Source: Dehalococcoidia bacterium (lineage in GTDB: Bacteria; Chloroflexota; Dehalococcoidia; Lucifugimonadales; Lucifugimonadaceae). Taken from it: a stretch of DNA of 64,000 nt. The stretch lies in assembly GCA_965205325.1 (NCBI GenBank), contig OZ242166.1, forward strand, positions 2,018,107 to 2,082,106, given 5' to 3'. A program made the translations under genes and the position numbers. The notes beneath the pieces are model-generated. The model saw nothing but the letters and a program-made list of their open reading frames with translations, was not told the origin of the DNA and searched no databases. Shown one piece after another: positions 1 to 64,000 of this stretch (positions are counted from its first letter, which is position 1; each line of letters opens with the position of its first letter).

Positions 1-1248
1 ATTCCGACCTTCAAGCATTTCTGGAGAAAACGACCCTCGACCCTCGACTTCAGTATTGTTCGACTCGGCGAGGTCCGCTGACCCGCCGATCAGGCGAGGC
101 AGCTTGGGGGTAATGGCATGCAACGCTTCTCCAGACACCGCGCGGGTGGCAATCGGCGCGTCGATGGAACCGATGAGGCGATTTAGATCGTCATCCCATC
201 CTTCTGGGAGTAAGCCTAGTAGGTCTTGGAGGAAACGTTCTGCCAGTTCAGGATAGTCGTCTTTGTAGGCATCGAAACGAGCATGCCATTCGTCTGATAG
301 ATGCTGACCGCGTTCGACCGAGGCCTGCATGTGTTCGTAAACATCCGATGGGATGTCGAACGGCTCGTAGCCCCATCCCAGTTGCGCTCTCGTCAACTCG
401 ATTTCATCGCCACCCATCGCTTTGCCGTGGACAGCACCGGTCCCTGCTAGATTCGGGCTACCATACCCGATGATCGACCGGACCGTTACGAGCGTCGGCT
501 TGTCTGGCTCATCGTCAGCAGCTTTCAGGGCGTTTATGATCCCTTCCAGATCGTTGCCGTCGACCGGATCGACGATGTGGAAACCGTACGCCTCGTAACG
601 AGCAGACACGTTTTCCCGGAACGCCTTGTCAGTGTCGCCCTCGATGGAGATCTGATTGTCGTCGTAGATGACGACCAACTTGCCCAGTTGAAGCGTACCT
701 GCGAACGATGCCGCTTCTGCTGCCACGCCCTCCATCATGTCGCCGTCGGAGCAGATTGCGTAGGTCTTGTGGTTGACTATCTTGTGGCCCGGACGGTTGA
801 AGGTGTTGGCAAGGATCTTCTCGGCGAGCGCGAACCCAACTGCGTTGCCAAGCCCTTGGCCCAACGGCCCAGTAGTCGCCTCAACTCCGGCCGTCAACCC
901 GTACTCGGGATGTCCTGGTGTTTTGCTTTCCCATTGGCGAAAATCTTTGATCTCGTCTAACGGGAGGTCGTAGCCAGTTAGGTGGAGCATCGAGTAGAGA
1001 AGCATCGATGCATGACCTGCAGATAGCACGACGCGGTCTCTGTCCGTCCAGTCTGGCGTGCCAGGAGCATGTTTGAGAACGTGTTGCCACAGGGCGTAAG
1101 CGGTCGGGGCCAACCCCATTGGTGCGCCGGGGTGTCCGCTGTTCGCCTTCTCGACCGCATCGATAGAGAGGAAGCGGATGGCATTTATCGACCGCCACGC
1201 GACATCGCTGTCGATGGTGGTTTCGGAGACAGTTTGGACGTTTGACAA
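1..1248 (-). CDS. tkt: Transketolase, N-terminal ~416 codons (3' end runs off the window start)
   Basis: Hand translation of the minus strand gives [63 protein letters not shown] and [10 protein letters not shown]. These are the TPP-binding N-terminal motifs of transketolase. Absent from the ORF track because there is no in-window stop. Putative TTG start at 1248; the frame ends exactly at nt 1. Confidence 0.9.
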
Positions 1249-1342
1249 GGCGGGTAGTGGCTGGGTTTTGGCGATCTGGACGCGCCGAATTACGAAATCG
1301 GCAACCTAGACGATTCTATTCCTTCACTACCGCGCAACTAGG

Positions 1343-2308
1343 TCATGCGCCTTTTACGTTAAGGCGTACGGAATATAGCGAAACATCCCCGCAGATGTAG
1401 AGGGTTTTCCGGTCTTGGTCACCGAAGGTGCAGTTGGCGGTGCGTTGTTCGGGGATGAGGATTTTGCCAATCAACTCGCCCTCGGGTGTGAAGCAATGGA
1501 TGCCATCGTGAGCGCTCGTCCAGATGTTTCCTTGGACGTCGCAACGGAAGCCGTCGGCGATGCCCGGCCTGACGACAGCGAAAATACGGAAGTTGCTCAA
1601 TGACTTGCCGTCTGCGTTGACATCAAAAGCGGCGACGTTTCTAGGTTCGCCGCTGTCCGCGACGTAGAGGATGGACTCGTCAGGTGAGAAGGCCAAACCG
1701 TTGGGGCGGTCTAATTCGCTGACGACGATGGAGATGTTGCCGCTATCAGGTTCTAGTCGGTATACGTAGTTGCCGTCGAGTTCAGATTCGCGAGCGTTGC
1801 CTTCTCGGCCACTTAGAATGCCGTAGGGCGGATCGGTGAACCAGATGGAGCCGTCGGATTTGACGACGAGATCGTTGGGAGAGTTTAGTTTCTTGCCTTC
1901 GAAACTGTCTACTAGGATGTGGTGTTCCCCGTCGTGCTCCAATCTGCTGATGGCGTGTCGCAGATGTTCGCAGGTAACTAGACGTCCTTCGTTGTCGACG
2001 GTGTTGCCGTTGCTGAAGTGGCTCGGTTCGCGGAAGGTCGTGGTTTCGCCAGTGCTTGGGTCGAACTTCAGCATCCGGTTGTTTGGGACGTCAGAGAAGA
2101 CCACAAAACCACCTGTGCCGTTGCGGGCTGGCACATAGGCGGGACCTTCTGCCCACTCGGTTCCGGTGTAGTGCTTGACGATCTCAACGTCGTCGCCACC
2201 GATTAGCTCGCGGAAACTCGTGTGTACGATGACCGCGCCGGAACGCAGGTCGGTATCAGGACGGAACTGGTTACGGTTTGACCAAGTCTTGTTAGGTGCT
2301 CGAGACAT
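1343..2308 (-). CDS. SMP-30/gluconolactonase/LRE-family beta-propeller (lactonase-like) protein
   Basis: 321-aa ORF with family-typical strings NRMLKFDP, NGNTVDNEGRLVTCEH, LNSPNDLVVKSDGSIWFTDPPYG and PNGLAFSPDESILYVADS. Clear paralog of 3117..4019. Confidence 0.85.
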   Translation of the reverse strand: MSRAPNKTWSNRNQFRPDTDLRSGAVIVHTSFRELIGGDDVEIVKHYTGTEWAEGPAYVPARNGTGGFVVFSDVPNNRMLKFDPSTGETTTFREPSHFSNGNTVDNEGRLVTCEHLRHAISRLEHDGEHHILVDSFEGKKLNSPNDLVVKSDGSIWFTDPPYGILSGREGNARESELDGNYVYRLEPDSGNISIVVSELDRPNGLAFSPDESILYVADSGEPRNVAAFDVNADGKSLSNFRIFAVVRPGIADGFRCDVQGNIWTSAHDGIHCFTPEGELIGKILIPEQRTANCTFGDQDRKTLYICGDVSLYSVRLNVKGA

Positions 2309-2369
2309 TTGAGTTCTATCGTTGCTTCTTCGTGATGATCTTGATCCACATTACTTTATTCCGCCACGT

Positions 2370-3040
2370 TTAGATTGCCGCCAAGACCGTCAAGAGTTCG
2401 CGCAAAGGCATGTCAGCAAGGGACTCCAATCGCAGATCAGCGTCGTCAAACGAGAGATTTTTGGTCATCGGGCCGGGAACCGCGATGCAATAGAGTCCTG
2501 CGCTCTTCGCGGCCTTAACCCCAGGCAGCGAGTCTTCGAGTGCGAATGCTTGATAGGCAGTAACGCCGAGGTTGGAGACCGCGGCTAGGTAGGCAGCAGG
2601 ATCGGGCTTGGCTCTACCCTCGACATCGTCGCGGCAGACGATGGTATCGAAGTGATCAGATAGACCGAGTTGATCGAGTCTATCCACGACCCAAGATCGC
2701 CTAGAACCGGAGGCGACACCCAGATGGATACCCAGTTGTATGGCGGTTTGGATATATTCTTCGACACCGGGCATGGGAGCGGCGTTCTCCAGCATTTCGA
2801 TGTGGAGTGCTTTCTGACGTTTGCGCACCTCGGCGCGATCGATTGGTTGACCAGTCAATTCGGCGAGGTGTTGGTCGATGCTGAAGTCCTGAGTGGCGTC
2901 TCCAATGATCGGCAACCACATCGATAGGGGAAGTTCAACACCGTAGGCGCGATACATGGCTTGCCATGCCTCGTAGTCGGTTTTTCGGTGTCTAGGATCA
3001 GTCCGTCGAAGTCGAAGACAATGGCTTTGATGTGCTTCAT
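2370..3040 (-). pseudogene. HAD-superfamily hydrolase (beta-phosphoglucomutase-like) interrupted by a 1-nt frameshift
   Basis: HAD motif I (MKHIKAIVFDFDGLILDTE) is read from ATG 3040 in the frame of ORF 2855..3133. The rest (DYEAWQAMYRAYGVELPL, GVASGS, EDSLPGVKAAKSAGL) is in the frame of ORF 2370..2957. The frames switch at the T5 run 2981..2985. The span is 671 nt, not a multiple of 3. Adding one A restores DTEKTDYEAWQAMY. Confidence 0.7.
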
Positions 3041-3080
3041 GTCGGAAGCGGAAGATTGTGGGCGCATCCTAGTGCCCCGG

Positions 3081-3113
3081 CCCTCTGGATTCCGGCTTTC
3101 GCCGGAATGACGG
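3081..3113 (+). repeat. Family A hairpin repeat (ccctctggATTCCGGCtttcGCCGGAATgacgg)
   Basis: Intergenic, between the HAD pseudogene and the SMP-30 paralog. 8-bp stem with a 4-nt loop. Near-identical copies at 17846, 33191 and 58006. Confidence 0.85.
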
Positions 3114-3116
3114 GCG

Positions 3117-4019
3117 CTATGCCCCCTGCGCATTCAGGTCGACTGACCATAGCGACGAGGTAGCGCCAATGAACAATCGCTGACGGTCAGACATGCCAAA
3201 GGAGCAGTTCGCGGCTACCTCGGGCGTCAGGATTTTGCCGATCAAGTCACCCCTGGGATTGAAGACTTGGATGCCGTCACCTGCGGAGACGTAGAGGTTG
3301 CCATCGGTGTCGCAGCGGAAACCATCAGGCACTCCCGGCTCAATGTCTGCGAAGACCGTCGGGTTTACGAGCGATTCCCCGCCGGGTGTAACGTCGAAGC
3401 GCATCACGCGGTGGTTGCGGAACTCGCCATGAGTTCGACCCGTATCGCCGATGTAGAGGACGGATTCATCGGAGCTGAAAGCGATCCCGTTCGGCTTATC
3501 GAAGTCTTCAGATACGACTGTTATGTCCAACGTTTCGCCGTCGACTCGGAAGACCCGATTACGGTCCTGCTCCGGTTTGTCACCATGTCCGAATTCGGGG
3601 TGCAGGAACCCGTAGTCCGGGTCAGTGAACCAGATTGAACCGTCGGACTTAACGACGACGTCGTTCGGCGAGGTGAGTTTCCCGCCCATGTAACTTGCTG
3701 CAACGGGGATTAACGAACCGTCGTGTTCGAGTCGAACTACGGCGCGCCCCCGAGTCAGACATGAAAGGACGCGCCCTTCCAAGTCGACCGTGTTCCCGTT
3801 GGCGCAATCGGAAGGTTGGCGGAAAATCCCGAGGCCGGATGTTTCGTCCCACTTCATGATCCGGTTGTTAGGGAAGTCGCTGACGATGACATAGTTGCGG
3901 GACGGTAACCAGCAGACGCCTTCGGCGAATACCAAGTCACTGGTCAACAGCGTCAATTCTGGTGAGTCACCGACAATCCGTTGGAATTCGTCTGAGTAGA
4001 TTTCGCAGGGTCCAGACAT
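3117..4019 (-). CDS. SMP-30/gluconolactonase/LRE-family protein (paralog)
   Basis: 300-aa ORF with NRIMKWDE, NGNTVDLEGRVLSC, LTSPNDVVVKSDGSIWFTDPDYG and PNGIAFSSDESVLYIGDT. Confidence 0.85.
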   Translation of the reverse strand: MSGPCEIYSDEFQRIVGDSPELTLLTSDLVFAEGVCWLPSRNYVIVSDFPNNRIMKWDETSGLGIFRQPSDCANGNTVDLEGRVLSCLTRGRAVVRLEHDGSLIPVAASYMGGKLTSPNDVVVKSDGSIWFTDPDYGFLHPEFGHGDKPEQDRNRVFRVDGETLDITVVSEDFDKPNGIAFSSDESVLYIGDTGRTHGEFRNHRVMRFDVTPGGESLVNPTVFADIEPGVPDGFRCDTDGNLYVSAGDGIQVFNPRGDLIGKILTPEVAANCSFGMSDRQRLFIGATSSLWSVDLNAQGA

Positions 4020-4207
4020 CCGAAACAGCTCCTATGCGTTAAGGCCTGGTGAGGGTCAGATGGTTTTGTGCTGTGCGAAGTTTATCGCATCGGTTGAGAT
4101 GCCGTTGACGATGTCAGCAGAAGGATACACCGATGGAATTTTCTCGGCATGTTAACCTTCGCGCAACGACAATCAAAACCTCCAGGAATACGACGGAGAA
4201 CAACGAA

Positions 4208-5617
4208 ATGAAGATGTACGTTGCAGGGGATTGGGTGGATCGCGACAACCGGATGGACGTGATCGATCCCTTTACTGGTCAAGCATTTGACACAGTGCCA
4301 AGTGCGTCGGTGGAGGATGTTGTGCTCACGGCGAAAGCGGCGGAAGATGGCAGGGCGCAGATGGCTCGCTTAACGGGCATGGATCGTTACGAGATCCTTA
4401 TGCATGCGGTTGAGATCATCCAGTCGCGGAAAGAGGACCTGGGCCAGACGATCACGCGTGAAGAAGGCAAAGTTATCTCTGAGGGGCGGTTGGAAGTTGA
4501 TCGTGCGGTCCAGACGATGACGTGGTCGGCGGAGGAAGCGAAACGTCTTCGTGGCGAAACGATTCCACTCGACGCGTCACCGGGCAACGCCGGGAAGTTC
4601 GGATTCACGGTTCGAGTTCCGGTCGGGATCGTTGCCGCGATCGCGCCATTCAACTTCCCCTTGAATCTCGTCGCCCACAAAGTCGGACCCGCTCTCGCAG
4701 CTGGCAATGCCGTAATCATCAAACCGGCATCAGATACTCCGCTATCAGCCCTGAAGCTCACAGAGATCCTGCTTGATGCAGGGGTGCCCGACATGGCGGT
4801 GCAATGCATCACGGGATCTGGTCGAACTATCGGCGATGCATTGGTCTCCCAACCGAATGTTCGCAAGGTCACGTTCACTGGGTCTCGCGAGATCGGGGAA
4901 CGCATCACCCGGATGGCCGGGTTGAAGAAGGTGACGATGGAACTTGGTTCCAACTCCCCGTTGATCGTAATGCCGGATGCCGACATGGACAAAGTGGCTG
5001 CGGCAACAGCGCAGAGCGGTTACGCCAATGCGGGCCAAGTCTGCATCTCAACGCAAAGGGTCATCGTCCAAGAGACTGCGTATGGTGACTACATTGACGC
5101 TCTTAAGCCGGCGGTCGAGGCGCTTTCTTACGGCGACCCGAAAGAAGACGCGACGAATATGGGTCCGTTGGTTCGCGAATCCGACGCGGCGAGAGTGGAG
5201 AGTTGGGTCAACGAAGCGGTTGAAGGAGGGGCACGAGTCGTTGCGGGTGGCACACGTGAAGGCGCGATTATGACGCCGACGATATTGGCCGATGTAGATC
5301 CAAACATGCGAGTGTCTCGAGAAGAAGTATTCGGGCCGACAGTGGCGATCACACCTGCATCGGATATCGACGAAGCGATCGAGCTCGCCAACGATACAGA
5401 CTTTGGTCTGGCCGCGGCGATATTCACTCAGGACGTAGACCACGCCATGCGGTTCGCGTTGGAGGTAGATTCCGGCAACCTCAACATCAATTCAGGTACC
5501 CAATTCCGCGCCGACATGATGCCTTACGGCGGATTGAAGGACAGCGGGTTTGGGAAAGAGGGCCCGCCGTACGCGATTGATGAGATGACGGAGTTGAAGA
5601 TGGTGGTGTTTCACTAA
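4208..5617 (+). CDS. NAD(P)-dependent aldehyde dehydrogenase family protein
   Basis: ORF 4133..5617. ALDH strings FNFPLNL, VTFTGSREIG, catalytic Glu region MELGSNSPLIV and catalytic Cys region NAGQVCISTQR. ATG 4208 is preferred because GGAGA lies about 8 nt upstream. Confidence 0.9.
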   Translation: MKMYVAGDWVDRDNRMDVIDPFTGQAFDTVPSASVEDVVLTAKAAEDGRAQMARLTGMDRYEILMHAVEIIQSRKEDLGQTITREEGKVISEGRLEVDRAVQTMTWSAEEAKRLRGETIPLDASPGNAGKFGFTVRVPVGIVAAIAPFNFPLNLVAHKVGPALAAGNAVIIKPASDTPLSALKLTEILLDAGVPDMAVQCITGSGRTIGDALVSQPNVRKVTFTGSREIGERITRMAGLKKVTMELGSNSPLIVMPDADMDKVAAATAQSGYANAGQVCISTQRVIVQETAYGDYIDALKPAVEALSYGDPKEDATNMGPLVRESDAARVESWVNEAVEGGARVVAGGTREGAIMTPTILADVDPNMRVSREEVFGPTVAITPASDIDEAIELANDTDFGLAAAIFTQDVDHAMRFALEVDSGNLNINSGTQFRADMMPYGGLKDSGFGKEGPPYAIDEMTELKMVVFH

Positions 5618-5684
5618 TCAGGATGCGACTCGACCTACGCGTATCATGGGGATGAAACCTAGCTGAGGCGTTTCAGAGACATCA

Positions 5685-5951
5685 ATGGCACAATCTGCGG
5701 CTTCAAAACGCTCCACAGGCGATCGAGCAGAAGAGATCTATAACGCGCGCATCAAACACCAACTAAGCGACGAGCATCTCGGAGATTTTCTGGCAATCGA
5801 AGTAAACACAGGTGAATTTGAAGTTGGAGATGATGCTCTGTCTGTGATGACGGCATTGCACGAACGTATAGACAACGCTGAAGTGTTTCTCATGAAACAC
5901 GGATCGATGCATGCCTACACTCTGGGGTATTTCCCGCACGATCCCGAGTGA
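5685..5951 (+). CDS. Small hypothetical protein (88 aa) coupled to the downstream retropepsin-like protease
   Basis: ORF whose TGA stop (5949..5951) overlaps the GTG/ATG start of the next gene. No family recognised. Confidence 0.55.
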   Translation: MAQSAASKRSTGDRAEEIYNARIKHQLSDEHLGDFLAIEVNTGEFEVGDDALSVMTALHERIDNAEVFLMKHGSMHAYTLGYFPHDPE

Positions 5952-6331
5952 TGTTGAGAGGCAACGTTCGTCGATTCGGAGGTGCGCTGTATCCGGTATG
6001 TGTTGTGCACCTTTTCGGCGATAGCGGGGTTCCGGCGCGATTGGAAACAGATATCGACACCGGTTTTTCGGGATTGATGACACTGCCTGTTACGACGGTC
6101 GAACAGATGGATCTCCAAAAAGTAGGCGAGGCAAGAGCTTTCTTGGCAGACGGAATAGAAAGAGAATACGATCTCCACAAAGTGGATGTCGATTGGTTCG
6201 GCGAGTTACGCCCTATCGAAGCACTGTGCATGGGCAGGTTTCCGCTTCTAGGCATGGCAATGATGGAAGGCCTCGATTTGCACGTACAGGTTGGGGATCG
6301 TGGCCAAATCACGCTTACGGAGACCGTGTAA
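5948..6331 (+). CDS. Retropepsin-like (clan AA) aspartic protease, single-lobe
   Basis: 127-aa ORF with the active-site context LETDIDTGFSGLMTLP (D-T/S-G). Size and layout fit bacterial/archaeal homodimeric retropepsin-like proteases. Confidence 0.7.
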   Translation: MMLRGNVRRFGGALYPVCVVHLFGDSGVPARLETDIDTGFSGLMTLPVTTVEQMDLQKVGEARAFLADGIEREYDLHKVDVDWFGELRPIEALCMGRFPLLGMAMMEGLDLHVQVGDRGQITLTETV

Positions 6332-6374
6332 TTGATAGTCGAAATCAACCCAGAGTGAGGAAACCACGTCAGCC

Positions 6375-7664
6375 ATGTCTCCCAAAATTTCGTTGATCGG
6401 TGCAGGAAGCGTGGTTTTCGCGCGCCGCCTCCTACAAGATGTTGCTTGCACGCCCTCGTTGAGGGATTCGCAGATCTCGTTGATGGATGTTGATGAGGAG
6501 CGGTTGCAGGTCATTGGAGACTTCGCGAAAAAACTCTTCAGCGAGGTTGGATCAAGCGCCAAGATCGAGACGACTACTGATCGTCGGCAATCGCTGGCGG
6601 AATCCGATTACGTGTTGACGACGATCAGGGTCGGTGACAAGTTCGAGCGGGACATCGACATCCCTCGAAAATACGGCATCGATCAGGCGGTCGGTGACAC
6701 CGTCGGACCCGGTGGTGTATTCAAGGCTCTCCGCACCGTTCCGGTTCTGATCGACATGGCACAGGACATTGACGACGTTGCGCCTGATGCCACATTGCTC
6801 AACTACACGAACCCGATGGCTATGGCTTGTTGGGGTATTACCTCTGAGGCGGATGTGCCGACCATCGGCCTTTGTCACAGCGTTCAGCGTACGACCGAAG
6901 ATTTGGCGGACTACATCGGTGCGCCGCGCGATGAAGTCTCGGCTTGGGTGGCGGGGATTAATCACCTCGCCTGGTTCATGCGATTTGAACGGAACGGTGG
7001 GGACGCATACCCAGCACTTCGAGAGGCGATGAATAATCCCGAAATCTTTGCGTTGGATACCGTCCGTTTTGAGGTTATGAAGCATTTCGGATATTTCGTG
7101 ACGGAATCGACGCGACATATGTCTGAATACGTGCCGTACTTTCGGACCGACGAATCGGTGATGGATCAATTCCGGCTGAATGAGATCAGGCAGGATTTGC
7201 AGCGTCGGGTGAAAAGAGTGGATGATCACATGACGCAGTTGGAGCGGGATGCTTATGGGGATGATCCGATTGGGCCGAGTCGGTCTGATGAGTATGCGTG
7301 TCGGATCATGGAGGCGATGGAGACCGGCAACAAGATCGTGATTAATGGAAACGTGCCGAACGATGGGTTGGTGGACAATCTGCCGTTCGGGTCGTGTGTG
7401 GAGGTGCCGATATTGATCGACGAGTTGGGCTTTCATCCAATGCCTGTCGGGGAGTTGCCGCCGCAGTGTGCGTCGTTGTCGCGGGCGAATGTGGCGGTGC
7501 AGGAGATGGGCGTCGTTGCGGTGCTTGAGCGTTCACGTGAAGCGGCGTTTCACGCGGTTGCTTTGGATCCTTTGACTGGCGCGATCCTTTCGTTGGATGA
7601 GATACGGTCAATGTTCGATGAGATGTGGGATGCCCACGGCGACGAGTTGGCGGAGTATCAGTAG
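6375..7664 (+). CDS. Glycoside hydrolase family 4 (NAD/Mn-dependent alpha-glucosidase/alpha-galactosidase-like)
   Basis: 429-aa ORF. N-terminal Rossmann KISLIGAGSVVF, plus NYTNPMAM and IGLCHSVQ strings typical of GH4. Confidence 0.85.
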   Translation: MSPKISLIGAGSVVFARRLLQDVACTPSLRDSQISLMDVDEERLQVIGDFAKKLFSEVGSSAKIETTTDRRQSLAESDYVLTTIRVGDKFERDIDIPRKYGIDQAVGDTVGPGGVFKALRTVPVLIDMAQDIDDVAPDATLLNYTNPMAMACWGITSEADVPTIGLCHSVQRTTEDLADYIGAPRDEVSAWVAGINHLAWFMRFERNGGDAYPALREAMNNPEIFALDTVRFEVMKHFGYFVTESTRHMSEYVPYFRTDESVMDQFRLNEIRQDLQRRVKRVDDHMTQLERDAYGDDPIGPSRSDEYACRIMEAMETGNKIVINGNVPNDGLVDNLPFGSCVEVPILIDELGFHPMPVGELPPQCASLSRANVAVQEMGVVAVLERSREAAFHAVALDPLTGAILSLDEIRSMFDEMWDAHGDELAEYQ

Positions 7665-7705
7665 ATCGTCCGAAGTTTCGACGAAGTTCCGATTCATAGG
7701 AATGA

Positions 7706-8707
7706 GTGATGAAAGCTGCCCAATCGTTTGGCGTTGATGACATTCGGTTTGTCGAGGACGCGCCGGATCCTGAACCTTTGGAGACCGATGCGGTGGTCGC
7801 AACGGAGATGGCATCGTTGTGTGGTTCTGATCTGCATATGGTCGGTAAGGGATGGCAGATGCCGGAGTATCCCGCGCCGCCCGGACATCCTGGGCACGAG
7901 GGTGTAGGAGTTGTTCTCGAACCGCCATCGAAGTATCCAGATGGTGAGAGGATCGACGAGCTGGAACCGGGCGATCTGGTGTTGACCGTTCCGCATATCT
8001 GGTACGCGAAGTGTTTTGCGGAGTATCAGGCTGTGGATGCGGCGCACATGCTGAAGATGCCGGCAGGGGCTCCGGTTGAGCATGTATTGATGACGCAGCA
8101 GCTAGGAACGGTGATATTTGCTACGCAGCGTTTGCCTGAGTCGCTGGAGGGATTGACGTGTGTGGTTTTGGGGCAAGGGAGTGCGGGTCTGTTTTGGGAC
8201 TTTGTGCTCAAACGGCGCGGGGCTTCGCGAGTAATCTCGATCGAACCGGTTGACAGTCGTAGGGCGCTGTCGGCGAGATACGGAGCGGATGAGACGGTAG
8301 ACGTAACAGGAGATGCGGCCAAAGACGCGGTTTACGACCTGACCGATGGGAAAGGTGCCGACATCGTCATAGAAGCAGTCGGATCGACGCCGACTTTGAG
8401 CAACGCTTTCCACATGGTGGCTGACGAGGGTTTGTGCGTCCTTTTCGGCTTACCGGACAGCAACGAACCGCAACCGTTCGACTACACCGAAATGTTCAAG
8501 AAGAGGGCGAACGCGTACTCGATCCTCGGGGCTCAGGAGGAGCCGGGGTTGAAGACTTTCCGGCGCGCGTTGTCGTGGATTGTGGAGGGAGAGATCGATA
8601 TGGCACCGATCGTCACGCATTTAATGCCAATTGAGCAGGTGACGGAGGCGTTTGAGTTATCGGAGTCGCGTGAGGATGGTGTTGTGAAGGTGGCGTTGAC
8701 GTTTTGA
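7706..8707 (+). CDS. Zinc-dependent alcohol dehydrogenase (MDR) family oxidoreductase
   Basis: 333-aa ORF with LCGSDLHM, PGHPGHEGVGVV and dinucleotide-binding VVLGQGSAGL. GTG 7706 or ATG 7709 start. Confidence 0.85.
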   Translation: MMKAAQSFGVDDIRFVEDAPDPEPLETDAVVATEMASLCGSDLHMVGKGWQMPEYPAPPGHPGHEGVGVVLEPPSKYPDGERIDELEPGDLVLTVPHIWYAKCFAEYQAVDAAHMLKMPAGAPVEHVLMTQQLGTVIFATQRLPESLEGLTCVVLGQGSAGLFWDFVLKRRGASRVISIEPVDSRRALSARYGADETVDVTGDAAKDAVYDLTDGKGADIVIEAVGSTPTLSNAFHMVADEGLCVLFGLPDSNEPQPFDYTEMFKKRANAYSILGAQEEPGLKTFRRALSWIVEGEIDMAPIVTHLMPIEQVTEAFELSESREDGVVKVALTF

Positions 8708-8773
8708 GGCTCACGATGCGAAAGCAGGTTACGTGTCAAGCAACGGGTGTTATATTGTCAGTAGGATCTTAAG

Positions 8774-8986
8774 ATGACAACGATCAGTGAAATTCAGGAA
8801 GCCATATTAGCTCTGGAGGAGCCTGAACTTGCTGAATTGAAGAAGTGGTTGTCAGGGCTGGATGCGGAACGCCGTTGGGATGAATGGGACGATCAGATCG
8901 TCGTTGATTCGGACTCAGGTAAGCTAGACTTCCTAGAAGATGAAGCGTTGGATGCTAAGGCGAACGGCACGCTCTCAGAGCTTTAA
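8774..8986 (+). CDS. Type II antitoxin-like addiction-module component (70 aa)
   Basis: Small acidic ORF (ELKKWLSGLDAERRWDEWDDQIVVDSDSGKLDFLEDEAL). From memory it resembles antitoxins paired with RelE/ParE-superfamily toxins. A toxin-like remnant follows it directly. Confidence 0.6.
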   Translation: MTTISEIQEAILALEEPELAELKKWLSGLDAERRWDEWDDQIVVDSDSGKLDFLEDEALDAKANGTLSEL

Positions 8987-9203
8987 GTACATCGCACGAC
9001 GCCACAGTTTAGACGGAACTTAGATCAACTTCCGGCTTCTCTCTGAAAATCCGAGGAATCCTTCATTGCGCTTTGGCAAGGTAGGCAGGTTCTGGTCGGC
9101 GCGCGTGGATTTGGCTTATCGAGCGCTCGCGGTTGAAGACGGCGACGATTTCATTTGGGTCTGGATCGGTCACCACGCCGAATACGACCGAATTCTCGGT
9201 TGA
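8987..9203 (+). pseudogene. Decayed RelE/ParE-superfamily-like toxin remnant
   Basis: Hand translation gives HRTTPQFRRNLDQLPASL-stop in one frame. It continues in another frame as LLSENPRNPSLRFGKVGRFWSARVDLAYRALAVEDGDDFIWVWIGHHAEYDRILG-stop (stop 9201..9203). No canonical start codon. There is a frame break and an apparent internal deletion. Confidence 0.5.
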
Positions 9204-9206
9204 AGA

Positions 9207-9824
9207 CTAGTCGTAGTAGTAGCGCTGTTCGCGCCAGGGGTCGCCGTACATGTGGTAGCCGTAGGCTTCCCAGAAGCCGGGGGTGTCGGCGTCCATGAAG
9301 CGAATGCCGCGGATCCATTTGGCAGATTTCCAGAAGTAGAGGTGAGGGACGACCATCCGGATGGGGCCGCCGTGGGATGGTTCGAGGGGTGCACCGTCGA
9401 ACGTGTGAGCCAACATCCCTTTGCCATCTACGACATCTGCGGTCGGAAGGTTGGTCGTGTAGCCGCCGTCGCTATAGGCCATCATGAATTCCGGCGGGTC
9501 GTTGATGCCGGCGTCGGCTAGGAAGTCGTCGATGAGGACACCTCTCCAGTCGGTGTCGAGCTTGCTCCACTTTGTAACGCAATGGATGTCGGTGTGGACA
9601 TCGGTTTGGGGTAGGGCCATCATCTGGTCCCAGTCCCAGACGCCGAGAGCTTCGCCGTTGTAGTCGATGCGGAAGTTCCAGGTGGCGGTGTCGACCTTGG
9701 GAGTAGGGCCTGCGGACAGGACGGGGAAGCCGCGTTCGAGGTATTGGCCCGGCGGGATTCTCCCAGCGTTCTCGTCATCTTCTTGGCGTCGCCTGCCGAA
9801 GAATCCTCTTGTGATTATTCCCAT
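9207..9824 (-). CDS. Sulfite-oxidase-like molybdopterin-binding oxidoreductase domain protein
   Basis: 205-aa ORF with FPVLSAGPTPKVDTATWNF, IHCVTKWSKLDTDWRGV and HGGPIRMVVPHLYFWKSAKWIRGI. Confidence 0.8.
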   Translation of the reverse strand: MGIITRGFFGRRRQEDDENAGRIPPGQYLERGFPVLSAGPTPKVDTATWNFRIDYNGEALGVWDWDQMMALPQTDVHTDIHCVTKWSKLDTDWRGVLIDDFLADAGINDPPEFMMAYSDGGYTTNLPTADVVDGKGMLAHTFDGAPLEPSHGGPIRMVVPHLYFWKSAKWIRGIRFMDADTPGFWEAYGYHMYGDPWREQRYYYD

Positions 9825-9958
9825 CTGTTCACTTCCGTTCTCTCAACTGTTCCCGTGCAGTGAAAACTCTGCATTATCTTATACGCATCGGGAAGCACCA
9901 AAGTTTCGCTGTCGTCCTTAGTAAGAGCGGCGAGCGGACTTTAGAAAGGCAAAGTAAG

Positions 9959-10726
9959 ATGAGGCGATTTGAGGGCAAGACGGTGATCGTGACAGGCGGT
10001 GGTACGGGTATCGGTGAGGCGATATGTCATCGGTTCGCGGATGAGGGGGCGAATGTGGTGATCGCGGAGTTGGAGGTGGAGAACGGTGAGGGGACTGCCG
10101 CGGATATCAATGGAAGTGGTGGCGTTGCGATGTTTTGTCAGACGGATACCTCGAATTCGGACTCTGTGAGATCGATGATTGCTTGTGCGGTGGACAGGTT
10201 TGGGACGGTGGATATCTTGGTGAACAATGCCGCGGCGTTTGTCTTTGGGAAGGTTGAGGAGGTTACGGATGCGGACTGGGCGAGGGTGTTTGGCGTGAAT
10301 GTGATTGGCTATGCGAACTGCGTGAGAGAGGTTTTGCCGACATTCCGGAAGGCTGGTGGTGGGGCGGTGGTAAATATCGCCTCGGTCAGCTCGTTTATTG
10401 CTCAGCCGGAGTTCGTGCCGTACAACTCGTCGAAAGGTGCGGTTGCTCAGTTAACGCGATGTCTGGCGATGGACTTGGCGCCCGACAACATCCGCGTTAA
10501 CGCCGTTTGTCCCGGTTCGATCAAGACGCGGGCCACGGATATGCACATTGACTCGCTCGGTTTGGATCGCGAGGAGTCGTACGTCGAGTTTGGTCAGGCG
10601 GCGCTGATGTCTCGGATGGGAGAGCCGCGAGAGATTGCGTCGGTGGTGGCATTTTTGGCTTCAGAGGATGCTTCGTATATGACTGGGGCGCACGTGATCG
10701 TAGATGGGGGGATGAGTATTGGGTAG
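9959..10726 (+). CDS. Short-chain dehydrogenase/reductase (SDR)
   Basis: ORF 9860..10726. Internal ATG 9959 gives MRRFEGKTVIVTGGGTGIGEA (Rossmann), NNAA and YNSSKGAV (YxxxK). Confidence 0.9.
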   Translation: MRRFEGKTVIVTGGGTGIGEAICHRFADEGANVVIAELEVENGEGTAADINGSGGVAMFCQTDTSNSDSVRSMIACAVDRFGTVDILVNNAAAFVFGKVEEVTDADWARVFGVNVIGYANCVREVLPTFRKAGGGAVVNIASVSSFIAQPEFVPYNSSKGAVAQLTRCLAMDLAPDNIRVNAVCPGSIKTRATDMHIDSLGLDREESYVEFGQAALMSRMGEPREIASVVAFLASEDASYMTGAHVIVDGGMSIG

Positions 10727-10741
10727 GTTGCGGCGCGATGC

Positions 10742-11971
10742 ATGGGTTCGGGCGACCGATTGCGCGATAATTCGCGGTTAGAGATGGCTACGAACGGGGA
10801 AGATCAGGTTAAACCGCCGCTTTTCCAGCGGATCAAAGCCCAAAACGTACTTTCGTTTGGGCCGGATGGGATTGATTTGGAGCTGGGGCCGTTGAATGTG
10901 CTGATTGGGCCGAATGGGTCAGGGAAGTCGAATTTGCTCGAATTATTCGGTTTGCTCCAAGCGGCGCCTAGGGAGGTCTCCTCACCGATCCAAAACGGAG
11001 GTGGTATCCATCATTGGATTTGGAAGGGCGATCCGAAACGGTCTAGCCAAATTGAAGCAGAGGTATCCACGCCGTATCGTAGACAGTATTTGGAACACAA
11101 ACTCGAGTTAGGAAGTATAGACCAGTCATTCCGGTTAATTTCCGAGTGGATATATAGACACTCCGATGGTGGAGTCGAAGTGATATTGCAGCCCACCGCA
11201 GAGGGACTGGTGGCGATCAAAGCATCGGGTATCGACGGGCAACCATCGCAATTCTTCAATATTTCGCGGTCCGATTCCGCACTTTCTCAGTTGAAAGGCC
11301 CCGGCATCTTCATCGAGTTCGAATACCTCAACGAGGCGTACACGGACTTGCGACTCTATCGAGACTGGAATTTCGGCACAGACGCCGTTTTTCGTCAACC
11401 CCAACGAACCGATGTGCCCCGCTTCCCGTTGAATGAAGATTTTTCGAATTTGGGGATGTTTCTCAATCGATTACAACAATCGGCTAAAGCGGAGAAGACG
11501 CTGATCGATAAGCTTCGAGACCTATACGAAGGATTGACGCATTTCACCTTGAATTTCGATGGTGGTACCGTACAGGTATATTTCCACGAAGGTGGTCGGA
11601 CTATCCCGGGAATACGCTTGTCAGACGGCAGCCTCAGATATCTGTGTCTGCTCGCGATACTCTTGGACCCGGAACCACCTAGATTCATCGCCATTGAAGA
11701 ACCAGAGTTGGGTATACATCCTGACCTGATGCCACAGATCGTTGATCTATTGGTTGACGCTTCGAGGCGAACTCAGCTTGTTGTGACAACGCACAACGAC
11801 ACGATTGTTGATGCGTTGAATGATCGGCCGGAGTCGGTCGTTGTCTGTGAGAAACATGATGGTCAGACTGAGTTCAAGCGGCTTGATCGGGGCGAGTTAT
11901 CGCACTGGTTGGAAAAATATCGGTTGGGCGAGTTGTGGACAAAGGGAGCGATTGGCGGGACTCGCTGGTGA
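10742..11971 (+). CDS. ABC/SMC-like AAA ATPase (AAA_15/AAA_21-type), no transmembrane partner
   Basis: 409-aa ORF. Walker A LIGPNGSGKSNLLE, signature-like LSDGSLRYLCLL, Walker B FIAIEEPELGIHPD, H-loop VVTTHN. Alternative start ATG 10784. The stop overlaps the start of the next gene. Confidence 0.85.
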   Translation: MGSGDRLRDNSRLEMATNGEDQVKPPLFQRIKAQNVLSFGPDGIDLELGPLNVLIGPNGSGKSNLLELFGLLQAAPREVSSPIQNGGGIHHWIWKGDPKRSSQIEAEVSTPYRRQYLEHKLELGSIDQSFRLISEWIYRHSDGGVEVILQPTAEGLVAIKASGIDGQPSQFFNISRSDSALSQLKGPGIFIEFEYLNEAYTDLRLYRDWNFGTDAVFRQPQRTDVPRFPLNEDFSNLGMFLNRLQQSAKAEKTLIDKLRDLYEGLTHFTLNFDGGTVQVYFHEGGRTIPGIRLSDGSLRYLCLLAILLDPEPPRFIAIEEPELGIHPDLMPQIVDLLVDASRRTQLVVTTHNDTIVDALNDRPESVVVCEKHDGQTEFKRLDRGELSHWLEKYRLGELWTKGAIGGTRW

Positions 11972-12561
11972 GTTCCTTCATTTACGTTGAGGGTGGGGGT
12001 TCGAAGTCAGTCGATATCGAATTGCGCGCAGGGTTCAAACGGTTATGGGAGCGTTGTGGATTTCAAGGCCGCCTGCCTAGAATGTTTCCGAGCGGTAGTA
12101 GACGTTCGGCATTCGAGGATTTCGAAAGCCACGTTGCCACAGCTGGTAGCGGGGATTTCGTGGCATTACTCGTTGATAGCGAGGACCCAGTCGACGACAT
12201 TGAGCGAACGTGGGGTCACCTTAGGCAACGAGACCAGTGGGCAAAACCTGCCAGTGCAAGCGATGATCAGGTGATGTTGATGACCACTTGCATGGAGACT
12301 TGGATCGTTGCTGATCGGGATGCGCTACGCGGACGGTACGCCCGCCGAAGCCTAAACGAAAACACATTGCCGCCGCTCGTAAATCTGGAAGCACGTAGCC
12401 GTCAGGATATCCAAAGACGATTGGAACGCGCAACGGATCGGCAATACCAGAAAGGCGAAGAATCGTTCAAAATACTTGGGCAACTCAACCCCGACAAATT
12501 AGCTGAGTTACTGCCGAGTTTTGAACGGGCGATACGTATATTGAACCAGCGATTAGGTTGA
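11968..12561 (+). CDS. DUF4276-like / Toprim-like small protein coupled to the ATPase
   Basis: ORF 11935..12561. A GTG at 11968 overlaps the ATPase TGA (GTGA). The N-terminus FIYVEGGGSKS...LRAGFKRLWERCGFQGRLPRMFPSGSRRSAFEDF matches my recollection of DUF4276 proteins. The conserved-looking Glu (YVEG) plus acidic LLVDSEDP resemble a Toprim E...DxD pattern. Family assignment not computed. Confidence 0.7.
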   Translation: MSSFIYVEGGGSKSVDIELRAGFKRLWERCGFQGRLPRMFPSGSRRSAFEDFESHVATAGSGDFVALLVDSEDPVDDIERTWGHLRQRDQWAKPASASDDQVMLMTTCMETWIVADRDALRGRYARRSLNENTLPPLVNLEARSRQDIQRRLERATDRQYQKGEESFKILGQLNPDKLAELLPSFERAIRILNQRLG

Positions 12562-12804
12562 TACGGAATAGTTGGCAGTGGCAATGATCGTAACGTTCGG
12601 TTGGTTCGGTTCGCACAAGCCACAAGGCCCCACATCCCAACTTGGCCGATCGTATCGCGCGGCGTAAGCAAAGGCGGAGTCCGCTTCGGGAAAAGATTTC
12701 CAGTGGCCGTTTTTCTTGTCCTTAACCCTTTCAGGGATGCTGTCGCAAGTTGACTTGTGTACCCGTGCTCGCCTGGTTGGTTTATCTACGTTTACGTGGT
12801 ACAA
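12553..12804 (-). CDS. Small Cys-containing hypothetical protein (83 aa)
   Basis: ORF only. Convergent with the DUF4276-like gene, with a 9-nt 3' overlap. RVHKSTCDS...CGLC arrangement. No family recognised. Confidence 0.4.
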   Translation of the reverse strand: MYHVNVDKPTRRARVHKSTCDSIPERVKDKKNGHWKSFPEADSAFAYAARYDRPSWDVGPCGLCEPNQPNVTIIATANYSVST

Positions 12805-12824
12805 GGCTTTATTCTCCTCGTTGG

Positions 12825-14003
12825 CTAGTTATTCGTAAACGCCCCATCCGGCCTCCTCAAATGGGGGGACCAGCCGCGTGGGTCGGAGAGGCGTTGTTCG
12901 GCTACTTCTAGGTCCATGTCCACGCCCATACCGGGGGTGTCGGGGCACCATGCGTAGCCGTCTTCCCACTCGATCTGCTGGGGGAAGAGGTCGGTGGCGA
13001 AGGTGCCGGGTTGGCGGGGCATCTCTTGGACTCCGACGTTGGTGGATGCCATGCAGACGGAGACGCAGGCGGCGGTTGATACGGGTCCCAGAGGGTTGTG
13101 GGGGACGATGTCGATGTAGTGTGCTTCGGCCCAGTGGGTGATTTTTAGGGTCTCGGTGATCCCGCCCACGATGCATAGGTCGATGCGGCAGTAGTCGATG
13201 CTCTCGTCTTCGATGACTTCGCGGAAGGGCCACTTCGACCACCAGTGCTCGCCGGCGGCGAGGGGGACGTTGGTCTGGCGTCTGATGTTTTTGTATGAGG
13301 CCGGGTTTTCGGAGCGGACTGCATCTTCGACGAAGAAGGGTTTGAACTCTTCGAGTTGACGGCAGAGTTGGATCGAGTATGTGGGGTCGAGACGGGTGTG
13401 GACATCAGTGCAGATCTGGATGTCGGGGCCGACGGCTTCGCGGATGGCGCCGAACTGCTCTACTGCCATACTTATCGACTTCATCGGATCGAGTTCGGCG
13501 GTGGCGGGTCTGCGTCCGCCGTATACGCCGACTAAGGGAGTGGTGGTGGGTTGGCCGGTGCGGGCGAATTTCCATCCCGCGTCGACGTGGCGAAGGGCGT
13601 CTTCTACGATTTCTTCGGTGGTCTCGCCGCCGATGTGGGGGTAGCAGACGACTTTTTCGCGGGTTGGGCCGCCAAGGAGTTTGTACAAGGGAAGGCCCAC
13701 GGATTTTGCCTTGATGTCCCAGAGGGCGATGTCGATCCCGCTGATTGCGCAGGCGTAGACGCGTTCGGCAGGGAAGAAGAGGCCGCGGAACATCTGCTGC
13801 CAGAGGCGTTCGGTTTCCCACGGGTCGGAGCCGATAACGATCTCGGAGAGATGGTCGATTGCTAGCGCGATGGAGCGTCCGAGACGGGATACTCCGACTT
13901 CGCCTAGGCCGTAGATACCGGCGTCGGTATCGACGCGGACTATGAAGTAGAGGCGACCGGAGTCGTCTCGGACGGGGAATGATCGGATTTGGGTTACTTT
14001 CAT
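12825..14003 (-). CDS. Enolase-superfamily dehydratase (D-galactonate/D-mannonate dehydratase-like, mandelate racemase family)
   Basis: ORF 12825..14069. ATG 14003 gives MKVTQIRSFPVRDDSGRLYFIVRVDTDAGIYGLGEVG, the typical N-terminal capping domain. Also ISGIDIALWDIKAKSVGLPLYKLLGG and barrel acid residues (DVHTRL, FVEDAV, AAGEHW). Confidence 0.9.
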   Translation of the reverse strand: MKVTQIRSFPVRDDSGRLYFIVRVDTDAGIYGLGEVGVSRLGRSIALAIDHLSEIVIGSDPWETERLWQQMFRGLFFPAERVYACAISGIDIALWDIKAKSVGLPLYKLLGGPTREKVVCYPHIGGETTEEIVEDALRHVDAGWKFARTGQPTTTPLVGVYGGRRPATAELDPMKSISMAVEQFGAIREAVGPDIQICTDVHTRLDPTYSIQLCRQLEEFKPFFVEDAVRSENPASYKNIRRQTNVPLAAGEHWWSKWPFREVIEDESIDYCRIDLCIVGGITETLKITHWAEAHYIDIVPHNPLGPVSTAACVSVCMASTNVGVQEMPRQPGTFATDLFPQQIEWEDGYAWCPDTPGMGVDMDLEVAEQRLSDPRGWSPHLRRPDGAFTNN

Positions 14004-14092
14004 GTTGTTGTTCTTTTTTGTTGTTGTTCTTTTTTGGTTAGGTGCGAGTGATACGTTGATGGCGTGCACGGGCGGGTCACAGACCCGCGGGT

Positions 14093-14130
14093 CCTCACCT
14101 TAACCCTCTCTCGCCGAGCGGGAGAGGGGA
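14093..14130 (+). repeat. Family C hairpin repeat (cctcacc..CCCTCTCTCGCcgaGCGGGAGAGGGG)
   Basis: Lies in the 136-nt spacer between the tandem enolase paralogs. About 11-bp stem. Related copies at 15523, 17793, 57638 and 58816. Confidence 0.75.
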
Positions 14131-14139
14131 CTATGTTGT

Positions 14140-15303
14140 TTACCAGTTTGTGAATGCTCCGTCGTTGCGACGGAGTTGGGGTGTCCAGCCGTGGGGGTCG
14201 CCGGCTCGGGCTTCGGCGACGTCCATGTCCATTTCGATGCCGAGGCCAGGGGCGTCGTTGCAGAAGGCGTATCCGTCTTCCCAGCTGATTTGGACGGGGA
14301 AGAGGTCGGTGTTGTCGGTGCCGGGTTGGCGAGGCATTTCTTGGACGCCGACGTTTGTTGAGGCCATGCACAAGGAGACGCAGGCGGCGGCGGAGACGGG
14401 GCCGAGGGGGTTGTGAGGAACGATGTCGATGTAGTGGGTTTCGGCCCAGTGGGTGATCTTGGCGGCTTCGGTGATGCCGCCGACGATGCAGAGGTCAATG
14501 CGGGCGTAGTCGATGAGTTCCTCTTCGATGACCTGTCGGAAGGACCATTTGGAGACCCATTGTTCGCCCGCGGCGATGGGGACGGAGACTTGGTTGCGGA
14601 GGTTACGGTAGGAGCCGGGGTTTTCGGAGCGGATCAGGTCTTCGATGAAGTAGGGTTTGAACTCTTCGAGGTCCTTGCACATCTGGACGGTGTGCGCGGT
14701 GTCGAGTCGGGTGTGGGCGTCAAGGCAGAGCTGGATGTCGGGTCCGACGGCTTCGCGGACGCGGGCCATCTGGTCGACGGCGAGGCGCATGGATTCGACG
14801 GGTTCGAGGCGTGAGGTGCCGGATTGTTCAAATGCACCGGAGGTTTCGGGCTGTCCCCATCGGACGAATTTCCAGCCTTCTTCGACGCGGTCGAGGCAGT
14901 TCTGGACAAGGTCTTCGGTAGTTGCGCCTTGAGTGTGGGGGTAGCAGACGACTTTTTCTCGTACGGGTCCGCCGAGGAGTTTGTAAACGGGCATTTCGGC
15001 GGCTTTGCCTTTAATGTCCCATAAGGCGATGTCGATGGCGGAGATTGCGCATCCGTAGACGCGGTCTGCGGGGAAGAAGTTGCCTCGGAACATTAGCTGC
15101 CAGAGGCGCTCGGTCTCCCATGGGTCGGATCCAACGACGACTTCTGCGAGGTGGTCGACGGCTTCCATGATTGCGCGTCCCATGCTTGCGGTGCCGACTT
15201 CGCCGAGGCCGTGGATTCCGGCGTCGGTCTCGATGCGGACGAAGAGGGATACGCCTCCGCTGTCGGTTCTGACAGGGACGTTTTGGACTTTGGTGACCTT
15301 CAT
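14140..15303 (-). CDS. Enolase-superfamily dehydratase (tandem paralog)
   Basis: ORF 14140..15636. ATG 15303 gives MKVTKVQNVPVRTDSGGVSLFVRIETDAGIHGLGEVG, collinear with 12825..14003 along its length. The long N-terminal extension in the ORF track runs through repeat DNA. Confidence 0.9.
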   Translation of the reverse strand: MKVTKVQNVPVRTDSGGVSLFVRIETDAGIHGLGEVGTASMGRAIMEAVDHLAEVVVGSDPWETERLWQLMFRGNFFPADRVYGCAISAIDIALWDIKGKAAEMPVYKLLGGPVREKVVCYPHTQGATTEDLVQNCLDRVEEGWKFVRWGQPETSGAFEQSGTSRLEPVESMRLAVDQMARVREAVGPDIQLCLDAHTRLDTAHTVQMCKDLEEFKPYFIEDLIRSENPGSYRNLRNQVSVPIAAGEQWVSKWSFRQVIEEELIDYARIDLCIVGGITEAAKITHWAETHYIDIVPHNPLGPVSAAACVSLCMASTNVGVQEMPRQPGTDNTDLFPVQISWEDGYAFCNDAPGLGIEMDMDVAEARAGDPHGWTPQLRRNDGAFTNW

Positions 15304-15368
15304 GAGGGGCTCCGTGGGGAAGTGTGATGTTAATGATGGGGAATGATTGTAATGATTTTGAGAACTAG

Positions 15369-15597
15369 GATGTGAAGGATTTTTAAGGATTTGAAGGATG
15401 GTGTTGTGGTTGTTTCGGGTGGGCTGGGTTTTTTGGGGTTTTGGTGGGATTCTTGGGATTCTAGTCGTGGATGTTTGGGGATTCGCGGTGGGTGCGGTGT
15501 CGGGATGGGGGAGTCCTTCTGGCCCCGCTCCTCCCCGGGCCCTCTCCCGCCTAGCGAGAGAGGGGGTTTGTTGGTGGTTGATGGAGGTTTTGGTTGG
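15369..15597 (+). repeat. Mosaic repeat block upstream of the enolase paralog (GT-rich modules + family C hairpin + gatggaggttttggttgg module)
   Basis: 15369..15400 matches 58741..58772. 15443..15461 is identical to 34076..34094 (ggtgggattcttgggattc). 15474..15535 matches 57606..57655. The C hairpin is at 15523..15566. 15580..15597 recurs at 58899 and 59030. Confidence 0.8.
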
Positions 15598-15684
15598 GGG
15601 TATGTGGGTGGAGCGGTGATTTTGGCGTGAGCCCATCGATTGTTTGCAGACGTATTCCGGTACTATGATTGGAGCTAGAGGACC

Positions 15685-16086
15685 ATGATGCGTTATCCGA
15701 TTTTGATCTACAAGGATGAAGGAAGTTCGTACGGGGTTACGGTGCCGGATTTGTCGGGATGTTTTTCTGGTGGCGAGAGTTTGGAAGAGGCTTTAGCGGC
15801 GTCGGAAGAGGCGATTTTGACTCACATCGAGGTGCTGTTGATGGATGGCGAGGCTGTTCCGAAGCAGAGGCCGCTGGAGGAGCATCAGGCGAACGAGGAT
15901 TATGCTGATGGCGTTTGGGCGCTTGTGGATGCTGATGTTTCGAAGTTGTCGGGGAAGAGTGTGCGGGTGAATATCACGTTGCCGGAGCGGGTTTTGGCGA
16001 TTGTGGATGAGGCGACTAAGCGTGAGGGGGAGACGCGTTCGGGGTATTTGGCGCGGGCGGGGTTGGGGTATGTGGGGGAGTGTTAA
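15685..16086 (+). CDS. HicB-family antitoxin-like protein with C-terminal RHH/CopG-like tail
   Basis: 133-aa ORF. YPILIYKDEGSSYGVTVPDLSGCFSGGESLEEALAASEEAILTHIE is the HicB RNase-H-like fold signature. The C-terminal VNITLPERVLAIVDEATKREGETRSGYLARA is ribbon-helix-helix-like. No HicA ORF is adjacent. Confidence 0.8.
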   Translation: MMRYPILIYKDEGSSYGVTVPDLSGCFSGGESLEEALAASEEAILTHIEVLLMDGEAVPKQRPLEEHQANEDYADGVWALVDADVSKLSGKSVRVNITLPERVLAIVDEATKREGETRSGYLARAGLGYVGEC

Positions 16087-16157
16087 CAGGTACTGAATGT
16101 CATATTTGTTGGAGGATTGATCTAAAACCGATTTGCGATGATAAAACCACGACCAAC

Positions 16158-16952
16158 ATGTTTCATGGATTGAACAACAGCTTCCTTTATGCTACCCAGC
16201 AACTAGTATGCACGTTCCGCAATCAAGCAAGCGAGGGTATCACCAGTCGTGGAACAGGATTTTGGGTCAAGAATCGTCGCGATATAGGCTGTTTAGTGAC
16301 CAACAGACACGTCCTAGACGTGAGCTATGGTAAGCCGGAATTCGAAGGATACAAGTTGAGCCAGCTAAAAATTCTTGGGAAAGGATTGAAGCCGGGTTCG
16401 GATCGACCCGATATCGACCGTCGGTTCAACATCATCGATTTGGATGTCAAGTTTTCGCAGGATGAACGTAACGATGTAGCGTGTTTGATCAATCCTCGAG
16501 TCATGGTGCTCGACGGATCTGACGATGCGACTGTCGATTATTTTATTCCGCACGAAATCTTGGCGAGTAAAACGGACCTAGATGAACTCGTCAGTGTATG
16601 CGACTTTCTGGCATACGTGGGATTTCCAGCTTGGCACGACAAGCGCCAACAACGTCCGATCTTGCGAACTGGAACCGTATCAAGCGATCCGAGATACGAT
16701 TACTCTTGGTCTAACGAATACCAAGGGGAGTGCATAGCATTCGAAGCGTTTTCGTCCGATGGTTCGTCGGGAAGTCCTGTGTTTGCACTCCAAAAGGCTT
16801 TGAAACCGGGTGAAAACATCACGATTCCCGGTTATCGTGAATTGAAGTTGATTGGCGTCAACGCGGGTTATTTAGGTTCTGAAGACATGGCACACTCTGG
16901 GATATCCTACATGTACAAATCATCCGCGATCTTGGACATTATTGATGCTTGA
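16158..16952 (+). CDS. Trypsin-like (S1/Trypsin_2-type) serine protease, cytoplasmic
   Basis: ORF 16080..16952; ATG 16158 preferred. Candidate triad in order: His in GCLVTNRHV, Asp in ERNDVACL, Ser in SSDGSSGSPVF. Visibly more AT-rich than its neighbours. No signal peptide. Confidence 0.75.
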   Translation: MFHGLNNSFLYATQQLVCTFRNQASEGITSRGTGFWVKNRRDIGCLVTNRHVLDVSYGKPEFEGYKLSQLKILGKGLKPGSDRPDIDRRFNIIDLDVKFSQDERNDVACLINPRVMVLDGSDDATVDYFIPHEILASKTDLDELVSVCDFLAYVGFPAWHDKRQQRPILRTGTVSSDPRYDYSWSNEYQGECIAFEAFSSDGSSGSPVFALQKALKPGENITIPGYRELKLIGVNAGYLGSEDMAHSGISYMYKSSAILDIIDA

Positions 16953-17391
16953 GGATCGGGCTTCGTATCGAACGCGTAGCTTCTACGACTTTGATTAATA
17001 GACGTAGTAGTTCTATTCTGAACACATTATTGAGTGGAGTGGCAAACTGTTTCAGGTGGTTGGAGTGAAAGGCGGTTCTTATCTTTGGATGTTGGGGCTT
17101 TGGTCGAAGTCTTTGTCGTAGCTGATGATTTAGGAGATGATTTTTCGTCTTTGGAGTCGCGGATGATGTCGTTCAGGTCGCGGTCGTCTGGTGCTGGTTT
17201 GACGGAGCCATAGGCGGTTTCCAAGGAGAACTAGGCTGCGGAGGTTGTGAATTCGTTGCGTTGAGTGGTTGTCGTTGTTATTTGGGGCAAGGTGATAAGA
17301 GCCTATAGTTGGCCAATGCATCCCCCGCGTGCGTTGCGCTCCGCGTCCCCTTCGTTTCGCGAAAGAGGCGTTTCCACCCCTTCCAGTACCT

Positions 17392-17422
17392 CCTCTGGAT
17401 TTCTGCCCTGGCAGGAATGACG
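17392..17422 (+). repeat. Family A hairpin repeat, covarying variant (cctctggATTTCTGCcctgGCAGGAATgacg)
   Basis: Lies 5 nt beyond the valS stop. Flanks conserved. The stem differs from the canonical copy by paired substitutions. Confidence 0.75.
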
Positions 17423-17427
17423 ATGGG

Positions 17428-20370
17428 TTATTGCTTAGGAGCTTCTACCGTTGCAATGTAACCGTCTTCAGACTCGGTTGGGTTGTAGGTGATTTGGGGG
17501 GCACCGCCGGCGTCGGCTACGTCGGGGGCTACTGGTTTTAGGGCGTCTAGTTGGTCGGTTGTGGCGGTGATGGTTAGGGTTGCTAGGGATTTTCCTAGTC
17601 CGATTTGGGCTTCGTGTTTTGCTTTTCGGACGGCGGCTATTGCTCGGCAGGCGGTCTGGAAGGATGTGGGGGATTCGGGTTTGGGTACGGGGGTTAGTTG
17701 GTAGCGGTTGGGGATTGCGCCTACGCGCCCCCTTTGTCCTTCGGACATTTCCCCCGCGAGCGGGGGCAACCCGGCCGCCTCACCACCCCGTTCACCCTCA
17801 CCCTGGCCCTCTCCCATCAAGGGAGAGGGGAGCCCAGCTTCCCCACCCCTCTGGATTCCGGCTTTCGCCGGAATGACGGTGGTTGGCCAGGGGGTTTGGT
17901 GGATGGATTTGTAGCCGGTTTCTTGGGCGTAGGTCCAGGACCAGATTTCGTCGGTGATTGTGGGGACGAAGGGGGCGAATAGGCGGAGGAGGGTGTTTAG
18001 GGCTAGGCGTAGGGTGGCTACTGCGGAGGCTCTGCCCTGCTCGTCGGTTTCGGATCGGGCGCGGCGTTTTACTAGTTCGATGTAGTTGTCGGCGAATGCG
18101 TCCCAGAAGAAGGTCTCGGTGATCTGAAGGGCGAGGGCGAACTCGAAGCGTTCGAAGGCATCGGTGGCCCGGCGGACGGTGTCTCGGAGGTCGTTGACGA
18201 ATGCTCGGTCGAGTTCGGTGGTGATTTCGCCGTGTTCGGCTTCTTGCATGAGGACGAATTTGCCGGCGTTGTATAGCTTGGTGACGAGTTTGCCGCCGAT
18301 GGTGAAGACGGTCTCGTCGAAGGCCATGTCCATGCCGGGGCGTCCGTTGGATGCCCAGTACCGTACGGCGTCGGCGCCGTATTGGTTGACGAGGGGCATG
18401 GGGGTGACGGGAGCGCCGCGGGACTTGGACATCTTCTTGCGGTCGGGGTCGACGATGAAGCCGGAGATCATGGCTTTGTGCCAGGGGACGTCGTCGTTGT
18501 GTAGTGCGGACTTGACGATGGTGTAGAAGGCCCAGGTGCGGATGATGTCGTGGGCTTGGGGTCGCAGGTCGGCCGGGTAGAGGTTGGACATGCGGTCGCC
18601 GTCTTCGCCCCAACGAGCCAGTATTTGGGGGGTCATGGACGAGGTGAACCAGGTGTCGAAGACGTCTTGCTCGCCGACGAAGCCGTTGGGTTTTCCGCGC
18701 TGGGATTCGTCGTATCCGGGCGCGGGGGTGAGAGTCGGATCGACGGGGAGCATGTCGTTTGTGGCGACGATGTATTGGTCGTACTGGATGTCGCCGTCTG
18801 CGTCGATGGGGTACCAGACGGGTATGGCGACGCCGAAGTAGCGCTGTCGGGAGATGGCCCAGTCGTGGCCTAGGCCGTCGGTCCAGTCGGCGTATCGCTT
18901 TTGCATGAATTCGGGTAGCCATTGGACTTTGGCACCGACTTCTTGGAGGTAGGGCTTCTTGTCCATGAGGCGGACGAACCACTGTCGTGACGGGATATAT
19001 TCGATGGGTGTGCTGCCCTTCTCGTAGTATCGGACGACGTGTTCGATGGGGCGCGGTGGCGATCGGAGCGGGTTTCGCGTTTCGACTTCGTCTTCAGCGC
19101 CTTGCATGGTTTTTGCCGCGGTGCCGGGGCAGCTGAGCTGTTCCACGATCTTGGTTCGGACATCGTCGAGAGGCATTCCGAGGAGTTGGTCATAGAAGAA
19201 TTGGGCGCGGAATGGGTCTAGGGAGCCCCAGTGGGTCGTTTGCGAGGTCCCCCTTTGTCCTTCGGACATTTCCCCCGCTGAGCGGGGGAAACCTGAATGT
19301 TCGTAGGGGACGAATGTGCGTGGTGCGGCTTCGCCGTTGCGGGCGACCATTGGTCGGAGTTCGAGGTCGTGGGTGCGCCACCATTCGACGTCGGCGTCAT
19401 CGCCGAATGTGCAGAGCATGAGGATGCCGGTGCCCTTTTCGGGGTCGGCTTTTTCGCTGGGGAATATGGGGACTTTGGCGAAGAATCCGGGAGTGATGGC
19501 GTGTTTGCCGAATAGTGGCTTGAAGCGTTCGTCGTCGGGGTGAGCGGTGACGGCGACGCAGGCGGGTATCATCTCGGGGCGGGTAGTGGAGATGACGAAG
19601 GATTCGGGTACGCCCTCTTCGCCTTCCATGAGGGATTCGTAGACGCCGAATTCGATGTCGTGGTATGCACCGGGTGTGGGTCGGTCTTCGACTTCGGCTT
19701 GTGCGACCGCGGTCTGGAAGTCGACGTCCCACATAGTGGGGAGTTCGGCGGTGTAGACATGACCGCGCTCGTCAAGGTCGAGGAAGGAACGCTGGGCGAT
19801 GGCGCGGCAGCGATCGTCGATGGTGGCGTATTCCTCGGTCCAGTCGATGGAGAATCCGAGGCGGTTGAAGAGTTCCTTGTAGGTCTTTTCGTCTTCGGCG
19901 GTGACGATGTGGCAGAGTTCGATGAAGTTTTCGCGTGAGACGACTAGCTGCTCATCTTTGTCGAGGCCGAGTTCTTTGCGGCGTTTTCGGACGTTGAGGT
20001 TTTCTACATAGGGGACGTTCGGTTCGGCACGGACGCCGAAGTAGTTCTGGACGCGGCGCTCGGTGGGAAGCCCGTTGTCGTCCCAGCCCATTGGGTACAC
20101 GACGTTCCATCCGGTCATGCGTCGATATCGTGCGATGACGTCTTGGTGGGTGTAGGAGAAGACGTGGCCGGGATGAAGGGAGCCGCTGGCGGTCGGTGGT
20201 GGCGAGTCGATGACAAAGCTCTGTTCGCGGGAAGCGGATTTGTCGTGTTTGGAGATTTCGAGGGCATCCCACTGGGTACGCCAGTAGGCCTCACGCTCCT
20301 TGACGTCAAAGCGGCGCGGGAGATCGCGGGGGTTTATGGAGATGACTTTGTTGTTGGTTTGGGTTGTCAC
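17428..20370 (-). CDS. valS: Valine--tRNA ligase (actinobacterial/long type) carrying two in-frame repeat-derived insertions
   Basis: ORF 17428..20439. Class I motifs PPPTASGSLHPGHVFSY (HIGH-like) and KKMSKSRG (KMSKS), plus WDDNGLPTE and the C-terminal AAVRKAKHEAQIGLGKSL domain. GTG 20370 is preferred (GGAGA 6 nt upstream); ATG 20439 is possible. Confidence 0.9.
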   Translation of the reverse strand: MTTQTNNKVISINPRDLPRRFDVKEREAYWRTQWDALEISKHDKSASREQSFVIDSPPPTASGSLHPGHVFSYTHQDVIARYRRMTGWNVVYPMGWDDNGLPTERRVQNYFGVRAEPNVPYVENLNVRKRRKELGLDKDEQLVVSRENFIELCHIVTAEDEKTYKELFNRLGFSIDWTEEYATIDDRCRAIAQRSFLDLDERGHVYTAELPTMWDVDFQTAVAQAEVEDRPTPGAYHDIEFGVYESLMEGEEGVPESFVISTTRPEMIPACVAVTAHPDDERFKPLFGKHAITPGFFAKVPIFPSEKADPEKGTGILMLCTFGDDADVEWWRTHDLELRPMVARNGEAAPRTFVPYEHSGFPRSAGEMSEGQRGTSQTTHWGSLDPFRAQFFYDQLLGMPLDDVRTKIVEQLSCPGTAAKTMQGAEDEVETRNPLRSPPRPIEHVVRYYEKGSTPIEYIPSRQWFVRLMDKKPYLQEVGAKVQWLPEFMQKRYADWTDGLGHDWAISRQRYFGVAIPVWYPIDADGDIQYDQYIVATNDMLPVDPTLTPAPGYDESQRGKPNGFVGEQDVFDTWFTSSMTPQILARWGEDGDRMSNLYPADLRPQAHDIIRTWAFYTIVKSALHNDDVPWHKAMISGFIVDPDRKKMSKSRGAPVTPMPLVNQYGADAVRYWASNGRPGMDMAFDETVFTIGGKLVTKLYNAGKFVLMQEAEHGEITTELDRAFVNDLRDTVRRATDAFERFEFALALQITETFFWDAFADNYIELVKRRARSETDEQGRASAVATLRLALNTLLRLFAPFVPTITDEIWSWTYAQETGYKSIHQTPWPTTVIPAKAGIQRGGEAGLPSPLMGEGQGEGERGGEAAGLPPLAGEMSEGQRGRVGAIPNRYQLTPVPKPESPTSFQTACRAIAAVRKAKHEAQIGLGKSLATLTITATTDQLDALKPVAPDVADAGGAPQITYNPTESEDGYIATVEAPKQ
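17727..17879 (+). repeat. Composite B-C-A repeat cassette lying inside the valS reading frame
   Basis: B 17727..17773, C 17793..17833, A 17846..17879. In valS it is translated as VIPAKAGIQRGGEAGLPSPLMGEGQGEGERGGEAAGLPPLAGEMSEGQRG. Confidence 0.85.
19248..19293 (+). repeat. Family B double-hairpin repeat inside the valS reading frame
   Basis: tccccctttGTCCttcGGACatTTCCCCCGCtgaGCGGGGGAAacc, translated in valS as GFPRSAGEMSEGQRG. Other copies at 17727, 33136 and 58934. Confidence 0.85.
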
Positions 20371-20468
20371 TCGGTGTCTCCAGTTGTTGTTTGTCGGGGG
20401 CTTTGAACCATGATTGCCATAATTTTTGGTGATGGACATGATGGGTGTTGGTTGTTCGGACGGGATAC

Positions 20469-20745
20469 AAAAAAGCCCGTCCTTTCAAAGGACGGGGCTT
20501 GGGTGCCTCGCGGTACCACCTTTGTTGCCGCCGCGTGGTTGGTGCGGCGACCACTTGATTGACGCTTGGTAACGGGCGTTTTCCGACTGCGCTTAGTTGC
20601 CGGTTGGTTTGTGTTGGTTTCGGCGCAGCAGCTCTAGGGCGACTTCTCGGTTTGACGCTTCCGACGTTTCAGCGTGGGTCGGATCTCTGGTGAGCGTCAG
20701 GGGCCGGTACTACTCCCCTTCGGGGCTTTTGGGTGTTTGTCTGGG
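20469..20745 (-). promoter_or_regulatory. T-box riboswitch leader with Val (GUC) specifier, ending in an intrinsic terminator, upstream of valS
   Basis: On the minus strand: Stem I helices GACGCU/AGCGUC and UCCGAC/GUCGGA. AGAGA bulge (rc of 20684..20688). AGUAGUA / GAAGUCG specifier loop with GUC at rc 20641..20643. F-box CCGUUA (rc 20570..20575). T-box core AAAGGUGGUACCGCG (rc 20509..20523). Terminator AAGCCCCGUCC-UUUGAAA-GGACGGGCUU plus U6 (20469..20500). A TAAAAT -10-like hexamer at rc 20751..20756. Confidence 0.8.
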
Positions 20746-21125
20746 ATTCGATTTTAACTGAGGTTGATTTTGGATTCGGCTAGAAGAGCGACGAGTTTCT
20801 GCTCGACGCGACCCAGACCTTCGTCAAGCTTGTGTTCGAGGCGTGCTGGCCTTCGCCTAGGTGTTGGAGTATTTGGTCTAGGCCGTGAAGATGTGTGAAG
20901 TATGCCTTGCGGGTGGGCACGTCGATTTCTAAGGCTTCTACGAGTCGCTCCCGACGTTTTTGTAAATTCACTAGAATTGTCGATCCCGACAGCAATTCAT
21001 GATATCGGTGCAGTCATCAGTCGCGGGTTTTACAATCCGCTCAGTGCGATCTCGTCGCCCAAAAACCGTGACAGTGTCGGCCCGAGCACCCTAGACTTGT
21101 CTCCATTCCAGACAACCGTTGCGCC

Positions 21126-21959
21126 ATGCTTTCGCTAGCCGTCGTAATCGCAACGTATAACCGCCCCGAACTGCTGGCGAATCGAGCCTTGCCGTCCGTC
21201 GCCGCGCAAAGCCGGCTTCCGGAGCATTTGATTGTGGTAGACGACTCAGACGAAGACGTTAGGCATACCAACGCTCGTATCGTCAGCGACTTCGATGTGG
21301 GAGGTGTGGAGACTCGATACATCGAGAACTGCCGAACTCCCGGATTGTCTGGTGCGTCCAACACGGCATTAGCCTATCTGGAGGCAAATTACCCTGCGAC
21401 CTTCGTCGCCTTTCTCGACGACGACGATGCTTGGGACCCGTCCTACCTAAGGAAGTGCGAAAGGGCTGCGTTGGAGCACGACTTGGACATGGTGGCCGCC
21501 GGGTTGACCTACCGCGCGTCAGGAGACTCAGACGGAGTGCTGCTGGACCCTCCAACTGAGTTGGATTCAGCCGAACTGCTGGTGCGAAACACGCATATCC
21601 AAGGTTCCAACACGTTTGTCAGGCTGAGCAGATTACTGGAGGCAGGCGGTTTCGACGAGGCAATGGTAAGCACCACCGACCGGGACGTCTGCATCGGACT
21701 CGCCGATCTGGGCACGGTCAGGTTCGGCGCCTTGCAGGAGCATCTGGTGGATCACTACGCGGACAGTGACCGGCTTCGCCTCTCTACTCCTGGGTCGGAC
21801 AAGAACAAATCGGGTTTGAGGTATTTCTACAGAAAGTATCGCCACAGGATGTCCGCAGATCAACGGCAGGCGTTCATCGAGCGCTGCCGTCGGCTGTTCG
21901 ACTGCGACCCGACAATCGATGATCCGTCACCGCCACGCGTTGCGCGCTACGGTCAGTGA
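21126..21959 (+). CDS. Family 2 glycosyltransferase
   Basis: 277-aa ORF with LAVVIATYNRPELL, IVVDDSDED and FLDDDDAW (DxD) strings. Confidence 0.85.
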   Translation: MLSLAVVIATYNRPELLANRALPSVAAQSRLPEHLIVVDDSDEDVRHTNARIVSDFDVGGVETRYIENCRTPGLSGASNTALAYLEANYPATFVAFLDDDDAWDPSYLRKCERAALEHDLDMVAAGLTYRASGDSDGVLLDPPTELDSAELLVRNTHIQGSNTFVRLSRLLEAGGFDEAMVSTTDRDVCIGLADLGTVRFGALQEHLVDHYADSDRLRLSTPGSDKNKSGLRYFYRKYRHRMSADQRQAFIERCRRLFDCDPTIDDPSPPRVARYGQ

Positions 21960-22030
21960 ATAACGCGAATGCTTTGACTCAACTCTGGAACCACCGGTAA
22001 TTTTCGGATGCAACGATTCACGTGTTGGTG

Positions 22031-22429
22031 TTAGCTGGAGAGGGAGTCGGGGTTTTGGATGGCGTGTTGGGTAGAGAGGTTGACGTAGGTGGTTAAGGTT
22101 TGGGGGTCGGTTGGGTGGGTTAGGTTGTGGATTTTGATGTGTCGGAGTTTTTTGCCGGTGCCTTCTAGGAGGTTTTCGGGGTCGGGCATTGTTGCGCCGT
22201 TGAAGAATCCTAGTCGGATGTAATCGTTGTGGGGTTGGATCCAGGTGATGGTTCGTCGGGAGATTTCAGGGAGCCAGTAGCAGGGGGAACCCCATTTGAT
22301 GCCTTCGGTGAAGTTGTGGCCAGAGGCGATGATGGCGGATCGGATTTCGCGGATTAGGTTGTGGCTCTCATGTGGTTGTTCGGCGAGCCAGGTTTCGAAG
22401 ACCTCTTCGTTGAAGCGGGAGGAGGTCAT
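22031..22429 (-). CDS. DUF1801 (YdhG-like) domain protein
   Basis: 132-aa ORF. IKWGSPCYW and IRLGFFNGA strings recalled from DUF1801. ATGA overlap with the upstream gene. Confidence 0.7.
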   Translation of the reverse strand: MTSSRFNEEVFETWLAEQPHESHNLIREIRSAIIASGHNFTEGIKWGSPCYWLPEISRRTITWIQPHNDYIRLGFFNGATMPDPENLLEGTGKKLRHIKIHNLTHPTDPQTLTTYVNLSTQHAIQNPDSLSS

Positions 22430-23256
22430 TTGTGCGACAAGGTTCTTGGTTTCTTGGGTCGCGTGAGTTTGAATTCGAGGAGTGCGGAGCCGTCTTGGTC
22501 TTTCAACATGCGGGTGCGTCGTTCGTGGGCGTTGTTGATCTGGGCGAGCATGTCGAGGCCGCGTCGGGTTTCGGCTGCTACTTGTGCGGCGTTTGAGTAT
22601 TCCATGCGGCGTTTGAAGAGCCAGTATGTGAACTCTTCGTCGAGGGCGATAGTGCGGGTTTCATCGGGAGATTCGTCGATCAGGTCGGAAAGGCGTACGG
22701 AGTTTTCCTCAAGGAACTGGTCCCATAGCATCTCTTCCGTCTCTTCGTAGAGGCCGAGGTAGACGCGCTCGGAGGCATCGTCTGATGGTGGCATGCCGTT
22801 GGAGAAGCGGCGTTTCTGGATGCGGGATTGGACTGCTGCGATGAGGCATTGCTCGATGTGTACGCCGTAGAAGTAGTTGAGGTGGGCACGCCATGCGTCG
22901 ACGCCGAGGATGCGTTGGAACTGCTGTTCGGGCATCCCGCCGAAGACGCCGGTGGTGTCTAGCCATTCGAAGAGTTCTTCAGGTGTAACTGACGGATTTT
23001 CTTCTTCGGATAGTTGGGTTGCGATGCGTTCGGCTAGTCGCTTCCAGTTGAAGGCTTCGCCGCCGATGAAGTAGTGGAAGATTTCATCGCAGGCTCGTTC
23101 GTTCTCTTTGGGCCAAGCGGCTACGGTTTCGAGGAATGCGGGTTTCCAGTCGGATGGGTCATCTTCGAACTGTTGGATGAGGCCGTCCAACAGTTGACGC
23201 CGATTTATCTCGACGTCCTCTTCGGTTGCGGTTTGGTTTGCGGCGGTGGTGGTCAT
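22426..23256 (-). CDS. Acidic hypothetical protein (276 aa)
   Basis: Long ORF 6 nt downstream of secA, overlapping the DUF1801 gene start. No family recognised. Confidence 0.6.
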   Translation of the reverse strand: MTTTAANQTATEEDVEINRRQLLDGLIQQFEDDPSDWKPAFLETVAAWPKENERACDEIFHYFIGGEAFNWKRLAERIATQLSEEENPSVTPEELFEWLDTTGVFGGMPEQQFQRILGVDAWRAHLNYFYGVHIEQCLIAAVQSRIQKRRFSNGMPPSDDASERVYLGLYEETEEMLWDQFLEENSVRLSDLIDESPDETRTIALDEEFTYWLFKRRMEYSNAAQVAAETRRGLDMLAQINNAHERRTRMLKDQDGSALLEFKLTRPKKPRTLSHK

Positions 23257-23262
23257 TTGAGA

Positions 23263-26094
23263 TTACCGGGCCGCTTTGGTGCCCTTCTTCTTGTTACGCC
23301 GCTCGATTGCCCTGCGTTCTCGGCGTGAGAGGCGGCGTCCGTCTTTGGCGTGAGTTGGGGCGTTGACGGTAGTGATGGTTTGTTGTCCCGCGCCCTGTTG
23401 CGAGTTGGCCGACTGCATGACAGTTTGCTGTCCGGCTTGTGCGAGTGCGATTCGTTGAGCGGCGGCCAAGGCGTCGGTCTTTAGGGCGGTAGTGTTGGCG
23501 CTTGCGAGTTGGGTTGCTTGCTGTGGGATGTGGGGTGCGAGGTGGAATATGTTGCGGGCGACTTCGTTTCGTATCTCTTCGTTCATCTCGTTGAACATCT
23601 GGAACGACATAGTGCGGTATTGGACGAGGGGATCGCGTTGTCCGATGGCTTGGAGGCCGATCGACTGACGCATGTTTTCCATGCGTGTCAGGTGTCCGAC
23701 CCAGTGACGATCAAGGACTCGGAGGAGGACGCTGTGCTCGATCATCTTGAGGTTTTCGTCACCGAAGAGGAGTTCTCGCTGTTCGTAGACGGTGTCGACG
23801 TAGTCGTGGAGTTCTTCTTCGATTTCCTGCTGGGACTTGCTGGCTACTTCGTCTTCGGTGGTTAAGATTTCGACGATTGGGAAGTAACGCCGTATCGCCT
23901 GTTGAAATCCGGGGATGTCCCACTCGATGATGTCTCCGTCGAGGTGAGTTGCGACGATGTTGGAGAGGGCGGATTTGATGTAGCCGCGGATCTCGTCTCG
24001 GAAGTCGCCGCCATCGACTATGCGGTCTCGCATCTGGTAGACGACGTCGCGCTGGGTGTTGGCCACGTCGTCGTAGTCGACGAGTTGTTTTCGGATTTCG
24101 AAGTTGATGCCTTCGACTTTTTGCTGGGCATTTTCTACGGATTTGACGAGGACTGCGTTTTCGACCGGGACGTCTTCTTCCCACTTGAACATCTCGAGGG
24201 TGCTCTTGATGCGGTCGCCTCCGAAGCGTCGGACCAACTCGTCGTCGACGGATAGGAAGAATTGTGTTTCGCCGGGGTCGCCTTGTCGGGCACATCGGCC
24301 GCGTAGCTGGTTGTCGATGCGGCGGGATTCGTGTCGTTCGGTTCCGAGGACGAATAGTCCGCCTTTTTCGATGACGCCGTCGTGTTGGTCTTGCCAAGTG
24401 GTCATCGGATCGGCGTCGTGGCCGTTTTGAGACTTATGACGGTTTTGGCGTCCATTCCGTTTGGAGTTCGATTCGGCGACGGTCTCGGGGTTGCCGCCGA
24501 GGATGATGTCGGTACCGCGTCCTGCCATGTTTGTGGCGACGGTTACGGCACCGGGGATTCCGGCTTGGGCGATGACGTGTGACTCGGATTCGTGCTCTTT
24601 GGCGTTAAGGACTCGGTGGTTAACGTTTCGTCGTTTGAGGAGGTTGGAGATGACTTGGGACTTTTCGATGGTTGTGGTTCCGACGAGTACGGGGCGACCG
24701 GCGTTGCTGAGATCTTGGATCTTGTCAGCGGCGGCTTTCCACTTTGCATCTTCATTCATGTAGATGAGGTCTTGGTGGTCGACGCGTTTGTCCTCGCGGT
24801 TAGTAGGGATTGCGACGACTTCGAGTTTGTATATTTTTGCGAGTTCTTCGGCTTCGGTTGCGGCGGTACCGGTCATTCCGCTGAGTTTGTCGTACATGCG
24901 GAAGTAGTTTTGGAGGGTGATGGTGGCGTAGGTAGCGGATTCGGCTCGGACGCGGACGTTTTCCTTGGCTTCTAGGGCTTGGTGGAGTCCGTCTGAGAAT
25001 CGTCGTCCTTCCATCAGACGACCGGTGAACTCGTCGACGAGGATGATCTCGCCGTCTCGGACGACGTATTCGCGGTCACGGAGGTAGATATGTTCTGCTC
25101 GGATGGCGTTTTCGACTAGGTGTGGTAGCTCGTTGTCTTCGCCGGTCTCGCTGTAGAGGGTTTCGACGCCGAGGATTCGTTCGGCTTTTTCGCTACCGAC
25201 TTCGGTTAGGGCGACGTTTTTGCGTTTGAGGTCGACTTCGAAGTCCGTGTCTGGTTTTAGTCGTGTGGCTAGGGATGCGAACCGGGAGTAGTTTCGGTCG
25301 GTCTCGATGCCGGGACCGCTTATGAGGAGCGGGGTCCGGGCTTCGTCGATGAGGATGTTGTCGACCTCGTCGACGATGGCGTAAGTGAGACCTTTTTGGA
25401 CGCGATCTTCGGGTCTGCCGACCATGTGGTCGCGGAGGTAGTCGAAGCCGAGTTCGTTGTTTGTGGCGTAGAGGATGTCGCAGGCGTATGCTTCGACTTT
25501 TGTGGCTGGTCGGAGCTGAGTACCGACTACGGATGCGAATTTGGAGGAGGCGTCTTCGCGTTCCTGCGGGGTTCCGTCTTCCCGGTAGTTTTCGTCGAAG
25601 ACGAATGACTGGTTGTTCTGCTGCAGACAACCGACGGAGAGGCCCATGAATTGGTATACGGGGCCCATCCACTCGGCATCACGTTTTGCGAGGTAGTCGT
25701 TTACGGTGACGACGTGTACGGATTTGCCGTCGAGAGCGTTGAGGTATGCGGCTAGGGTTGCGACAAGGGTCTTGCCTTCACCGGTGCGCATCTCAGCGAT
25801 CTTTCCCTGATGCAGGACGACGCCGCCAATCATCTGGACGTCAAAGTGGCGCATCGCGAGGACGCGGGAAGATGCTTCCCGAACGGCGGCGAATGCTTCG
25901 GGAAGAATGTCTTCGAGGGTTTCGCCGGTGTTTAGGCGGGCTTTGAATTCGTAGGTGATGGCGGCCAGGTCGTCATCCATGAGATCGCGCATCGATTCTT
26001 CGTGCGCGTTGATCTCGTCGACGATCGGGTGCAGCTGTTTGAGCTGTTTTTCGTTCGGATCGCCTACTAATTTTCCTAGTAGTTTTCCGATCAT
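23263..26094 (-). CDS. secA: Preprotein translocase ATPase SecA
   Basis: 943-aa ORF with MRTGEGKTLVATL (Walker A), VDEVDNILIDEARTPLLISG, GRPVLVGTTTIEKS and GTERHESRRIDNQLRGRCARQGDPG. Confidence 0.95.
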   Translation of the reverse strand: MIGKLLGKLVGDPNEKQLKQLHPIVDEINAHEESMRDLMDDDLAAITYEFKARLNTGETLEDILPEAFAAVREASSRVLAMRHFDVQMIGGVVLHQGKIAEMRTGEGKTLVATLAAYLNALDGKSVHVVTVNDYLAKRDAEWMGPVYQFMGLSVGCLQQNNQSFVFDENYREDGTPQEREDASSKFASVVGTQLRPATKVEAYACDILYATNNELGFDYLRDHMVGRPEDRVQKGLTYAIVDEVDNILIDEARTPLLISGPGIETDRNYSRFASLATRLKPDTDFEVDLKRKNVALTEVGSEKAERILGVETLYSETGEDNELPHLVENAIRAEHIYLRDREYVVRDGEIILVDEFTGRLMEGRRFSDGLHQALEAKENVRVRAESATYATITLQNYFRMYDKLSGMTGTAATEAEELAKIYKLEVVAIPTNREDKRVDHQDLIYMNEDAKWKAAADKIQDLSNAGRPVLVGTTTIEKSQVISNLLKRRNVNHRVLNAKEHESESHVIAQAGIPGAVTVATNMAGRGTDIILGGNPETVAESNSKRNGRQNRHKSQNGHDADPMTTWQDQHDGVIEKGGLFVLGTERHESRRIDNQLRGRCARQGDPGETQFFLSVDDELVRRFGGDRIKSTLEMFKWEEDVPVENAVLVKSVENAQQKVEGINFEIRKQLVDYDDVANTQRDVVYQMRDRIVDGGDFRDEIRGYIKSALSNIVATHLDGDIIEWDIPGFQQAIRRYFPIVEILTTEDEVASKSQQEIEEELHDYVDTVYEQRELLFGDENLKMIEHSVLLRVLDRHWVGHLTRMENMRQSIGLQAIGQRDPLVQYRTMSFQMFNEMNEEIRNEVARNIFHLAPHIPQQATQLASANTTALKTDALAAAQRIALAQAGQQTVMQSANSQQGAGQQTITTVNAPTHAKDGRRLSRRERRAIERRNKKKGTKAAR

Positions 26095-26145
26095 GGTTCG
26101 GCTCTTGTTTTTCGCGTGGGGGTTAGGTTCTCACGCGGATGGGGG

Positions 26146-27102
26146 TTAGTCGGGGAAGAGTGCCCCGACAGATCTGCCGTTGTGGATACGATCTATGGCT
26201 TCGCCAATAAGTGGCGCGATAGAGAGCACTTTGATTTTGTTGTGCTGTTTCTCTGGGGGCAATGGTACTGTGTCGGTGATGACGACCTCTGAGATTTCAG
26301 GCATTTCGGCAAGATTGTGTGCGGCGTCTCCGGGAAAAACTCCGTGAGCGGCGGCGACAAATACCTCCTGTGCGCCGTTCTCTCGCAAACCGATTGCGGC
26401 GGCGGCCATTGTTCCGCCGGTGGCGATCTCATCGTCGACCAATATCGCGGTGCGGTCTTCCACATCGCCGATGACGTTGAGTACTGAGACAGAATCGTCG
26501 TTGCCGGTGCGTCGCTTCTCAACTATCGCTAATGGGGCATCCATGAAGAGTGCAAAGTCCCGGGCGCGCTTAGAACTGCCCTCATCAGGAGATACGACGA
26601 CCGGGGCTTTAAGTTCTTTCTCTTTGTAGTATTTCGAGAGCATTGGCATGGCGGTCAACTCGTCGACGGGGACTTTGAAAAAGCCTTGGACTTGGCCGGC
26701 GTGGAGGTCTACGGTCAGGAAGCGGTCGGCACCTGCGGTTTCGAGGAGATCGGCAATTAGGCGACCGGTGATTGGGACGCGGGGTTGGTCCTTTTTGTCG
26801 GTTCGTGCGTAGCTGTAGTAAGGGACTACTGCGGTGATGCGTCCAGCGGAGGCACGGTGAGCGGCGTCGATCATGATCAGCATCTCCATGATGTGATCGT
26901 TGACCGGTTCGACGGTGGGCTGGACGACGAATACGTCGCGTGCTCGGATGTTCTCTAAGATGCGGACGAAGGTGTTGTCGTTGGAGAACTTGAATACGTC
27001 GGCTTTTCCAATGGCGATGCCCAGGTATTCGCAGATTTTCACGGACAGTCCGACGTGGGCCCTGCCGGAAAGGACTACAGGTCCTCCGTTAATGGGGTGC
27101 AT
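26146..27102 (-). CDS. prs: Ribose-phosphate pyrophosphokinase
   Basis: 318-aa ORF with DLHAGQVQGFF, the PRPP loop ILVDDEIATGGT and YYSYARTDKK. Confidence 0.92.
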   Translation of the reverse strand: MHPINGGPVVLSGRAHVGLSVKICEYLGIAIGKADVFKFSNDNTFVRILENIRARDVFVVQPTVEPVNDHIMEMLIMIDAAHRASAGRITAVVPYYSYARTDKKDQPRVPITGRLIADLLETAGADRFLTVDLHAGQVQGFFKVPVDELTAMPMLSKYYKEKELKAPVVVSPDEGSSKRARDFALFMDAPLAIVEKRRTGNDDSVSVLNVIGDVEDRTAILVDDEIATGGTMAAAAIGLRENGAQEVFVAAAHGVFPGDAAHNLAEMPEISEVVITDTVPLPPEKQHNKIKVLSIAPLIGEAIDRIHNGRSVGALFPD

Positions 27103-27176
27103 GGGGTAAGAAACTGGGTTGCTGGGGTTGAGGCGCCAAGTTTCGATTCTAGCACCCGATTCGGACGCCTCTTAGC

Positions 27177-27530
27177 CTAAGTTTTGAGTTGGGCGTATGC
27201 GTTGCGATCAAAGCCGATTATGGGGTCGGCATTCTGGGAAATGATGATGGGGCGTCGGATCAAGCGCGGTTCTTCGAGCATCGCGTTGACTAGTTCGGAT
27301 TCGGTCATCGAGACGCGGCGTTCGCGGTAGGGTTTTGCGCTGGGACTGCGCCAAGAGAAGAGGTTGTCGATGCCGACGATCGCGACGAGGGCTTCAAGCT
27401 CATCTCGGGACATGGGATCGGCGAAGAAGTCTCGCTCTTCGACTTCGACGCCGACCGCGTCAAGCGCTTTTTGGGCGTCACGGCAGGTTGAGCAGTTTCG
27501 CCATGTGTAGAAGCGTCGGTCTGTGGTCAT
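27177..27530 (-). CDS. ArsC/Spx/YffB-family thioredoxin-fold protein
   Basis: 117-aa ORF with N-terminal Cys region FYTWRNCSTCRDAQKAL, and LIRRPII near the C-terminus. Confidence 0.8.
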   Translation of the reverse strand: MTTDRRFYTWRNCSTCRDAQKALDAVGVEVEERDFFADPMSRDELEALVAIVGIDNLFSWRSPSAKPYRERRVSMTESELVNAMLEEPRLIRRPIIISQNADPIIGFDRNAYAQLKT

Positions 27531-27616
27531 TTTTCGTCGCCTTTCGTCGTTCTGACAACCATCTAAGGTTGGGTTTCGTATTGTTTGTCGGTAATAAGGA
27601 AAACTAATGTAAATTC

Positions 27617-29053
27617 ATGGCAGGTGCCGATTTCTCGGCATTACCTACATTCCTGTATCGACCCGTTGGGGAGTTAATGGCTTCGACTCGTTTGGCAATT
27701 GATACTGCTGTCGCGCTCACCCGAAATGCTAATCCTGTGGCGCGGTTTCGGCGCGGTTCGCAGAGTTTATTCAACATCAGCGTCTACACGTTCGGGATGT
27801 CGGGGGTTTGGGTTGCATTTGGGAGTATTTTGCTGCAGTACAAGGTGACTGAGATTGCGGCGAATGATCCGGTCAGGATGTTGGGCTGGACGCTGGACAA
27901 GACGAGTATGGCCGCGGCTGTCTCGCTGTTTGGGTTGGTGATTGCGGCTGTAGTCCAGCCTTTGGTTGGATTTCTGAGCGATCGGAATGTCAAGATCGTT
28001 GCGTTGAAGCGATACCCCTTTATCGTTTTTGGACTTTTGGGATTCGCGGTATCGACTCTGATGTTCGGGTTTGTGAACAGCTTCGTGGCTTTGTTGCTCG
28101 TCACTGCTGCAATGCAGATTTTCGGCAACACGGCGCAGGGGCCAGCCAACGCGTTGATCATCGACCACGTTGACGATAGCGAGCGAGGTAGAGCATCTGG
28201 GTATTTGAATCTGATGCGGTTGCTGGGATCGGGATTCGTGGCTATGGTCGTGGTCTTCTTGATGTCGAACTACCACGTCGATCATGCGCCGCAGTGGATG
28301 TGGTATTCGGTGATCGTGATGGTTGCGGCGCTGATGGGGACGACGGTGTACACGTTCTTAGCTTTGCGCGTGCCGGTCTCACGTTCGCACAGTGATGTCG
28401 AGGTTGAATTGACTGCCGACGCCGTCGCGGAAGTTGAGGCCTTGGACGACCATTGGAGCCGCGCACGTTACCTGTTCTTCTTGTCGGCGATGGCGTTGTT
28501 GATCGCGGCGATGTCAGCAGTACAGACCAACGCGGTGTTTTTTGTGCAAGACGTGATCGGATTGGAGAACCCTGCGCGAGGTGGAAACTACATTTTGGCC
28601 GCGCTTGTGGGTGCTGCCGCGTTGGTCGTTTATCCCGCTGGCAAGCTTTCGGACCACATCGGTCGAGGCGCGTTGCTGTTGATTTCGGGGATCCTTGGGG
28701 CGGGTGGCATCCTATCAGTGCTTTTGATTGACGCTCATTCGCTGATCGAGGTGATACCGGGTGTGATGGCGATTGGCTTTTGTGTAGGCATCTATCTGTC
28801 CGTGGGTTGGGCGGTCGCGAATGACTTGGTCAGGCGATCCAGCGCGGCGCGCGACTTGAGTCTGACGAGTCTTTCGGGTTTGGCGGGAGCTATTGTGGGG
28901 CGTTCGAGCGGGTTTTTCATCGGGGGGTTGAATGATGTTGGACTGGATATCGGAATTGAGCATCTCGGTTACGCGGTAGTTCTGGGGTCTTCGAGTCTGG
29001 CGTTTCTGATATCTGGGATCGGTTTCTGGTTGGTTGTGAAAGATCGCCGATAA
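27617..29053 (+). CDS. MFS-type transporter
   Basis: 478-aa ORF with about 12 hydrophobic segments and an MFS loop motif (GFLSDR). Confidence 0.8.
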   Translation: MAGADFSALPTFLYRPVGELMASTRLAIDTAVALTRNANPVARFRRGSQSLFNISVYTFGMSGVWVAFGSILLQYKVTEIAANDPVRMLGWTLDKTSMAAAVSLFGLVIAAVVQPLVGFLSDRNVKIVALKRYPFIVFGLLGFAVSTLMFGFVNSFVALLLVTAAMQIFGNTAQGPANALIIDHVDDSERGRASGYLNLMRLLGSGFVAMVVVFLMSNYHVDHAPQWMWYSVIVMVAALMGTTVYTFLALRVPVSRSHSDVEVELTADAVAEVEALDDHWSRARYLFFLSAMALLIAAMSAVQTNAVFFVQDVIGLENPARGGNYILAALVGAAALVVYPAGKLSDHIGRGALLLISGILGAGGILSVLLIDAHSLIEVIPGVMAIGFCVGIYLSVGWAVANDLVRRSSAARDLSLTSLSGLAGAIVGRSSGFFIGGLNDVGLDIGIEHLGYAVVLGSSSLAFLISGIGFWLVVKDRR

Positions 29054-29089
29054 CGTGGCGGCGCGTGGAGTCCTGTACCATCAGGAGAC

Positions 29090-30079
29090 ATGACCACTGT
29101 GCGTAAATCGGGTTTGTCGGATCGATCGGGACGAACGATATCGATAGCGAGCCCACGCGGGTTCTGTGCTGGTGTCGATTTAGCTATCGGGATAGTCGAG
29201 TTGGCTATAAAACGGTACGGCTCGCCGGTTTACGTCAAACATCAGATCGTGCATAACCCTCAGGTCGTTGCCGATGTTGAGGCGATCGGGGCGATCACGG
29301 TGGAAGAGGTTGAGGAGGTTCCTAAAGGGTCGGTGGTGGTGTTTTCGGCGCATGGTTCGCCGCCTTCGGACTACGAGAAGGCGAAAGCGTTGAATTTGAC
29401 GGTGTTGGACGCGACGTGCCCGTTGGTGACGAAGGTTCATCATGAGGCGAAGAAGTACTCGAGCGAGGGGAAGCGCGTGATATTAGTTGGGCACCGGGGC
29501 CATCAAGAGGTAATCGGAACGACTGGTCAGGCGGACATGGCGTTGTATGACGAGAGGGAGGACAACGATCTGCCTGATTGGGATGATGACTCCGAGGTTG
29601 TCGTATTGACACAGACGACTTTGTCGGTGGCTGATACCGCGGAGGCGGTCGAAAAGATCAAGTCGAAGTTCGATCAGTCACTGATCCGCAACGACATCTG
29701 CTATGCGACAACAAATCGGCAGGCGGCGGCTCAAGAGTTGGCTCGGGATTCGGACGTAGTTCTTGTGATAGGTGCTGAGAACAGTTCGAACTGCAATCGA
29801 CTGCGCGAGGTGGTGATTAAGGAAGGGGTGGACGCGTATCTGATTAATGGTCCGGAAGAGTTGGATCCTGCGTGGTTGGAAGGCAAGGAACGCATCGGGA
29901 TTACATCGGGGGCGTCTACTCCAGAGAAGATTGTTCGTGCTGTGGTAGACGCGATTGAGCACGACGAGTTGATCGAAGTGGGATCAGGCGAGGAGAACAT
30001 CACCTTCAAGTTACCGTCGCGGCTTCGAGAGACTGCTGAAGAAGCTGGTTATATCTACGATGGTTCGATGCTGGAGTGA
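29090..30079 (+). CDS. ispH: 4-hydroxy-3-methylbut-2-enyl diphosphate reductase
   Basis: 329-aa ORF with ASPRGFCAGVDLAI, VFSAHGSPP, DATCPLVTKVH and GITSGASTPE. Confidence 0.92.
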   Translation: MTTVRKSGLSDRSGRTISIASPRGFCAGVDLAIGIVELAIKRYGSPVYVKHQIVHNPQVVADVEAIGAITVEEVEEVPKGSVVVFSAHGSPPSDYEKAKALNLTVLDATCPLVTKVHHEAKKYSSEGKRVILVGHRGHQEVIGTTGQADMALYDEREDNDLPDWDDDSEVVVLTQTTLSVADTAEAVEKIKSKFDQSLIRNDICYATTNRQAAAQELARDSDVVLVIGAENSSNCNRLREVVIKEGVDAYLINGPEELDPAWLEGKERIGITSGASTPEKIVRAVVDAIEHDELIEVGSGEENITFKLPSRLRETAEEAGYIYDGSMLE

Positions 30080-31065
30080 GAGCGGTCGGGTTGCGGGTTG
30101 TTGTCGTATTTGTTGCAGGGTTGAGTGGGGTGATCGTGGCGGCATGTTCTAGCGGTGAGATTGCTACTGTACCGTTGGCCGAACCTACGTCTGTCCCCAC
30201 CTCGACGCCTACTAGTCAGCCTGCCCCCTTGGTAGTAGGTCCATCGTTAACGCGTACTGCAACGCCGACTGCGACTGCGGTTCGGTTGGTGTCTACTTCC
30301 ACTCCTACGGTGGTAACCGCGACAGCAACTGTTTCGTCAACAATTATGCCGACTGAACCGGCTATGCCGACTTCGACACTGGCTCCGACTGCCACGGTCG
30401 AACCGTCCCCTACAGCAAAACCGACTCAGTTGCCTACTCCAACGGTCGGGGCGACAGTTCTGCCCTCCCCAACGGATACCGCTACTCCAACGGCTACGGC
30501 TACGGTTATAGCGTCTGCGACCGCGACGATTACTTCGACGCCAACCGCTACTATCGCGCTGTCTGCGACGCCAAATCCTTTGGATTTGATCGTTTTCGTC
30601 GACAACGAGGATTGTCACGAGGGGATTAGCCGCGAGTTGTTGCCTGCGGTCCCGATGGGGGTGCGGATCGGGGAGAGGACGACCCCGTTGGTTGTTGAGG
30701 TGGCAGATGATTCTGGCGAACGGCAGCAGGGATTGATGTGTCGGGAGACGGTGCCTCACCGGACTGGGATGTTGTTTGTTTTCGAAGCACCAAGGGTGTT
30801 GAGCTTTTGGATGTTCAACACATACGCGCCGTTGGACATCGTTTACTTGGATGATTCGCGTGGGGTCGTGAAGTCGTTGCGGATGGAGCCGTGCCCTCGT
30901 CCGGATGGTTACGAACGCGGCGAGTGGCGCAGTCATTGTTCTTCGGCTGCCAGCGGTTATGGTTCCGGCGATGCTGCGCGATATGCTCTTGAATTGCCGG
31001 CCGGATGGTTGGCGAGTCTTGGATTAGATCTGAGCAATCTCGAAGGAGTTGAGTTCAGTTGGTGA
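30076..31065 (+). CDS. DUF192-domain lipoprotein with long Thr/Pro/Ala-rich tether
   Basis: GTG start overlaps the ispH TGA. Lipobox VAAC|S. About 150 aa of low-complexity PT-rich linker. Then DUF192 strings RQQGLMCRE, GMLFVF, FWMFNTYAPLDIVYLD. Confidence 0.8.
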   Translation: MRAVGLRVVVVFVAGLSGVIVAACSSGEIATVPLAEPTSVPTSTPTSQPAPLVVGPSLTRTATPTATAVRLVSTSTPTVVTATATVSSTIMPTEPAMPTSTLAPTATVEPSPTAKPTQLPTPTVGATVLPSPTDTATPTATATVIASATATITSTPTATIALSATPNPLDLIVFVDNEDCHEGISRELLPAVPMGVRIGERTTPLVVEVADDSGERQQGLMCRETVPHRTGMLFVFEAPRVLSFWMFNTYAPLDIVYLDDSRGVVKSLRMEPCPRPDGYERGEWRSHCSSAASGYGSGDAARYALELPAGWLASLGLDLSNLEGVEFSW

Positions 31066-33080
31066 ACGGTTCGATGAGACGTATGGAACGCGGGCGTGCG
31101 CTCGTGGTGGTGACGGATGGTCTGGGGTTCGATCCGGATAAGGTCAGGGATCTTTCTGGTCGGGTGATCGGGGAGTTGAGTCCAAGGACTCGACGAGCGC
31201 TGTTGGATGCCGCGCTTGAGGTGGCACCGCAGAGTTACATGCCTCTTGATTTGGCAAAGCTTGCGGTGATGCCGATTACGGCGGAGGGGGTTAGTCCGGG
31301 GTTGACTTGGCGCGAAGCCATCGAAGTGTTGGACATGATGGATGCGATACGGGACCGGTTGAGGGAGCAGAGGTTGTTGGCGGAGATCGGGTCGTTGCGA
31401 CGGCGGATCGCTTTGGAGCACCGGTATATCCCTTGGTTCGCGGAGGATCCGGCGTGGTCGGAGATCGTCAATCGGAACTTGACCGTGCCGACTAACGCGT
31501 CAGGGGTTTGGGTCGGATACGAGGATGTCGATCCTCCGGTGCAGGGGAATTCGGAGACGGGTCACCAGCAGATCGGAAATCTGGCATTAGCGCCGCAGAT
31601 TCCACTACAGATTTCGCAATCGATAGTGGATGGCTCTTTCTACAAGAACGAGCATTTGGTTTCGACGATCGAGGAGGCGGTGAATGCGGGTAACAACGTG
31701 AATTTCTGCTTCTTGCTATCGGGGATCAGGGGATCGGATGGTCGGGTGCATTCGGCATGGAATCATCTCGAGGCGTTTTTCGAACTGGTTTTTGAACGTA
31801 TCGGTGTGTCGCCGGATCGGGTGCGGATGCAGGCGATATTGGATGGGCGGGATGCCCCAGCGCGAGGTTCGATGGAGCTTGAGGGTGTTGATGGAGGATA
31901 TCTCGGCGAATTGGAGCGGCTGTTGAAGCGGTACGACGCAGTCAATTCGCTTGCTTGGGTGATCGGCCGTGGTCTGGCGATGGATAGGGACTATCGGGAG
32001 GAGAACGCGATCTACGACTATGCCCAACTGACGGAAGGAGCGGGGTTCCACGTTTGGGGTTTTGATGGTGTACGCGAGGTTGTGTCTGAGTACCACGAAG
32101 ACGGACAGACGGACGCCGACGTGGAAGCGATATCTCTGATTGGGGAACAGGGTGTAGCGAGGATTGCTCCGGGGGATGCGTTCATCAACTTGAACTTCAG
32201 ATCGGACCGGCAACGTTCGAAGACTGCTTCGCTGTGCGGTGCACGTGACTATCTGGACAAGGAAGCGAAATCTCGCGGCAGGGAATGGGGATTCGGGTGG
32301 TTAAGGGATGACCTCAACCTCAAGATCTGCACGATGGCTGAGTACGATGCTGAGTTCGAGGGGAAATACGGGGTGAAGGTGGCTTTTCCGATCACTCCTC
32401 ACCGTTTGAACCTCTTGAGCCACTGGGACAAGTTGACGGGTGAGGAAGATCTGTATCTGCTGGTTGCAGAGAGTGTCAAGGCATCGCACATGGGGTATTT
32501 CGTGCGTGGCAGGCGCGAAGCGGAGCAAGGTTCTGAGAGGGAGGACAGATGGGTGGTGCCGTCGGATGGGATGGCAGAGGGGGTGCACTCGGATTCGGAT
32601 TTCTACATCCGGCCGGTGATGAAAACGCGTGAGATCGCGCAGCTCGTTTCAGAGGCGATGGGGAGGGGCGAGCACCGATTGATCATGTGTAATTTGGCGG
32701 CTACGGATATGGTGGGGCATCTGTTGCCAGCGCGATTCCAAGCGTCGGCGGAGGCTTATCGGGCAACGGTGGCGGCTTTGGCGGAATTGAGTGGTGTCGC
32801 TCGAGCGAGCGGGTACTCGATGGTGGTGACGTCGGATCACGGGAATATCGAGAACGATGCCCCGACGCATACGATCAATCCGGTGTTGACGACGGTTTTG
32901 CCGGCGGCGGGTAGCGTCATGCCGCGGGACATGGAGGGGGAGTATTCGGCGAATCTCTATGATGTTTCGCACACCGCGGCGCGGTTGATTGGGGTCGATG
33001 GCAATCAGATAGAGGAGATTGTGGAGGTGTTTAGGGCAGGGTTGGGGGATGAGTTTGTGGGGAGGAGTGTTGTTGGCTAG
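31059..33080 (+). CDS. Divergent, elongated 2,3-bisphosphoglycerate-independent phosphoglycerate mutase-like metalloenzyme (alkaline-phosphatase superfamily)
   Basis: 673-aa ORF whose GTG start overlaps the preceding stop. iPGM-like strings VVVTDGLGF, GNSETGHQQIG (phospho-Ser region), NLAATDMVGHL and VVTSDHGNIE. About 150 aa longer than typical iPGM. Confidence 0.7.
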   Translation: MVNGSMRRMERGRALVVVTDGLGFDPDKVRDLSGRVIGELSPRTRRALLDAALEVAPQSYMPLDLAKLAVMPITAEGVSPGLTWREAIEVLDMMDAIRDRLREQRLLAEIGSLRRRIALEHRYIPWFAEDPAWSEIVNRNLTVPTNASGVWVGYEDVDPPVQGNSETGHQQIGNLALAPQIPLQISQSIVDGSFYKNEHLVSTIEEAVNAGNNVNFCFLLSGIRGSDGRVHSAWNHLEAFFELVFERIGVSPDRVRMQAILDGRDAPARGSMELEGVDGGYLGELERLLKRYDAVNSLAWVIGRGLAMDRDYREENAIYDYAQLTEGAGFHVWGFDGVREVVSEYHEDGQTDADVEAISLIGEQGVARIAPGDAFINLNFRSDRQRSKTASLCGARDYLDKEAKSRGREWGFGWLRDDLNLKICTMAEYDAEFEGKYGVKVAFPITPHRLNLLSHWDKLTGEEDLYLLVAESVKASHMGYFVRGRREAEQGSEREDRWVVPSDGMAEGVHSDSDFYIRPVMKTREIAQLVSEAMGRGEHRLIMCNLAATDMVGHLLPARFQASAEAYRATVAALAELSGVARASGYSMVVTSDHGNIENDAPTHTINPVLTTVLPAAGSVMPRDMEGEYSANLYDVSHTAARLIGVDGNQIEEIVEVFRAGLGDEFVGRSVVG

Positions 33081-33135
33081 GCTGTCTGAACCGTTGAATA
33101 GTGTGATTCTTGGGATGGAGGAATTTACCGGGTAG

Positions 33136-33224
33136 GCCCCATTTGTCCTTCGGACATTTCCCCCCGTGAACGTGGGAAACCCTGCTGCCGCCCCTCTGGA
33201 TTCCGGATTTCGCCGGAATGACAG
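33136..33224 (+). repeat. Composite B-A repeat in a convergent intergenic spacer
   Basis: B copy 33136..33182, slightly decayed second stem. A copy 33191..33224, loop attt instead of cttt. Confidence 0.85.
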
Positions 33225-33231
33225 TGTTGAC

Positions 33232-34014
33232 TTACCAAGCGGTTTCACCGCCATCTATTACTAGTTCGGTGCCGGTGACCCAGGCGGATTCGTCGGAGGC
33301 TAGGTAGAGGCATCCGTAGGCGATGTCGTCGGGTAGTCCTAGGCGGCCCATCGGGGTCATGCCCTCGCGGTAGTCGCGGATCTCTTTGATGCCGTGGATG
33401 TCGGTGGTCATCGGGGTGTCGGTGAAGCCGGGGCATACGGCGTTAACGCGGATGTTGTCGGGTCCGTATTGGACGGCTGCGGCTTTGGAGAAGACTAGGG
33501 CGGCACCTTTTGAGGCGTGGTAGGGTGCGCCGGCTCTGGATCCGACGATGCCGAATATCGAGGAGACGTTGATGACGGATCCGCCGCCGACCTTTTTCAT
33601 GGCTTTGATGCCGGCGCGGGTGCCGAGCATTATGGCGGTGGAGTTGACGGCGAATACGTCGTTCCAGTCGTCGAGGACGACATCTTCCACGACGGTTCTG
33701 CCTTTGGCTCCTGACATTCCGGCGTTGTTGACAACGATGTCGAGTCGTCCCCATTTGGATTCGGCGATTTCGACGGCCTCGTCCCAGGCGGCTTCTTGGG
33801 TGACGTCGTGGTTGAAGAAGACGGCGTCGGGTGTGAGTTCGGCTTCAAGGGCGTTGCCTTTAGTCGCGTCGATGTCGGAGATGATGACTTTTGCGCCTTC
33901 GCGGACGAAGATGCGGGAGCAGGCCTCGCCGATGCCGGATGCGCCGCCGGTTACGATGGCTACTTTGTTTTGGAGTCTGGGAGTGGGCATTGAGGAAGGA
34001 CCTTTTGGATTCAT
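33232..34014 (-). CDS. Short-chain dehydrogenase/reductase (SDR)
   Basis: 260-aa ORF with VAIVTGGASGIGEA, NNAG and YHASKGAA. Confidence 0.9.
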   Translation of the reverse strand: MNPKGPSSMPTPRLQNKVAIVTGGASGIGEACSRIFVREGAKVIISDIDATKGNALEAELTPDAVFFNHDVTQEAAWDEAVEIAESKWGRLDIVVNNAGMSGAKGRTVVEDVVLDDWNDVFAVNSTAIMLGTRAGIKAMKKVGGGSVINVSSIFGIVGSRAGAPYHASKGAALVFSKAAAVQYGPDNIRVNAVCPGFTDTPMTTDIHGIKEIRDYREGMTPMGRLGLPDDIAYGCLYLASDESAWVTGTELVIDGGETAW

Positions 34015-34331
34015 TGGTTTTGGCTAGGAGCGATTGTAATGGTAGGGGGTTGTCTGAACTGGGATTGTTTGGATTGGTGGGATTCTTGGGATTCGGGGTT
34101 GATTGTTGTGGTGTTTCTTTGATGTGGGTGTGTGCCCTCTGCGAGCGGTACTTCGCTTGCGATTTACACCGATTGAGAGACCATGTAAAGTAGGGATGCC
34201 ACAGTAATTCTCAGTTCTAATGGTTCACTGCAACCGTAGCGAGATGGGGCGCATCACGCCCCCTAGTGCACCTTAGCGCGACGGGAATACTGTGGCAAGT
34301 TACATTTCCAACGGTCGCAAGGGGCTTCCAA

Positions 34332-34688
34332 GTGCCACATCACCGTCTCTGGTTCGCGTCTTCGCTGACCATCTCAATAATCGCGTCTCTGTTCGCGTGC
34401 AGTTCAGACCCTGTGTCTCTGTCCAATCCTGACGCCCCGGCCCGAACTGGTTGCAGACACTTTGCCAACACGTTTAACGACCATCGCAACGGACTGCTGA
34501 CTCCATCCGAAGCAGTGACGAAATACCGAGAGGTATACGACGACTTAAAACTCTCGGAAGTGCCTGAACTTGGCGACAAGGCGATGGAACTCAGCCGGCA
34601 AATGGCGCAAAACCCATCTATGAGCGCGGGCAATAGTTGGACTTACCGACTAGTCGAAGACTGCGCCGAAGTTATCAAGAACTCATGA
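34332..34688 (+). CDS. Small putative lipoprotein
   Basis: ORF 34266..34688. GTG 34332 follows AAGGGG. Lipobox-like SLFAC|SS. No family recognised. Confidence 0.5.
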   Translation: MPHHRLWFASSLTISIIASLFACSSDPVSLSNPDAPARTGCRHFANTFNDHRNGLLTPSEAVTKYREVYDDLKLSEVPELGDKAMELSRQMAQNPSMSAGNSWTYRLVEDCAEVIKNS

Positions 34689-35638
34689 TCACGAAAATCG
34701 CAACCATCATCGTCGCGAGCGCATTATTTGCACTCGTAATCGCTTGCGGATCGGTGACCGAACCGACCGAGACCGTTCAAGTACAACCGACGAGCACCGC
34801 AACGACAATCTTGCCCACAAACATTCCTGAACCCACAAGCACACCAGAACCGACATCTACTCTTGTTTCGGCGAATCCCAGCAGCGCTCCAGGCGTGCCT
34901 ACGGAGGCGGAACTCTGGGATTTATGGTTCGAAGTGTCGGAACTGCTAGGCGAGACTCGGATATGTGACTCCTACTCCCTAGACGCAGAGTTGGAACCCC
35001 TGTGGCTCGAAGATATAGTCCCATCGATGATTAAGAGAACGTTGGGCGACGAATATTCGTTGCCGACAGAATTCCAGATGACCGAGGACGGCTACCACGA
35101 AGCGTATCCCAGGAACTGCGCTTACACTTCCGAATCTGAATTGTGGGACGTTATCCTCTACATCGCGGATGACGATGACAGGGCAGACGTTTTTGAAACT
35201 TGCGCCAGATATCACGTCTTCACCTACGATGCTGAAGAGAAATCGAAGGTCGCTTCATCGGAAGAGATGCTGGCTTGGCTTGACGGATGGTCGGAGTGGC
35301 TCAAGAGCGCCGTGCGGGACGCGTATCTGCTCTCCGACTTCACATTGACGTTCGAAGGTTACAAATCTGCCATGAGCAAGCATTGTCCTGGAGTCAAATA
35401 TCCGATCAGGTCTGAACTGGAAGCGTGGGAGATCATCATCGGTCCAAACTCTCCGTTGAAAGAGTTTCACGAGTGGTACTGCATCGATAACCGCTTGGAG
35501 ACAGGCGAGATTGAATCGCCATCTCAAAAAGGTAGAGATTTGCTTAACAGCAACCTAAGTGCAGTCATCGATTTTGGGGATATAACTCTCACAGCCGGAG
35601 GCTTCCAAGAAGCGGCGAAACTCTACTGTGACAAGTAG
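34685..35638 (+). CDS. Putative lipoprotein with three Cys-paired internal repeats
   Basis: ORF 34637..35638. ATG 34685 overlaps the previous stop (ATGA). Signal plus lipobox LVIAC|GS, then a PT-rich linker. Three units each start (A/S)ELW(D/E) or SELEAWE, and end TEDGYHEAYPRNC / TFEGYKSAMSKHC / TAGGFQEAAKLYC. Confidence 0.6.
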   Translation: MITKIATIIVASALFALVIACGSVTEPTETVQVQPTSTATTILPTNIPEPTSTPEPTSTLVSANPSSAPGVPTEAELWDLWFEVSELLGETRICDSYSLDAELEPLWLEDIVPSMIKRTLGDEYSLPTEFQMTEDGYHEAYPRNCAYTSESELWDVILYIADDDDRADVFETCARYHVFTYDAEEKSKVASSEEMLAWLDGWSEWLKSAVRDAYLLSDFTLTFEGYKSAMSKHCPGVKYPIRSELEAWEIIIGPNSPLKEFHEWYCIDNRLETGEIESPSQKGRDLLNSNLSAVIDFGDITLTAGGFQEAAKLYCDK

Positions 35639-35685
35639 ACGGAAAGCTTTGCTATTGATGCTTATCGTTTATATCCTCATGATCC

Positions 35686-36294
35686 ATGTGGGAATGGCTT
35701 AGTCGTAGCAAAACACTTATCGGTATCGTCGCTGCCGGGCTTACGGTGTTGATCCGTTGGGATGAAGCATACAAACTGCTCGAAGACAACATAGAGAGCG
35801 TCAATTCGTTCTTAGGCGTAGTAGCGGTTCCGATTGGTTCGGCTTTCATTATAGGAGGTGGGACTGGGATGCTCGCTAGTTTCGTGTTGTGGCGCCAGAA
35901 GAAAGGCCGTGAGAGCTTAGCGGAGGCACGCACCGAGTTCGCTCAGCCAGAATTCAAAAGATGCGTTATAAGGTGCCATGGATTGTTGGTGGACCGACTT
36001 GATGGCAAGGTCGTTTACGAAGAATTAACAGCTGAACTCAACGCCTTGTGCGGCACGTTGGACCGACTCAAAATCCCGTATCCGATAGTTGCGATCGAAC
36101 TCGATAAAACGACTGATGACTGGAGATTGTTCACGTACCACCTACTGCCTTTGATCGAGCGTGGCGAAATCGAAACAGCACGTGAACTACGTGGAGACCC
36201 CATCGTACATCCGTCGAAACGTTTAATTGGTTTTTCCATCAAAAACCTCTCTGTCCAGGTATATTTCGATCGGAGTCAACAGAAAGATTTTTGA
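35686..36294 (+). CDS. Hypothetical membrane protein (2 predicted TM segments)
   Basis: 202-aa ORF with hydrophobic stretches LIGIVAAGLTVLI and VVAVPIGSAFIIGGGTGMLASFVLW. Its 3' end overlaps the convergent enolase-family gene by 56 nt. Confidence 0.5.
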   Translation: MWEWLSRSKTLIGIVAAGLTVLIRWDEAYKLLEDNIESVNSFLGVVAVPIGSAFIIGGGTGMLASFVLWRQKKGRESLAEARTEFAQPEFKRCVIRCHGLLVDRLDGKVVYEELTAELNALCGTLDRLKIPYPIVAIELDKTTDDWRLFTYHLLPLIERGEIETARELRGDPIVHPSKRLIGFSIKNLSVQVYFDRSQQKDF

Positions 36295-37381
36295 TGGTGT
36301 CGGGGTTTGGTTCTAGGCCTAGTCCGGGTCGGTCTTCGAAGGCTTTCCATTGTCCGTTTTCGGGCCACGGGACTTCGGTGAAGAGGATGGGCCAGGATTT
36401 CATTTCGCCGCCGAGGACTTCGACGACTCTGAGGTTGGGTGTGGCCATGGTGCAGTGGAGGTGGAGCAGGGAGTAGGCGTGGGGCGCGATGGGGAGGTTG
36501 TAGGAGTCGGCGAGGTGGGTAACCTTCATCCACTCGGTGACGCCCCCTACCCTGCCGATGTCGGGTTGGACGATGTCGGCGCCGCCTCGGGAGATGAGTT
36601 CTTTGAAGCCGTATTTCGTGTACTCGTGCTCGCCGGTGGCGACCGGGATGTTGGTGGCCTTGGAGATCTCCGCCAGACCCTGGATATCGTCGGCTAGGAC
36701 GGGTTCTTCGAACCAACCGACGTTGTAGTCCTCGAACTTGCGGGACATGCGGATGGCCTGTTTGGCGTAGTAGCCGTTGTTGGCGTCGACGAAGATTTCG
36801 ACGTCGTCGCCGACGGCTTTGCGGACGGCTTCCAAGCGTTCGATGTCGGCGCGTTCGTCGGTGCCGTAGTTCATGCCGACCTTCATCTTGATGCGTGGGA
36901 AGCCCATATCGACGTATCCAGTCTGCTCGGCTACGAGTTCGTCGACGGTGTAGTTGGTCCATCCGCCGCTACCGTAGCAGGGGACGGATTCGTGGGCTTG
37001 GCCTAGCAGTTTGTAGAGAGGGACGCCTAGGGCTTTGCCTTTGAGGTCCCAGAGTGCGACGTCGAGGCCGGAGATTGCTTGGAATGCGAAGCCTTTGCGA
37101 CCGTAGCCGCGGACACGCCAGAACATCTCGGTCCAGATGCGTTCGGTCTCGAAGGGTGTCTTGCCGATCAGGATGTCTTTGAGGTTGTCGTTGATGAGGG
37201 AGCGGATGGCGGCGGGGGAGTTTAGGTAGCTGAAGCCCTGGGTGCCTTCGTCGGTGTGGATGTGGATGAATACGGTGGTTCGGCCTCGGGTGCCGGGTTT
37301 GAGCGGGGGGATCGTGGCGTCTTGGATGGCGTCAGCGTCGGGGTTGAAGATGAGGGTTGTTGTTACGTCGGTGATTTTCAT
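36239..37381 (-). CDS. Mandelate racemase/muconate lactonizing enzyme family (enolase superfamily) protein
   Basis: 380-aa ORF with SGLDVALWDLKGKALGVPLYKLLG, FVDANNGY, WFEEP and ATGEHEY. Confidence 0.9.
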   Translation of the reverse strand: MKITDVTTTLIFNPDADAIQDATIPPLKPGTRGRTTVFIHIHTDEGTQGFSYLNSPAAIRSLINDNLKDILIGKTPFETERIWTEMFWRVRGYGRKGFAFQAISGLDVALWDLKGKALGVPLYKLLGQAHESVPCYGSGGWTNYTVDELVAEQTGYVDMGFPRIKMKVGMNYGTDERADIERLEAVRKAVGDDVEIFVDANNGYYAKQAIRMSRKFEDYNVGWFEEPVLADDIQGLAEISKATNIPVATGEHEYTKYGFKELISRGGADIVQPDIGRVGGVTEWMKVTHLADSYNLPIAPHAYSLLHLHCTMATPNLRVVEVLGGEMKSWPILFTEVPWPENGQWKAFEDRPGLGLEPNPDTIKNLSVDSDRNIPGQRGF

Positions 37382-37398
37382 GGGGGGATTGGGGTCGC

Positions 37399-38133
37399 TT
37401 ACGGGTTGTGGTGCACTAAATTATCGGGTAAACCAATTAGCAACAGAGGGCAGGGATTGCCGACACCACGTCGGACCCTTTCCATGAGTTTGGCCCAATG
37501 CGTAGTGGCCGTGCCAAACTTGTCAGTTACGAACGACCTGCTCCACTCGGTAGAGAAGTCGCTTCCTTCCAGACGTGTTTCGACTTGGTTGCGCTGGCGA
37601 ACGGTGGGGTTGTAATCGAACGTCGAAAGGTCGTCAAAGGACGTGATGTTTCGCCGACGTGCGAAGTCCAAAATAATCTGTTGCAACGATGACTGCAGAG
37701 ACGATCCTCGGGTGACAATCACACCTACACTGATGGCGCCTTCATGGTGGAGGCGTTGAAAATTCTCTAAATCTCGGTCATAAAATGGGTCTTTATTGTT
37801 CCATTCGATTTCGAGGGCGATCACCCCGGCGTCGGTTGCGCGCACATGATCGATAATGTGCGTGGTGGATTCTCGCTCCTCACCATCGACAGTCTTACCA
37901 ATCGTTATCTCGCGTTTCGGCCAACCGGAGTTTTCGAACGTCCTCCTTAGACGTTGAGTGAATGGGGCTTCTCCGCCGCCCCGGTGGACCAATTCCTCAA
38001 CTGGAATTGTGAAACCCAGCAAAACCTCACACAGCTCGGATACTGGTTTAGGGAAGTCCCGCTCCAACACAGCTTCAGCGTGATTCAATGATTGGATATT
38101 AAACCCGGCTAACGCCAAGTCTGTCAGGTTCAT
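37399..38133 (-). CDS. BglII/BstYI-like type II restriction endonuclease (putative)
   Basis: 244-aa ORF. IIDHVRATDAGVIALEIEWNNKDPFYDRDLENFQRL...ISVGVIVTRG parallels, from memory, the BglII core DIDFGKRDTLVEVQFSNYPF...KVAIIITKG. The N-terminal LNHAEAVL resembles YNHADEIL. ATGA overlap with the methylase gene. Confidence 0.65.
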   Translation of the reverse strand: MNLTDLALAGFNIQSLNHAEAVLERDFPKPVSELCEVLLGFTIPVEELVHRGGGEAPFTQRLRRTFENSGWPKREITIGKTVDGEERESTTHIIDHVRATDAGVIALEIEWNNKDPFYDRDLENFQRLHHEGAISVGVIVTRGSSLQSSLQQIILDFARRRNITSFDDLSTFDYNPTVRQRNQVETRLEGSDFSTEWSRSFVTDKFGTATTHWAKLMERVRRGVGNPCPLLLIGLPDNLVHHNP

Positions 38134-38792
38134 GCCAACACAGTCGCGGAATTGTAGTTATACGTGGGCCAGTCTGGTTCGTAGCTGTTGGTGGCTTGAT
38201 CACCCCAAACGGTCCATCCAGGCCGTGAGCCGCGGCCGAAGAGTTCCAAGTACGGACCCCACGAACAGGTTTCGATGATGTCGTATTGTTCGTCAGGTTT
38301 TCGAGAGTGTTCGCGCTTGCGACTTGCCATGAAATTCACCTGACGTCGACCAGGACCAAGCGTTCTAGCGTTGACGCCTCGAACGCCGAACAACACCATC
38401 TCAGTGACGTTGCGGAAATAGAACCCTACGCCCCGGCCATCTGAGCCACCATCTTTACGGATCTTGTGCCAGATCAGGTTCGTCTTATAAGTGAACCCCC
38501 ACGCCTCAAGCACCGCCAATCCATCTGGTAACAATGCATTCGGTACCCAAAGGTAGCAATGAGCAGTTTCGGCTAGATGATCTCCAACCGGCAATGCCGC
38601 GATCTCGTCGACTGACAGGGTCTCATAACGCGACAGTCGGCGGTGTTCGGGAGCGACTTTGCCCGTACGGTTGATGAAACGCCAAGGGGGATCTGCCAGA
38701 ATGGTCGAGAAGAGTTGGCCCTTTAGGTCACGTCGGAGGTCATCGCCTGCACTCATACGTCCAGTGTACCGCCAGTTCGTTGCAACGGTCAA
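38130..38792 (-). CDS. MT-A70-family N6-adenine DNA methyltransferase
   Basis: 220-aa ORF with the catalytic ILADPPWRF (DPPW) motif, plus LWVPNALL and SRKPDE. Confidence 0.85.
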   Translation of the reverse strand: MTVATNWRYTGRMSAGDDLRRDLKGQLFSTILADPPWRFINRTGKVAPEHRRLSRYETLSVDEIAALPVGDHLAETAHCYLWVPNALLPDGLAVLEAWGFTYKTNLIWHKIRKDGGSDGRGVGFYFRNVTEMVLFGVRGVNARTLGPGRRQVNFMASRKREHSRKPDEQYDIIETCSWGPYLELFGRGSRPGWTVWGDQATNSYEPDWPTYNYNSATVLA

Positions 38793-38825
38793 CTAGGCCA
38801 AGTTACCGCCAAAAGGACGGCAAAA

Positions 38826-39650
38826 CTACACTTTCCGATACCGCCAAACCGCCACCGGTCCAACCACGAACGTAAACACTGCGGTCCACAAAACTGTCGG
38901 CCAAGCGTTCTCCAAAATCGCCCCACCTTGAGACAACGCACGCCCAAGATCCACCGCGTAGGTTACGGGGTTGATGCTGGTGAAGGGTTGGAGCCAGCCG
39001 GGCATGGTTTCTACGGGGACGAAGGCGGAGGATAGGAAGGTGAAAGGGAAGACGACGAAGAACATCAGCGATCCGGCACCTTCGGCGTTGCGGACGGATG
39101 CTCCGATGAGCGCGGCGACCCATGAGAATCCGAAGGCGAATCCGGCGACCATGAATGGCACTGCGAAACCCGGCCAGAATCCGCCGTGGAAACGCATTCC
39201 GATTACATAGCCGACGGCGAGCATCAGACAGGCGACGAATAGGCTGACGAGAGTTTCGGCAGCGACTCTGCCTCCTAGGACGGCGGAGCGGGCCATGGGT
39301 AGGGATCGGTAGCGGTCGACCATTCCTTTTTGGAGGTCTTCGGCGAGTCCGACGCCGGTCTGGGTGGCGCTGAAGAGGGTTGTCTGGACGAGAATTCCGG
39401 GCATAAGGAAGTCGATATAGTTGAGGTCGCCGGTGGGGATCGCTCCTCCGAAGACGTAGTTGAAGAGGAAGATGAACATTACGGGAGAAGCGGTGGAGAA
39501 TATGAAGAGTTCTGGGGAGCGTCGGTAACGGATTAGGTTCCGCCATGTCATGACGATGGTGTCGGCGATCATCCAACGCGATTCGACGGCGATGGCTGAT
39601 AGCAGTTCGCCGAAGGCTGAACGGTCTTGGATTTGTGCGGGTTGGTTCAT
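38826..39650 (-). CDS. ABC-2-type exporter permease (copy 3)
   Basis: 274-aa ORF with 6 TM segments. Collinear with the two upstream paralogs (WRNLIRYRRSPE, DRYRSLPMARSAVLGGR, VPVETMPGWLQPF). Confidence 0.85.
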   Translation of the reverse strand: MNQPAQIQDRSAFGELLSAIAVESRWMIADTIVMTWRNLIRYRRSPELFIFSTASPVMFIFLFNYVFGGAIPTGDLNYIDFLMPGILVQTTLFSATQTGVGLAEDLQKGMVDRYRSLPMARSAVLGGRVAAETLVSLFVACLMLAVGYVIGMRFHGGFWPGFAVPFMVAGFAFGFSWVAALIGASVRNAEGAGSLMFFVVFPFTFLSSAFVPVETMPGWLQPFTSINPVTYAVDLGRALSQGGAILENAWPTVLWTAVFTFVVGPVAVWRYRKV

Positions 39651-39665
39651 TTGTCTCGTCGTGAT

Positions 39666-40490
39666 TTACACGCGGCTGTAGCGCCAAGTGGCTAAAGGAG
39701 CGAATACGAAGACCATCGCGATAACCCATAAAGCGGTTATCACTGCATTGGCTATCAACGGTCCTCCTTGCGCCAATGCCCTAGCCAGATCGACCGCGTT
39801 TGTGACCGGATTCACCTTGGCAAAGAGCTGCAACCATCCGGGCATGGTTTCGACAGGTACGTAAGCTGAACTGAGGAATGATAGCGGCAATGCGATGATG
39901 AACGTGGCTGATCCTACAACTTCGGCGCTCCGAGCGATTGCACCGATGAATGCCGCCACCCAGCAGAATCCGAAGCTGAAAGCGGCGATGGTAAATGGCA
40001 GGAAGATCGCTGGGATCAAGTCGCCGTGGAAGCGCATGCCGATCACTACGGCGATGGCCAGTGTCCAGATTGCGGTTAAGAATGCAAAGATCGCGGTTGA
40101 GGTGACTCGTCCTCCGAGTACCGCCGAGCGTGCCATCGGCAATGAGCGGTAACGATCAACGATGCCTTGTTGGAGATCTTCTGCGAGACCGACACCGGTT
40201 TGCATAGCGTTAAAGACGCTGTTTTGGATCAGAATCCCGGGTATCAAAAAGTCCACGTATGCCATGTCGCCAGTGGAGATCGCGCCTCCGAAGGTGTAGG
40301 TAAAGAGAAGCACGAACATCACGGGGCCTGCGATGCTCGTCAATAGGAACTCGGGATTGCGAGCGTAGCGCATCAAGTTTCGCCAAGTCAGCATCCAAGT
40401 GTCTGATGCGACCCAACGGAATTCGTAAAAGACGGACCAGACGACTTCGCGGATCGGCGATCCGTGCGTCTGCAGGGTTTGGGTTGTCAC
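39666..40490 (-). CDS. ABC-2-type exporter permease (copy 2)
   Basis: C-terminal 274 codons of ORF 39666..41315. The GTG 40490 start overlaps the upstream TGA (GTGA). WRNLMRYARNPE, DRYRSLPMARSAVLGGR, VPVETMPGWLQLF. Confidence 0.85.
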   Translation of the reverse strand: MTTQTLQTHGSPIREVVWSVFYEFRWVASDTWMLTWRNLMRYARNPEFLLTSIAGPVMFVLLFTYTFGGAISTGDMAYVDFLIPGILIQNSVFNAMQTGVGLAEDLQQGIVDRYRSLPMARSAVLGGRVTSTAIFAFLTAIWTLAIAVVIGMRFHGDLIPAIFLPFTIAAFSFGFCWVAAFIGAIARSAEVVGSATFIIALPLSFLSSAYVPVETMPGWLQLFAKVNPVTNAVDLARALAQGGPLIANAVITALWVIAMVFVFAPLATWRYSRV

Positions 40491-41341
40491 GAGATCTGCC
40501 TGTAGCGCCAAGTGGCAAGTGTTCCTACGCCGATGATTAGTAGTGCGATCCAGAACGCGGTGACCCATGCATAGGATGCGAGGGGCCCGCCTTGTGCCAT
40601 GTTGCGGCATAGGTTGACGACGTGGGTGATGGGATTTACCTCGGCGAAGGCTTGCAGCCAGCCCGGCATCGTTTCGACGGGGACGAAAGTGGAGCTGAGG
40701 AAGGTGAGTGGGATGGTGATGAAGAATGTGGACGCGCTGGCGGTCTCCGCATTTCTGACCGTGACCCCGACGAGTGCCGATAACCATGCAACGGCGAAGC
40801 AGAACGCGGCTATGACTAAGGGCATGAGGAGGGCTGGCACGAGTCCCCCATGGAACCTCATGCCGAGGAGAAGAGCGATCCCAAGTGTCCAGTAGACGCT
40901 GGCGAAACTCACCAAGGTTGTCGCGCAGACGCGGCCACCGAGCACCGCTGACCGGGCCATGGGCAGCGATCGGTATCTGTCGACGAAACCTTTTTGCAGA
41001 TCCTGGGCGAGTCCGATGCCAGTGTTCATCACCGTGAAGAGGTTGTTCTGGATCAGTACGCCCGGCACCAGATAGTCGATGTAGTTGAAATCCCTGCCCG
41101 CGCCGATTGCACCGCCGAAGACGTAGTTGAAGAGGAACAGGAACATGACCGGTCCTGCGATCGTCGACAACAGCGTCTCCGGATTCCGGCGGTAGTGCAT
41201 GAGATTTCGCCACGCCATCATCGCGGTGTCTGCCGCGAGCCATCGGAACTCGTAAAGGAGCGATCCGACCGCCTCTCGGAAGGGGCTGGCTGAAGGCGCA
41301 GATTGGGGCCGCCAATCGTTGACGGTACGTTGCAGGTTCAA
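40487..41341 (-). CDS. ABC-2-type exporter permease (copy 1)
   Basis: 284-aa ORF with WRNLMHYRRNPE, DRYRSLPMARSAVLGGR and VPVETMPGWLQAF. Overlaps the ATPase gene stop. Confidence 0.85.
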   Translation of the reverse strand: MNLQRTVNDWRPQSAPSASPFREAVGSLLYEFRWLAADTAMMAWRNLMHYRRNPETLLSTIAGPVMFLFLFNYVFGGAIGAGRDFNYIDYLVPGVLIQNNLFTVMNTGIGLAQDLQKGFVDRYRSLPMARSAVLGGRVCATTLVSFASVYWTLGIALLLGMRFHGGLVPALLMPLVIAAFCFAVAWLSALVGVTVRNAETASASTFFITIPLTFLSSTFVPVETMPGWLQAFAEVNPITHVVNLCRNMAQGGPLASYAWVTAFWIALLIIGVGTLATWRYRQIS

Positions 41342-42315
41342 TTGCGGTCCTGCTCGGATTCGGTGGCGGCTTCTTCGGCGGTGCGGCCGGTTAGCGCGAG
41401 GAAGACATCGTCGAGGGTTGGTTGGCGGAGGGTCATGTTGGTGACGGGGATGTTCTCGGCATCGAGGGAACGGACGATCTGCACCATGAGCGACGCTCCG
41501 TCATCGACCATGATCGAGGCCACGTTATCCTCTTCGTTAACGTCGCACTCGTCGTTTTCAGCGAATTTGGTCAATACACCCGCGGCGCGACGTGTGTCCT
41601 CAGCGTCGCGGACGGTGACCTCGATGAACTCCGAACCAGCTTGGTGTTTGAGTTCGGACGCAGTGCCTTGGGCGATGACTTTCCCGAGATCAATGACGGT
41701 TATTTCGTCGGCCAGCTGGTCGGCTTCTTCGAGGTATTGGGTCGTGAGGAGAACCGTTGTGCCCTCGCTGACCAGATTTCGAATGACATCCCAGAGTTCG
41801 AGTCGGCTGCGGGGATCCAGGCCTGTTGTGGGCTCGTCGAGGAATATCATGGGCGGGTTTGCGACTAGGCTGGCGGCGAGGTCGAGACGTCGGCGCATTC
41901 CGCCGGAGTAGCCTTTGACGGAGCGGTCGGCGGCGTCTACGAGATCGAACTGTTCGAGGAGATCTTGGGCGCGTTTCTGGACCTGGCGCTTGGGCATGTG
42001 GTAAAGGCGGCCAGCCATGTGGATGTTTTCTCGTCCGGTCAGAAGATCGTCGACGGCGGCGCTCTGACCTGCTAAGCCAATGTGGGCACGGAGATGACGG
42101 GCGTGACGGACGACGTCGTAGCCAAGTACGGTTGCTGAGCCCGAGGATGGACGCAGCAAGGTCGTCAGGATGCGTACGAGCGTGGTCTTTCCGGCGCCGT
42201 TGGGCCCGAGGAGTCCCATGACCGACCCGCGTCGGACGTTGAGATCAACGTTTTCCAAAGCGATGACGCTGCCGTACGACTTTGAAATCTGGTTGACTTG
42301 GATTGCGTGGTCCAT
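41338..42315 (-). CDS. ABC transporter ATP-binding protein (DrrA-like, ABC-2 exporter)
   Basis: 325-aa ORF. Walker A GLLGPNGAGKTT, signature YSGGMRRRLDLA, Walker B IFLDEPTTGLD. Confidence 0.9.
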   Translation of the reverse strand: MDHAIQVNQISKSYGSVIALENVDLNVRRGSVMGLLGPNGAGKTTLVRILTTLLRPSSGSATVLGYDVVRHARHLRAHIGLAGQSAAVDDLLTGRENIHMAGRLYHMPKRQVQKRAQDLLEQFDLVDAADRSVKGYSGGMRRRLDLAASLVANPPMIFLDEPTTGLDPRSRLELWDVIRNLVSEGTTVLLTTQYLEEADQLADEITVIDLGKVIAQGTASELKHQAGSEFIEVTVRDAEDTRRAAGVLTKFAENDECDVNEEDNVASIMVDDGASLMVQIVRSLDAENIPVTNMTLRQPTLDDVFLALTGRTAEEAATESEQDRN

Positions 42316-42517
42316 GGAATAGCGAGGTGGTTTGTAGATGCGGTTAAGGGGTCAATCGCGATCTTGAAGGTGATCAGATGACGAGTCTAACCCCCTGTTG
42401 ACTATGTTCAAAACGGCATGTTTACGACGGGTTTTGGTCATGACAATTGCGGATAATTTGGGGATGGACGCCCTTTGATATCGGGTTCCTGATCGGGGAC
42501 CGCTGGGTGGATACGCT

Positions 42518-43840
42518 TTGTCGATGATTCAAGAGCGCATGTCAGCGCTTCGCGCACGAACGACTCGGCGTGTCTACCGCGGATGGTGGGTGTCGCTGGC
42601 GGGTGCGTTCAACATGGTGCTGAGTTCGGGGCCGACTTATCAGGCTTCGAGCGTGCTTTTCAAGGCGATTGAGGATGAGTTCGGCTGGTCCCGGGCGCTC
42701 ATCTCGGGGGTGGCATCTTTCGGCAGGTTTGGCGGCGCGATGTTGGGACCGATCGAGGGATTTCTGACGGACCGCTTCGGCTCCGGAAAGATGGTCCTGA
42801 TCGGTTTCACGATGGGCGGAACGGGTCTGATCTTCTTCTCTCTGATCCAAGGGGCGCTGCAGTACTACTTCGCATTTTTCCTGTTGTCGCTGGGTTTCAG
42901 TGTGGGTGGGTTCGTGCCTTCGATCACGGCGGTGAATGCTTGGATGGTCCGCAACCGCGCGACTGGGATGTCGATCGTGATTGGGGGGAGCAGCCTTGCG
43001 GGGTTGTTAGTGCCGCCGATGGTCTGGAGCATCAACACATACGGTTGGCGACCGACCGTCTTTGTAATCGGCATAATCGCGATCTTGTTTGGTCCGGTCG
43101 TTGCGAGGCTTCTCGGGAAACGACCGACGCCTGAACAGATAGCGGAACAGACGCGATCAACGGCCGAGCCGGGAAGCCGTGCGAGGCGAACGCGGCACTA
43201 TGACTTCACGCCGAAGGAGGCGTTGCGCACCCCCGCTTTCTGGTCGATCTCGATTACGCACATGCTGGTCAACTTGTCGACGGGGGCCATATCGGGGCAC
43301 CTGTTTCTGCATCTCACCGATGCCAACGGCGTCAATCTGGACGACGCGACGGCGTCGGGAGTGATGCCGATCCTAGTTGTGACCGCGTTTATATTCCAAC
43401 TTACGGGTGGGATCATGGGTGACCGGATCAGCAAGCGCGTTTTGGTGCCATTCCTTCTGCTGATTCAAGGGGGATCGCTTGTCATCTTGGCGGTCGCAGA
43501 TTCGTTCGTAATGGCTGCAGTCTTCGCCGTGGTCTGGGGGATCGGATTCGGGGCGCGCACTCCCCTTCTGCATGCGATGCGAGGCGAATATTTCGGGCGT
43601 CGACATTTCGGGACCATCTTGGGTCTTTCCAGTTTTCCGATGTCGATCGGCATCACGCTCGCGCCATTCGTGATGGGTTGGGTCCACGACATCCAACACA
43701 CTTACGAGTGGAGTCTGTATGTACTTGCTGTGACGTGCGTGATGGCGAGCGTGACCATCCTCTTTGCGGCGCGACCCATACCACCAAGGTTGCGCGGCAG
43801 GCTGCAGGCGATGGCGGAGCGGCGAGCGGCGCGGGTTTGA
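42518..43840 (+). CDS. MFS transporter
   Basis: 440-aa ORF (TTG 42518 or ATG 42524). About 12 TM segments. Paralog of 43873..45180. Confidence 0.85.
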   Translation: MSMIQERMSALRARTTRRVYRGWWVSLAGAFNMVLSSGPTYQASSVLFKAIEDEFGWSRALISGVASFGRFGGAMLGPIEGFLTDRFGSGKMVLIGFTMGGTGLIFFSLIQGALQYYFAFFLLSLGFSVGGFVPSITAVNAWMVRNRATGMSIVIGGSSLAGLLVPPMVWSINTYGWRPTVFVIGIIAILFGPVVARLLGKRPTPEQIAEQTRSTAEPGSRARRTRHYDFTPKEALRTPAFWSISITHMLVNLSTGAISGHLFLHLTDANGVNLDDATASGVMPILVVTAFIFQLTGGIMGDRISKRVLVPFLLLIQGGSLVILAVADSFVMAAVFAVVWGIGFGARTPLLHAMRGEYFGRRHFGTILGLSSFPMSIGITLAPFVMGWVHDIQHTYEWSLYVLAVTCVMASVTILFAARPIPPRLRGRLQAMAERRAARV

Positions 43841-43872
43841 TCGCCTGTTAACCGCGCTTTGGTAGCCTCGTT

Positions 43873-45180
43873 TTGGCAATGAGACCCTTTCGATCATTAA
43901 GCGTCCGGTCGCTCGCACCAAGGCGGGTCTATTTCGGTTGGTGGGTGACGCTAGCAGGTGGCGTCAACACGGTTTTCAGTTCGGGGCCCACGTTCCAAGC
44001 GGCGAGCGTGCTGTTCAAGGCGATCGAGGATGAGTTTGGCTGGTCGCGGACGGTCATTTCTGGCGTGGCAACGTTTGGGAGATTGGGAGCTACGTTGCTT
44101 AGCCCGATCGAAGGTTGGCTCGTCGATACCTTTGGGTCTGGTCGGATGGTGTTGATCGGTTTGACGCTCGGCGGTGCGGGTTTGATCTTTTTCTCGCGGG
44201 TGACCGGACCGGTGCAGACCTATGCGGCCTTCCTTGTGTTGTCGCTCGGATTGAGTTCTGGCGGTTTCACACCTGCGCTGACGTCGGCGAATGCTTGGAT
44301 GGTTAGGCATCGCGGTTTGGGGATGTCGATCGTCGAAGGAGGCGTCAGTGTCGGCGGATTGCTGGTCCCGCTGATTGTCTGGGGTATCGGCGAATATGGC
44401 TGGCGGACGACGGTCTTGACGATGGGGATCGTCACGATTGCCGTTGCGCCGTTTATCTCGTGGATCGTCGGGAAGCGGCCGACGCCCGAACAGCTGTTGA
44501 CGCAGATCCCAACCAGCAGTGATGGGGCGCGTCGGCGTGCGCGAGATTCGGCTCACGACTTTACGGTCAAGGAAGCGTTGCGGACGCGGGCTTTCTGGTC
44601 GATATCGATCACTCACATGTTGGTGAACATTTCGACAGGGGCGATATCGGCACACCTATTCCTTCATCTGAGCGACGAGAATGGTGTAGGACTTGACGTG
44701 ACCGCCGCATCTGCGGTCGTACCAATCATGGTGACCACAGCCTTCTTTGCTCAGTTGGCCGGAGGTATCGTCGGGGACATTTGGAATAAACGGATCCTTA
44801 TCCCGTTGCTAGTTCTTGTACAAGCATCGTCGTTGATCATCCTCGCAGTCGCGGAATCGCTGTTGATGGCTTCACTTTTCGCGGTGTTTTGGGGTATAGG
44901 TTTTGGCGCTAGGACGCCGATGTTGCTGTCGTTACGAGGTGAATTCTTCGGAAGGCGACATTTCGCAACGATTTTCGTGTGGTCGAGTTTGCCCATGTCG
45001 ATCGGGATGATGCTGGCGCCGGTTCTCGTTGGTTGGTCGCACGATGCATGGAATACGTACGATTGGTCGCTTTATGCCTTGGCGGGTTTTTGCGTCGCAG
45101 GGAGCGTGACGGCGCTGTTTGCGACTCGGCCTATGGTGCCGGCGGTACGGCGAAGGTTTGATGCACGCCGGGCAAGATAA
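43873..45180 (+). CDS. MFS transporter (tandem paralog)
   Basis: 435-aa ORF, collinear with the previous gene (SVLFKAIEDEFGWSR, TPEQ, AFWSISITHMLVN shared). Confidence 0.85.
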   Translation: MAMRPFRSLSVRSLAPRRVYFGWWVTLAGGVNTVFSSGPTFQAASVLFKAIEDEFGWSRTVISGVATFGRLGATLLSPIEGWLVDTFGSGRMVLIGLTLGGAGLIFFSRVTGPVQTYAAFLVLSLGLSSGGFTPALTSANAWMVRHRGLGMSIVEGGVSVGGLLVPLIVWGIGEYGWRTTVLTMGIVTIAVAPFISWIVGKRPTPEQLLTQIPTSSDGARRRARDSAHDFTVKEALRTRAFWSISITHMLVNISTGAISAHLFLHLSDENGVGLDVTAASAVVPIMVTTAFFAQLAGGIVGDIWNKRILIPLLVLVQASSLIILAVAESLLMASLFAVFWGIGFGARTPMLLSLRGEFFGRRHFATIFVWSSLPMSIGMMLAPVLVGWSHDAWNTYDWSLYALAGFCVAGSVTALFATRPMVPAVRRRFDARRAR

Positions 45181-45220
45181 ATCTGAAGCGGGCCAAGTAG
45201 GTACTGCTTAGAGCGAACCT

Positions 45221-46741
45221 CTACCTCATACCAGCGACGTATCCGACACCCGGATATACGTCCGGCAACGCGATACAATCACCGTTTCGTTCTTGCCACG
45301 CTCGAATCCGGCGAGCTAGTTCGACCGCTTTTTCACCGTGCTGTTCGGTATAGAAGAGATTCGTCGTCTCGTATGGGTCGTCGTTGAGGTTGTAGAGTTC
45401 GCAAAAATCGCCGACTGCGAGGTTGAGTTTCCAGCCGTCGGATGTGATGATGACGCGGTGCGGGATATCGCGTTGCAGTTCGAGTGGCGACATCGGCAAC
45501 TTGAGGCCGTCCAAGCCGCGTCCGTGCCACGCGATCATGACGTCGTTGCCATCCAAGGTGGAGTTTCCGGCGATTACGTCTGCTTTGCTTTCTCCTTGGC
45601 ACATTTCTGGGATTTCGAAGCCCATTAGTTCTAGGAGCGTCGGGACGGTGTCGATGTGCGAGTAGCGGCCGGGTATGCGTCGGCCATGCAACCACGGAAC
45701 GCGAACCAACATCGGAACCCGAACAGTATCTTCGTACATCACCATCTTGTGGAGGATGTAGTGGTCGCCAAGTTGGTCGCCGTGCTCGCTGGTGAAGACT
45801 ACGATTGTGTTCTCTGCGACGCCTAGTTCGTCGAGGGTGTCGAGTATCCTGCCGATGGCGTGGTCGAGGAGAGTGACGAGGCCCGCGTATCGCGCCTGAA
45901 TCTGTCGCAAGTCCGACTCTTCCTGACCCGGCGGCGAAATGGCTTCGCCCCTGAGTTCTTTGGCCGCGGTTGGTGCCGCCCAGTCCTCGCCTGTCTTGTA
46001 GAGCTTCGCCATGAGTTGGTGCATCAACGAAGCGTCTTCAGGCGGATCCTGCATGAAGATCGGGGACTCCGGGATCGAATCGGGATCGTAATAGTCGTTC
46101 AAAGGTCCGGTATACGGGAAGTGCGGCTCCAGAAAATTGACGTAGAGCGCGAACGGATTGTCCTTGTTTCGCTCCAGAAACTTGCTCACTTCACGACCGA
46201 GGTACGACGCCTTGGTGTGCTCTTCCGGTAGATCGTGAGCAAAAGGTCGACTGAAGACGCGGAGGCCATTGACCACTGCGTCGGGTTCGTAGCCTTGTGA
46301 GATCAGGTAGTGGTGATACGGGCTGAACTCGTCCTCGATATCGGGGTTGCTGCTCCAGACCCTATAGCCGTCCTCGATTGGATGCCACTCGTCGAAACCC
46401 CGACGCTTGCCGATCTCATCGCCGAGGTGCCATTTGCCGAAATAGGCCTTGTGGTAGGCGTCGGGCAGATGGTCAACGAGCGTGTCGACGTCATCAGGTA
46501 GCGGGACGTTGTTTTTGTAAGCGCCGTTCGTATGAGGCCAAGTGCCCGTCATGATGGTGGAGCGGGAGGGCGTGCAGATGGGAGACGAGACGTAGCAGTT
46601 TTCGATCACTGACCCCGTCGCGGCTAGCCGGTCCATCGCCGGCGCTTCGATCCAGTCATTGCCGTATGCGGCCATGGTGTCGGCACGCTGTTGATCGCTG
46701 AAGATGAATAGCAGGTTTGGTCGTTCGGGCCGCTCGGACAT
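45221..46741 (-). CDS. Formylglycine-dependent sulfatase (arylsulfatase family)
   Basis: 506-aa ORF with NLLFIFSDQQR and the C-x-P-x-R signature CTPSRSTIMTG. Confidence 0.9.
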   Translation of the reverse strand: MSERPERPNLLFIFSDQQRADTMAAYGNDWIEAPAMDRLAATGSVIENCYVSSPICTPSRSTIMTGTWPHTNGAYKNNVPLPDDVDTLVDHLPDAYHKAYFGKWHLGDEIGKRRGFDEWHPIEDGYRVWSSNPDIEDEFSPYHHYLISQGYEPDAVVNGLRVFSRPFAHDLPEEHTKASYLGREVSKFLERNKDNPFALYVNFLEPHFPYTGPLNDYYDPDSIPESPIFMQDPPEDASLMHQLMAKLYKTGEDWAAPTAAKELRGEAISPPGQEESDLRQIQARYAGLVTLLDHAIGRILDTLDELGVAENTIVVFTSEHGDQLGDHYILHKMVMYEDTVRVPMLVRVPWLHGRRIPGRYSHIDTVPTLLELMGFEIPEMCQGESKADVIAGNSTLDGNDVMIAWHGRGLDGLKLPMSPLELQRDIPHRVIITSDGWKLNLAVGDFCELYNLNDDPYETTNLFYTEQHGEKAVELARRIRAWQERNGDCIALPDVYPGVGYVAGMR

Positions 46742-46774
46742 TCGGCTCTCCCTCGAGTTTTGGGTTGAAGGTTT

Positions 46775-47836
46775 TTAGTTGCCGCTACTATCAGCGAAGA
46801 CCGAACGGAGATCGGCGGCCAGATGCACTGGGGAATCGGCATACCGGTAACAACGCGTGATGCGGTTCTCAGCGGTCCGATACAACGGTGGATCCGCGGA
46901 TGTGCATTCGACCATTCGGTAGGCGCACCGGTCGTAGAAGTTGCAACCTGTCAACTCGATCTCATCCTCGTCCCTGACGTCCTGTTCCCTGCCCCACTGC
47001 GTCTCAGGATCGGGTTGAGGGATGGACGACACCAGTAGCTGTGTGTATGGGTGCTTCGGGTCGTTGATCACCGAGTCGACGCTGCCGGCCTCTGCCACTC
47101 GCCCTTTGTAAAGAACGATGATGTTTTCAGCTATTTGAAACGCCGTGGTGAGGTCGTGCGTGATGTAGAGGATCGAGATACCCAGATCACGATTCATGGC
47201 GCGCAGAGTCTCGAGGATCGTGGCGCGCAAGGACGCATCGACCATCGACACCGGCTCGTCGGCGACGATGATTTTCGGCTTGAGCATCACCGCACGGGCG
47301 ACCATCACACGTTGGCGTTGGCCACCGCTAAGCTGATGAGGGTGCCTACCTAACGTCTCCTCGGGACGTAATCCCACGGTTCTGAGGGCTTCGATGACAA
47401 TGTCATCAGCTTCAGATTTTGAGGTCGCCATCTTGTAACGGCGAATCGGCGTCCGCAAGACGTGGTCCACCTTGTAAAACGGGTTGTAGGACTCGAACGG
47501 GTCTTGGAAGATTACCTGCACTTCTCGGCGAAACTCGGCGTGTTGGGCGCGGCTCATCTCGGCAACGTTCGTCCCGCGATAGACGACATCGCCCGATGTC
47601 GGCTCCACCAGTCCGAGGACGGTTCGTGCGAGCGTGGTTTTTCCGCTTCCGCTCTCCCCCGCGATTGCCGTTATCGTGGGCGGGGATTCTGGGACGCTGA
47701 AAGTCACCGTGTCGAGTGCGCGGGTGTAGTGCTTGCGAAATGTCCCCGATACGAAGGTCTTGCTGACGTTGTCCGCACGCAACAACAGATCCGAATCTGT
47801 TTGGGCGGCGGTCCGTCCTGACTGAACCGTGGTCAT
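46775..47836 (-). CDS. Peptide/opine-type ABC importer ATP-binding protein (OppF/DppF-like)
   Basis: GESGSGKTT, LSGGQRQRV, IVADEPVSMVD, and a C-terminal oligopeptide-type extension. Confidence 0.9.
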   Translation of the reverse strand: MTTVQSGRTAAQTDSDLLLRADNVSKTFVSGTFRKHYTRALDTVTFSVPESPPTITAIAGESGSGKTTLARTVLGLVEPTSGDVVYRGTNVAEMSRAQHAEFRREVQVIFQDPFESYNPFYKVDHVLRTPIRRYKMATSKSEADDIVIEALRTVGLRPEETLGRHPHQLSGGQRQRVMVARAVMLKPKIIVADEPVSMVDASLRATILETLRAMNRDLGISILYITHDLTTAFQIAENIIVLYKGRVAEAGSVDSVINDPKHPYTQLLVSSIPQPDPETQWGREQDVRDEDEIELTGCNFYDRCAYRMVECTSADPPLYRTAENRITRCYRYADSPVHLAADLRSVFADSSGN

Positions 47837-48834
47837 AGCTCGACCACTCTTCCGTCATCGTCGCTGTATAGGTGACAAGCCGCATACCGATTCGCATCAA
47901 GTTCACGGGTAGGCGGTATCTCTTGACTACATATTTCCATCACCTCCGGGCATCGGGTATGGAATATGCATCCAGGCGGCGGACGCAGCAAAGAAGGTGG
48001 AAGTCCCGGGATTCCTTCGAGCCGCCGTTTGCTCCGCGTGTCGGGAAGGCTTGAGATTAGGAGACGCGTATACGGGTGCTTGGGATTGTTGAAGATGTCG
48101 GATACGGGACCGATCTCGGCGATCTTTCCGCCGTACATGATCCCGATGCGGGATGCGAACTGCGCCATTAGGCCCATGTCGTGGCCGATCATGATCGCCG
48201 CTGCGCCGATCCGTTCCTGAACTTCTCGCAGCGTCTGGACGACTTGTTTCTGCACGACGACGTCGAGCGCACTGGTCGGTTCGTCGGCAATGATCACGGA
48301 CGGATTCATCGAAATCGCGATGGCGATGGCGACGCGTTGTTTCATGCCGCCGCTCAGTTCGTGGGGAAAACGTCCAGCCACGTCTCGGTGAAGCCCCACG
48401 CTATCGAGCAACTCTGCGACTCTCTGTGAATATTCGCCATCGCTCATGCGGACGTTGTGGTCCTTTAGGCCATCGATCACCTGGTCGCGTATCCGCATTA
48501 CCGGGTTCAGCGAATTCAGTGCTCCTTGCGGCACCATCGCGATCTCGGATAATCTGCGGAGTCGAACTTGCTCATCGTTGTCATCCAGCAAGTTAGACCC
48601 GTTTAGCAAGATGCTCCCGCCTTCGATACGAGCGGGTTCTTTGTGCGCCATCATCAACGCGAGTGCGATGGTCGACTTGCCCGAACCGGACTCTCCGACT
48701 AAACCGAGGCGTTCCCCCCGGGCCAGCTCAAATGAGACGCCATCAACGGCCTTAACCGGCCCGCGGCGCGTGTGGTAGTAGACCTGAAGGTCCTTGACTG
48801 CCAGCGGTGTTTGGACTTCGGTCGCGGTTGTCAT
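47833..48834 (-). CDS. Peptide/opine-type ABC importer ATP-binding protein (OppD/DppD-like)
   Basis: GESGSGKST, LSGGMKQRV, IIADEPTSALD. 4-nt overlaps on both sides. Confidence 0.9.
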   Translation of the reverse strand: MTTATEVQTPLAVKDLQVYYHTRRGPVKAVDGVSFELARGERLGLVGESGSGKSTIALALMMAHKEPARIEGGSILLNGSNLLDDNDEQVRLRRLSEIAMVPQGALNSLNPVMRIRDQVIDGLKDHNVRMSDGEYSQRVAELLDSVGLHRDVAGRFPHELSGGMKQRVAIAIAISMNPSVIIADEPTSALDVVVQKQVVQTLREVQERIGAAAIMIGHDMGLMAQFASRIGIMYGGKIAEIGPVSDIFNNPKHPYTRLLISSLPDTRSKRRLEGIPGLPPSLLRPPPGCIFHTRCPEVMEICSQEIPPTRELDANRYAACHLYSDDDGRVVEL

Positions 48835-49802
48835 ACCGACGTTCGCAACCTTGGGTTTGCGATCTGGTCAAGACCTGCAGTGACCATGAAAAGCCCGACG
48901 ACGAAGATCGCTATGACTAAAATCGGCGGGCCGAACCACCACCACATGCCTTGAGGAACGGCGCCGAACCTGATGAACCAGAAAGCCATCAGACCCAGCG
49001 ACGGTTCGTTCTGCGGTCCCAAACCCAACGCCGACAGTCCAATTGAGAGCAGGATCGCTCCCGCAACCGCGCCTACGAACGCGGCCGCGATGAAGGGTGC
49101 GAGATTGGGTACCAACTCGGTCAACACGATCTCCATGTCGCCTTGACCGTTGAACTTCGACACCTCGACATAGGTCCGGTTCTTCAACGTCAATACCTGA
49201 GCGCGCACTACCCGAGTCGTCCCCATCCACGAGATAACCCCAATCAGAATCCCAAGCTGCTCAACGGTCAATTGGTCCAGATACGCGCTGATAGTTATCA
49301 ACAACATCAACCCGGGGATGGTGATAAGCGCATCGCTCAGGACAACCACAACAGCATCGATCCATCCTCCGAAATATCCACCCATGAAACCAAGCAGCGT
49401 ACCGATCCCGATCCCGATCACACCGGCGATAAAACCCATCCACAGGGTTCCAAGCGTCCCGAAGGCAACGTAAGCGAAAACATCGCGTCCGAACTGATCT
49501 GAGCCTAACCAGTATTCGCCTGAAGGACGCAATCTCGGCGCGTCTCGCAACTGTATCGAACCGTCAGCGACTTCTTTTTCGGCTTTGGCAAAACCAACTT
49601 CGGCTCGTTCGGGATCGATGACTGCAGAGCCTACAACTGCGAACAATACGACGGCGAGCATGAGCGCCAATCCTCCAACGAGCAGTTTGTTTCGATTGAA
49701 TGTGCCTAAAATCCGATCTCCGAGAGACTCTTCCTCGAAGATCGTTTCGTCGTACGTGCCCGCGATCTGCGGACTCATATTTGTGGTGTCGGTATTCGCC
49801 AT
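48831..49802 (-). CDS. ABC importer permease (OppC/DppC-like)
   Basis: 323-aa ORF with LGSDQFGRDVFAYV and 6 TM segments. Confidence 0.9.
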   Translation of the reverse strand: MANTDTTNMSPQIAGTYDETIFEEESLGDRILGTFNRNKLLVGGLALMLAVVLFAVVGSAVIDPERAEVGFAKAEKEVADGSIQLRDAPRLRPSGEYWLGSDQFGRDVFAYVAFGTLGTLWMGFIAGVIGIGIGTLLGFMGGYFGGWIDAVVVVLSDALITIPGLMLLITISAYLDQLTVEQLGILIGVISWMGTTRVVRAQVLTLKNRTYVEVSKFNGQGDMEIVLTELVPNLAPFIAAAFVGAVAGAILLSIGLSALGLGPQNEPSLGLMAFWFIRFGAVPQGMWWWFGPPILVIAIFVVGLFMVTAGLDQIANPRLRTSV

Positions 49803-50809
49803 TACGCAGACCGATATCTGATACGGGGATCAATTAGCGGGTAGATCATGTCGACAATGAACAGCATCAACCCCACTGCGAAAATGACGTACATCAGCAC
49901 GCCTTGGATGAGGAAATAATCGTTGCTGGTGATCGCCGTATATAGCAAGTTGCCGATACCCGGATAAGCGAAAAGCACCTCGACAAGCACTGAACCAGAC
50001 ACGACGAACCCGAGATTGATCGCCAAGCCCGTAACTTGAGGCAACAGCGCGTTCCTCACCGCGTATCTGACGAATATCCGGCGTTCTTTCAGACCCTTAA
50101 ACTCAGCGAGCTTTATGAAATCGTCGCCCATCGTCGTCACCATCATCCCTCGCATCCCGAGTCCCCAAAACCCGATGCTCGAAAGGATGATGGCTCCTGC
50201 CGGGAGAATGGCATGCTCAATGATGTCAATGATCGTCGTCAGGTCAAACACAGGAGCCGACAGTGGATCGTGCGCGCCACCGCCCGGCAGAATCGGCCAA
50301 AACACCGTGAAGGCCCAAAGCATCAAAAGGCCAAGCAGGTAAAAAGGCACTGCCGTCACGATCAGCAACAAAGGCACTACGAAGGAAATGGCGATGGGCG
50401 TGCGCGTCCAACCTAACCAAGCACCGAAGAAGGAGCCGATAACCGCCGCCATCACCGTCGTGACGCCCACCAAGCCCAATGTCCACGGCATCGCACGCCT
50501 CACCTCCTTCGTCACTTCAGCAGGGAAGTACGCGATCGATTGCCCAAAGTCAAGTCGCGATAGGGCGATCCAGTAATTAACGTATTGAAGCCAAAGCGGA
50601 TTTTTCAGCCCAAACCGCTCCTCATAACGCTCGATCATCTGCTCGACATTTGCAATGTGAACCCCGCCAGCTTGTTGCAGCAGCTGATTCATCCGCTCTT
50701 CAACGGGGTTAGTCGGCCGGAGGCGGGGTATCGCGAAATTCAGCGTTCCAGCCACAAAGATGATCAGCACGAACATGCCTAGCCGCTTGAGGACATAGTC
50801 GACAGTCAT
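49802..50809 (-). CDS. ABC importer permease (OppB/DppB-like)
   Basis: 335-aa ORF with N-terminal YVLKRLGMFVLIIFV and C-terminal IDPRIRY. Confidence 0.9.
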   Translation of the reverse strand: MTVDYVLKRLGMFVLIIFVAGTLNFAIPRLRPTNPVEERMNQLLQQAGGVHIANVEQMIERYEERFGLKNPLWLQYVNYWIALSRLDFGQSIAYFPAEVTKEVRRAMPWTLGLVGVTTVMAAVIGSFFGAWLGWTRTPIAISFVVPLLLIVTAVPFYLLGLLMLWAFTVFWPILPGGGAHDPLSAPVFDLTTIIDIIEHAILPAGAIILSSIGFWGLGMRGMMVTTMGDDFIKLAEFKGLKERRIFVRYAVRNALLPQVTGLAINLGFVVSGSVLVEVLFAYPGIGNLLYTAITSNDYFLIQGVLMYVIFAVGLMLFIVDMIYPLIDPRIRYRSA

Positions 50810-50989
50810 GCGACAGCGACTCCTTCTGATTTGCAGCTACGACTATTCAATGGGCTTTCTCGACGGGAATCAACGGTTACGGCTGGTTCAATCGTCAAAA
50901 AATGTTATACGAACCGCTGTTCACTCGCCACATGCAGACGTGGCCGATGTAACTCGTTTCGGTGCTCCATCACATGGTTGCCAGTCCAA

Positions 50990-51018
50990 TTGACAGCCCT
51001 TCGTTTTTTATATAGATT
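50990..51018 (+). promoter_or_regulatory. Sigma-70-like promoter candidate for the solute-binding protein gene
   Basis: TTGACA (50990..50995), a 17-nt spacer, then TAGATT (51013..51018), with an overlapping TATAGA. About 130 nt upstream of the SBP start, in a divergent 336-nt spacer. Confidence 0.4.
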
Positions 51019-51145
51019 TTGCTGAGTTGCGCGGGAGAACCCGCGTTAGTTGGCGCGCACGAATTTGAGAATATCCGTGAAACTCGGTCCAACCTTCCAA
51101 AGCCAGACGCGCCTCACATTTCAAAGCTAGCTCCAGGAGCATAGA

Positions 51146-53182
51146 GTGATGCAAAAGATACGCAATATGCGTTCCGCATTGTGGATGGTAGTGATGGGGT
51201 CCCTCATCGCCGCAGTCTCCACCGCGATCGCCTGCGGCGGCACTGAAACCGTCGTTGAGACAGTCGTCGTCGAAAGAGAGGTACCGGTCGAGGTCCAAGT
51301 CACCGTCGAGACCGTCAAAGAGGTCGTCGTCCAAGGTGAAACCGTCGTCCAGACCGTCGTCGTCGAACGCGAAAGAATCGTAGAAGGCCAGACGGTCGTC
51401 GAAACCGTCGTCGTTGAGCGCGAAGTCGTCGTCGAAGTCGAGACCGAAAAGGTCGTCGAAATCGAGCGTGAAGTCACTGCGGTACCCACGCCGCGAGGCG
51501 TTATCACTCGCGAAGACACCTTCGTGATTACCGGTTTCGGACCTGGCGCAACGCAATGGACCGACCCTGACAACATGAACCCCTACTCGCTTGGTGGTCT
51601 AGGTCGAGTTCGTGGAATCCTCAACAAGACGATCTACGAGTTCCTCTACCTCTACAACCACAACGAAGGCGAAGTGATCCCGTGGCTCGCAGAGAGCAGC
51701 GAAGTCGATGACGATTTCATGGGCGTCAGCGTGACTCTGCGTGACGGCATCGAGTGGTCAGACGGTATGCCCTTCACCAGCGAGGACGTAAAGTTCACTA
51801 TCGAACTGTTGCAGAACAACCCGGACATGGTCTTCGCTGGAGACATCCAGGAATGGGTCAAAGACGTCGAGATCATCGACGACCGGAACTTCCGCATCAA
51901 CTACAACAAGCCCAACGCCCGGTTCTTCTACTTCTACTTCCAGGAGAACTCGGAGATCCACCTCCCGATCCTGCCGAAGCACGTCTGGGAAGGCCAAGAC
52001 CCGCTCGAGTTCCCGAACTTCGATCTCGAAAAAGGTTGGCCAGTCGGGACCGGGCCTTTCGTCGCAACCCGCGCCGATGCCCAAGGTCAGATCTTCGACC
52101 GCAACGACAACTGGTGGGCGGCGAAGGTCGGATTCAAAGAGCTTCCGGAGCCTCTACGTGTCGCCTACATCCCGCCAGGATCTGCCGACACGATGGTCGC
52201 CCGGATGATCAACAACGAGTTTGACACTGGTTCGATCATGCAGCCAGGCGTATTCGTCACGGCGCACAACCGCAACAAGAACATCATCTCTTGGGACACC
52301 GACGGCCCGTCATACGGCGCCGCGGACGCCTGCATGTACACCCTCGGCGTGAACACGCAGTACGGCCCGATGTCTGATGTCAACGCACGACGCGCGGTCC
52401 AGGCCGCCGTCGACCGCGACCAACTCGTTTCCCTCGCCTACGAAGACTCGACCGTCACACGCGCAGTGCCGTACTCCACCTATGGTGGTTTGAAGGCATA
52501 CGAAGACGCACAGGCCGACATCATTGCCAAATACAACTGGGAAGACCAAGGCCAAGCCGAGGTCGAGTCGTACATGGCAGAAGCCGGTTACACAATGGGC
52601 GGTAGCGGTTACTGGGAGAAAGACGGCGAACACCTCGCAATGGATCTCCATGTCCCCGGCTGGCTCAGGCCGATGGGTCCCGTTGTCGAGAAGCAGCTAC
52701 AAGACGCTGGCTTTGATGTGTCGTTCGTCTTGCATGATCCGGATACCGCACCACTCTGGGCCGAAGTCCGCACCGGTCTCGCAGACATGTGGATCCTAGT
52801 CCACTGCGGTAGCTCACGCGAGCCACACGGAACCATGCAGCACTTCCACTCCAAGTTCAATTCGCCGACGCAAGGCGAACAGAACCAGTACCTCTGGGCA
52901 AACAGCCAGTACAACAACCCAGAGTACGATGCAATCATCGACGAGATGGACTCCGTGCTGCCCTCAACCGAAGACCCGGTCTACATGGACCTCGCCAACC
53001 GTGCACTCGACATCTTCCTCGACGACGTGATCGAGATCACGCTCGCCGAAGAGCGACACGTTGTGACCTTCAACAACACCTACTGGCGCGGATTCATGAC
53101 CAACTCCAACCCGTACGTCGCACCGTACAGCTTGTGGGCTGGATACCTCCTTGCGATCCTGAACGTCTCGAAGGCACAGTAG
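51146..53182 (+). CDS. Family 5 (peptide/opine/nickel-type) ABC solute-binding lipoprotein with Val/Glu-repeat tether
   Basis: 678-aa ORF. Signal plus lipobox AIAC|GG. A 79-aa V/E repeat, followed by a typical SBP_bac_5-like body. Confidence 0.9.
   Translation: MMQKIRNMRSALWMVVMGSLIAAVSTAIACGGTETVVETVVVEREVPVEVQVTVETVKEVVVQGETVVQTVVVERERIVEGQTVVETVVVEREVVVEVETEKVVEIEREVTAVPTPRGVITREDTFVITGFGPGATQWTDPDNMNPYSLGGLGRVRGILNKTIYEFLYLYNHNEGEVIPWLAESSEVDDDFMGVSVTLRDGIEWSDGMPFTSEDVKFTIELLQNNPDMVFAGDIQEWVKDVEIIDDRNFRINYNKPNARFFYFYFQENSEIHLPILPKHVWEGQDPLEFPNFDLEKGWPVGTGPFVATRADAQGQIFDRNDNWWAAKVGFKELPEPLRVAYIPPGSADTMVARMINNEFDTGSIMQPGVFVTAHNRNKNIISWDTDGPSYGAADACMYTLGVNTQYGPMSDVNARRAVQAAVDRDQLVSLAYEDSTVTRAVPYSTYGGLKAYEDAQADIIAKYNWEDQGQAEVESYMAEAGYTMGGSGYWEKDGEHLAMDLHVPGWLRPMGPVVEKQLQDAGFDVSFVLHDPDTAPLWAEVRTGLADMWILVHCGSSREPHGTMQHFHSKFNSPTQGEQNQYLWANSQYNNPEYDAIIDEMDSVLPSTEDPVYMDLANRALDIFLDDVIEITLAEERHVVTFNNTYWRGFMTNSNPYVAPYSLWAGYLLAILNVSKAQ
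51242..51478 (+). repeat. Coding low-complexity repeat: (V/T/E/R)-alternating tether
   Basis: TETVVETVVVEREVPVEVQVTVETVKEVVVQGETVVQTVVVERERIVEGQTVVETVVVEREVVVEVETEKVVEIEREVT. Confidence 0.9.
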
Positions 53183-53233
53183 CCTGAAACCTTCAGCAGC
53201 ATAGACGTCACAGCCTCGGCATGACGTCGGCAC

Positions 53234-53270
53234 ATCGAGGGCGTTATCTTGTTCAGATAACGCCCTCGAT
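53234..53270 (+). terminator. Perfect 16-bp inverted repeat (stem-loop) downstream of the SBP gene
   Basis: ATCGAGGGCGTTATCT-tgttc-AGATAACGCCCTCGAT, 52 nt after the stop. No U-tract, so it could be a terminator, an RNA stabiliser or a protein-binding palindrome. Confidence 0.45.
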
Positions 53271-53304
53271 TCGCGTCAGAACACAACCCGAATTACTTAA
53301 TCCG

Positions 53305-54093
53305 ATGAGCCAACCCATCCTCGTAGACCACTCCGATCACATCGCTACCATCACCTTCAACCGTCCTGAACAACGGAACGCCATCTCATACGAGATGTGG
53401 CAGGCTCTAGGCAGCGTCCTGGCAGATCTCGATGCCGACACATCCGTCCGCTGCGTCATCTTCCGCGGCGCAGGAGGCCAGGCATTTTCCGCAGGTGCCG
53501 ACATCAAGGACTTCGACGAACATCGATACGACTCAAATTCTGCCGGCCGATACGCCAAGGCATTTGAATCGGCCCTAGACCGCGTTGAAAAACTCCACTG
53601 CCCTACCATCGCCGCAATCCAAGGATTCTGCGTGGGCGGCGGTCTCGAACTCGCAGCCGCAACCGACATCCGCATCGCCACAAAGTCCTCCCGGTTCGGC
53701 GTTCCTGTCAACCGATTGGGGCTCACTGCGGGCTGGGATGAACTCCGCAGAATGATTGCCGTCGCGGGAGTTCCAGCCGTCAAATACCTCGTCCTTTCGG
53801 GCAGCATCATCGACATCGACGACGCGATGCGATTCGGATTAATTACGTCGACGGTAGAAGAGGACGAATTCGAAGCCACCATCAAAAAACTCTCTACTCA
53901 AATCACCACTGGGGCTCCCCTATCTGCCCGCGACCACAAGATCATGATCCAGCGCCTTTCCCTCGAACCCAACACCGAGACGCTAAGCGAAGAGGATTAC
54001 AACCTCCAGTTCCGAGTATTCGACTCCGCAGATTTCCGTGAGGGCGTAGCCGCGTTCAAGGCGAAGCGACGGCCTACATTCACCGGCGAGTAA
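53305..54093 (+). CDS. Enoyl-CoA hydratase/isomerase (crotonase) family protein
   Basis: ORF 53221..54093; ATG 53305 preferred. ITFNRPEQRNAIS, FRGAGGQAFSAGADIKDF, IAAIQGFCVGGGLELAAATDIRIA. Confidence 0.85.
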   Translation: MSQPILVDHSDHIATITFNRPEQRNAISYEMWQALGSVLADLDADTSVRCVIFRGAGGQAFSAGADIKDFDEHRYDSNSAGRYAKAFESALDRVEKLHCPTIAAIQGFCVGGGLELAAATDIRIATKSSRFGVPVNRLGLTAGWDELRRMIAVAGVPAVKYLVLSGSIIDIDDAMRFGLITSTVEEDEFEATIKKLSTQITTGAPLSARDHKIMIQRLSLEPNTETLSEEDYNLQFRVFDSADFREGVAAFKAKRRPTFTGE

Positions 54094-54102
54094 CCCCACC
54101 CC

Positions 54103-54417
54103 CTAGATCTCGCATGCATCCCCATCGCAACCCGGATCATCTTTAGCGAACAGCCTCCGAATCGGCGACACGTAAAGCGCAAGGCCGTAAAGGAAGTATG
54201 CCGGAACTCGCAAGCAAATGGCACGCGTCGCGTAGATCCCCGTATAAACCCGCTGGGTCACGTCATCAACCACAACGATCTCACCTTTTGGGACTTCGCC
54301 GATTGGTGAAGTGTCAGTAGAAACATTGACTCGTCCGAGCCAATCGAGTTTTGCTGTGCGTGTCGCTTTACGTGTGCAATCCGCACAATCTGCGTTGTAG
54401 TAGAGAGTGATGCCCAT
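54103..54417 (-). CDS. Small CxxC protein, possibly DCC1-like thiol-disulfide oxidoreductase (DUF393)
   Basis: ORF 54103..54519. ATG 54417 gives MGITLYYNADCADCTRKA. The family call is tentative and from memory. Confidence 0.45.
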   Translation of the reverse strand: MGITLYYNADCADCTRKATRTAKLDWLGRVNVSTDTSPIGEVPKGEIVVVDDVTQRVYTGIYATRAICLRVPAYFLYGLALYVSPIRRLFAKDDPGCDGDACEI

Positions 54418-54539
54418 AGCGATTATTGTTCTAAAGCCCGAGCCTGGACACGCCCTTGTGCCCGACAACATATCAAAATATAAATCTGTCCATGACAACC
54501 ATTTGGTGATTTGAGGCACCCCCTCTGGAAAGCTCCAAA

Positions 54540-54953
54540 ATGCCCAACAACGTGACTGAAGTCCCAGCGGCCGACGCCGACGAAGCGAAAAAACACTTCG
54601 CTAGCCTTCTAAAGTTCGAAACCGACTGCTGGGATGTTCACGACGCATTGTCACGAAGTGCTGACGATTTCGTACTTCTAGACGTCCGCAGTCCTGACCT
54701 TTACGAACTTGGGCACGTCCCAGATGCTATTAACCTTCCCCATGCACGGATAGTTGAACGAAACCTCACCTCCTGGGATCCCGACACCTTGTTCGTCGTC
54801 TACTGCGCAGGCCCGCACTGCAACGGCGCCGACAAAGCCGCTCTCAGACTTGCCCGTTTGGGCAGACCTGTCAAGAAGATGATCGGTGGCGTCACCGGGT
54901 GGGTAGATGAAGGGTTTTATCTAGCCGAAGGGAACGAACCCGGGAGCGTTTGA
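54540..54953 (+). CDS. Rhodanese-domain sulfurtransferase-like protein
   Basis: 137-aa ORF with LLDVRSPDLYELGHVPDAINLP and active-site loop VVYCAGPHCNGA. Confidence 0.8.
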   Translation: MPNNVTEVPAADADEAKKHFASLLKFETDCWDVHDALSRSADDFVLLDVRSPDLYELGHVPDAINLPHARIVERNLTSWDPDTLFVVYCAGPHCNGADKAALRLARLGRPVKKMIGGVTGWVDEGFYLAEGNEPGSV

Positions 54954-55000
54954 TGGACAGGGTCCGTGATTGGTTCAAGCGATTGATCTTTGAATCGCCA

Positions 55001-55840
55001 TCAAACCCCGTACTCCTCCAACTTTCTCCGCAAAAATGCCGCGGCCAAAGGCACCGCCGATACCTCGTCCAATTCGTCTTGGCCTTCGAATACGACCGAC
55101 ATCCAACCGTTGAAGCCGACTGACTTGATGATCTTCATGATCCGGTCGTAGTCCAGCCAGGCTTCGGATCCCGACGCGATGCGGTAGATCTTGGCCCGGA
55201 CGTGGACAGCACGCGGCGCGGATGCCTCGATCGAACCGTAGAAGTTGTGCTCAACGTCCTCTACTCCGCGTTCGCCCTTTGAAGCGCCGGGGGAACCTCG
55301 GTACTGTCCAGTGTCGAGAATGTGGGTGTAGTAGGGATTGTCGACCTCGTCCAGTATGCGGATCACCTGCTCACCCGTTGCCGGGGCACAGCCATGATTG
55401 TGGTTGTGCAATCCCACCATCACGCCTTTGGAAGACCCATACTCTGCGACCTCCTTAGTTGCCGAAACAATCCGCGGCCACACCGTTTCCTCGGTCTCTG
55501 GTTCAGTTATCCAACCCCCGAACGATCGCACCATCTGGATTCCCATCACGTGCGCCACGTCGATCCATTTCTTCATGTTGTCGATCTGGGCTCGCTGCTC
55601 GTTTCCCTCCATGCCGAAGTTGTTGGACACGCCGATGTAGCAGATATGCAGACCAGCTTTCAAACACGCCATTCGTACCTCTTCCAGGTAGTCCCTGCCG
55701 GTCGAAGCGAAATGGGCGAAGTGGATATCGATCCCATCCAGTCGATACTCCTTAGCCTTATCGATCATGCCGAAAAGGTCTATCTCACCCGCGTTGTGGG
55801 TGTCGCGGTAACAGAGTGATTGCAGACTGAGTTTGATCAT
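55001..55840 (-). CDS. Sugar phosphate isomerase/epimerase (xylose-isomerase-like TIM barrel)
   Basis: 279-aa ORF with DGIDIHFAHF, GLHNHNHG and ILDTGQY. Confidence 0.85.
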   Translation of the reverse strand: MIKLSLQSLCYRDTHNAGEIDLFGMIDKAKEYRLDGIDIHFAHFASTGRDYLEEVRMACLKAGLHICYIGVSNNFGMEGNEQRAQIDNMKKWIDVAHVMGIQMVRSFGGWITEPETEETVWPRIVSATKEVAEYGSSKGVMVGLHNHNHGCAPATGEQVIRILDEVDNPYYTHILDTGQYRGSPGASKGERGVEDVEHNFYGSIEASAPRAVHVRAKIYRIASGSEAWLDYDRIMKIIKSVGFNGWMSVVFEGQDELDEVSAVPLAAAFLRRKLEEYGV

Positions 55841-56010
55841 CGGACGCGTACTCCCGTTGGACGGTTTTGGTTGTCAGTTTCCATCGGCAAGGCTACCACT
55901 CCGGTGCGCTGCGCTGAATCGCACTTGCATTCTGGGCGTTCATCTGATGCGGTATCATCGCGTTCAATCAGACGGACACACTCAACTACGATCGAACGGA
56001 GCGTTTTCCT

Positions 56011-57030
56011 ATGGCAGTCAGTACTAATGGCACGGTGGTCGCCGTACCTTCGAAAGCTACGGACACAATCCAGAGGATGGCCGACGCGGCGTCGGCATTT
56101 CTGGCATCTCTCGGCAAACAGGAACTCGCCAAGGCGACGTTCCCATTCGCGGGCGACGAACGATATGAGTGGCACTACACGCCGGTCGGGCGCAACGGGC
56201 TGCTCATTTCTGAGATGGACGGAGCCCAGGCCGATCTCGCCTTCAAGATGATGACGACTGGTTACAGCGAGAGCGGGTACGCCATGGCCCGTCAGATCAT
56301 CCGGTTGGAAACCATCTTGGGCGAGTATGAGGCGATGACGAACAACGTCTCGTCTTGGGACCGGTTGGAAGAGCGGTATTGGTTCAGCGTCTTCGGCGAG
56401 CCGGGGAGCGAAGAGCCTTGGGGTTGGCGCGTCGGCGGACACCACATAGGGATCATCGCAACGGTCGTCGACAATTCCGAACTCTCCATTCATCCTCTGT
56501 TCTTCGGATCGAATCCGGCGGAAGTCAAACATGGGGAACACCTTGGGATGCGGACGCTGGCCGAGGAGGAAGACTGGGCGCGCTCGCTGGTGACTGGCAT
56601 GACCGACGATCAGAAGTCGACGGCGATCGTCGATCCCGTGGCACCGGCGGATATCCTCACGACTGTTGTCCGCGTCACCGACCCCTCGATGACGCCGCAA
56701 GGCATTTCGATAGCCGATCTGTACGATCGTCAACGCGAGGCGTTGATCAAGCTAATCCGACACTACGTTTTTCGGGCAGTGGACGAGGCCGCGAACAACT
56801 ACTGGAATCAACTGGAACGCGAAGGTTGGGACAGCTTGCACTTCGCGTGGGCTGGGCCGCTGGAGCGTTGGCAGGGTCACTACTACAACATTCGGCACGA
56901 CCGTTTTGTGATCGAGTATGACAACACGCAGAACGGCGCGAACCACATCCACTCGGTGCTTCGAGACTACGCGCATGACTTTGGCGAAGACCTTCTCGCT
57001 GCGCATTACAAGGCGTCGCACACGCACTAG
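56011..57030 (+). CDS. DUF3500-family protein
   Basis: 339-aa ORF. YWFSVFGEPGSEEPWGWRVGGHHIG and NHIHSVLRD recalled as DUF3500 hallmarks. Confidence 0.7.
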   Translation: MAVSTNGTVVAVPSKATDTIQRMADAASAFLASLGKQELAKATFPFAGDERYEWHYTPVGRNGLLISEMDGAQADLAFKMMTTGYSESGYAMARQIIRLETILGEYEAMTNNVSSWDRLEERYWFSVFGEPGSEEPWGWRVGGHHIGIIATVVDNSELSIHPLFFGSNPAEVKHGEHLGMRTLAEEEDWARSLVTGMTDDQKSTAIVDPVAPADILTTVVRVTDPSMTPQGISIADLYDRQREALIKLIRHYVFRAVDEAANNYWNQLEREGWDSLHFAWAGPLERWQGHYYNIRHDRFVIEYDNTQNGANHIHSVLRDYAHDFGEDLLAAHYKASHTH

Positions 57031-57114
57031 CACACCACGTGCCGATCTTGTGCCGTCCGGCAAATCAACGCATTTGGGCACTTTGAACGATTTACTTCAC
57101 CGCGCATCGTCCGC

Positions 57115-57540
57115 ATGAGCGAAGCCTACGTCCACCTATCTATACGCCTTCTTGTCGGTGTCATTTGCGCCGCCATTGGAGCCTTCTTCGGAGCTCTGGT
57201 CATCGCGATGATCGTCTCTGGAACGGAAGCTCCCGACACGATCAGAAGCGTTATGAGGATTGCGTTTGTCGCCATGACCGCCGCTGTGGCCTCTCGACTC
57301 GGTTGGTACGGGATTGTAGAAACGCGGCGGCAGACCGTTACGCTGATACTGTCTTCCGTCGTGCTTGGCGTATTCGGATCGTGGTTGGGCTTGCTGATCG
57401 GAGGCACCGTCTTCGAAAATACCGATCTCTACGTCCTCAATCGTGACATCTCTGGTGCTGGTTTCTTTGGGGCAGTCTTCGCTTGCAATATCCCGTCCCT
57501 GGTCCATGCCGCTACTCTGGCGCGCAGACGCGAGATTTGA
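57115..57540 (+). CDS. Hypothetical membrane protein (4 TM segments)
   Basis: 141-aa hydrophobic ORF, followed by a T8 run at 57548..57555. Confidence 0.55.
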   Translation: MSEAYVHLSIRLLVGVICAAIGAFFGALVIAMIVSGTEAPDTIRSVMRIAFVAMTAAVASRLGWYGIVETRRQTVTLILSSVVLGVFGSWLGLLIGGTVFENTDLYVLNRDISGAGFFGAVFACNIPSLVHAATLARRREI

Positions 57541-57637
57541 TCGTCGGTTTTTTTTGCGAACCATGATGGGATGATTTGGGATGATTTGAATGATGGGTTT
57601 TGGTTGTTTGGGGGATTGCGGTGTGGGAGTCCATCTT

Positions 57638-57724
57638 GCCCCGCTCCTCCCCTGGCCTCACCCGAAACCCCCTCTTAATCTCCCCCTTGAAAGGGGGAGG
57701 GGCGGGTTGACCGGGAGAGGGGTG
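57638..57724 (+). repeat. Family C-type repeat cluster (gccccgctcctcccc... + CTCCCCCTTgaaAAGGGGGAG hairpin)
   Basis: The 5' part matches 15522..15540. Hairpin at 57680..57698. Confidence 0.75.
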
Positions 57725-57737
57725 GTCTCCCTTCCAT

Positions 57738-57767
57738 CCTTGGGTTCCCGCTTTTGCGGGAGTGACG
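57738..57767 (+). repeat. Family A hairpin repeat, covarying variant (ccttgggTTCCCGCttttGCGGGAGtgacg)
   Basis: Same architecture as the canonical A repeat. Stem position GG:CC is changed to CG:CG while keeping pairing. Confidence 0.7.
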
Positions 57768-58005
57768 TGCGAGTGCGGGCGCGTTTATATGGCCACTTTT
57801 GGGGTGGCTCCTCCCCCTGCGCCTTTTCAGGGGCGCAGGGTTGTCCTCGTCTTCTGGTTTCGGTTACGTCGCCATTTGATGTGACCTAGGAGGTCGGGTC
57901 GTGGGGCCCGTAGGAACTGGCCCTCTCCTGAGCTCGGGTCCTTGTACATGGACCTTTGCTCCTTCCCTCTCCATCGCCTCTTCCCTCGCGGGCACGTTCG
58001 CCCAG

Positions 58006-58039
58006 CCCCGCTGGGTTCCGGCTTCCGCCGGAATGACGG
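58006..58039 (+). repeat. Family A hairpin repeat
   Basis: ccccgctgggTTCCGGCttccGCCGGAAtgacgg, followed by a partial duplicate aagcggccggaattacgg. Confidence 0.8.
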
Positions 58040-58344
58040 AAGCGGCCGGAATTACGGTGGTCGTGGGTAGAGGGCGACCCCGGAGAGGGGTCAGTCGCTG
58101 CGCAGAGCGGTGTGTCAGACCGCTAGCAACCTTTACCAGTCGCGGCACGCGTCGCCAGACCGCGTGCTTGGTCGGCGGCTGGGCGCTTGGGGACACCATT
58201 CGGAATGCGCCGCCTTCCTTCGATCGGCCCTTACGAGCCTCTCTCGCGCTGTAGCCTCCCTCCTGTGATGGGCAGGAGTAGACGTCTGTCGGCTCCACGT
58301 GTGGTCTCCCGGCCCTTGGCACGGCGTCCGTTGAACCCCTCTGC

Positions 58345-58402
58345 ATCTCCCCTTGGAAAGGGGAGGGAAGAAGTATCTCCCCTTGAAAAGGGGAGGGAAA
58401 AA
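58345..58402 (+). repeat. Two tandem 30-nt units, each a hairpin (atCTCCCCTTgraaAAGGGGAGggaa)
   Basis: Units at 58345..58370 and 58375..58400. Confidence 0.8.
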
Positions 58403-58815
58403 GGTTCAAGGGACGCGTGCTGGCTCGATTGGCGATGCGGGACTGACGCGTCGCGCTCCGGGAACTGGGCCTCCCACGCTTCGGCACGGACCCGCACAGC
58501 CTTGCGACGGATGTCCGATCCGTCGAGGGACGCCACCAGCTGACACGTAGACGCCGCGACACGGCGCAGGTGTTGACTACGCCTTTTATGTCTGTCTTTG
58601 CCTTCATGTCCTCACGTTTACTCCCTGCAGCCGCTTGGGTCGGGGGTCTGCACACGTCTGCGCAGCGCTGTGTCGATCCGTCGATCATATGTTGTTTTTA
58701 TAACAGTTGTCGAGAGTTGTCAAGTGTGTTTCTGAACTGGGATGTTAAGGATTTTGAAGGATTGGGATGATGTGTGTGTGTTGGATGTTGGGGTTGTGTT
58801 GGGTTGGGGTAGTCT

Positions 58816-58890
58816 GGCCCCTCCCGTCCCCTCGCCCTCACCCCCGGCCCCTCTCCCGCTGTTGTCGGGTGTTTTGGGGGAGAGGGGGGA
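58816..58890 (+). repeat. Family C-type repeat (ggcccctcccgtcccctcgccctcacccccggCCCCTCTCCC...GGGGGAGAGGGG)
   Basis: Long-loop hairpin flanked by GT-rich modules. Confidence 0.75.
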
Positions 58891-58933
58891 TTGTAGTCGA
58901 TGGAGGTGTTGGTTGGTGTTTGGGGGCGTTGGG

Positions 58934-58979
58934 TCCCCCTTTGTCCTTCGGACATTTCCCCCGTGAACGGGGGAAACCC
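58934..58979 (+). repeat. Family B double-hairpin repeat
   Basis: tccccctttGTCCttcGGACaTTTCCCCCGtgaaCGGGGGAAAccc. Confidence 0.85.
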
Positions 58980-59411
58980 TAGAGTTGTGCAAAGGTCTCC
59001 CAGCGGGAGGGGGGAGTATGTTCGTGGGGGATGGAGGTTTTAGTTGGTGTTTGGGAGATGTTGGAGGATTGGTGGTTGCGGTGTGTGGGGATTGGGGAGA
59101 GTGGTTGGGTTGGTGGTTGTTGGGGTTTTTCCGCCTCGGCGGGCATACCCCGCTTCCTTCGGTCGCGCCCCTTTCGCCACGAAAGGGGCAGGGCCGTTCA
59201 CGAACGGCCCATGCGGGGTGGCATACTGCACGTGGTTCATGAACGATCGATACATCGATTTGAAGGGAATTGGGAAGCGTTTTTCGGTGTAATCACATTG
59301 TTGTCGATTTTGGGTTAAGATTCCTGCACCGTTTGCGAGTGACTCTGACTCGGTGGGTGAATTCGCCCCTGATCCGAGTTCAACCGCTTAAACACATAGT
59401 GGAGGGTAACC

Positions 59412-61631
59412 ATGTCCCGAAACAAGATATTCAAGTTTGCGATTTTACCGATCGCCGCCGTGGTGTCTGCGATCGCTCTGTTCGCTTGCGCCGGGGAAAC
59501 CGTTATCCAGACGGTTGAAGTCCCGGTAGAACGGCAAGTGGAGGTGCGCGTTGTTGAGACCGTGGTTGTGGAGAAAGAGGTGCAGGTTGCAGGACAGACA
59601 GTCATCCAGACTGTCGTCGTTCCAGTAGAACGCGAAGTCGAGGTCAGAGTCGTCGAGACTGTCGTCGTAGAACGCGAACGCGTCGTCGAGGGCAGGACAG
59701 TTGTGGAGACTGTCGTAGTCGAACGCGAAGTCGTCAGGGAAGTCGAGAAAGAGGTCGCGGTTGAGGTCGAGGTTGTGAAGGAAGTCCCTGTCGAAGTCGA
59801 GGTTGTGAAAGAGGTCGAGGTCGTCAAGGAAGTTGAGAAGGAAGTGGTTAAGGAGGTTGAAAAGGTCGTTATCGCTTCGCCGACACCGGCTCCTGAGACC
59901 TTCTACGGCCTTCCGATCCCGGTGGCAGCACCGACGATCAGCGAGCCGCCCGATCCCCTAACTGGATCAGACACCGTCGTGATCCGGACTGGATTGGAAC
60001 TGCGCGGCAGCGGTATCCCTGGTGATCCCACGGGTGGAATGTTCACGGGACAGAGCGTGACCGAGAAGTTCTTCTTAACGGACGAGAGCGGCAACGCGGT
60101 TAACCAAGTGATTACTGGTTGGGAGCTTGTAGACGATGCCGATGCGATCGGCGGTCAAGCGCTCATCTTCAACATCAAGCCGAACGTGCCTTTCCACAAC
60201 CATTGGGGCGAGTTCGGCAACCTGAGCGCAGATGACGTCGTTTGGGCCTACAACAAGGGCAACCCGGGATACAACCCCGAGTCGGCGACGGACGGCGGTT
60301 CGAACTGGGTGGCGTTCATCGGCAACCAGCCGTTGACGAAGATCGATGACATGACCGTGCGGGTCCCATTGCAGGAGTATGACGTCCGCTGGCAGACCTT
60401 CATGTTCGGTCAGGGCGGTCTTGGCCTGAGCATCACGAGCAAGAATGCGTTTGACATGATGGGCGAGGACTGGGTGCGAGAGCACGTGGTCGGCACTGGC
60501 CCATACATGGTCGAAGAGTATGCGTACGACGCGACGCTGCAGTTGAGGGCGGTCCAAGACCACCATCGCAAGACTCCGGCAGTCGACCGGATCATCTACG
60601 AACCGATCACTGAGGACGCGGTCGCCGAGGCAGGTCTTCGAAACGGCAGCCTTGACGTTGCGGCAGTCGACCTTCGGAACTACCCGACCTTGACGCAAGA
60701 AGGCTTCGAGATCATCGGAGCCGGCGCGGGTTCGTTCCACTCGATCTCGTTCTCTGGCAACTACTGGCAGGACACGATCTACACGGCCGACCCCGACGAC
60801 GTTGAGACGCCAATCGAGTTGCACGCTACGGTGCGCCACCACATTCCGTGGATCGGCGACCCGCGTCGTGATGGTTTCGGTAACCCGCCGGAAGGATTCA
60901 CCAGCATGACGCGTGCTGCGCATGTGCGGCAGGCGTTGTCGTTCGCGATTGACCGTTCACTGATCGCCGAGGTTCTGTTCTCGAACGCTGCCTGGCCGAA
61001 CTACGTGTACGGTCACGACATCAACAACGCGAACTGGCAAGACAAGTGGAACGTGGAGTACAACCCTGAACTGGCTGGACAAATGCTGGATGAGGCTGGA
61101 TATCCGAAGAACGACAACGGTATCCGATTCGAGATGCCGTTCTTCATCCGAATAGGAAGAGGTGATGAAGAGATTGGCACCGCAGTCGTCGGTATGTGGC
61201 GAGAGCTGGGTATCGACATGCAGGACTGGAAGGCGCAGTACCAGACGTACAGACCGAGCCTGATTGGTCGGACGGCGACGGCTCCGTGGATTCACTCTGC
61301 GGGCGCTGAGGCTCCACACGCTCCGTGGGACTGGCCGGTGGTGAGCAACTCCGAGTGTTCAGGTGGGCGCCCGGGCTTCAACATCGGTATCGAGATCCAG
61401 GAACTTTGTGAATGGGGCACGGAGATGAACCAGACGCAGGACAAGGCGGGACGGATCGCAATCCGTAACCAGATGGCAGATTTCCTCCACATGTGGAACC
61501 CGGCCATCGGAACCGTCGCGAGGCCGAACGTAGCGTTGGTGAATCCCAACAAGATCGAATCTTGGGATATGCCGCAAGCGGTACGTGAAGCTGCCCTGCA
61601 CCATCCAGAGTTCATCATCACCGTGCAGTGA
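59412..61631 (+). CDS. Family 5 ABC solute-binding lipoprotein with long Val/Glu-repeat tether
   Basis: 739-aa ORF with GGAGGG 6 nt upstream. Lipobox LFAC|AG. A 126-aa V/E repeat, followed by an SBP_bac_5-like body. Confidence 0.9.
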   Translation: MSRNKIFKFAILPIAAVVSAIALFACAGETVIQTVEVPVERQVEVRVVETVVVEKEVQVAGQTVIQTVVVPVEREVEVRVVETVVVERERVVEGRTVVETVVVEREVVREVEKEVAVEVEVVKEVPVEVEVVKEVEVVKEVEKEVVKEVEKVVIASPTPAPETFYGLPIPVAAPTISEPPDPLTGSDTVVIRTGLELRGSGIPGDPTGGMFTGQSVTEKFFLTDESGNAVNQVITGWELVDDADAIGGQALIFNIKPNVPFHNHWGEFGNLSADDVVWAYNKGNPGYNPESATDGGSNWVAFIGNQPLTKIDDMTVRVPLQEYDVRWQTFMFGQGGLGLSITSKNAFDMMGEDWVREHVVGTGPYMVEEYAYDATLQLRAVQDHHRKTPAVDRIIYEPITEDAVAEAGLRNGSLDVAAVDLRNYPTLTQEGFEIIGAGAGSFHSISFSGNYWQDTIYTADPDDVETPIELHATVRHHIPWIGDPRRDGFGNPPEGFTSMTRAAHVRQALSFAIDRSLIAEVLFSNAAWPNYVYGHDINNANWQDKWNVEYNPELAGQMLDEAGYPKNDNGIRFEMPFFIRIGRGDEEIGTAVVGMWRELGIDMQDWKAQYQTYRPSLIGRTATAPWIHSAGAEAPHAPWDWPVVSNSECSGGRPGFNIGIEIQELCEWGTEMNQTQDKAGRIAIRNQMADFLHMWNPAIGTVARPNVALVNPNKIESWDMPQAVREAALHHPEFIITVQ
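59496..59873 (+). repeat. Coding Val/Glu-alternating repeat with an internal ~33-aa duplication
   Basis: ETVIQTVEVPVERQVEVRVVETVVVEKE and QTVIQTVVVPVEREVEVRVVETVVVERE, then EVVKEVEKEVV-type units. Confidence 0.9.
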
Positions 61632-61680
61632 TCGCTTCTCCGGGATCGAGCTGAAGGCTCAATTGCTGAAGAAGTTGAGT

Positions 61681-61704
61681 GGCGCGGCCCTTCGGGGTCG
61701 CGCC
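61681..61704 (+). terminator. 10-bp GC hairpin with UUCG loop between the SBP and permease genes
   Basis: GGCGCGGCCC-ttcg-GGGTCGCGCC (one G-U pair). No U-tract. Position typical of an intra-operon attenuator or stabiliser. Confidence 0.4.
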
Positions 61705-61791
61705 GCTCATCATTGACCGCGGTTGAACTCATGACATAAACGATTTCATCGAAGCAGAACCACCGCGCTCTGCCGGATGATGTGAAAACGA

Positions 61792-62745
61792 ATGTATCAG
61801 TTTCTCGCAAGACGTATTTCGACGATGGTGATCTCATTGCTCGGGGCCACAATCGTTGTGTTCGGGTTGGCACACGCCAAAGACGATCCGATCAACGTAT
61901 TTATCCGTGCCGAAGGGTACGCGATCGGCCCTGAACAGATCGCTGCGTTGCGTGAAAAATGGGGCCTCGATAAACCGATAGTGCTGCAGTACGCGACGTG
62001 GTTGGGCAATATTCTTCGTGCCGATCTCGGCCGGAGTGTCGGCACCAACCGAAAAGTGACGGATATTCTGCGAGAACGCTGGCCCGCTACGATGCAACTG
62101 GCGGTTGGCGCTTGGATCGTAGGCACGTTCGTCGGCGTACCGCTGGGGATCCTCTCGGCGATGCGGCGAGCGTCGATCCTGGACTATTTCCTGCGGGCGT
62201 TCGCGTTGTCGGGCCAGTCTGTGCCGGCGTTTTGGGTGGGCATAGTTGGGATTTGGGTCTTCGCGGTCTATTTGGGTTGGTTGCCGGTTCCGACGTTCTA
62301 CGGACGGACGGATGCGAGTTTCTTCGGGCAGTTCCAGTATTGGGTCATGCCAGTGCTTGTGCTCGCTTGGGGACCGATCGCGGGTTATCTGCGTATCACC
62401 AGATCTGCGATGTTGGAGGTGTTGGATTCGGAGTACATCAAACTTGCTCGTGCCAAGGGTATGGGGTACGGTCGCGTGGTGGCCAAGCACGCTTTCCGCA
62501 ACGCGTTGATTCAGCCTCTAACGGTTTCGGCATTGCTTCTTGCGGGATTTATGGACGGTGCGGTGTTGGTGGAGAACGTCTTTGTGTGGCCGGGTGTGGG
62601 ACAGATTGCCGTTGCGGCGGTCAACGACAACGATTTCACGTTGCTTACCGGCATCGTTTTGCTCTTTACGATCTTGTATCTGGCAATGAGTTTCGCCTCG
62701 GACCTGCTTTATGTGGTGATCGATCCTCGGATCAGGCTTGACTAA
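61792..62745 (+). CDS. ABC importer permease (OppB/DppB-like)
   Basis: 317-aa ORF. The N-terminal MYQFLARRISTMVISLLGATIVVF is the typical hydrophobic start. C-terminal VIDPRIRLD. Confidence 0.9.
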   Translation: MYQFLARRISTMVISLLGATIVVFGLAHAKDDPINVFIRAEGYAIGPEQIAALREKWGLDKPIVLQYATWLGNILRADLGRSVGTNRKVTDILRERWPATMQLAVGAWIVGTFVGVPLGILSAMRRASILDYFLRAFALSGQSVPAFWVGIVGIWVFAVYLGWLPVPTFYGRTDASFFGQFQYWVMPVLVLAWGPIAGYLRITRSAMLEVLDSEYIKLARAKGMGYGRVVAKHAFRNALIQPLTVSALLLAGFMDGAVLVENVFVWPGVGQIAVAAVNDNDFTLLTGIVLLFTILYLAMSFASDLLYVVIDPRIRLD

Positions 62746-63677
62746 TGGCAACCGCTGAGCGCGTACAAGAAAGATCGATGAAGCCGGTGGAGCTGGTTGT
62801 TCGCTCGCCGCTGATCGCGTGGGATTTCCTGCGGCGTTGGCCAGTTATTCCGGGTTTTGTGATCGTGATGTTTGGGCTTGCGACGATATTCACGCACCAG
62901 TTCGCTACTGACGATCCGAACAAACAAAACCTGCGCGGGAGTTTCGCGCCGCCGACCTGGTATGACGAGTATTACGAAAACAATGAACGCCTAGACCGTC
63001 GATATCTCTTGGGAGCAGACCAACACGGGCGGGATATCTACTCGCGGCTGGTGCATGGCACGAGGGTGTCGATCATTGTCACGTTCGCGGCGGCGGTGAT
63101 CGGGATGACGATGGGATTATGGGCGGGTATCGCTTCTGGTTGGTTTGGCGGATGGTTCGATGAGGTGATGACGAGGTTTGTGGACGTTTGGAATGGCTTG
63201 CCATTTCTGCTGGTGGCGCTGGTGGTTGCGATTACGATCGGCACTGGTTTGATGGTGTTGATCGGGTTGTTGGTGATGGCGACTTGGGTCGGGTTGGTGA
63301 GGAATATCCGGGCTGAGGTCTTGACGCTGAAGACGCGTGACTATGTTGCCGCGGCTCGTGTTGCTGGTGGCGGGGATTTCAGGATTATGTATAGGCATAT
63401 TTTGCCGGGGGTCGTCAACCTTCTGATGGTGTTGGCTAGCCTTCGTATCGGCGGGTTGATCTTGGCTGAGGCCTCTCTCAGTTATCTCGGCATCGGTGTA
63501 CCGTCGCGCTACCCATCGTGGGGGAACATGATCAGCGACGGTCGCGAGTTCCTCGACACGGCGTGGTGGGTATCCATCTCTCCCGGTTTTTGCATCTTCC
63601 TTGTTGTGATGTCGTTTAACTTTGTCGGTGACTGGGTTAGGGACAAGACTGATCCGCGATTGCGGCAGATCAGGTAA
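62745..63677 (+). CDS. ABC importer permease (OppC/DppC-like)
   Basis: 310-aa ORF with LLGADQHGRDIYSRLVHG. 1-nt overlap with the upstream gene. Confidence 0.9.
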   Translation: MATAERVQERSMKPVELVVRSPLIAWDFLRRWPVIPGFVIVMFGLATIFTHQFATDDPNKQNLRGSFAPPTWYDEYYENNERLDRRYLLGADQHGRDIYSRLVHGTRVSIIVTFAAAVIGMTMGLWAGIASGWFGGWFDEVMTRFVDVWNGLPFLLVALVVAITIGTGLMVLIGLLVMATWVGLVRNIRAEVLTLKTRDYVAAARVAGGGDFRIMYRHILPGVVNLLMVLASLRIGGLILAEASLSYLGIGVPSRYPSWGNMISDGREFLDTAWWVSISPGFCIFLVVMSFNFVGDWVRDKTDPRLRQIR

Positions 63678-63700
63678 CGCTAAGGAAGGGGATTTGAACG

Positions 63701-64000
63701 ATGTACGACCTTCTCATCAAGGGTGGTCATGTTATCGATCCGAAGAACGGGATCGATGAGAAAAGGGATGTTGGGATTTCGGAGTCTTCGATAGCAGCGG
63801 TGCAGGCAGATATTCCTGAGGCGCAGGGTCGGAAGGTGGTGGATGCCTCGGACTGTTATGTGACGCCTGGTTTGATTGACTTACATGCGCATTGTTTTCT
63901 GTATGGCGGGGCGATGTTTCCGGATGAGTTGTGCTTCCCTTACGGGGTGACGACGATGGTGGACTGTGGTGGATCTGGATGGCGGACGTTCGATCGCTTC
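63701..64000 (+). CDS. Amidohydrolase-superfamily metallohydrolase (dihydroorotase/deacetylase-like), 5' 100 codons only
   Basis: Hand translation gives MYDLLIKGGHVIDPKNGIDEKRDVGISESSIAAVQ...VTPGLIDLHAHCF (HxH metal motif). AGGAAGGGG lies upstream. The gene runs off the window end, so it is absent from the ORF track. Confidence 0.8.
   Translation, partial: MYDLLIKGGHVIDPKNGIDEKRDVGISESSIAAVQADIPEAQGRKVVDASDCYVTPGLIDLHAHCFLYGGAMFPDELCFPYGVTTMVDCGGSGWRTFDRF

Follow-up and report, generated by a model that had tools for sequence, protein, structure and literature searches.

An HEC-01 gene pair in a Dehalococcoidia genome that resembles an OLD nuclease split into ATPase and nuclease genes

Two overlapping genes, one for an ABC-type ATPase and the other for a small DUF4276 protein, lie between metabolic genes in an uncultured Dehalococcoidia-like genome. 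Do they make up a defence module of a new kind, and is this module an OLD-type nuclease divided between two reading frames? We asked this of a 64-kb stretch of DNA, called here the window, and of the homologous loci in other genomes.

Family membership of the overlapping genes

Searches of the Pfam collection, which had been proposed as a check, place the ATPase in AAA_21 (3e-32) and AAA_15 (2e-12), and the second protein, as anticipated, in DUF4276 (7e-15). The PADLOC profiles, suggested for the same purpose, are more specific, and both match over their full length. HEC-01A (PDLC04177) matches the ATPase at 1.1e-140, residues 27-409 of the 409-aa ORF aligning with positions 4-393 of the 393 in the profile; HEC-01B (PDLC04201) matches the second protein at 9.3e-57, residues 4-195 aligning with positions 5-199 of 202. 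The original prediction knew of no characterization of such a pair, a belief that has to be given up in view of these matches, as HEC-01 has been published and tested twice. Its profile matches place the pair in HEC-01, and, being already catalogued there as a candidate anti-phage system, it is not a new one.

HEC-01 stands for Hma-embedded candidate 01 of PADLOC-DB v2 (Payne et al., bioRxiv 10.1101/2024.01.29.577857), and has been described in print as a candidate that pairs an ABC ATPase with TOPRIM and has a conserved metal site. In E. coli MG1655 deltaRM, in the sole quantitative screen against many phages, HEC-01 gave no protection; a representative in E. coli B protected against one or more of the phages T4, T5 and T7, the text giving no fold-change. 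Each test used an allele other than the one in the window. In one cold-seep environmental dataset, HEC-01 is reported to be among the most abundant system types. The window copy has the same gene order and answers to the same description of an ABC ATPase with a TOPRIM-like partner, without any difference in kind; it falls in one of several HEC-01 sub-models, and differs in its uncultured host and in its position outside any Hma or restriction operon.

The two genes are adjacent on the + strand, and the overlap of a GTG start with a TGA stop that had been read from the letters is present. The principal features of the ATPase gene and of the junction are as follows, with residues in the numbering of the 395-aa protein.

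10760-10783, + strand: upstream element TTGCGCGATAATTCGCGGTTAGAG, with a -10-like GATAAT at 10766-10771, 12 nt 5' of the ATPase start
10784-11971, + strand: HEC-01A ATPase gene, 395 aa; soluble, ABC-type, OLD/SMC-head-like
10907-10930, + strand: Walker A, GPNGSGKS, residues 42-49; unchanged or almost so across 47 homologues
11009-11278, + strand: hypervariable Insert-1, a β-sheet region of the ATPase, residues 76-165; four long β strands predicted
11615-11644, + strand: ABC signature-like RLSDGSLRYL, residues 278-287; conserved in the alignment
11684-11707, + strand: Walker B, FIAIEEPE, residues 301-308; E305, E306, P307 and E308 invariant or nearly so
11786-11797, + strand: H-loop, TTHN, residues 335-338; T335, T336 and H337 invariant
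11954-11971, + strand: coupling junction, with a Shine-Dalgarno-like GGCGGG at 11954-11959 and a GTG (11968-11970) that overlaps a TGA (11969-11971)

The longest ORF that can be drawn mechanically for the ATPase spans 10742-11971 on the + strand and encodes 409 aa. The gene call itself holds, and its start has to be moved: the true start is almost certainly ATG 10784, because the nearest homologue has the same length of 395 aa, because, of five aligned loci that are related and occupied, four keep TGCGATAATTCGCGGnTAGAGATG, directly 5' of 10784 (L012 departs from it at two positions), and because the start at 10742 is not conserved across these loci. The whole element at 10760-10783 follows the same pattern, with two mismatches in L012, despite the ATPases of these syntenic loci being only 55-63% identical to that of the window, and it is missing from the empty site L086 (see below). 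It probably serves the pair as promoter and short leader. The element was missed by a simple sigma-70 scan, and the counts of promoters and terminators from scanning were uninformative, being at or below the shuffle expectation.

All four motifs first listed for the ATPase were located, and all are conserved in the homologue alignment; the Walker B motif reads IEEPE, with Glu where Asp is usual, almost family-wide. The assignment to the ABC type is supported both by the Pfam families and by the predicted structure (pLDDT 85), for which Foldseek ranks the OLD nuclease of Thermus scotoductus (6p74, 3.5e-14) above the heads of SMC and Rad50 and above PtuA of retron/Septu systems. The same 6p74 comes first in a sequence comparison with PDB (2.7e-6), where the coverage is that of the P-loop only.

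The second gene can be extended to a GTG at 11935 in its longest ORF. The in-frame GTG within the 4-nt overlap, GTGA at 11968-11971, gives a protein of 197 aa, in keeping with the length of 196-202 aa in about 880 homologues. Translational coupling, suggested earlier for the single locus, is borne out by comparison: of 84 related loci, drawn from many phyla, 75 keep the junction GGNGGN-NNN-CGN-TGG-TGA, GTGA overlap included. The codons of the junction also specify the GGxRW at the C terminus of the ATPase, the end of an invariant but disordered tail, LGELWxxGxxGGxRW.

The DUF4276 protein and the Toprim superfamily

The features of the second gene that bear on its predicted activity are listed below.

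11968-12561, + strand: HEC-01B DUF4276 gene, 197 aa; Toprim-like, predicted metal-dependent nuclease
11989-11991, + strand: Glu8 (YVEGGG), where strand 1 of the model ends; invariant in 41 homologues; candidate first acidic residue of Toprim
12175-12186, + strand: D70-S71-E72-D73 (LLVDSEDP), after strand 3; D70, S71 and E72 invariant; candidate counterpart of the Toprim DxD
12295-12297, + strand: Glu110 (CMETWI), after strand 4; M109 and E110 invariant; a further acidic residue

The model of this protein (pLDDT 95) is a β-α repeat of the order β1-α-β2-α-β3-α-β4, in which strand 3 corresponds to residues 64-70. Its two top matches in PDB are to the Toprim-containing C-terminal region of the OLD nuclease of Burkholderia pseudomallei (6nk8) and are weak, with E of 0.023-0.27 and TM scores of 0.47-0.49. 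The best of them has E 0.023 and a match probability of 0.97, and no PDB structure matches the model at E of 0.001 or below. The best match to a viral structure, an RloB-like protein, is weak too (E 0.26). Across 41 homologues E8, G10, D70, S71, E72 and E110 are invariant; D70-S71-E72 is mostly followed by D73, and the motif is therefore DxE(D), not the literal canonical DxD.

Comparisons at the sequence level turned out differently. The Pfam search of the second protein returned no Toprim family or clan; the profile of its 41 homologues, compared with solved structures, detected no Toprim, the best hit being an unrelated protein at E 0.12; and hhalign against the Toprim region of P2 Old gave a probability of 0.2, that is, no similarity. 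A homologue search started from the C-terminal region of P2 Old produced five proteins, too few for a profile. The Toprim-like fold and residues claimed for the protein are thus upheld in part: the β-α fold, the weak matches to OLD Toprim and the invariant acidic set agree with the claim, and proof by sequence profiles failed. DUF4276 has been assigned to the Toprim superfamily, and RloB and DUF4276 have been described together as its members (Menshen paper). On the model and the conserved residues, we infer a Toprim-like protein that would be a metal-dependent nuclease.

The analogy to OLD nucleases, already drawn in the original prediction, is supported by the leading matches of both models, 6p74 for the ATPase and, weakly, the Toprim region of 6nk8 for its partner. 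OLD enzymes, represented by class 1 (P2 Old) and class 2 (B. pseudomallei, T. scotoductus), are the top structural matches of both proteins and share with the pair an ABC ATPase together with a nuclease of the Toprim kind, predicted in the case of the pair, with an acidic metal-binding cluster. In contrast to OLD, which is a single polypeptide, the window has two genes with a stop/start overlap; the second protein also lacks a match to Pfam Toprim_Old, lacks profile similarity to the Toprim of P2 Old, and has DxE(D) in place of DxD. Membership among single-chain OLD enzymes is rejected on account of the two ORFs, and the view that the pair resembles an OLD nuclease whose ATPase and nuclease parts are encoded by separate genes is supported.

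Several two-gene systems show a similar logic. Mad3/Mad4 of MADS, the methylation-associated defence system, has the same pairing of an AAA_15/21 ATPase and DUF4276: Mad4 has been described as a DUF4276 homologue (Menshen paper), and the PARIS paper counts MADS3-4 (AAA_15/21 plus DUF4276) among ATPase-Toprim systems. The matches of the window ATPase to mad3 are weak (4.7e-20 in PADLOC, 1.2e-20 in NCBIfam), NCBIfam MAD3 (NF047739) scores 74 bits where the cut-off is 420, and the second protein matches neither NCBIfam models nor the PADLOC mad4 model. MADS, a system of eight genes, was rejected, as MAD3 falls below its cut-off and the other mad genes are not adjacent. AbiL (AbiLi/AbiLii) and RloA/RloB likewise join an ATPase to a small protein of the Toprim superfamily; AbiLi matches the window ATPase at 9e-26, and RloA/RloB occur in type I restriction loci, a setting between hsdS and hsdR that is shared by relatives of the pair. 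Membership there was rejected as well, since the second protein has no HMM match to RloB (PF13707) or AbiLii, and its structural match to an RloB-like protein is weak.

An accessory locus with diverged alleles

The pair is accessory in Dehalococcoidia, a 1.8-kb insertion between two metabolic genes. As had been supposed, it is an insertion: a close relative, L086, carries the empty site, with flanks 88-93% identical to those of the window. The pair, at 49-53% GC against 55-61% in the flanks, has genes for a short-chain dehydrogenase, a molybdopterin oxidoreductase and enolase-superfamily proteins for neighbours. The toxin-antitoxin and protease genes reported nearby are present; the rest of the window consists of transport, metabolism and housekeeping genes, and the locus lies outside any defence island. 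Matches to mad3 and mad8 elsewhere in the window are the same in number as the ABC-transporter proteins. No direct or inverted repeats flank the insertion, and the window contains neither a tRNA nor any Rfam match.

The pair is kept at this site in several Dehalococcoidia species, and it is scattered over distant phyla at about 50% identity. A tblastn search of phage and plasmid collections with the second protein did not find its subfamily there. Among 144 neighbours at 36 non-syntenic loci, a small sample, the commonest families are domains of type I restriction R subunits (6-7 members), followed by Methylase_S, N6_Mtase, DUF1016 and Schlafen/AlbA_2. The order HsdS, ATPase, DUF4276 protein, HsdR is explicit at two loci (L014 and L047), and HsdR directly follows the pair at two more (L058 and L066); these relatives, embedded in type I restriction operons, belong to other phyla.

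The one insertion site holds deeply diverged alleles. Flanking genes are about 90% identical between syntenic loci and the catalytic lobes of the ATPase about 80% (75-82%), against about 20% in Insert-1, within which the DNA alignment fails. At nonsynonymous sites the pair diverges at about five times the rate of its flanks (dN 0.20-0.38 versus 0.03-0.09). Synonymous divergence of the cassette also exceeds that of the flanks; being close to or past saturation, dS cannot tell old alleles from fast evolution. In neighbour-joining trees of both proteins, which carry no support values and differ in the details of topology, the syntenic Dehalococcoidia alleles group inside a Chloroflexota clade, save L019 in the ATPase tree. 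On this grouping, replacement by transfer from other phyla was rejected (L019 apart, in that tree), and the divergence has therefore taken place within the lineage. The 3' third of the DUF4276 gene has been swapped between close relatives.

Possible role of the pair

Taken together, the pair belongs to HEC-01, a two-gene candidate system against phages and other mobile elements, and is probably in effect an OLD-type nuclease split into translationally coupled genes. Its most likely mechanism is modelled on OLD, Gabija and PARIS, from which the complex, the nuclease activity and its substrate, the trigger and the phenotype in this organism are all extrapolated. A single transcript would yield the two proteins at a constant ratio, and these would form a complex; the ATPase would sense an infection cue via its variable insert, proposed as the trigger-sensing surface by analogy with a published suggestion; binding or hydrolysis of ATP would license or release the Toprim nuclease; and the nuclease would cut DNA or tRNA, stopping either phage replication or the infected cell.

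A reading close to this one takes its logic from PARIS, a class 4 OLD-like system of two separate genes, one for an ABC ATPase (AAA_15/21) and the other for a Toprim effector, in which AriA is a hexameric scaffold and AriB cleaves tRNA. An oligomer of the ATPase would restrain the Toprim protein, and an anti-restriction protein of a phage would set it free to cleave host tRNA, resulting in abortive infection. The difference from the preferred reading is confined to substrate and logic, a released RNase versus an ATP-driven DNA nuclease complex. AriA/AriB, which works in this way, is the closest two-gene precedent for an ATPase with a Toprim protein; relatives embedded between hsdS and hsdR lie where a back-up sensing anti-restriction proteins would be expected; and the second protein is small and stands alone in nearly all of the best 150 of 2141 representatives, with no ATPase-length fusion among these 150, and could therefore act once released. 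AriA matches the window ATPase at 5e-31, but only partially, in the C-terminal lobe; by HMM score the 395-aa protein lacks the AriA-specific architecture and matches HEC-01A far more strongly. Unlike AriB, a DUF4435 protein, the second protein matches only the DUF4276 and HEC-01B models, and for want of a DUF4435-type effector membership in PARIS was rejected; nor does a restriction system adjoin the pair in this genome. We regard such a guard as unlikely, though well worth keeping in view.

Further from the preferred reading stands a selfish cassette of the addiction or toxin-antitoxin kind, with a Toprim toxin restrained by the ATPase, retained since its loss does harm, and having no dedicated anti-phage role. 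The strictly conserved coupling of two overlapping genes, the accessory distribution, other toxin-antitoxin-like genes nearby, and the Pfam text for AAA_21 ('putative AbiEii toxin, Type IV TA system') all fit it, yet it leaves unexplained both the concentration of divergence on a surface insert of the ATPase and the recurrent embedding in restriction operons, and it sits badly with phage protection by one HEC-01 representative. Addiction modules are common on plasmids, and the failure to find the DUF4276 subfamily in the plasmid collection also counts against it. We consider it improbable as a separate explanation, and it overlaps with the anti-phage reading in that many abortive-infection systems resemble toxin-antitoxin pairs. 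The possibility of a housekeeping role can be dismissed almost entirely. RecF and RecR bring these two folds together, the former as an ABC/SMC-like ATPase and the latter as a Toprim protein, and an analogous pair serving DNA repair or replication restart, with no immune function, would suit a site among metabolic genes shared by several Dehalococcoidia species. The match to RecF is, however, weak (TIGR00611, 22 bits versus a cut-off of 172, in the P-loop only), and the close relative with the same flanks and no pair is the main difficulty: this presence/absence polymorphism largely refutes the idea. A hypervariable insert in a pair diverging several-fold faster than its flanks, the scatter over distant phyla and the relatives within restriction operons argue in the same direction.

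For the pair as an anti-phage candidate, the value as discovery is small, given the clear match to an existing PADLOC candidate and a split-OLD logic already in print. What remains is information on a poorly understood family for which the phage results are contradictory. We tentatively propose, while giving it somewhat less than even weight, that HEC-01 of Dehalococcoidia is an immune locus with a fixed site and hypervariable alleles. If so, these alleles could account for the contradictory phage phenotypes of single HEC-01 representatives; and if trigger recognition is under diversifying or balancing selection, and the divergence reflects this, the alleles found in nature would map the determinant of HEC-01 specificity. 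The pairing of an occupied with an empty site, together with syntenic alleles whose differences focus on Insert-1, offers a hypothesis of where that specificity may reside and a rational basis for the choice of alleles.

An ABC-type ATPase with a Toprim-like partner of the HEC-01 type

ORF calling places two genes on the plus strand of the interval 10742-12561, and both products are matched end to end by models of PADLOC-DB:

10784-11971, plus strand: HEC-01A, ABC-type ATPase (model PDLC04177, 1.1e-140)
11968-12561, plus strand: HEC-01B, DUF4276 protein (model PDLC04201, 9.3e-57)

HEC-01 is a catalogued candidate anti-phage system, described as an ABC ATPase that is associated with a TOPRIM protein and embedded in Hma systems; both proteins were modelled, and a conserved metal site was recognized by comparison with the B. 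pseudomallei OLD protein (Payne et al., bioRxiv 10.1101/2024.01.29.577857). Given these matches and published descriptions, the split-OLD logic put forward in the original prediction is correct but not new: the pair is a further member of a known candidate system, and its domain logic is already in print.

HEC-01A was expected to be an ABC-type ATPase, and Pfam agrees (AAA_21, 3e-32; AAA_15, 2e-12); SMC_N and AAA_23 also match its N-terminus, though more weakly. All motifs quoted for it earlier are found. Across 47 aligned homologues there is little or no variation in Walker A (GPNGSGKS), a Q-loop-like SILSQ, the signature RLSDGSLRYL, the unusual Walker B (IEEPE), HPD, or the H-loop TTHN/S. 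Among solved structures the model (pLDDT 85) comes closest to the Thermus scotoductus OLD nuclease (PDB structure: 6p74, 3.5e-14), and next to the heads of SMC and Rad50 and to PtuA, the retron/Septu ATPase; a sequence comparison with the PDB ranks this OLD entry first too, with a match confined to the P-loop. HEC-01A is therefore an OLD/SMC-head-type ABC ATPase with intact nucleotide-binding motifs.

Membership of HEC-01B in DUF4276, recognized earlier from its N-terminus, holds (Pfam, 7e-15). Its predicted fold (pLDDT 95) is Toprim-like, with a β1-α-β2-α-β3-α-β4 core followed by helices. In the PDB it is closest to 6nk8, the Toprim-containing C-terminal region of Burkholderia pseudomallei OLD, whose two chains take the first two places with weak scores (E 0.023 at probability 0.97, and E 0.27 at probability 0.75; TM 0.47-0.49); no PDB match reaches E <= 0.001, and the best viral structural match is an RloB-like protein (E 0.26). 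An acidic cluster is invariant in 41 homologues: Glu8 after strand 1, Asp70-Ser71-Glu72 (mostly followed by Asp73) after strand 3, and Glu110 after strand 4. In the model these residues appear to occupy the places expected of Toprim acidic residues. Sequence profiles give no independent support for a Toprim assignment, which is, on the model, likely but not proven. Two published analyses came to the same assignment (Payne et al. and the Menshen paper, in which DUF4276 and RloB are members of the Toprim superfamily and Mad4 is a DUF4276 homologue). At E <= 0.001 the family counts 2141 cluster representatives (50% identity); among the best 150, almost all stand alone and are about 200 aa long. 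Searches of the phage and plasmid collections did not find the subfamily.

Several related systems were considered as the identity of the pair and rejected. MADS requires better than the observed MAD3 score (74 bits against a cut-off of 420); in addition, a Mad4 match is missing, and none of the other mad genes adjoins the pair. HEC-01B has no DUF4435 match, as PARIS would require, and no RloB match, as AbiL/RloAB would; a RecF/RecR assignment scores 22 bits against a cut-off of 172, and a single-chain OLD nuclease was likewise dismissed.

Translational coupling and localised divergence

The ATPase gene had been started at 10742 (409 aa), a codon that is not conserved in related occupied loci. 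ATG 10784 (395 aa) is the most likely start on sequence grounds, since the nearest ATPase homologue is 395 aa long and TGCGATAATTCGCGGnTAGAGATG, directly 5' of 10784, is kept in four of the five related occupied loci, with two mismatches in the fifth (L012). The GTG start of HEC-01B at 11968, overlapping the ATPase stop (GTGA), stands as proposed, in agreement with the lengths of about 880 homologues (196-202 aa), which do not fit the upstream GTG 11935.

The translational coupling is strictly conserved. The junction GGNGGN-NNN-CGN-TGG-TGA, which combines a Shine-Dalgarno-like GG-rich box, the last ATPase Trp codon and the GTG start overlapping the TGA stop, is present in 75 of 84 related loci from Chloroflexota, Planctomycetota, Verrucomicrobiota, Acidobacteriota, Proteobacteria, Cyanobium and Methanosarcinaceae. 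The junction also codes for GGxRW, the invariant C-terminus of the ATPase. Where no contig end interrupts the locus, the DUF4276 gene nearly always has the ATPase gene directly upstream. Judged from these sequences, coupling is a family trait and not chance.

The whole C-terminal tail of the ATPase, LGELWxxGxxGGxRW, is invariant, and its last nine residues (387-395; window 11950-11967) have pLDDT below 50. Because the same nucleotides hold the ribosome-binding site and start of HEC-01B, the tail may be conserved as a protein interface, as a translational signal, or as both.

The pair occupies the same place in seven related contigs, and there it diverges much faster than its surroundings. Identity to the window proteins is 87-97% for flanking genes, against 53-63% for HEC-01A and 56-74% for HEC-01B; dN is 0.03-0.09, against 0.28-0.38 and 0.20-0.37, respectively (the closest contig, L001, is excluded from the values for the pair). 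dS is also higher in the pair, but is saturated. Within the ATPase the divergence is localised: residues 76-165 (Insert 1, four long predicted β-strands) are only about 20% identical among syntenic alleles, no better than in homologues from other phyla, against about 75% in the P-loop lobe and 82% in the signature/Walker B lobe. In neighbour-joining trees the syntenic alleles fall together inside a Chloroflexota clade, on long branches, a pattern that indicates divergence or exchange of alleles inside the lineage rather than repeated import from other phyla.

In L001 the ATPase is 97% and HEC-01B 83-84% identical to the window; the pair is as similar as its flanks up to about 12340, and the last third of HEC-01B beyond is replaced. 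Around L001 7100-7350 (window ~12340-12561), DNA identity, 90-100% across the pair, falls to 63% and is then lost over the ~70 codons at the 3' end of the DUF4276 gene; the 83-aa ORF that follows is likewise missing from L001. The pattern resembles a breakpoint, from recombination or an indel, within the putative nuclease gene.

The insertion site and its surroundings

The nearest genome relatives are Dehalococcoidia metagenome-assembled genomes. The pair is flanked upstream by a short-chain dehydrogenase gene and downstream by an enolase-superfamily (MR_MLE) gene of opposite orientation. In metagenome contig L086 the flanks are equally similar (88-93%) and the pair is absent, the dehydrogenase stop being directly followed by a small conserved ORF and then the MR_MLE gene. 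L086 is an empty site, and more distant relatives likewise lack the pair; this makes the pair an accessory insertion, about 1.8 kb long. Its GC content is 49-53%, against 55-61% in flanking genes; no flanking repeats surround it, and neither a tRNA nor an integrase was found in its vicinity. The rest of the window, with transporters, SecA, LytB, ValRS, metabolic genes and one MT-A70 methyltransferase (Pfam MT-A70, 2e-28; PADLOC MTase_II, 1.8e-88), is not a defence island. Toxin-antitoxin and protease genes do lie nearby, as had been noted, 3 kb downstream. Other features are as follows.

12553-12804, minus strand: 83-aa ORF, overlapping the DUF4276 3' end by 9 nt; no Pfam or PADLOC match
12825-15636, minus strand: tandem paralogous MR_MLE genes, ~66% identical to each other
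15685-16086, plus strand: HicB-like antitoxin gene (HicB_lk_antitox, 4e-46), overlapping the protease gene start
16080-16952, plus strand: trypsin-like protease gene (Trypsin_2, 2e-7; PADLOC candidate PDC-S45, 5.7e-19)
17428-20439, minus strand: unusually long valS (valyl-tRNA synthetase) ORF, 1003 aa
17728-17772, 19249-19293, 33143 and 58941, plus strand: hairpin-forming repeat of ~45 nt, CCCCCTTTGTCCTTCGGACATTTCCCCCGC...
3087, 17853, 33198 and 58013, plus strand: 27-nt palindromic repeat GGATTCCGGCTTTCGCCGGAATGACGG
38130-38789, minus strand: ORF with DPPW motif, probably the MT-A70-type DNA methyltransferase

Homologues of the 83-aa ORF (46-55% identity) hold the same position in L002, L003, L012 and the empty-site L086, which makes it probably a genuine small gene older than the insertion. 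MR_MLE copies stand two to four in a row in L002, L004, L006, L007 and L012. The antitoxin and protease genes (GC ~47%, window mean 56%) have no homologues in syntenic relatives and therefore look like a second small accessory module, possibly defence-related. The first two hairpin repeats are in frame in valS and encode the repeated peptide GEMSEGQRG; the palindromic repeat, with one copy inside valS and 0 copies expected by chance, looks like a REP/MITE-like element. The plus strand holds 20299 G and 15792 C, and all 600-nt windows examined from 5000 to 18800 show a positive GC skew, regardless of gene orientation.

Restriction operons and a possible mechanism

Among 144 neighbours, two genes either side of the pair in 36 non-syntenic loci, the commonest Pfam families are type I restriction R subunit domains (SWI2_SNF2, ResIII and DEAD in 7 proteins, HSDR_N and T1R_D3 in 6). 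Next come DUF1016, Schlafen/AlbA_2 with HATPase_c_4, Methylase_S, N6_Mtase and HsdM_N; other neighbours are assorted metabolic genes. Embedding in restriction operons is recurrent: two loci have the order HsdS - HEC-01A - HEC-01B - HsdR on one strand (L014, L047), and in two more HsdR directly follows HEC-01B (L058, L066). The yardstick for this enrichment is how rare hsdR genes are in general, which is background and not a computed figure. The guilt-by-embedding argument that defined HEC-01 is reproduced on this independent sample.

By analogy with OLD, Gabija and PARIS, the two proteins would form a complex, in which the variable ATPase insert would sense an infection cue and the nucleotide state would license or release the nuclease; cleavage of DNA or tRNA would then block the phage or the infected cell. 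A PARIS-like variant of this mechanism seems rather unlikely. The empty site and the way the pair evolves effectively exclude a housekeeping role in repair, of the RecF/RecR kind; a purely selfish role as a toxin-antitoxin pair is a possibility that accounts for less. As to activity, HEC-01 gave no protection against a BASEL subset and classic coliphages in E. coli MG1655 ΔRM (Payne et al.); in a later study one randomly chosen HEC-01 cluster is reported to have protected E. coli B against at least one of T4, T5 and T7, in a text without a HEC-01 fold-change. The observation of the pair is confirmed, and its interpretation as split-OLD-like defence is supported. The gain made here is modest and consists of the occupied/empty site pair and the allele series, which make Insert 1 of the ATPase a likely determinant of specificity.

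Follow-up and report, generated by a model that had tools for sequence, protein, structure and literature searches.

In a 64,000-nt stretch of a Dehalococcoidia bacterium genome (the window), the valS gene very probably carries a REP-type mosaic cluster of three modules (B, C and A) at a permissive linker of ValRS, where it would be translated as a disordered loop and would likely behave as a neutral passenger. The valS ORF (17428..20439, minus strand) encodes 1003 aa from its first ATG, and the database copy of the gene (P0001) starts 23 codons later, at ~20370. Its identity as ValRS was established by Pfam (tRNA-synt_1, residues 55-707; Anticodon_1, 744-853), by PDB sequence search (1gax, 3.6e-71) and by Foldseek (1gax_A, 2.7e-25). 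As the first-pass annotation had proposed, this ORF runs through the cassette without a stop codon or frameshift. Translation and ortholog comparison delimit the in-frame insert as V855-G904 (VIPAKAGIQRGG...GEMSEGQRG; 17728..17877, minus strand), placed after the anticodon-binding helix bundle and before the C-terminal domain. The peptide of about 50 aa quoted in that annotation is this insert, but the coordinates attached to it (17727-17879) were 1-2 nt off and out of codon register.

The cassette is GC-rich and strongly hairpin-forming, and it consists of three hairpin modules in the order B-C-A, each containing a perfect stem of 6-9 bp. Every module has further near-exact copies, either elsewhere in the window or in related genomes, although none would be expected by chance. 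A 28-mer of module A and, at ≤2 mismatches, a 27-mer of module B each occur four times in the window against 0 expected, which bears out the earlier view that the modules are genuine repeats. Related genomes contain many copies of A and B, and all three modules are repeats dispersed at high copy number in this Dehalococcoidia/SAR202 lineage.

Module B (17846..17879, minus strand; core 17852-17878), delimited by its hairpin, a copy search and the published definition, can be assigned on its sequence features to the CGTC-1 REP family, which takes in R. conorii RPE-6 and Neisseria dRS3 (PMC3733652). That definition comprises an 8-bp stem with A and T at its first two positions, a 4-nt loop and a tail fitting CCA, with a TGTC variant of the tag permitted (PMC3733652). 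Module B opens with the tag as CGTC-ATTCCGGC (TGTC in one of the window copies), its 8-bp stem ATTCCGGC/GCCGGAAT encloses a GAAA loop, and GCCGGAAT-CCA ends all four window copies. It is dispersed, with 61 matches in ~1 Mb of related DNA. Head-to-head dimers, a tendency rather than a criterion in PMC3733652, were not found among the window B copies, which are single or co-oriented with module A. The coding output of module B is VIPAKAGIQ / PSFRRKPES / RHSGESRNPEG, the cassette using frame 3 (VIPAKAGIQ); the intragenic RPE-6 peptides of R. conorii are VIPAKAGI / SFPRKRES / CYSRESRNP (PMC3733652), so that the peptides correspond in three frames (VIPAKAGI, SF.RK.ES, ..SRESRNP). The first-pass statement that the cassette belongs to a different repeat family from the Rickettsia elements is thus wrong for module B.

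Module C (17789..17835, minus strand) is an untagged stem-loop with a 9-bp stem, CCCTCTCCC/GGGAGAGGG (17807-17829), followed by a GGCCAGGGTGAGGGTGA tail, and it reads GLPSPLMGEGQGEGE. Clear copies are located in related genomes (L002-L005 and other loci); the window holds no second full-length module C, only a diverged intergenic hairpin that shares the 9-bp stem and has a loop of 20 nt (58849..58886). Module A (17728..17773, minus strand), recognized by its hairpins and by copy search, is a ~46-nt unit that contains two short hairpins (CCCCCG/CGGGGG and TGTCC/GGACA) and reads GLPPLAGEMSEGQRG. The cassette copy differs by 1 nt from a 153-copy consensus, and conservation among these copies drops to ~0 bits at both edges, as in a self-contained 46-nt unit. 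An exact 24-nt core of module A is common to SAR202 Dehalococcoidia and to low-GC Bacteroidota, Firmicutes and other MAGs; this sharing may reflect transfer between phyla, a conserved site bound by a host factor, or mis-binning. No stop interrupts any of the three valS-sense frames of modules A and B, as had been claimed for frame tolerance, but this does not extend to module C, in which only one of three sense frames is open. In modules A and E all six frames are free of stops. No credible RNA family was found by Rfam in the whole window at the gathering threshold or in 17650-17950 at permissive settings; module A was also considered as a hammerhead-like ribozyme and rejected on inspection (no CUGAUGA core, no A15.1-U16.1 pair).

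Further module copies were located in the window. Module A occurs a second time within valS, in a second in-frame insert (19231..19293, minus strand) detected by repeat search and ortholog comparison and made up of module A (19249-19293, GFPRSAGEMSEGQRG) plus 18 nt (TSQTTH), which contradicts the view that the modules elsewhere occur only in intergenic DNA. This second site is a variable loop after the editing-domain region, and the insert is missing from most orthologs. Directly after the valS stop lie degenerate modules (17341..17423, minus strand; B-like 17385-17423, E-like 17341-17363), and the relatives L002, L004 and L008 have intact modules just after the valS stop. The remaining copies on the minus strand are an exact module B 27-mer in intergenic DNA (3086..3112), 4 nt beyond the stop codon of a minus-strand SGL/lactonase gene (3117-4019); a B-A pair between convergent genes (33137..33223), whose B ends 8 nt past the stop codon of a minus-strand SDR gene (33232-34014); a B copy with 2 mismatches in a gene-poor region (58012..58038), overlapped by an ORF without a Pfam match (57864-58688); and an intergenic module A upstream of an SBP_bac_5 gene (58935..58979). 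A distance of 4-8 nt past a stop is typical REP placement (PMC3733652).

The comparison of valS orthologs showed empty, part-filled and differently filled alleles at both valS sites among proteins of 74-92% identity, all in frame, which upholds the proposal of mobile repeats inserted near the ValRS C-terminus. The distance between "WP" and "SF" is 24 aa in empty alleles and 73 aa in the window ValRS; the gain is a multiple of 3, as anticipated, but amounts to a net 49 aa (147 nt) and not 51 codons. Eight close orthologs lack any insert at the cassette site and others hold other module sets there; P0008, P0013, P0015-17, P0019 and P0021 have no insert at all. Module combinations vary even inside one cluster of 90% identity, with the frame kept throughout, and more than 15 distinct valS alleles are in frame and stop-free, in a set skewed towards in-frame alleles because it was collected through full-length protein matches. 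At the cassette site we also observed a nested unit (module F within the 3' arm of B) and partial duplications of B, and in P0006, P0014 and P0134 there are unrelated inserts (GKTHRV.AGP..FHF). The cassette as a whole thus resembles an RPE: it is missing in orthologs, it preserves the frame, and the flanking domains are intact.

The AlphaFold (AF2) model gave a pLDDT of ~27 over residues 858-906, below 50 over residues 381-401 (the second valS insert) and above 90 in the domains flanking the cassette; the low insert values are only weakly specific because the model of the window ValRS is poor overall (mean pLDDT 62). The contrast between conserved, confidently modelled flanks and the insert agrees with the earlier reading of a tolerated surface linker, and the cassette peptide is predicted to be a Gly/Glu/Pro-rich disordered surface loop of ~50 residues at a permissive inter-domain linker. 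Frame conservation suggests that the insert is transcribed and translated along with valS. When the 50-aa insert was searched against a database of 5.8 billion proteins, just 11 candidates scored.

In-frame modules are a genome-wide phenomenon in this lineage. They were also found in a PALP enzyme, RibD, a class-III aminotransferase, an MFS transporter, RACo, SecA and one conserved hypothetical protein, and across the interrupted host genes they are read in all three reading frames. All eight confirmed host genes contain the modules in sense orientation, which simple neutral tolerance does not predict, because A and E are open in six frames. Intragenic copies are no farther from the repeat consensus than intergenic ones and therefore show no sign of coding adaptation. 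Seven other module-bearing ORFs of 250-430 aa, mostly antisense and without a Pfam match, were judged spurious, and the apparent module-bearing genes at L010, L011, L013 and L069 proved to be false N-terminal extensions.

The sense form of the modules lies on the C-rich strand in 83 of 85 cases, and neighbouring copies are co-oriented in 41 of 43; module orientation follows GC skew, not gene direction, and the skew is independent of ORF strand. Among 21 B units within 300 nt of an A, 16 are co-oriented with it, and B precedes A in 13 of these 16 pairs, as in the cassette. Comparison of filled with empty sites and conservation across the 153 copies revealed neither a target-site duplication nor a conserved target motif; conservation stops at the hairpin unit, unlike in a MITE. 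The GTAG tag of REPtron/RAYT-type REPs is absent from every module. A tblastn search of 0.99 Mb with IS200 TnpA and E. coli RAYT queries returned no transposase match, a weak negative. An inverted A pair in L021, considered as a REPtron, flanks a PD40/TolB-like propeller gene and not a transposase.

On the mechanism that we favour, units would enter singly or as joined B-A composites, and a single-strand or hairpin-dependent process tied to replication is the most likely route. An essential gene would retain only stop-free insertions with a total length that is a multiple of 3. After a first unit had been tolerated, others could be gained beside it, nested or lost by insertion and inter-repeat recombination, which would explain why the site is hypervariable among close relatives. 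A broader possibility, which we consider doubtful, is that modules A to F form an undescribed hairpin-repeat system that needs no linked RAYT and spreads via single-stranded DNA at replication forks; such spread would account for the placement of one form almost always on one replichore strand (83/85) and the local co-orientation (41/43).

Rather than forming a functional domain, the insert is most likely a neutral passenger. An alternative is that the loop, or its hairpins in the valS mRNA, has been co-opted, for example to bind tRNA or a partner, to regulate valS translation or mRNA stability, or to vary surface features in a host-associated symbiont. Both valS sites are filled in many independent lineages, the sense orientation is without exception in real host genes, and contacts between tRNA and the C-terminal region are established for ValRS-type enzymes (1GAX complex), all of which would suit such a role. 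However, insert-free close relatives are common, near-identical alleles differ in module composition, the same units occur in unrelated host proteins, and intragenic copies match the consensus as well as intergenic ones do; we therefore regard co-option as unlikely. Still less probable is that the cassette is cut from the mRNA or bypassed by the ribosome, leaving a mature ValRS without the insert. Its GC-rich, strong hairpins recall the bypassed mobile GC-hairpin inserts of T4 gene 60 and the yeast mitochondrial 'byp' elements, but neither removal nor bypass requires the preserved frame and the lack of stops seen in the more than 15 distinct alleles, and the frame is also kept in six other genes. 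Nor does the 150-nt insert have intron or intein features: it has no nucleophile or HN junction residues, starts with V/T, ends with G-R and has no Rfam match, and its 50 aa compare with more than ~130 aa expected for an intein and hundreds of nucleotides for an intron.

Repeats are a classic cause of misassembly, and repeat-induced chimerism could in principle have placed intergenic repeats into valS. B-C-A recurs at the identical codon position in another genome, assembled independently (P0002/L003), which argues against this, as do related arrangements at valS in at least 10 further assemblies from different samples, the open ORF and the collinearity of its flanks with orthologs, and we consider an artefact highly improbable. 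Least credible of all is a native, lineage-specific low-complexity linker with a chance likeness to intergenic repeats. The unrelated GKTHRV.AGP..FHF inserts do indicate that other sequences are tolerated at this site, but the exact or near-exact identity to dispersed copies over 27-46 nt, with 0 expected by chance, and the absence of the insert from many close orthologs refute this explanation.

In comparison with known systems, the module cluster resembles the BIMEs of enterobacteria in its mosaic arrays, its small vocabulary of hairpins and linkers and its recurrent order (B before A in 13/16). BIMEs are extragenic and their REP units alternate in orientation, whereas the units described here all share one orientation and some arrays appear to be translated. 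In-frame MITEs (Correia/NEMIS, Nezha; PMC10969869) are likewise small non-autonomous repeats that extend or interrupt ORFs; in contrast, the present units of 27-53 nt have no terminal inverted repeats past the hairpin and no target-site duplication. The closest parallel is provided by the Rickettsia RPEs (Ogata et al. 2000, as cited in PMC3733652), of which RPE-6 is a CGTC-1 REP (Di Nocera et al. 2013, PMC3733652). These too are short palindromic repeats in frame within functional, often essential genes, with several genes struck per genome and some twice, and module B shares the tag, stem, loop and tail architecture of RPE-6. The RPE phenomenon is thus repeated in a new lineage with one of the three repeats from the same family, and the first-pass parallel with Rickettsia holds for in-frame palindromic insertion in another lineage, though not for the claim of another family in the case of B. 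The RPE host is a reduced alphaproteobacterial endosymbiont, whereas the hosts here are free-living or symbiotic marine Dehalococcoidia (SAR202-type) of 2.5-3.1 Mb; the present cassette moreover joins one CGTC-1 unit to two unrelated untagged hairpin modules, and its units are co-oriented rather than head-to-head dimers.

As with CGTC/GTAG-tagged REPs in general (PMC3733652), most copies follow an ORF within 20 nt, a minority fall wholly inside ORFs (tRNA synthetase genes included), and clusters code for 43-82 aa; CGTC REPs also lack a dedicated transposase. By contrast, valS is not among the intragenic hosts listed in that survey and Dehalococcoidia lie outside it, and the CGTC REPs described there are mainly head-to-head dimers, whereas those studied here are singles or mosaics with a strict strand bias. 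Literature searches with the literal module sequences and peptides gave no match, and those combining SAR202 with palindromic repeats found nothing relevant.

These findings take the RPE phenomenon beyond the reduced alphaproteobacteria that live inside cells, to abundant Dehalococcoidia of marine and sponge habitats, the same peptide arising from a CGTC-1 unit in both Rickettsia and Dehalococcoidia. If insertion is truly sense-only, the repeats would equip essential proteins with hypervariable in-frame loops. How transposase-less 'orphan' REPs move could be studied through the strand-locked orientation and the presence of module A in several phyla. The modules cause protein length variation between SAR202 strains, and in SAR202 MAGs they inflate and fragment gene calls, giving false N-terminal extensions and spurious ORFs (250-690 aa). 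For the window ValRS, the tryptic peptides predicted from the insert region include GGEAGLPSPLMGEGQGEGER and GGEAAGLPPLAGEMSEGQR.

The minus-strand ORF at 17428..20439 (1003 aa) is valyl-tRNA synthetase (ValRS): Pfam assigns residues 55-707 to tRNA-synt_1 and residues 744-853 to Anticodon_1, T. thermophilus ValRS (1gax) is the top PDB sequence match of the product (3.6e-71), and Foldseek with its AlphaFold model likewise returned 1gax_A as the top match (2.7e-25). The database copy (P0001; 980 aa, on a 2.7-Mb contig) is identical, with a later start codon. The first-pass annotation had described a B-C-A cluster of repeat modules lying in frame within this gene, with neither stop nor frameshift, and this was borne out: the ORF runs through the cassette without interruption, and the peptide originally reported corresponds exactly to residues V855-G904, encoded by 17728-17877. 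Two close orthologs, P0009 and P0011, have a frameshift within the C-terminal domain, 3' of the insert site (columns ~1040-1100 of the ortholog alignment, A1), which could stem from homopolymer errors in long reads or from decay of the domain itself.

In valS-sense (minus) orientation, module B (17846-17879) reads CGTC-ATTCCGGC-GAAA-GCCGGAAT-CCA, module C (17789-17835) consists of a 9-bp stem (CCCTCTCCC/GGGAGAGGG) that closes a 5-nt loop and is followed by a G-rich tail, and module A (17728-17773) contains two small stems, CCCCCG/CGGGGG and TGTCC/GGACA. The earlier view that the cassette is built of repeat modules holds, since a B 27-mer at up to two mismatches and an A 28-mer at up to one each have four copies in the window, versus none in every dinucleotide-preserving shuffle. 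Module C has a single other window copy, diverged, at 58849-58886, with the same stem and a 20-nt loop, and numerous copies in related genomes. Across 153 copies of module A, information content drops to about zero at either edge, marking A as a self-contained 46-nt unit. As had been claimed, A and B can be read through in each of the three sense frames; so can E and F, two modules from relatives, and C is open in one sense frame only. Rfam searches returned no family matching the cassette. Hairpin units also crowd a gene-poor stretch of ~2.4 kb (57030-59412), among them a copy of B (58012), the diverged C copy (58849), a copy of A (58935), two tandem 30-nt TCTCCCCTTG.AAAGGGGAG hairpins (58345-58403) and a further unit (57678-57706); an ORF of 274 aa at 57864-58688 had no Pfam match.

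Alignment of 27 ValRS orthologs (58-92% identity) identifies the cassette, on sequence comparison, as an insertion at a hypervariable site. Eight of them (P0008, P0011, P0013, P0015, P0016, P0017, P0019 and P0021) have no insert at this position, and the conserved "WP"-to-"SF" spacing is 24 aa in these empty alleles versus 73 in the window. Other relatives carry the same units in different combinations together with three more hairpin modules (D, E and F), a unit inserted within B's 3' arm, or partial B duplications, and even within clusters of at least 90% identity the alleles still vary (B+C, B+A, B+C+A, E in another frame, and others). A misassembly is very unlikely, because the B-C-A order recurs at the same valS position in another genome, assembled independently (locus L003, protein P0002). 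This locus retains the ancestral flanks, from which the original insertion maps to the boundary of the Glu and Met codons in "...AADE|MP.RYQL". An unrelated insert of ~28-30 aa (…GKTHRV(D/N)AGP..FHF…), not derived from modules A-F, occupies the same linker in P0006/L009, P0014, P0134, P0139 and P0144, and thus the C-terminal valS site tolerates other insertions too.

The AF2 model calculated from alignment A1 was mediocre overall (mean pLDDT 62) and locally informative. The insert (residues 858-906; pLDDT ~27, without secondary structure) lies between two blocks at ~90, a helix bundle (residues ~700-857) and a C-terminal alpha/beta domain (907-1003), and by sequence alignment it starts after the equivalent of 1gax residue 706, where the anticodon-binding bundle ends. 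The surface linker proposed initially is consistent with this prediction, and the best reading is an exposed, disordered inter-domain linker, although low pLDDT is common elsewhere in this shallow-alignment model; residues 381-401 also fall below 50.

A second in-frame insert in valS (19231-19293, minus), absent from the first-pass description of the cassette, consists of module A (19249-19293) plus 18 nt and adds GFPRSAGEMSEGQRGTSQTTH. The claim that modules outside the cassette are confined to intergenic DNA is therefore incorrect. Relatives differ at this second site too: some are empty, others hold A alone, B alone or B(+F)+A.

Module B has every feature that Di Nocera et al. 2013 (PMC3733652) give for a CGTC-1 REP: it carries a CGTC tag, its 8-bp stem begins AT, its loop is 4 nt long and its tail is CCA. 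The same study treats CGTC-1 as equivalent to dRS3 of Neisseria and RPE-6 (a Rickettsia palindromic element) of R. conorii, and lists in a supplementary table the intragenic R. conorii peptides VIPAKAGI, SFPRKRES and CYSRESRNP, the same three that module B encodes. It further describes REPs in tRNA synthetase genes of other species and REP clusters coding for 43-82 aa, with no dedicated transposase known for CGTC REPs (PMC3733652). Modules A and C carry neither REP tag, and no name for either was found in the searchable literature. The cassette extends the RPE/intragenic-REP phenomenon to a new lineage and a new host gene, and the element is less exotic than first suggested: the RPE analogy stands in substance, but the claim of a different repeat family fails for one of the three units, B, which is of the RPE-6 family.

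Module insertion is genome-wide in this lineage. Among the matches listed from GTDB representative genomes, an exact module A 24-mer occurs in more than 114 stretches, most of them from MAGs labelled Dehalococcoidia, SAR202 or 'Chloroflexi', with complete chromosomes (2.5-3.1 Mb) among them, and ~1 Mb of related DNA contained 308 module matches. Genuine genes carry modules deep inside them, read in any of the three frames; hosts recognized by Pfam encode a PALP enzyme (L113, L107), RibD (L067), a class-III aminotransferase (L042, with A translated as ..GGNVRRTKG), an MFS transporter (L062), RACo (L099) and SecA (L117, 2566-5502, minus). In several of these the Pfam domain is broken into two stretches flanking the insert. 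In SecA, two E modules (VP(L/F)AQ.GGRAS.ASAGGA) lie close to the C-terminus and a further, unassigned insert falls in the P-loop domain region. A conserved hypothetical gene adjoining valS in L009 has a ~42-aa insert, with B in frame 2, that is absent from three orthologs. Many 'ORFs' of 250-690 aa through module-rich DNA either have no support from Pfam or are N-terminal extensions called in error, indicating that the repeats distort gene calling. Module A also forms arrays, with nine copies in 8 kb in L110 and five in 0.9 kb in L059 (6129-7051), where the array creates a spurious antisense ORF of 429 aa.

The chief interest lies in three features: module orientation is locked to one strand, two permissive sites in an essential enzyme turn over fast, and module A is seen across phyla. 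All 10 window copies are on the minus strand, 49 of 49 copies in nine valS loci follow valS, and neighbouring A copies are co-oriented in 41 of 43 cases in a wider sample (L010-L123). Where |GC skew| is at least 0.08, the G-rich module form lies on the C-rich strand in 83 of 85 copies. Window skew is the same for plus-strand (0.136) and minus-strand (0.094) ORFs, independent of gene direction, which argues for a replication-type rather than a transcription-driven asymmetry. A single-strand, replication-coupled process would yield such orientation. Neither a target-site duplication nor a conserved target was found by comparing filled and empty sites and 153 module A copies, and a search of 0.99 Mb of related DNA for a Y1/RAYT (REP-associated transposase) gene found none. 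Frame usage differs by host (frames 1 and 3 for A; all three for B), which fits random insertion followed by selection that would keep open products of 3n length. Pure neutral tolerance does not explain the sense orientation in 8/8 confirmed host genes. Translation of the insert and the mode of module movement are both inferred. Between 48000 and 56000 the skew is negative (-0.07 to -0.15), versus positive in the remaining window; this block holds no modules and may be an inverted or acquired segment.

Fifteen exact 24-mer matches, among those listed, fall in low-GC (28-44%) loci (L025, L033, L039, L047, L051, L060, L070, L071, L082, L100, L102, L105, L109, L111 and L120) labelled Flavobacteriaceae (one a 3.95-Mb chromosome), Chitinophagales, Bacteroidetes, Acutalibacteraceae and 'Rhizobiaceae'. 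In each, module A is a GC-rich island with the same two-hairpin architecture: (T)TTCCCC-loop-GGGGAAA with a variable loop, then TGTCC-GAA-GGACA, then AAGGGG. Horizontal spread, a conserved binding site and mis-binning are all possible explanations.

Other repeats were seen in the window. A tandem pair of paralogous minus-strand genes (12825-14069 and 14140-15636) shares 300-nt blocks of 74-78% identity; the long N-terminal extension of the second crosses repeat-like DNA (15493-15541 resembles 57609-57657) and is probably non-coding. Direct repeats of 30-120 nt, rich in GTCGTCGA and forming several families (51244-51466 and 59501-59822), are common to the 5' parts of two plus-strand ORFs (51146-53182, and 59412-61631 with an SBP_bac_5 domain), where they probably encode repetitive N-terminal regions.
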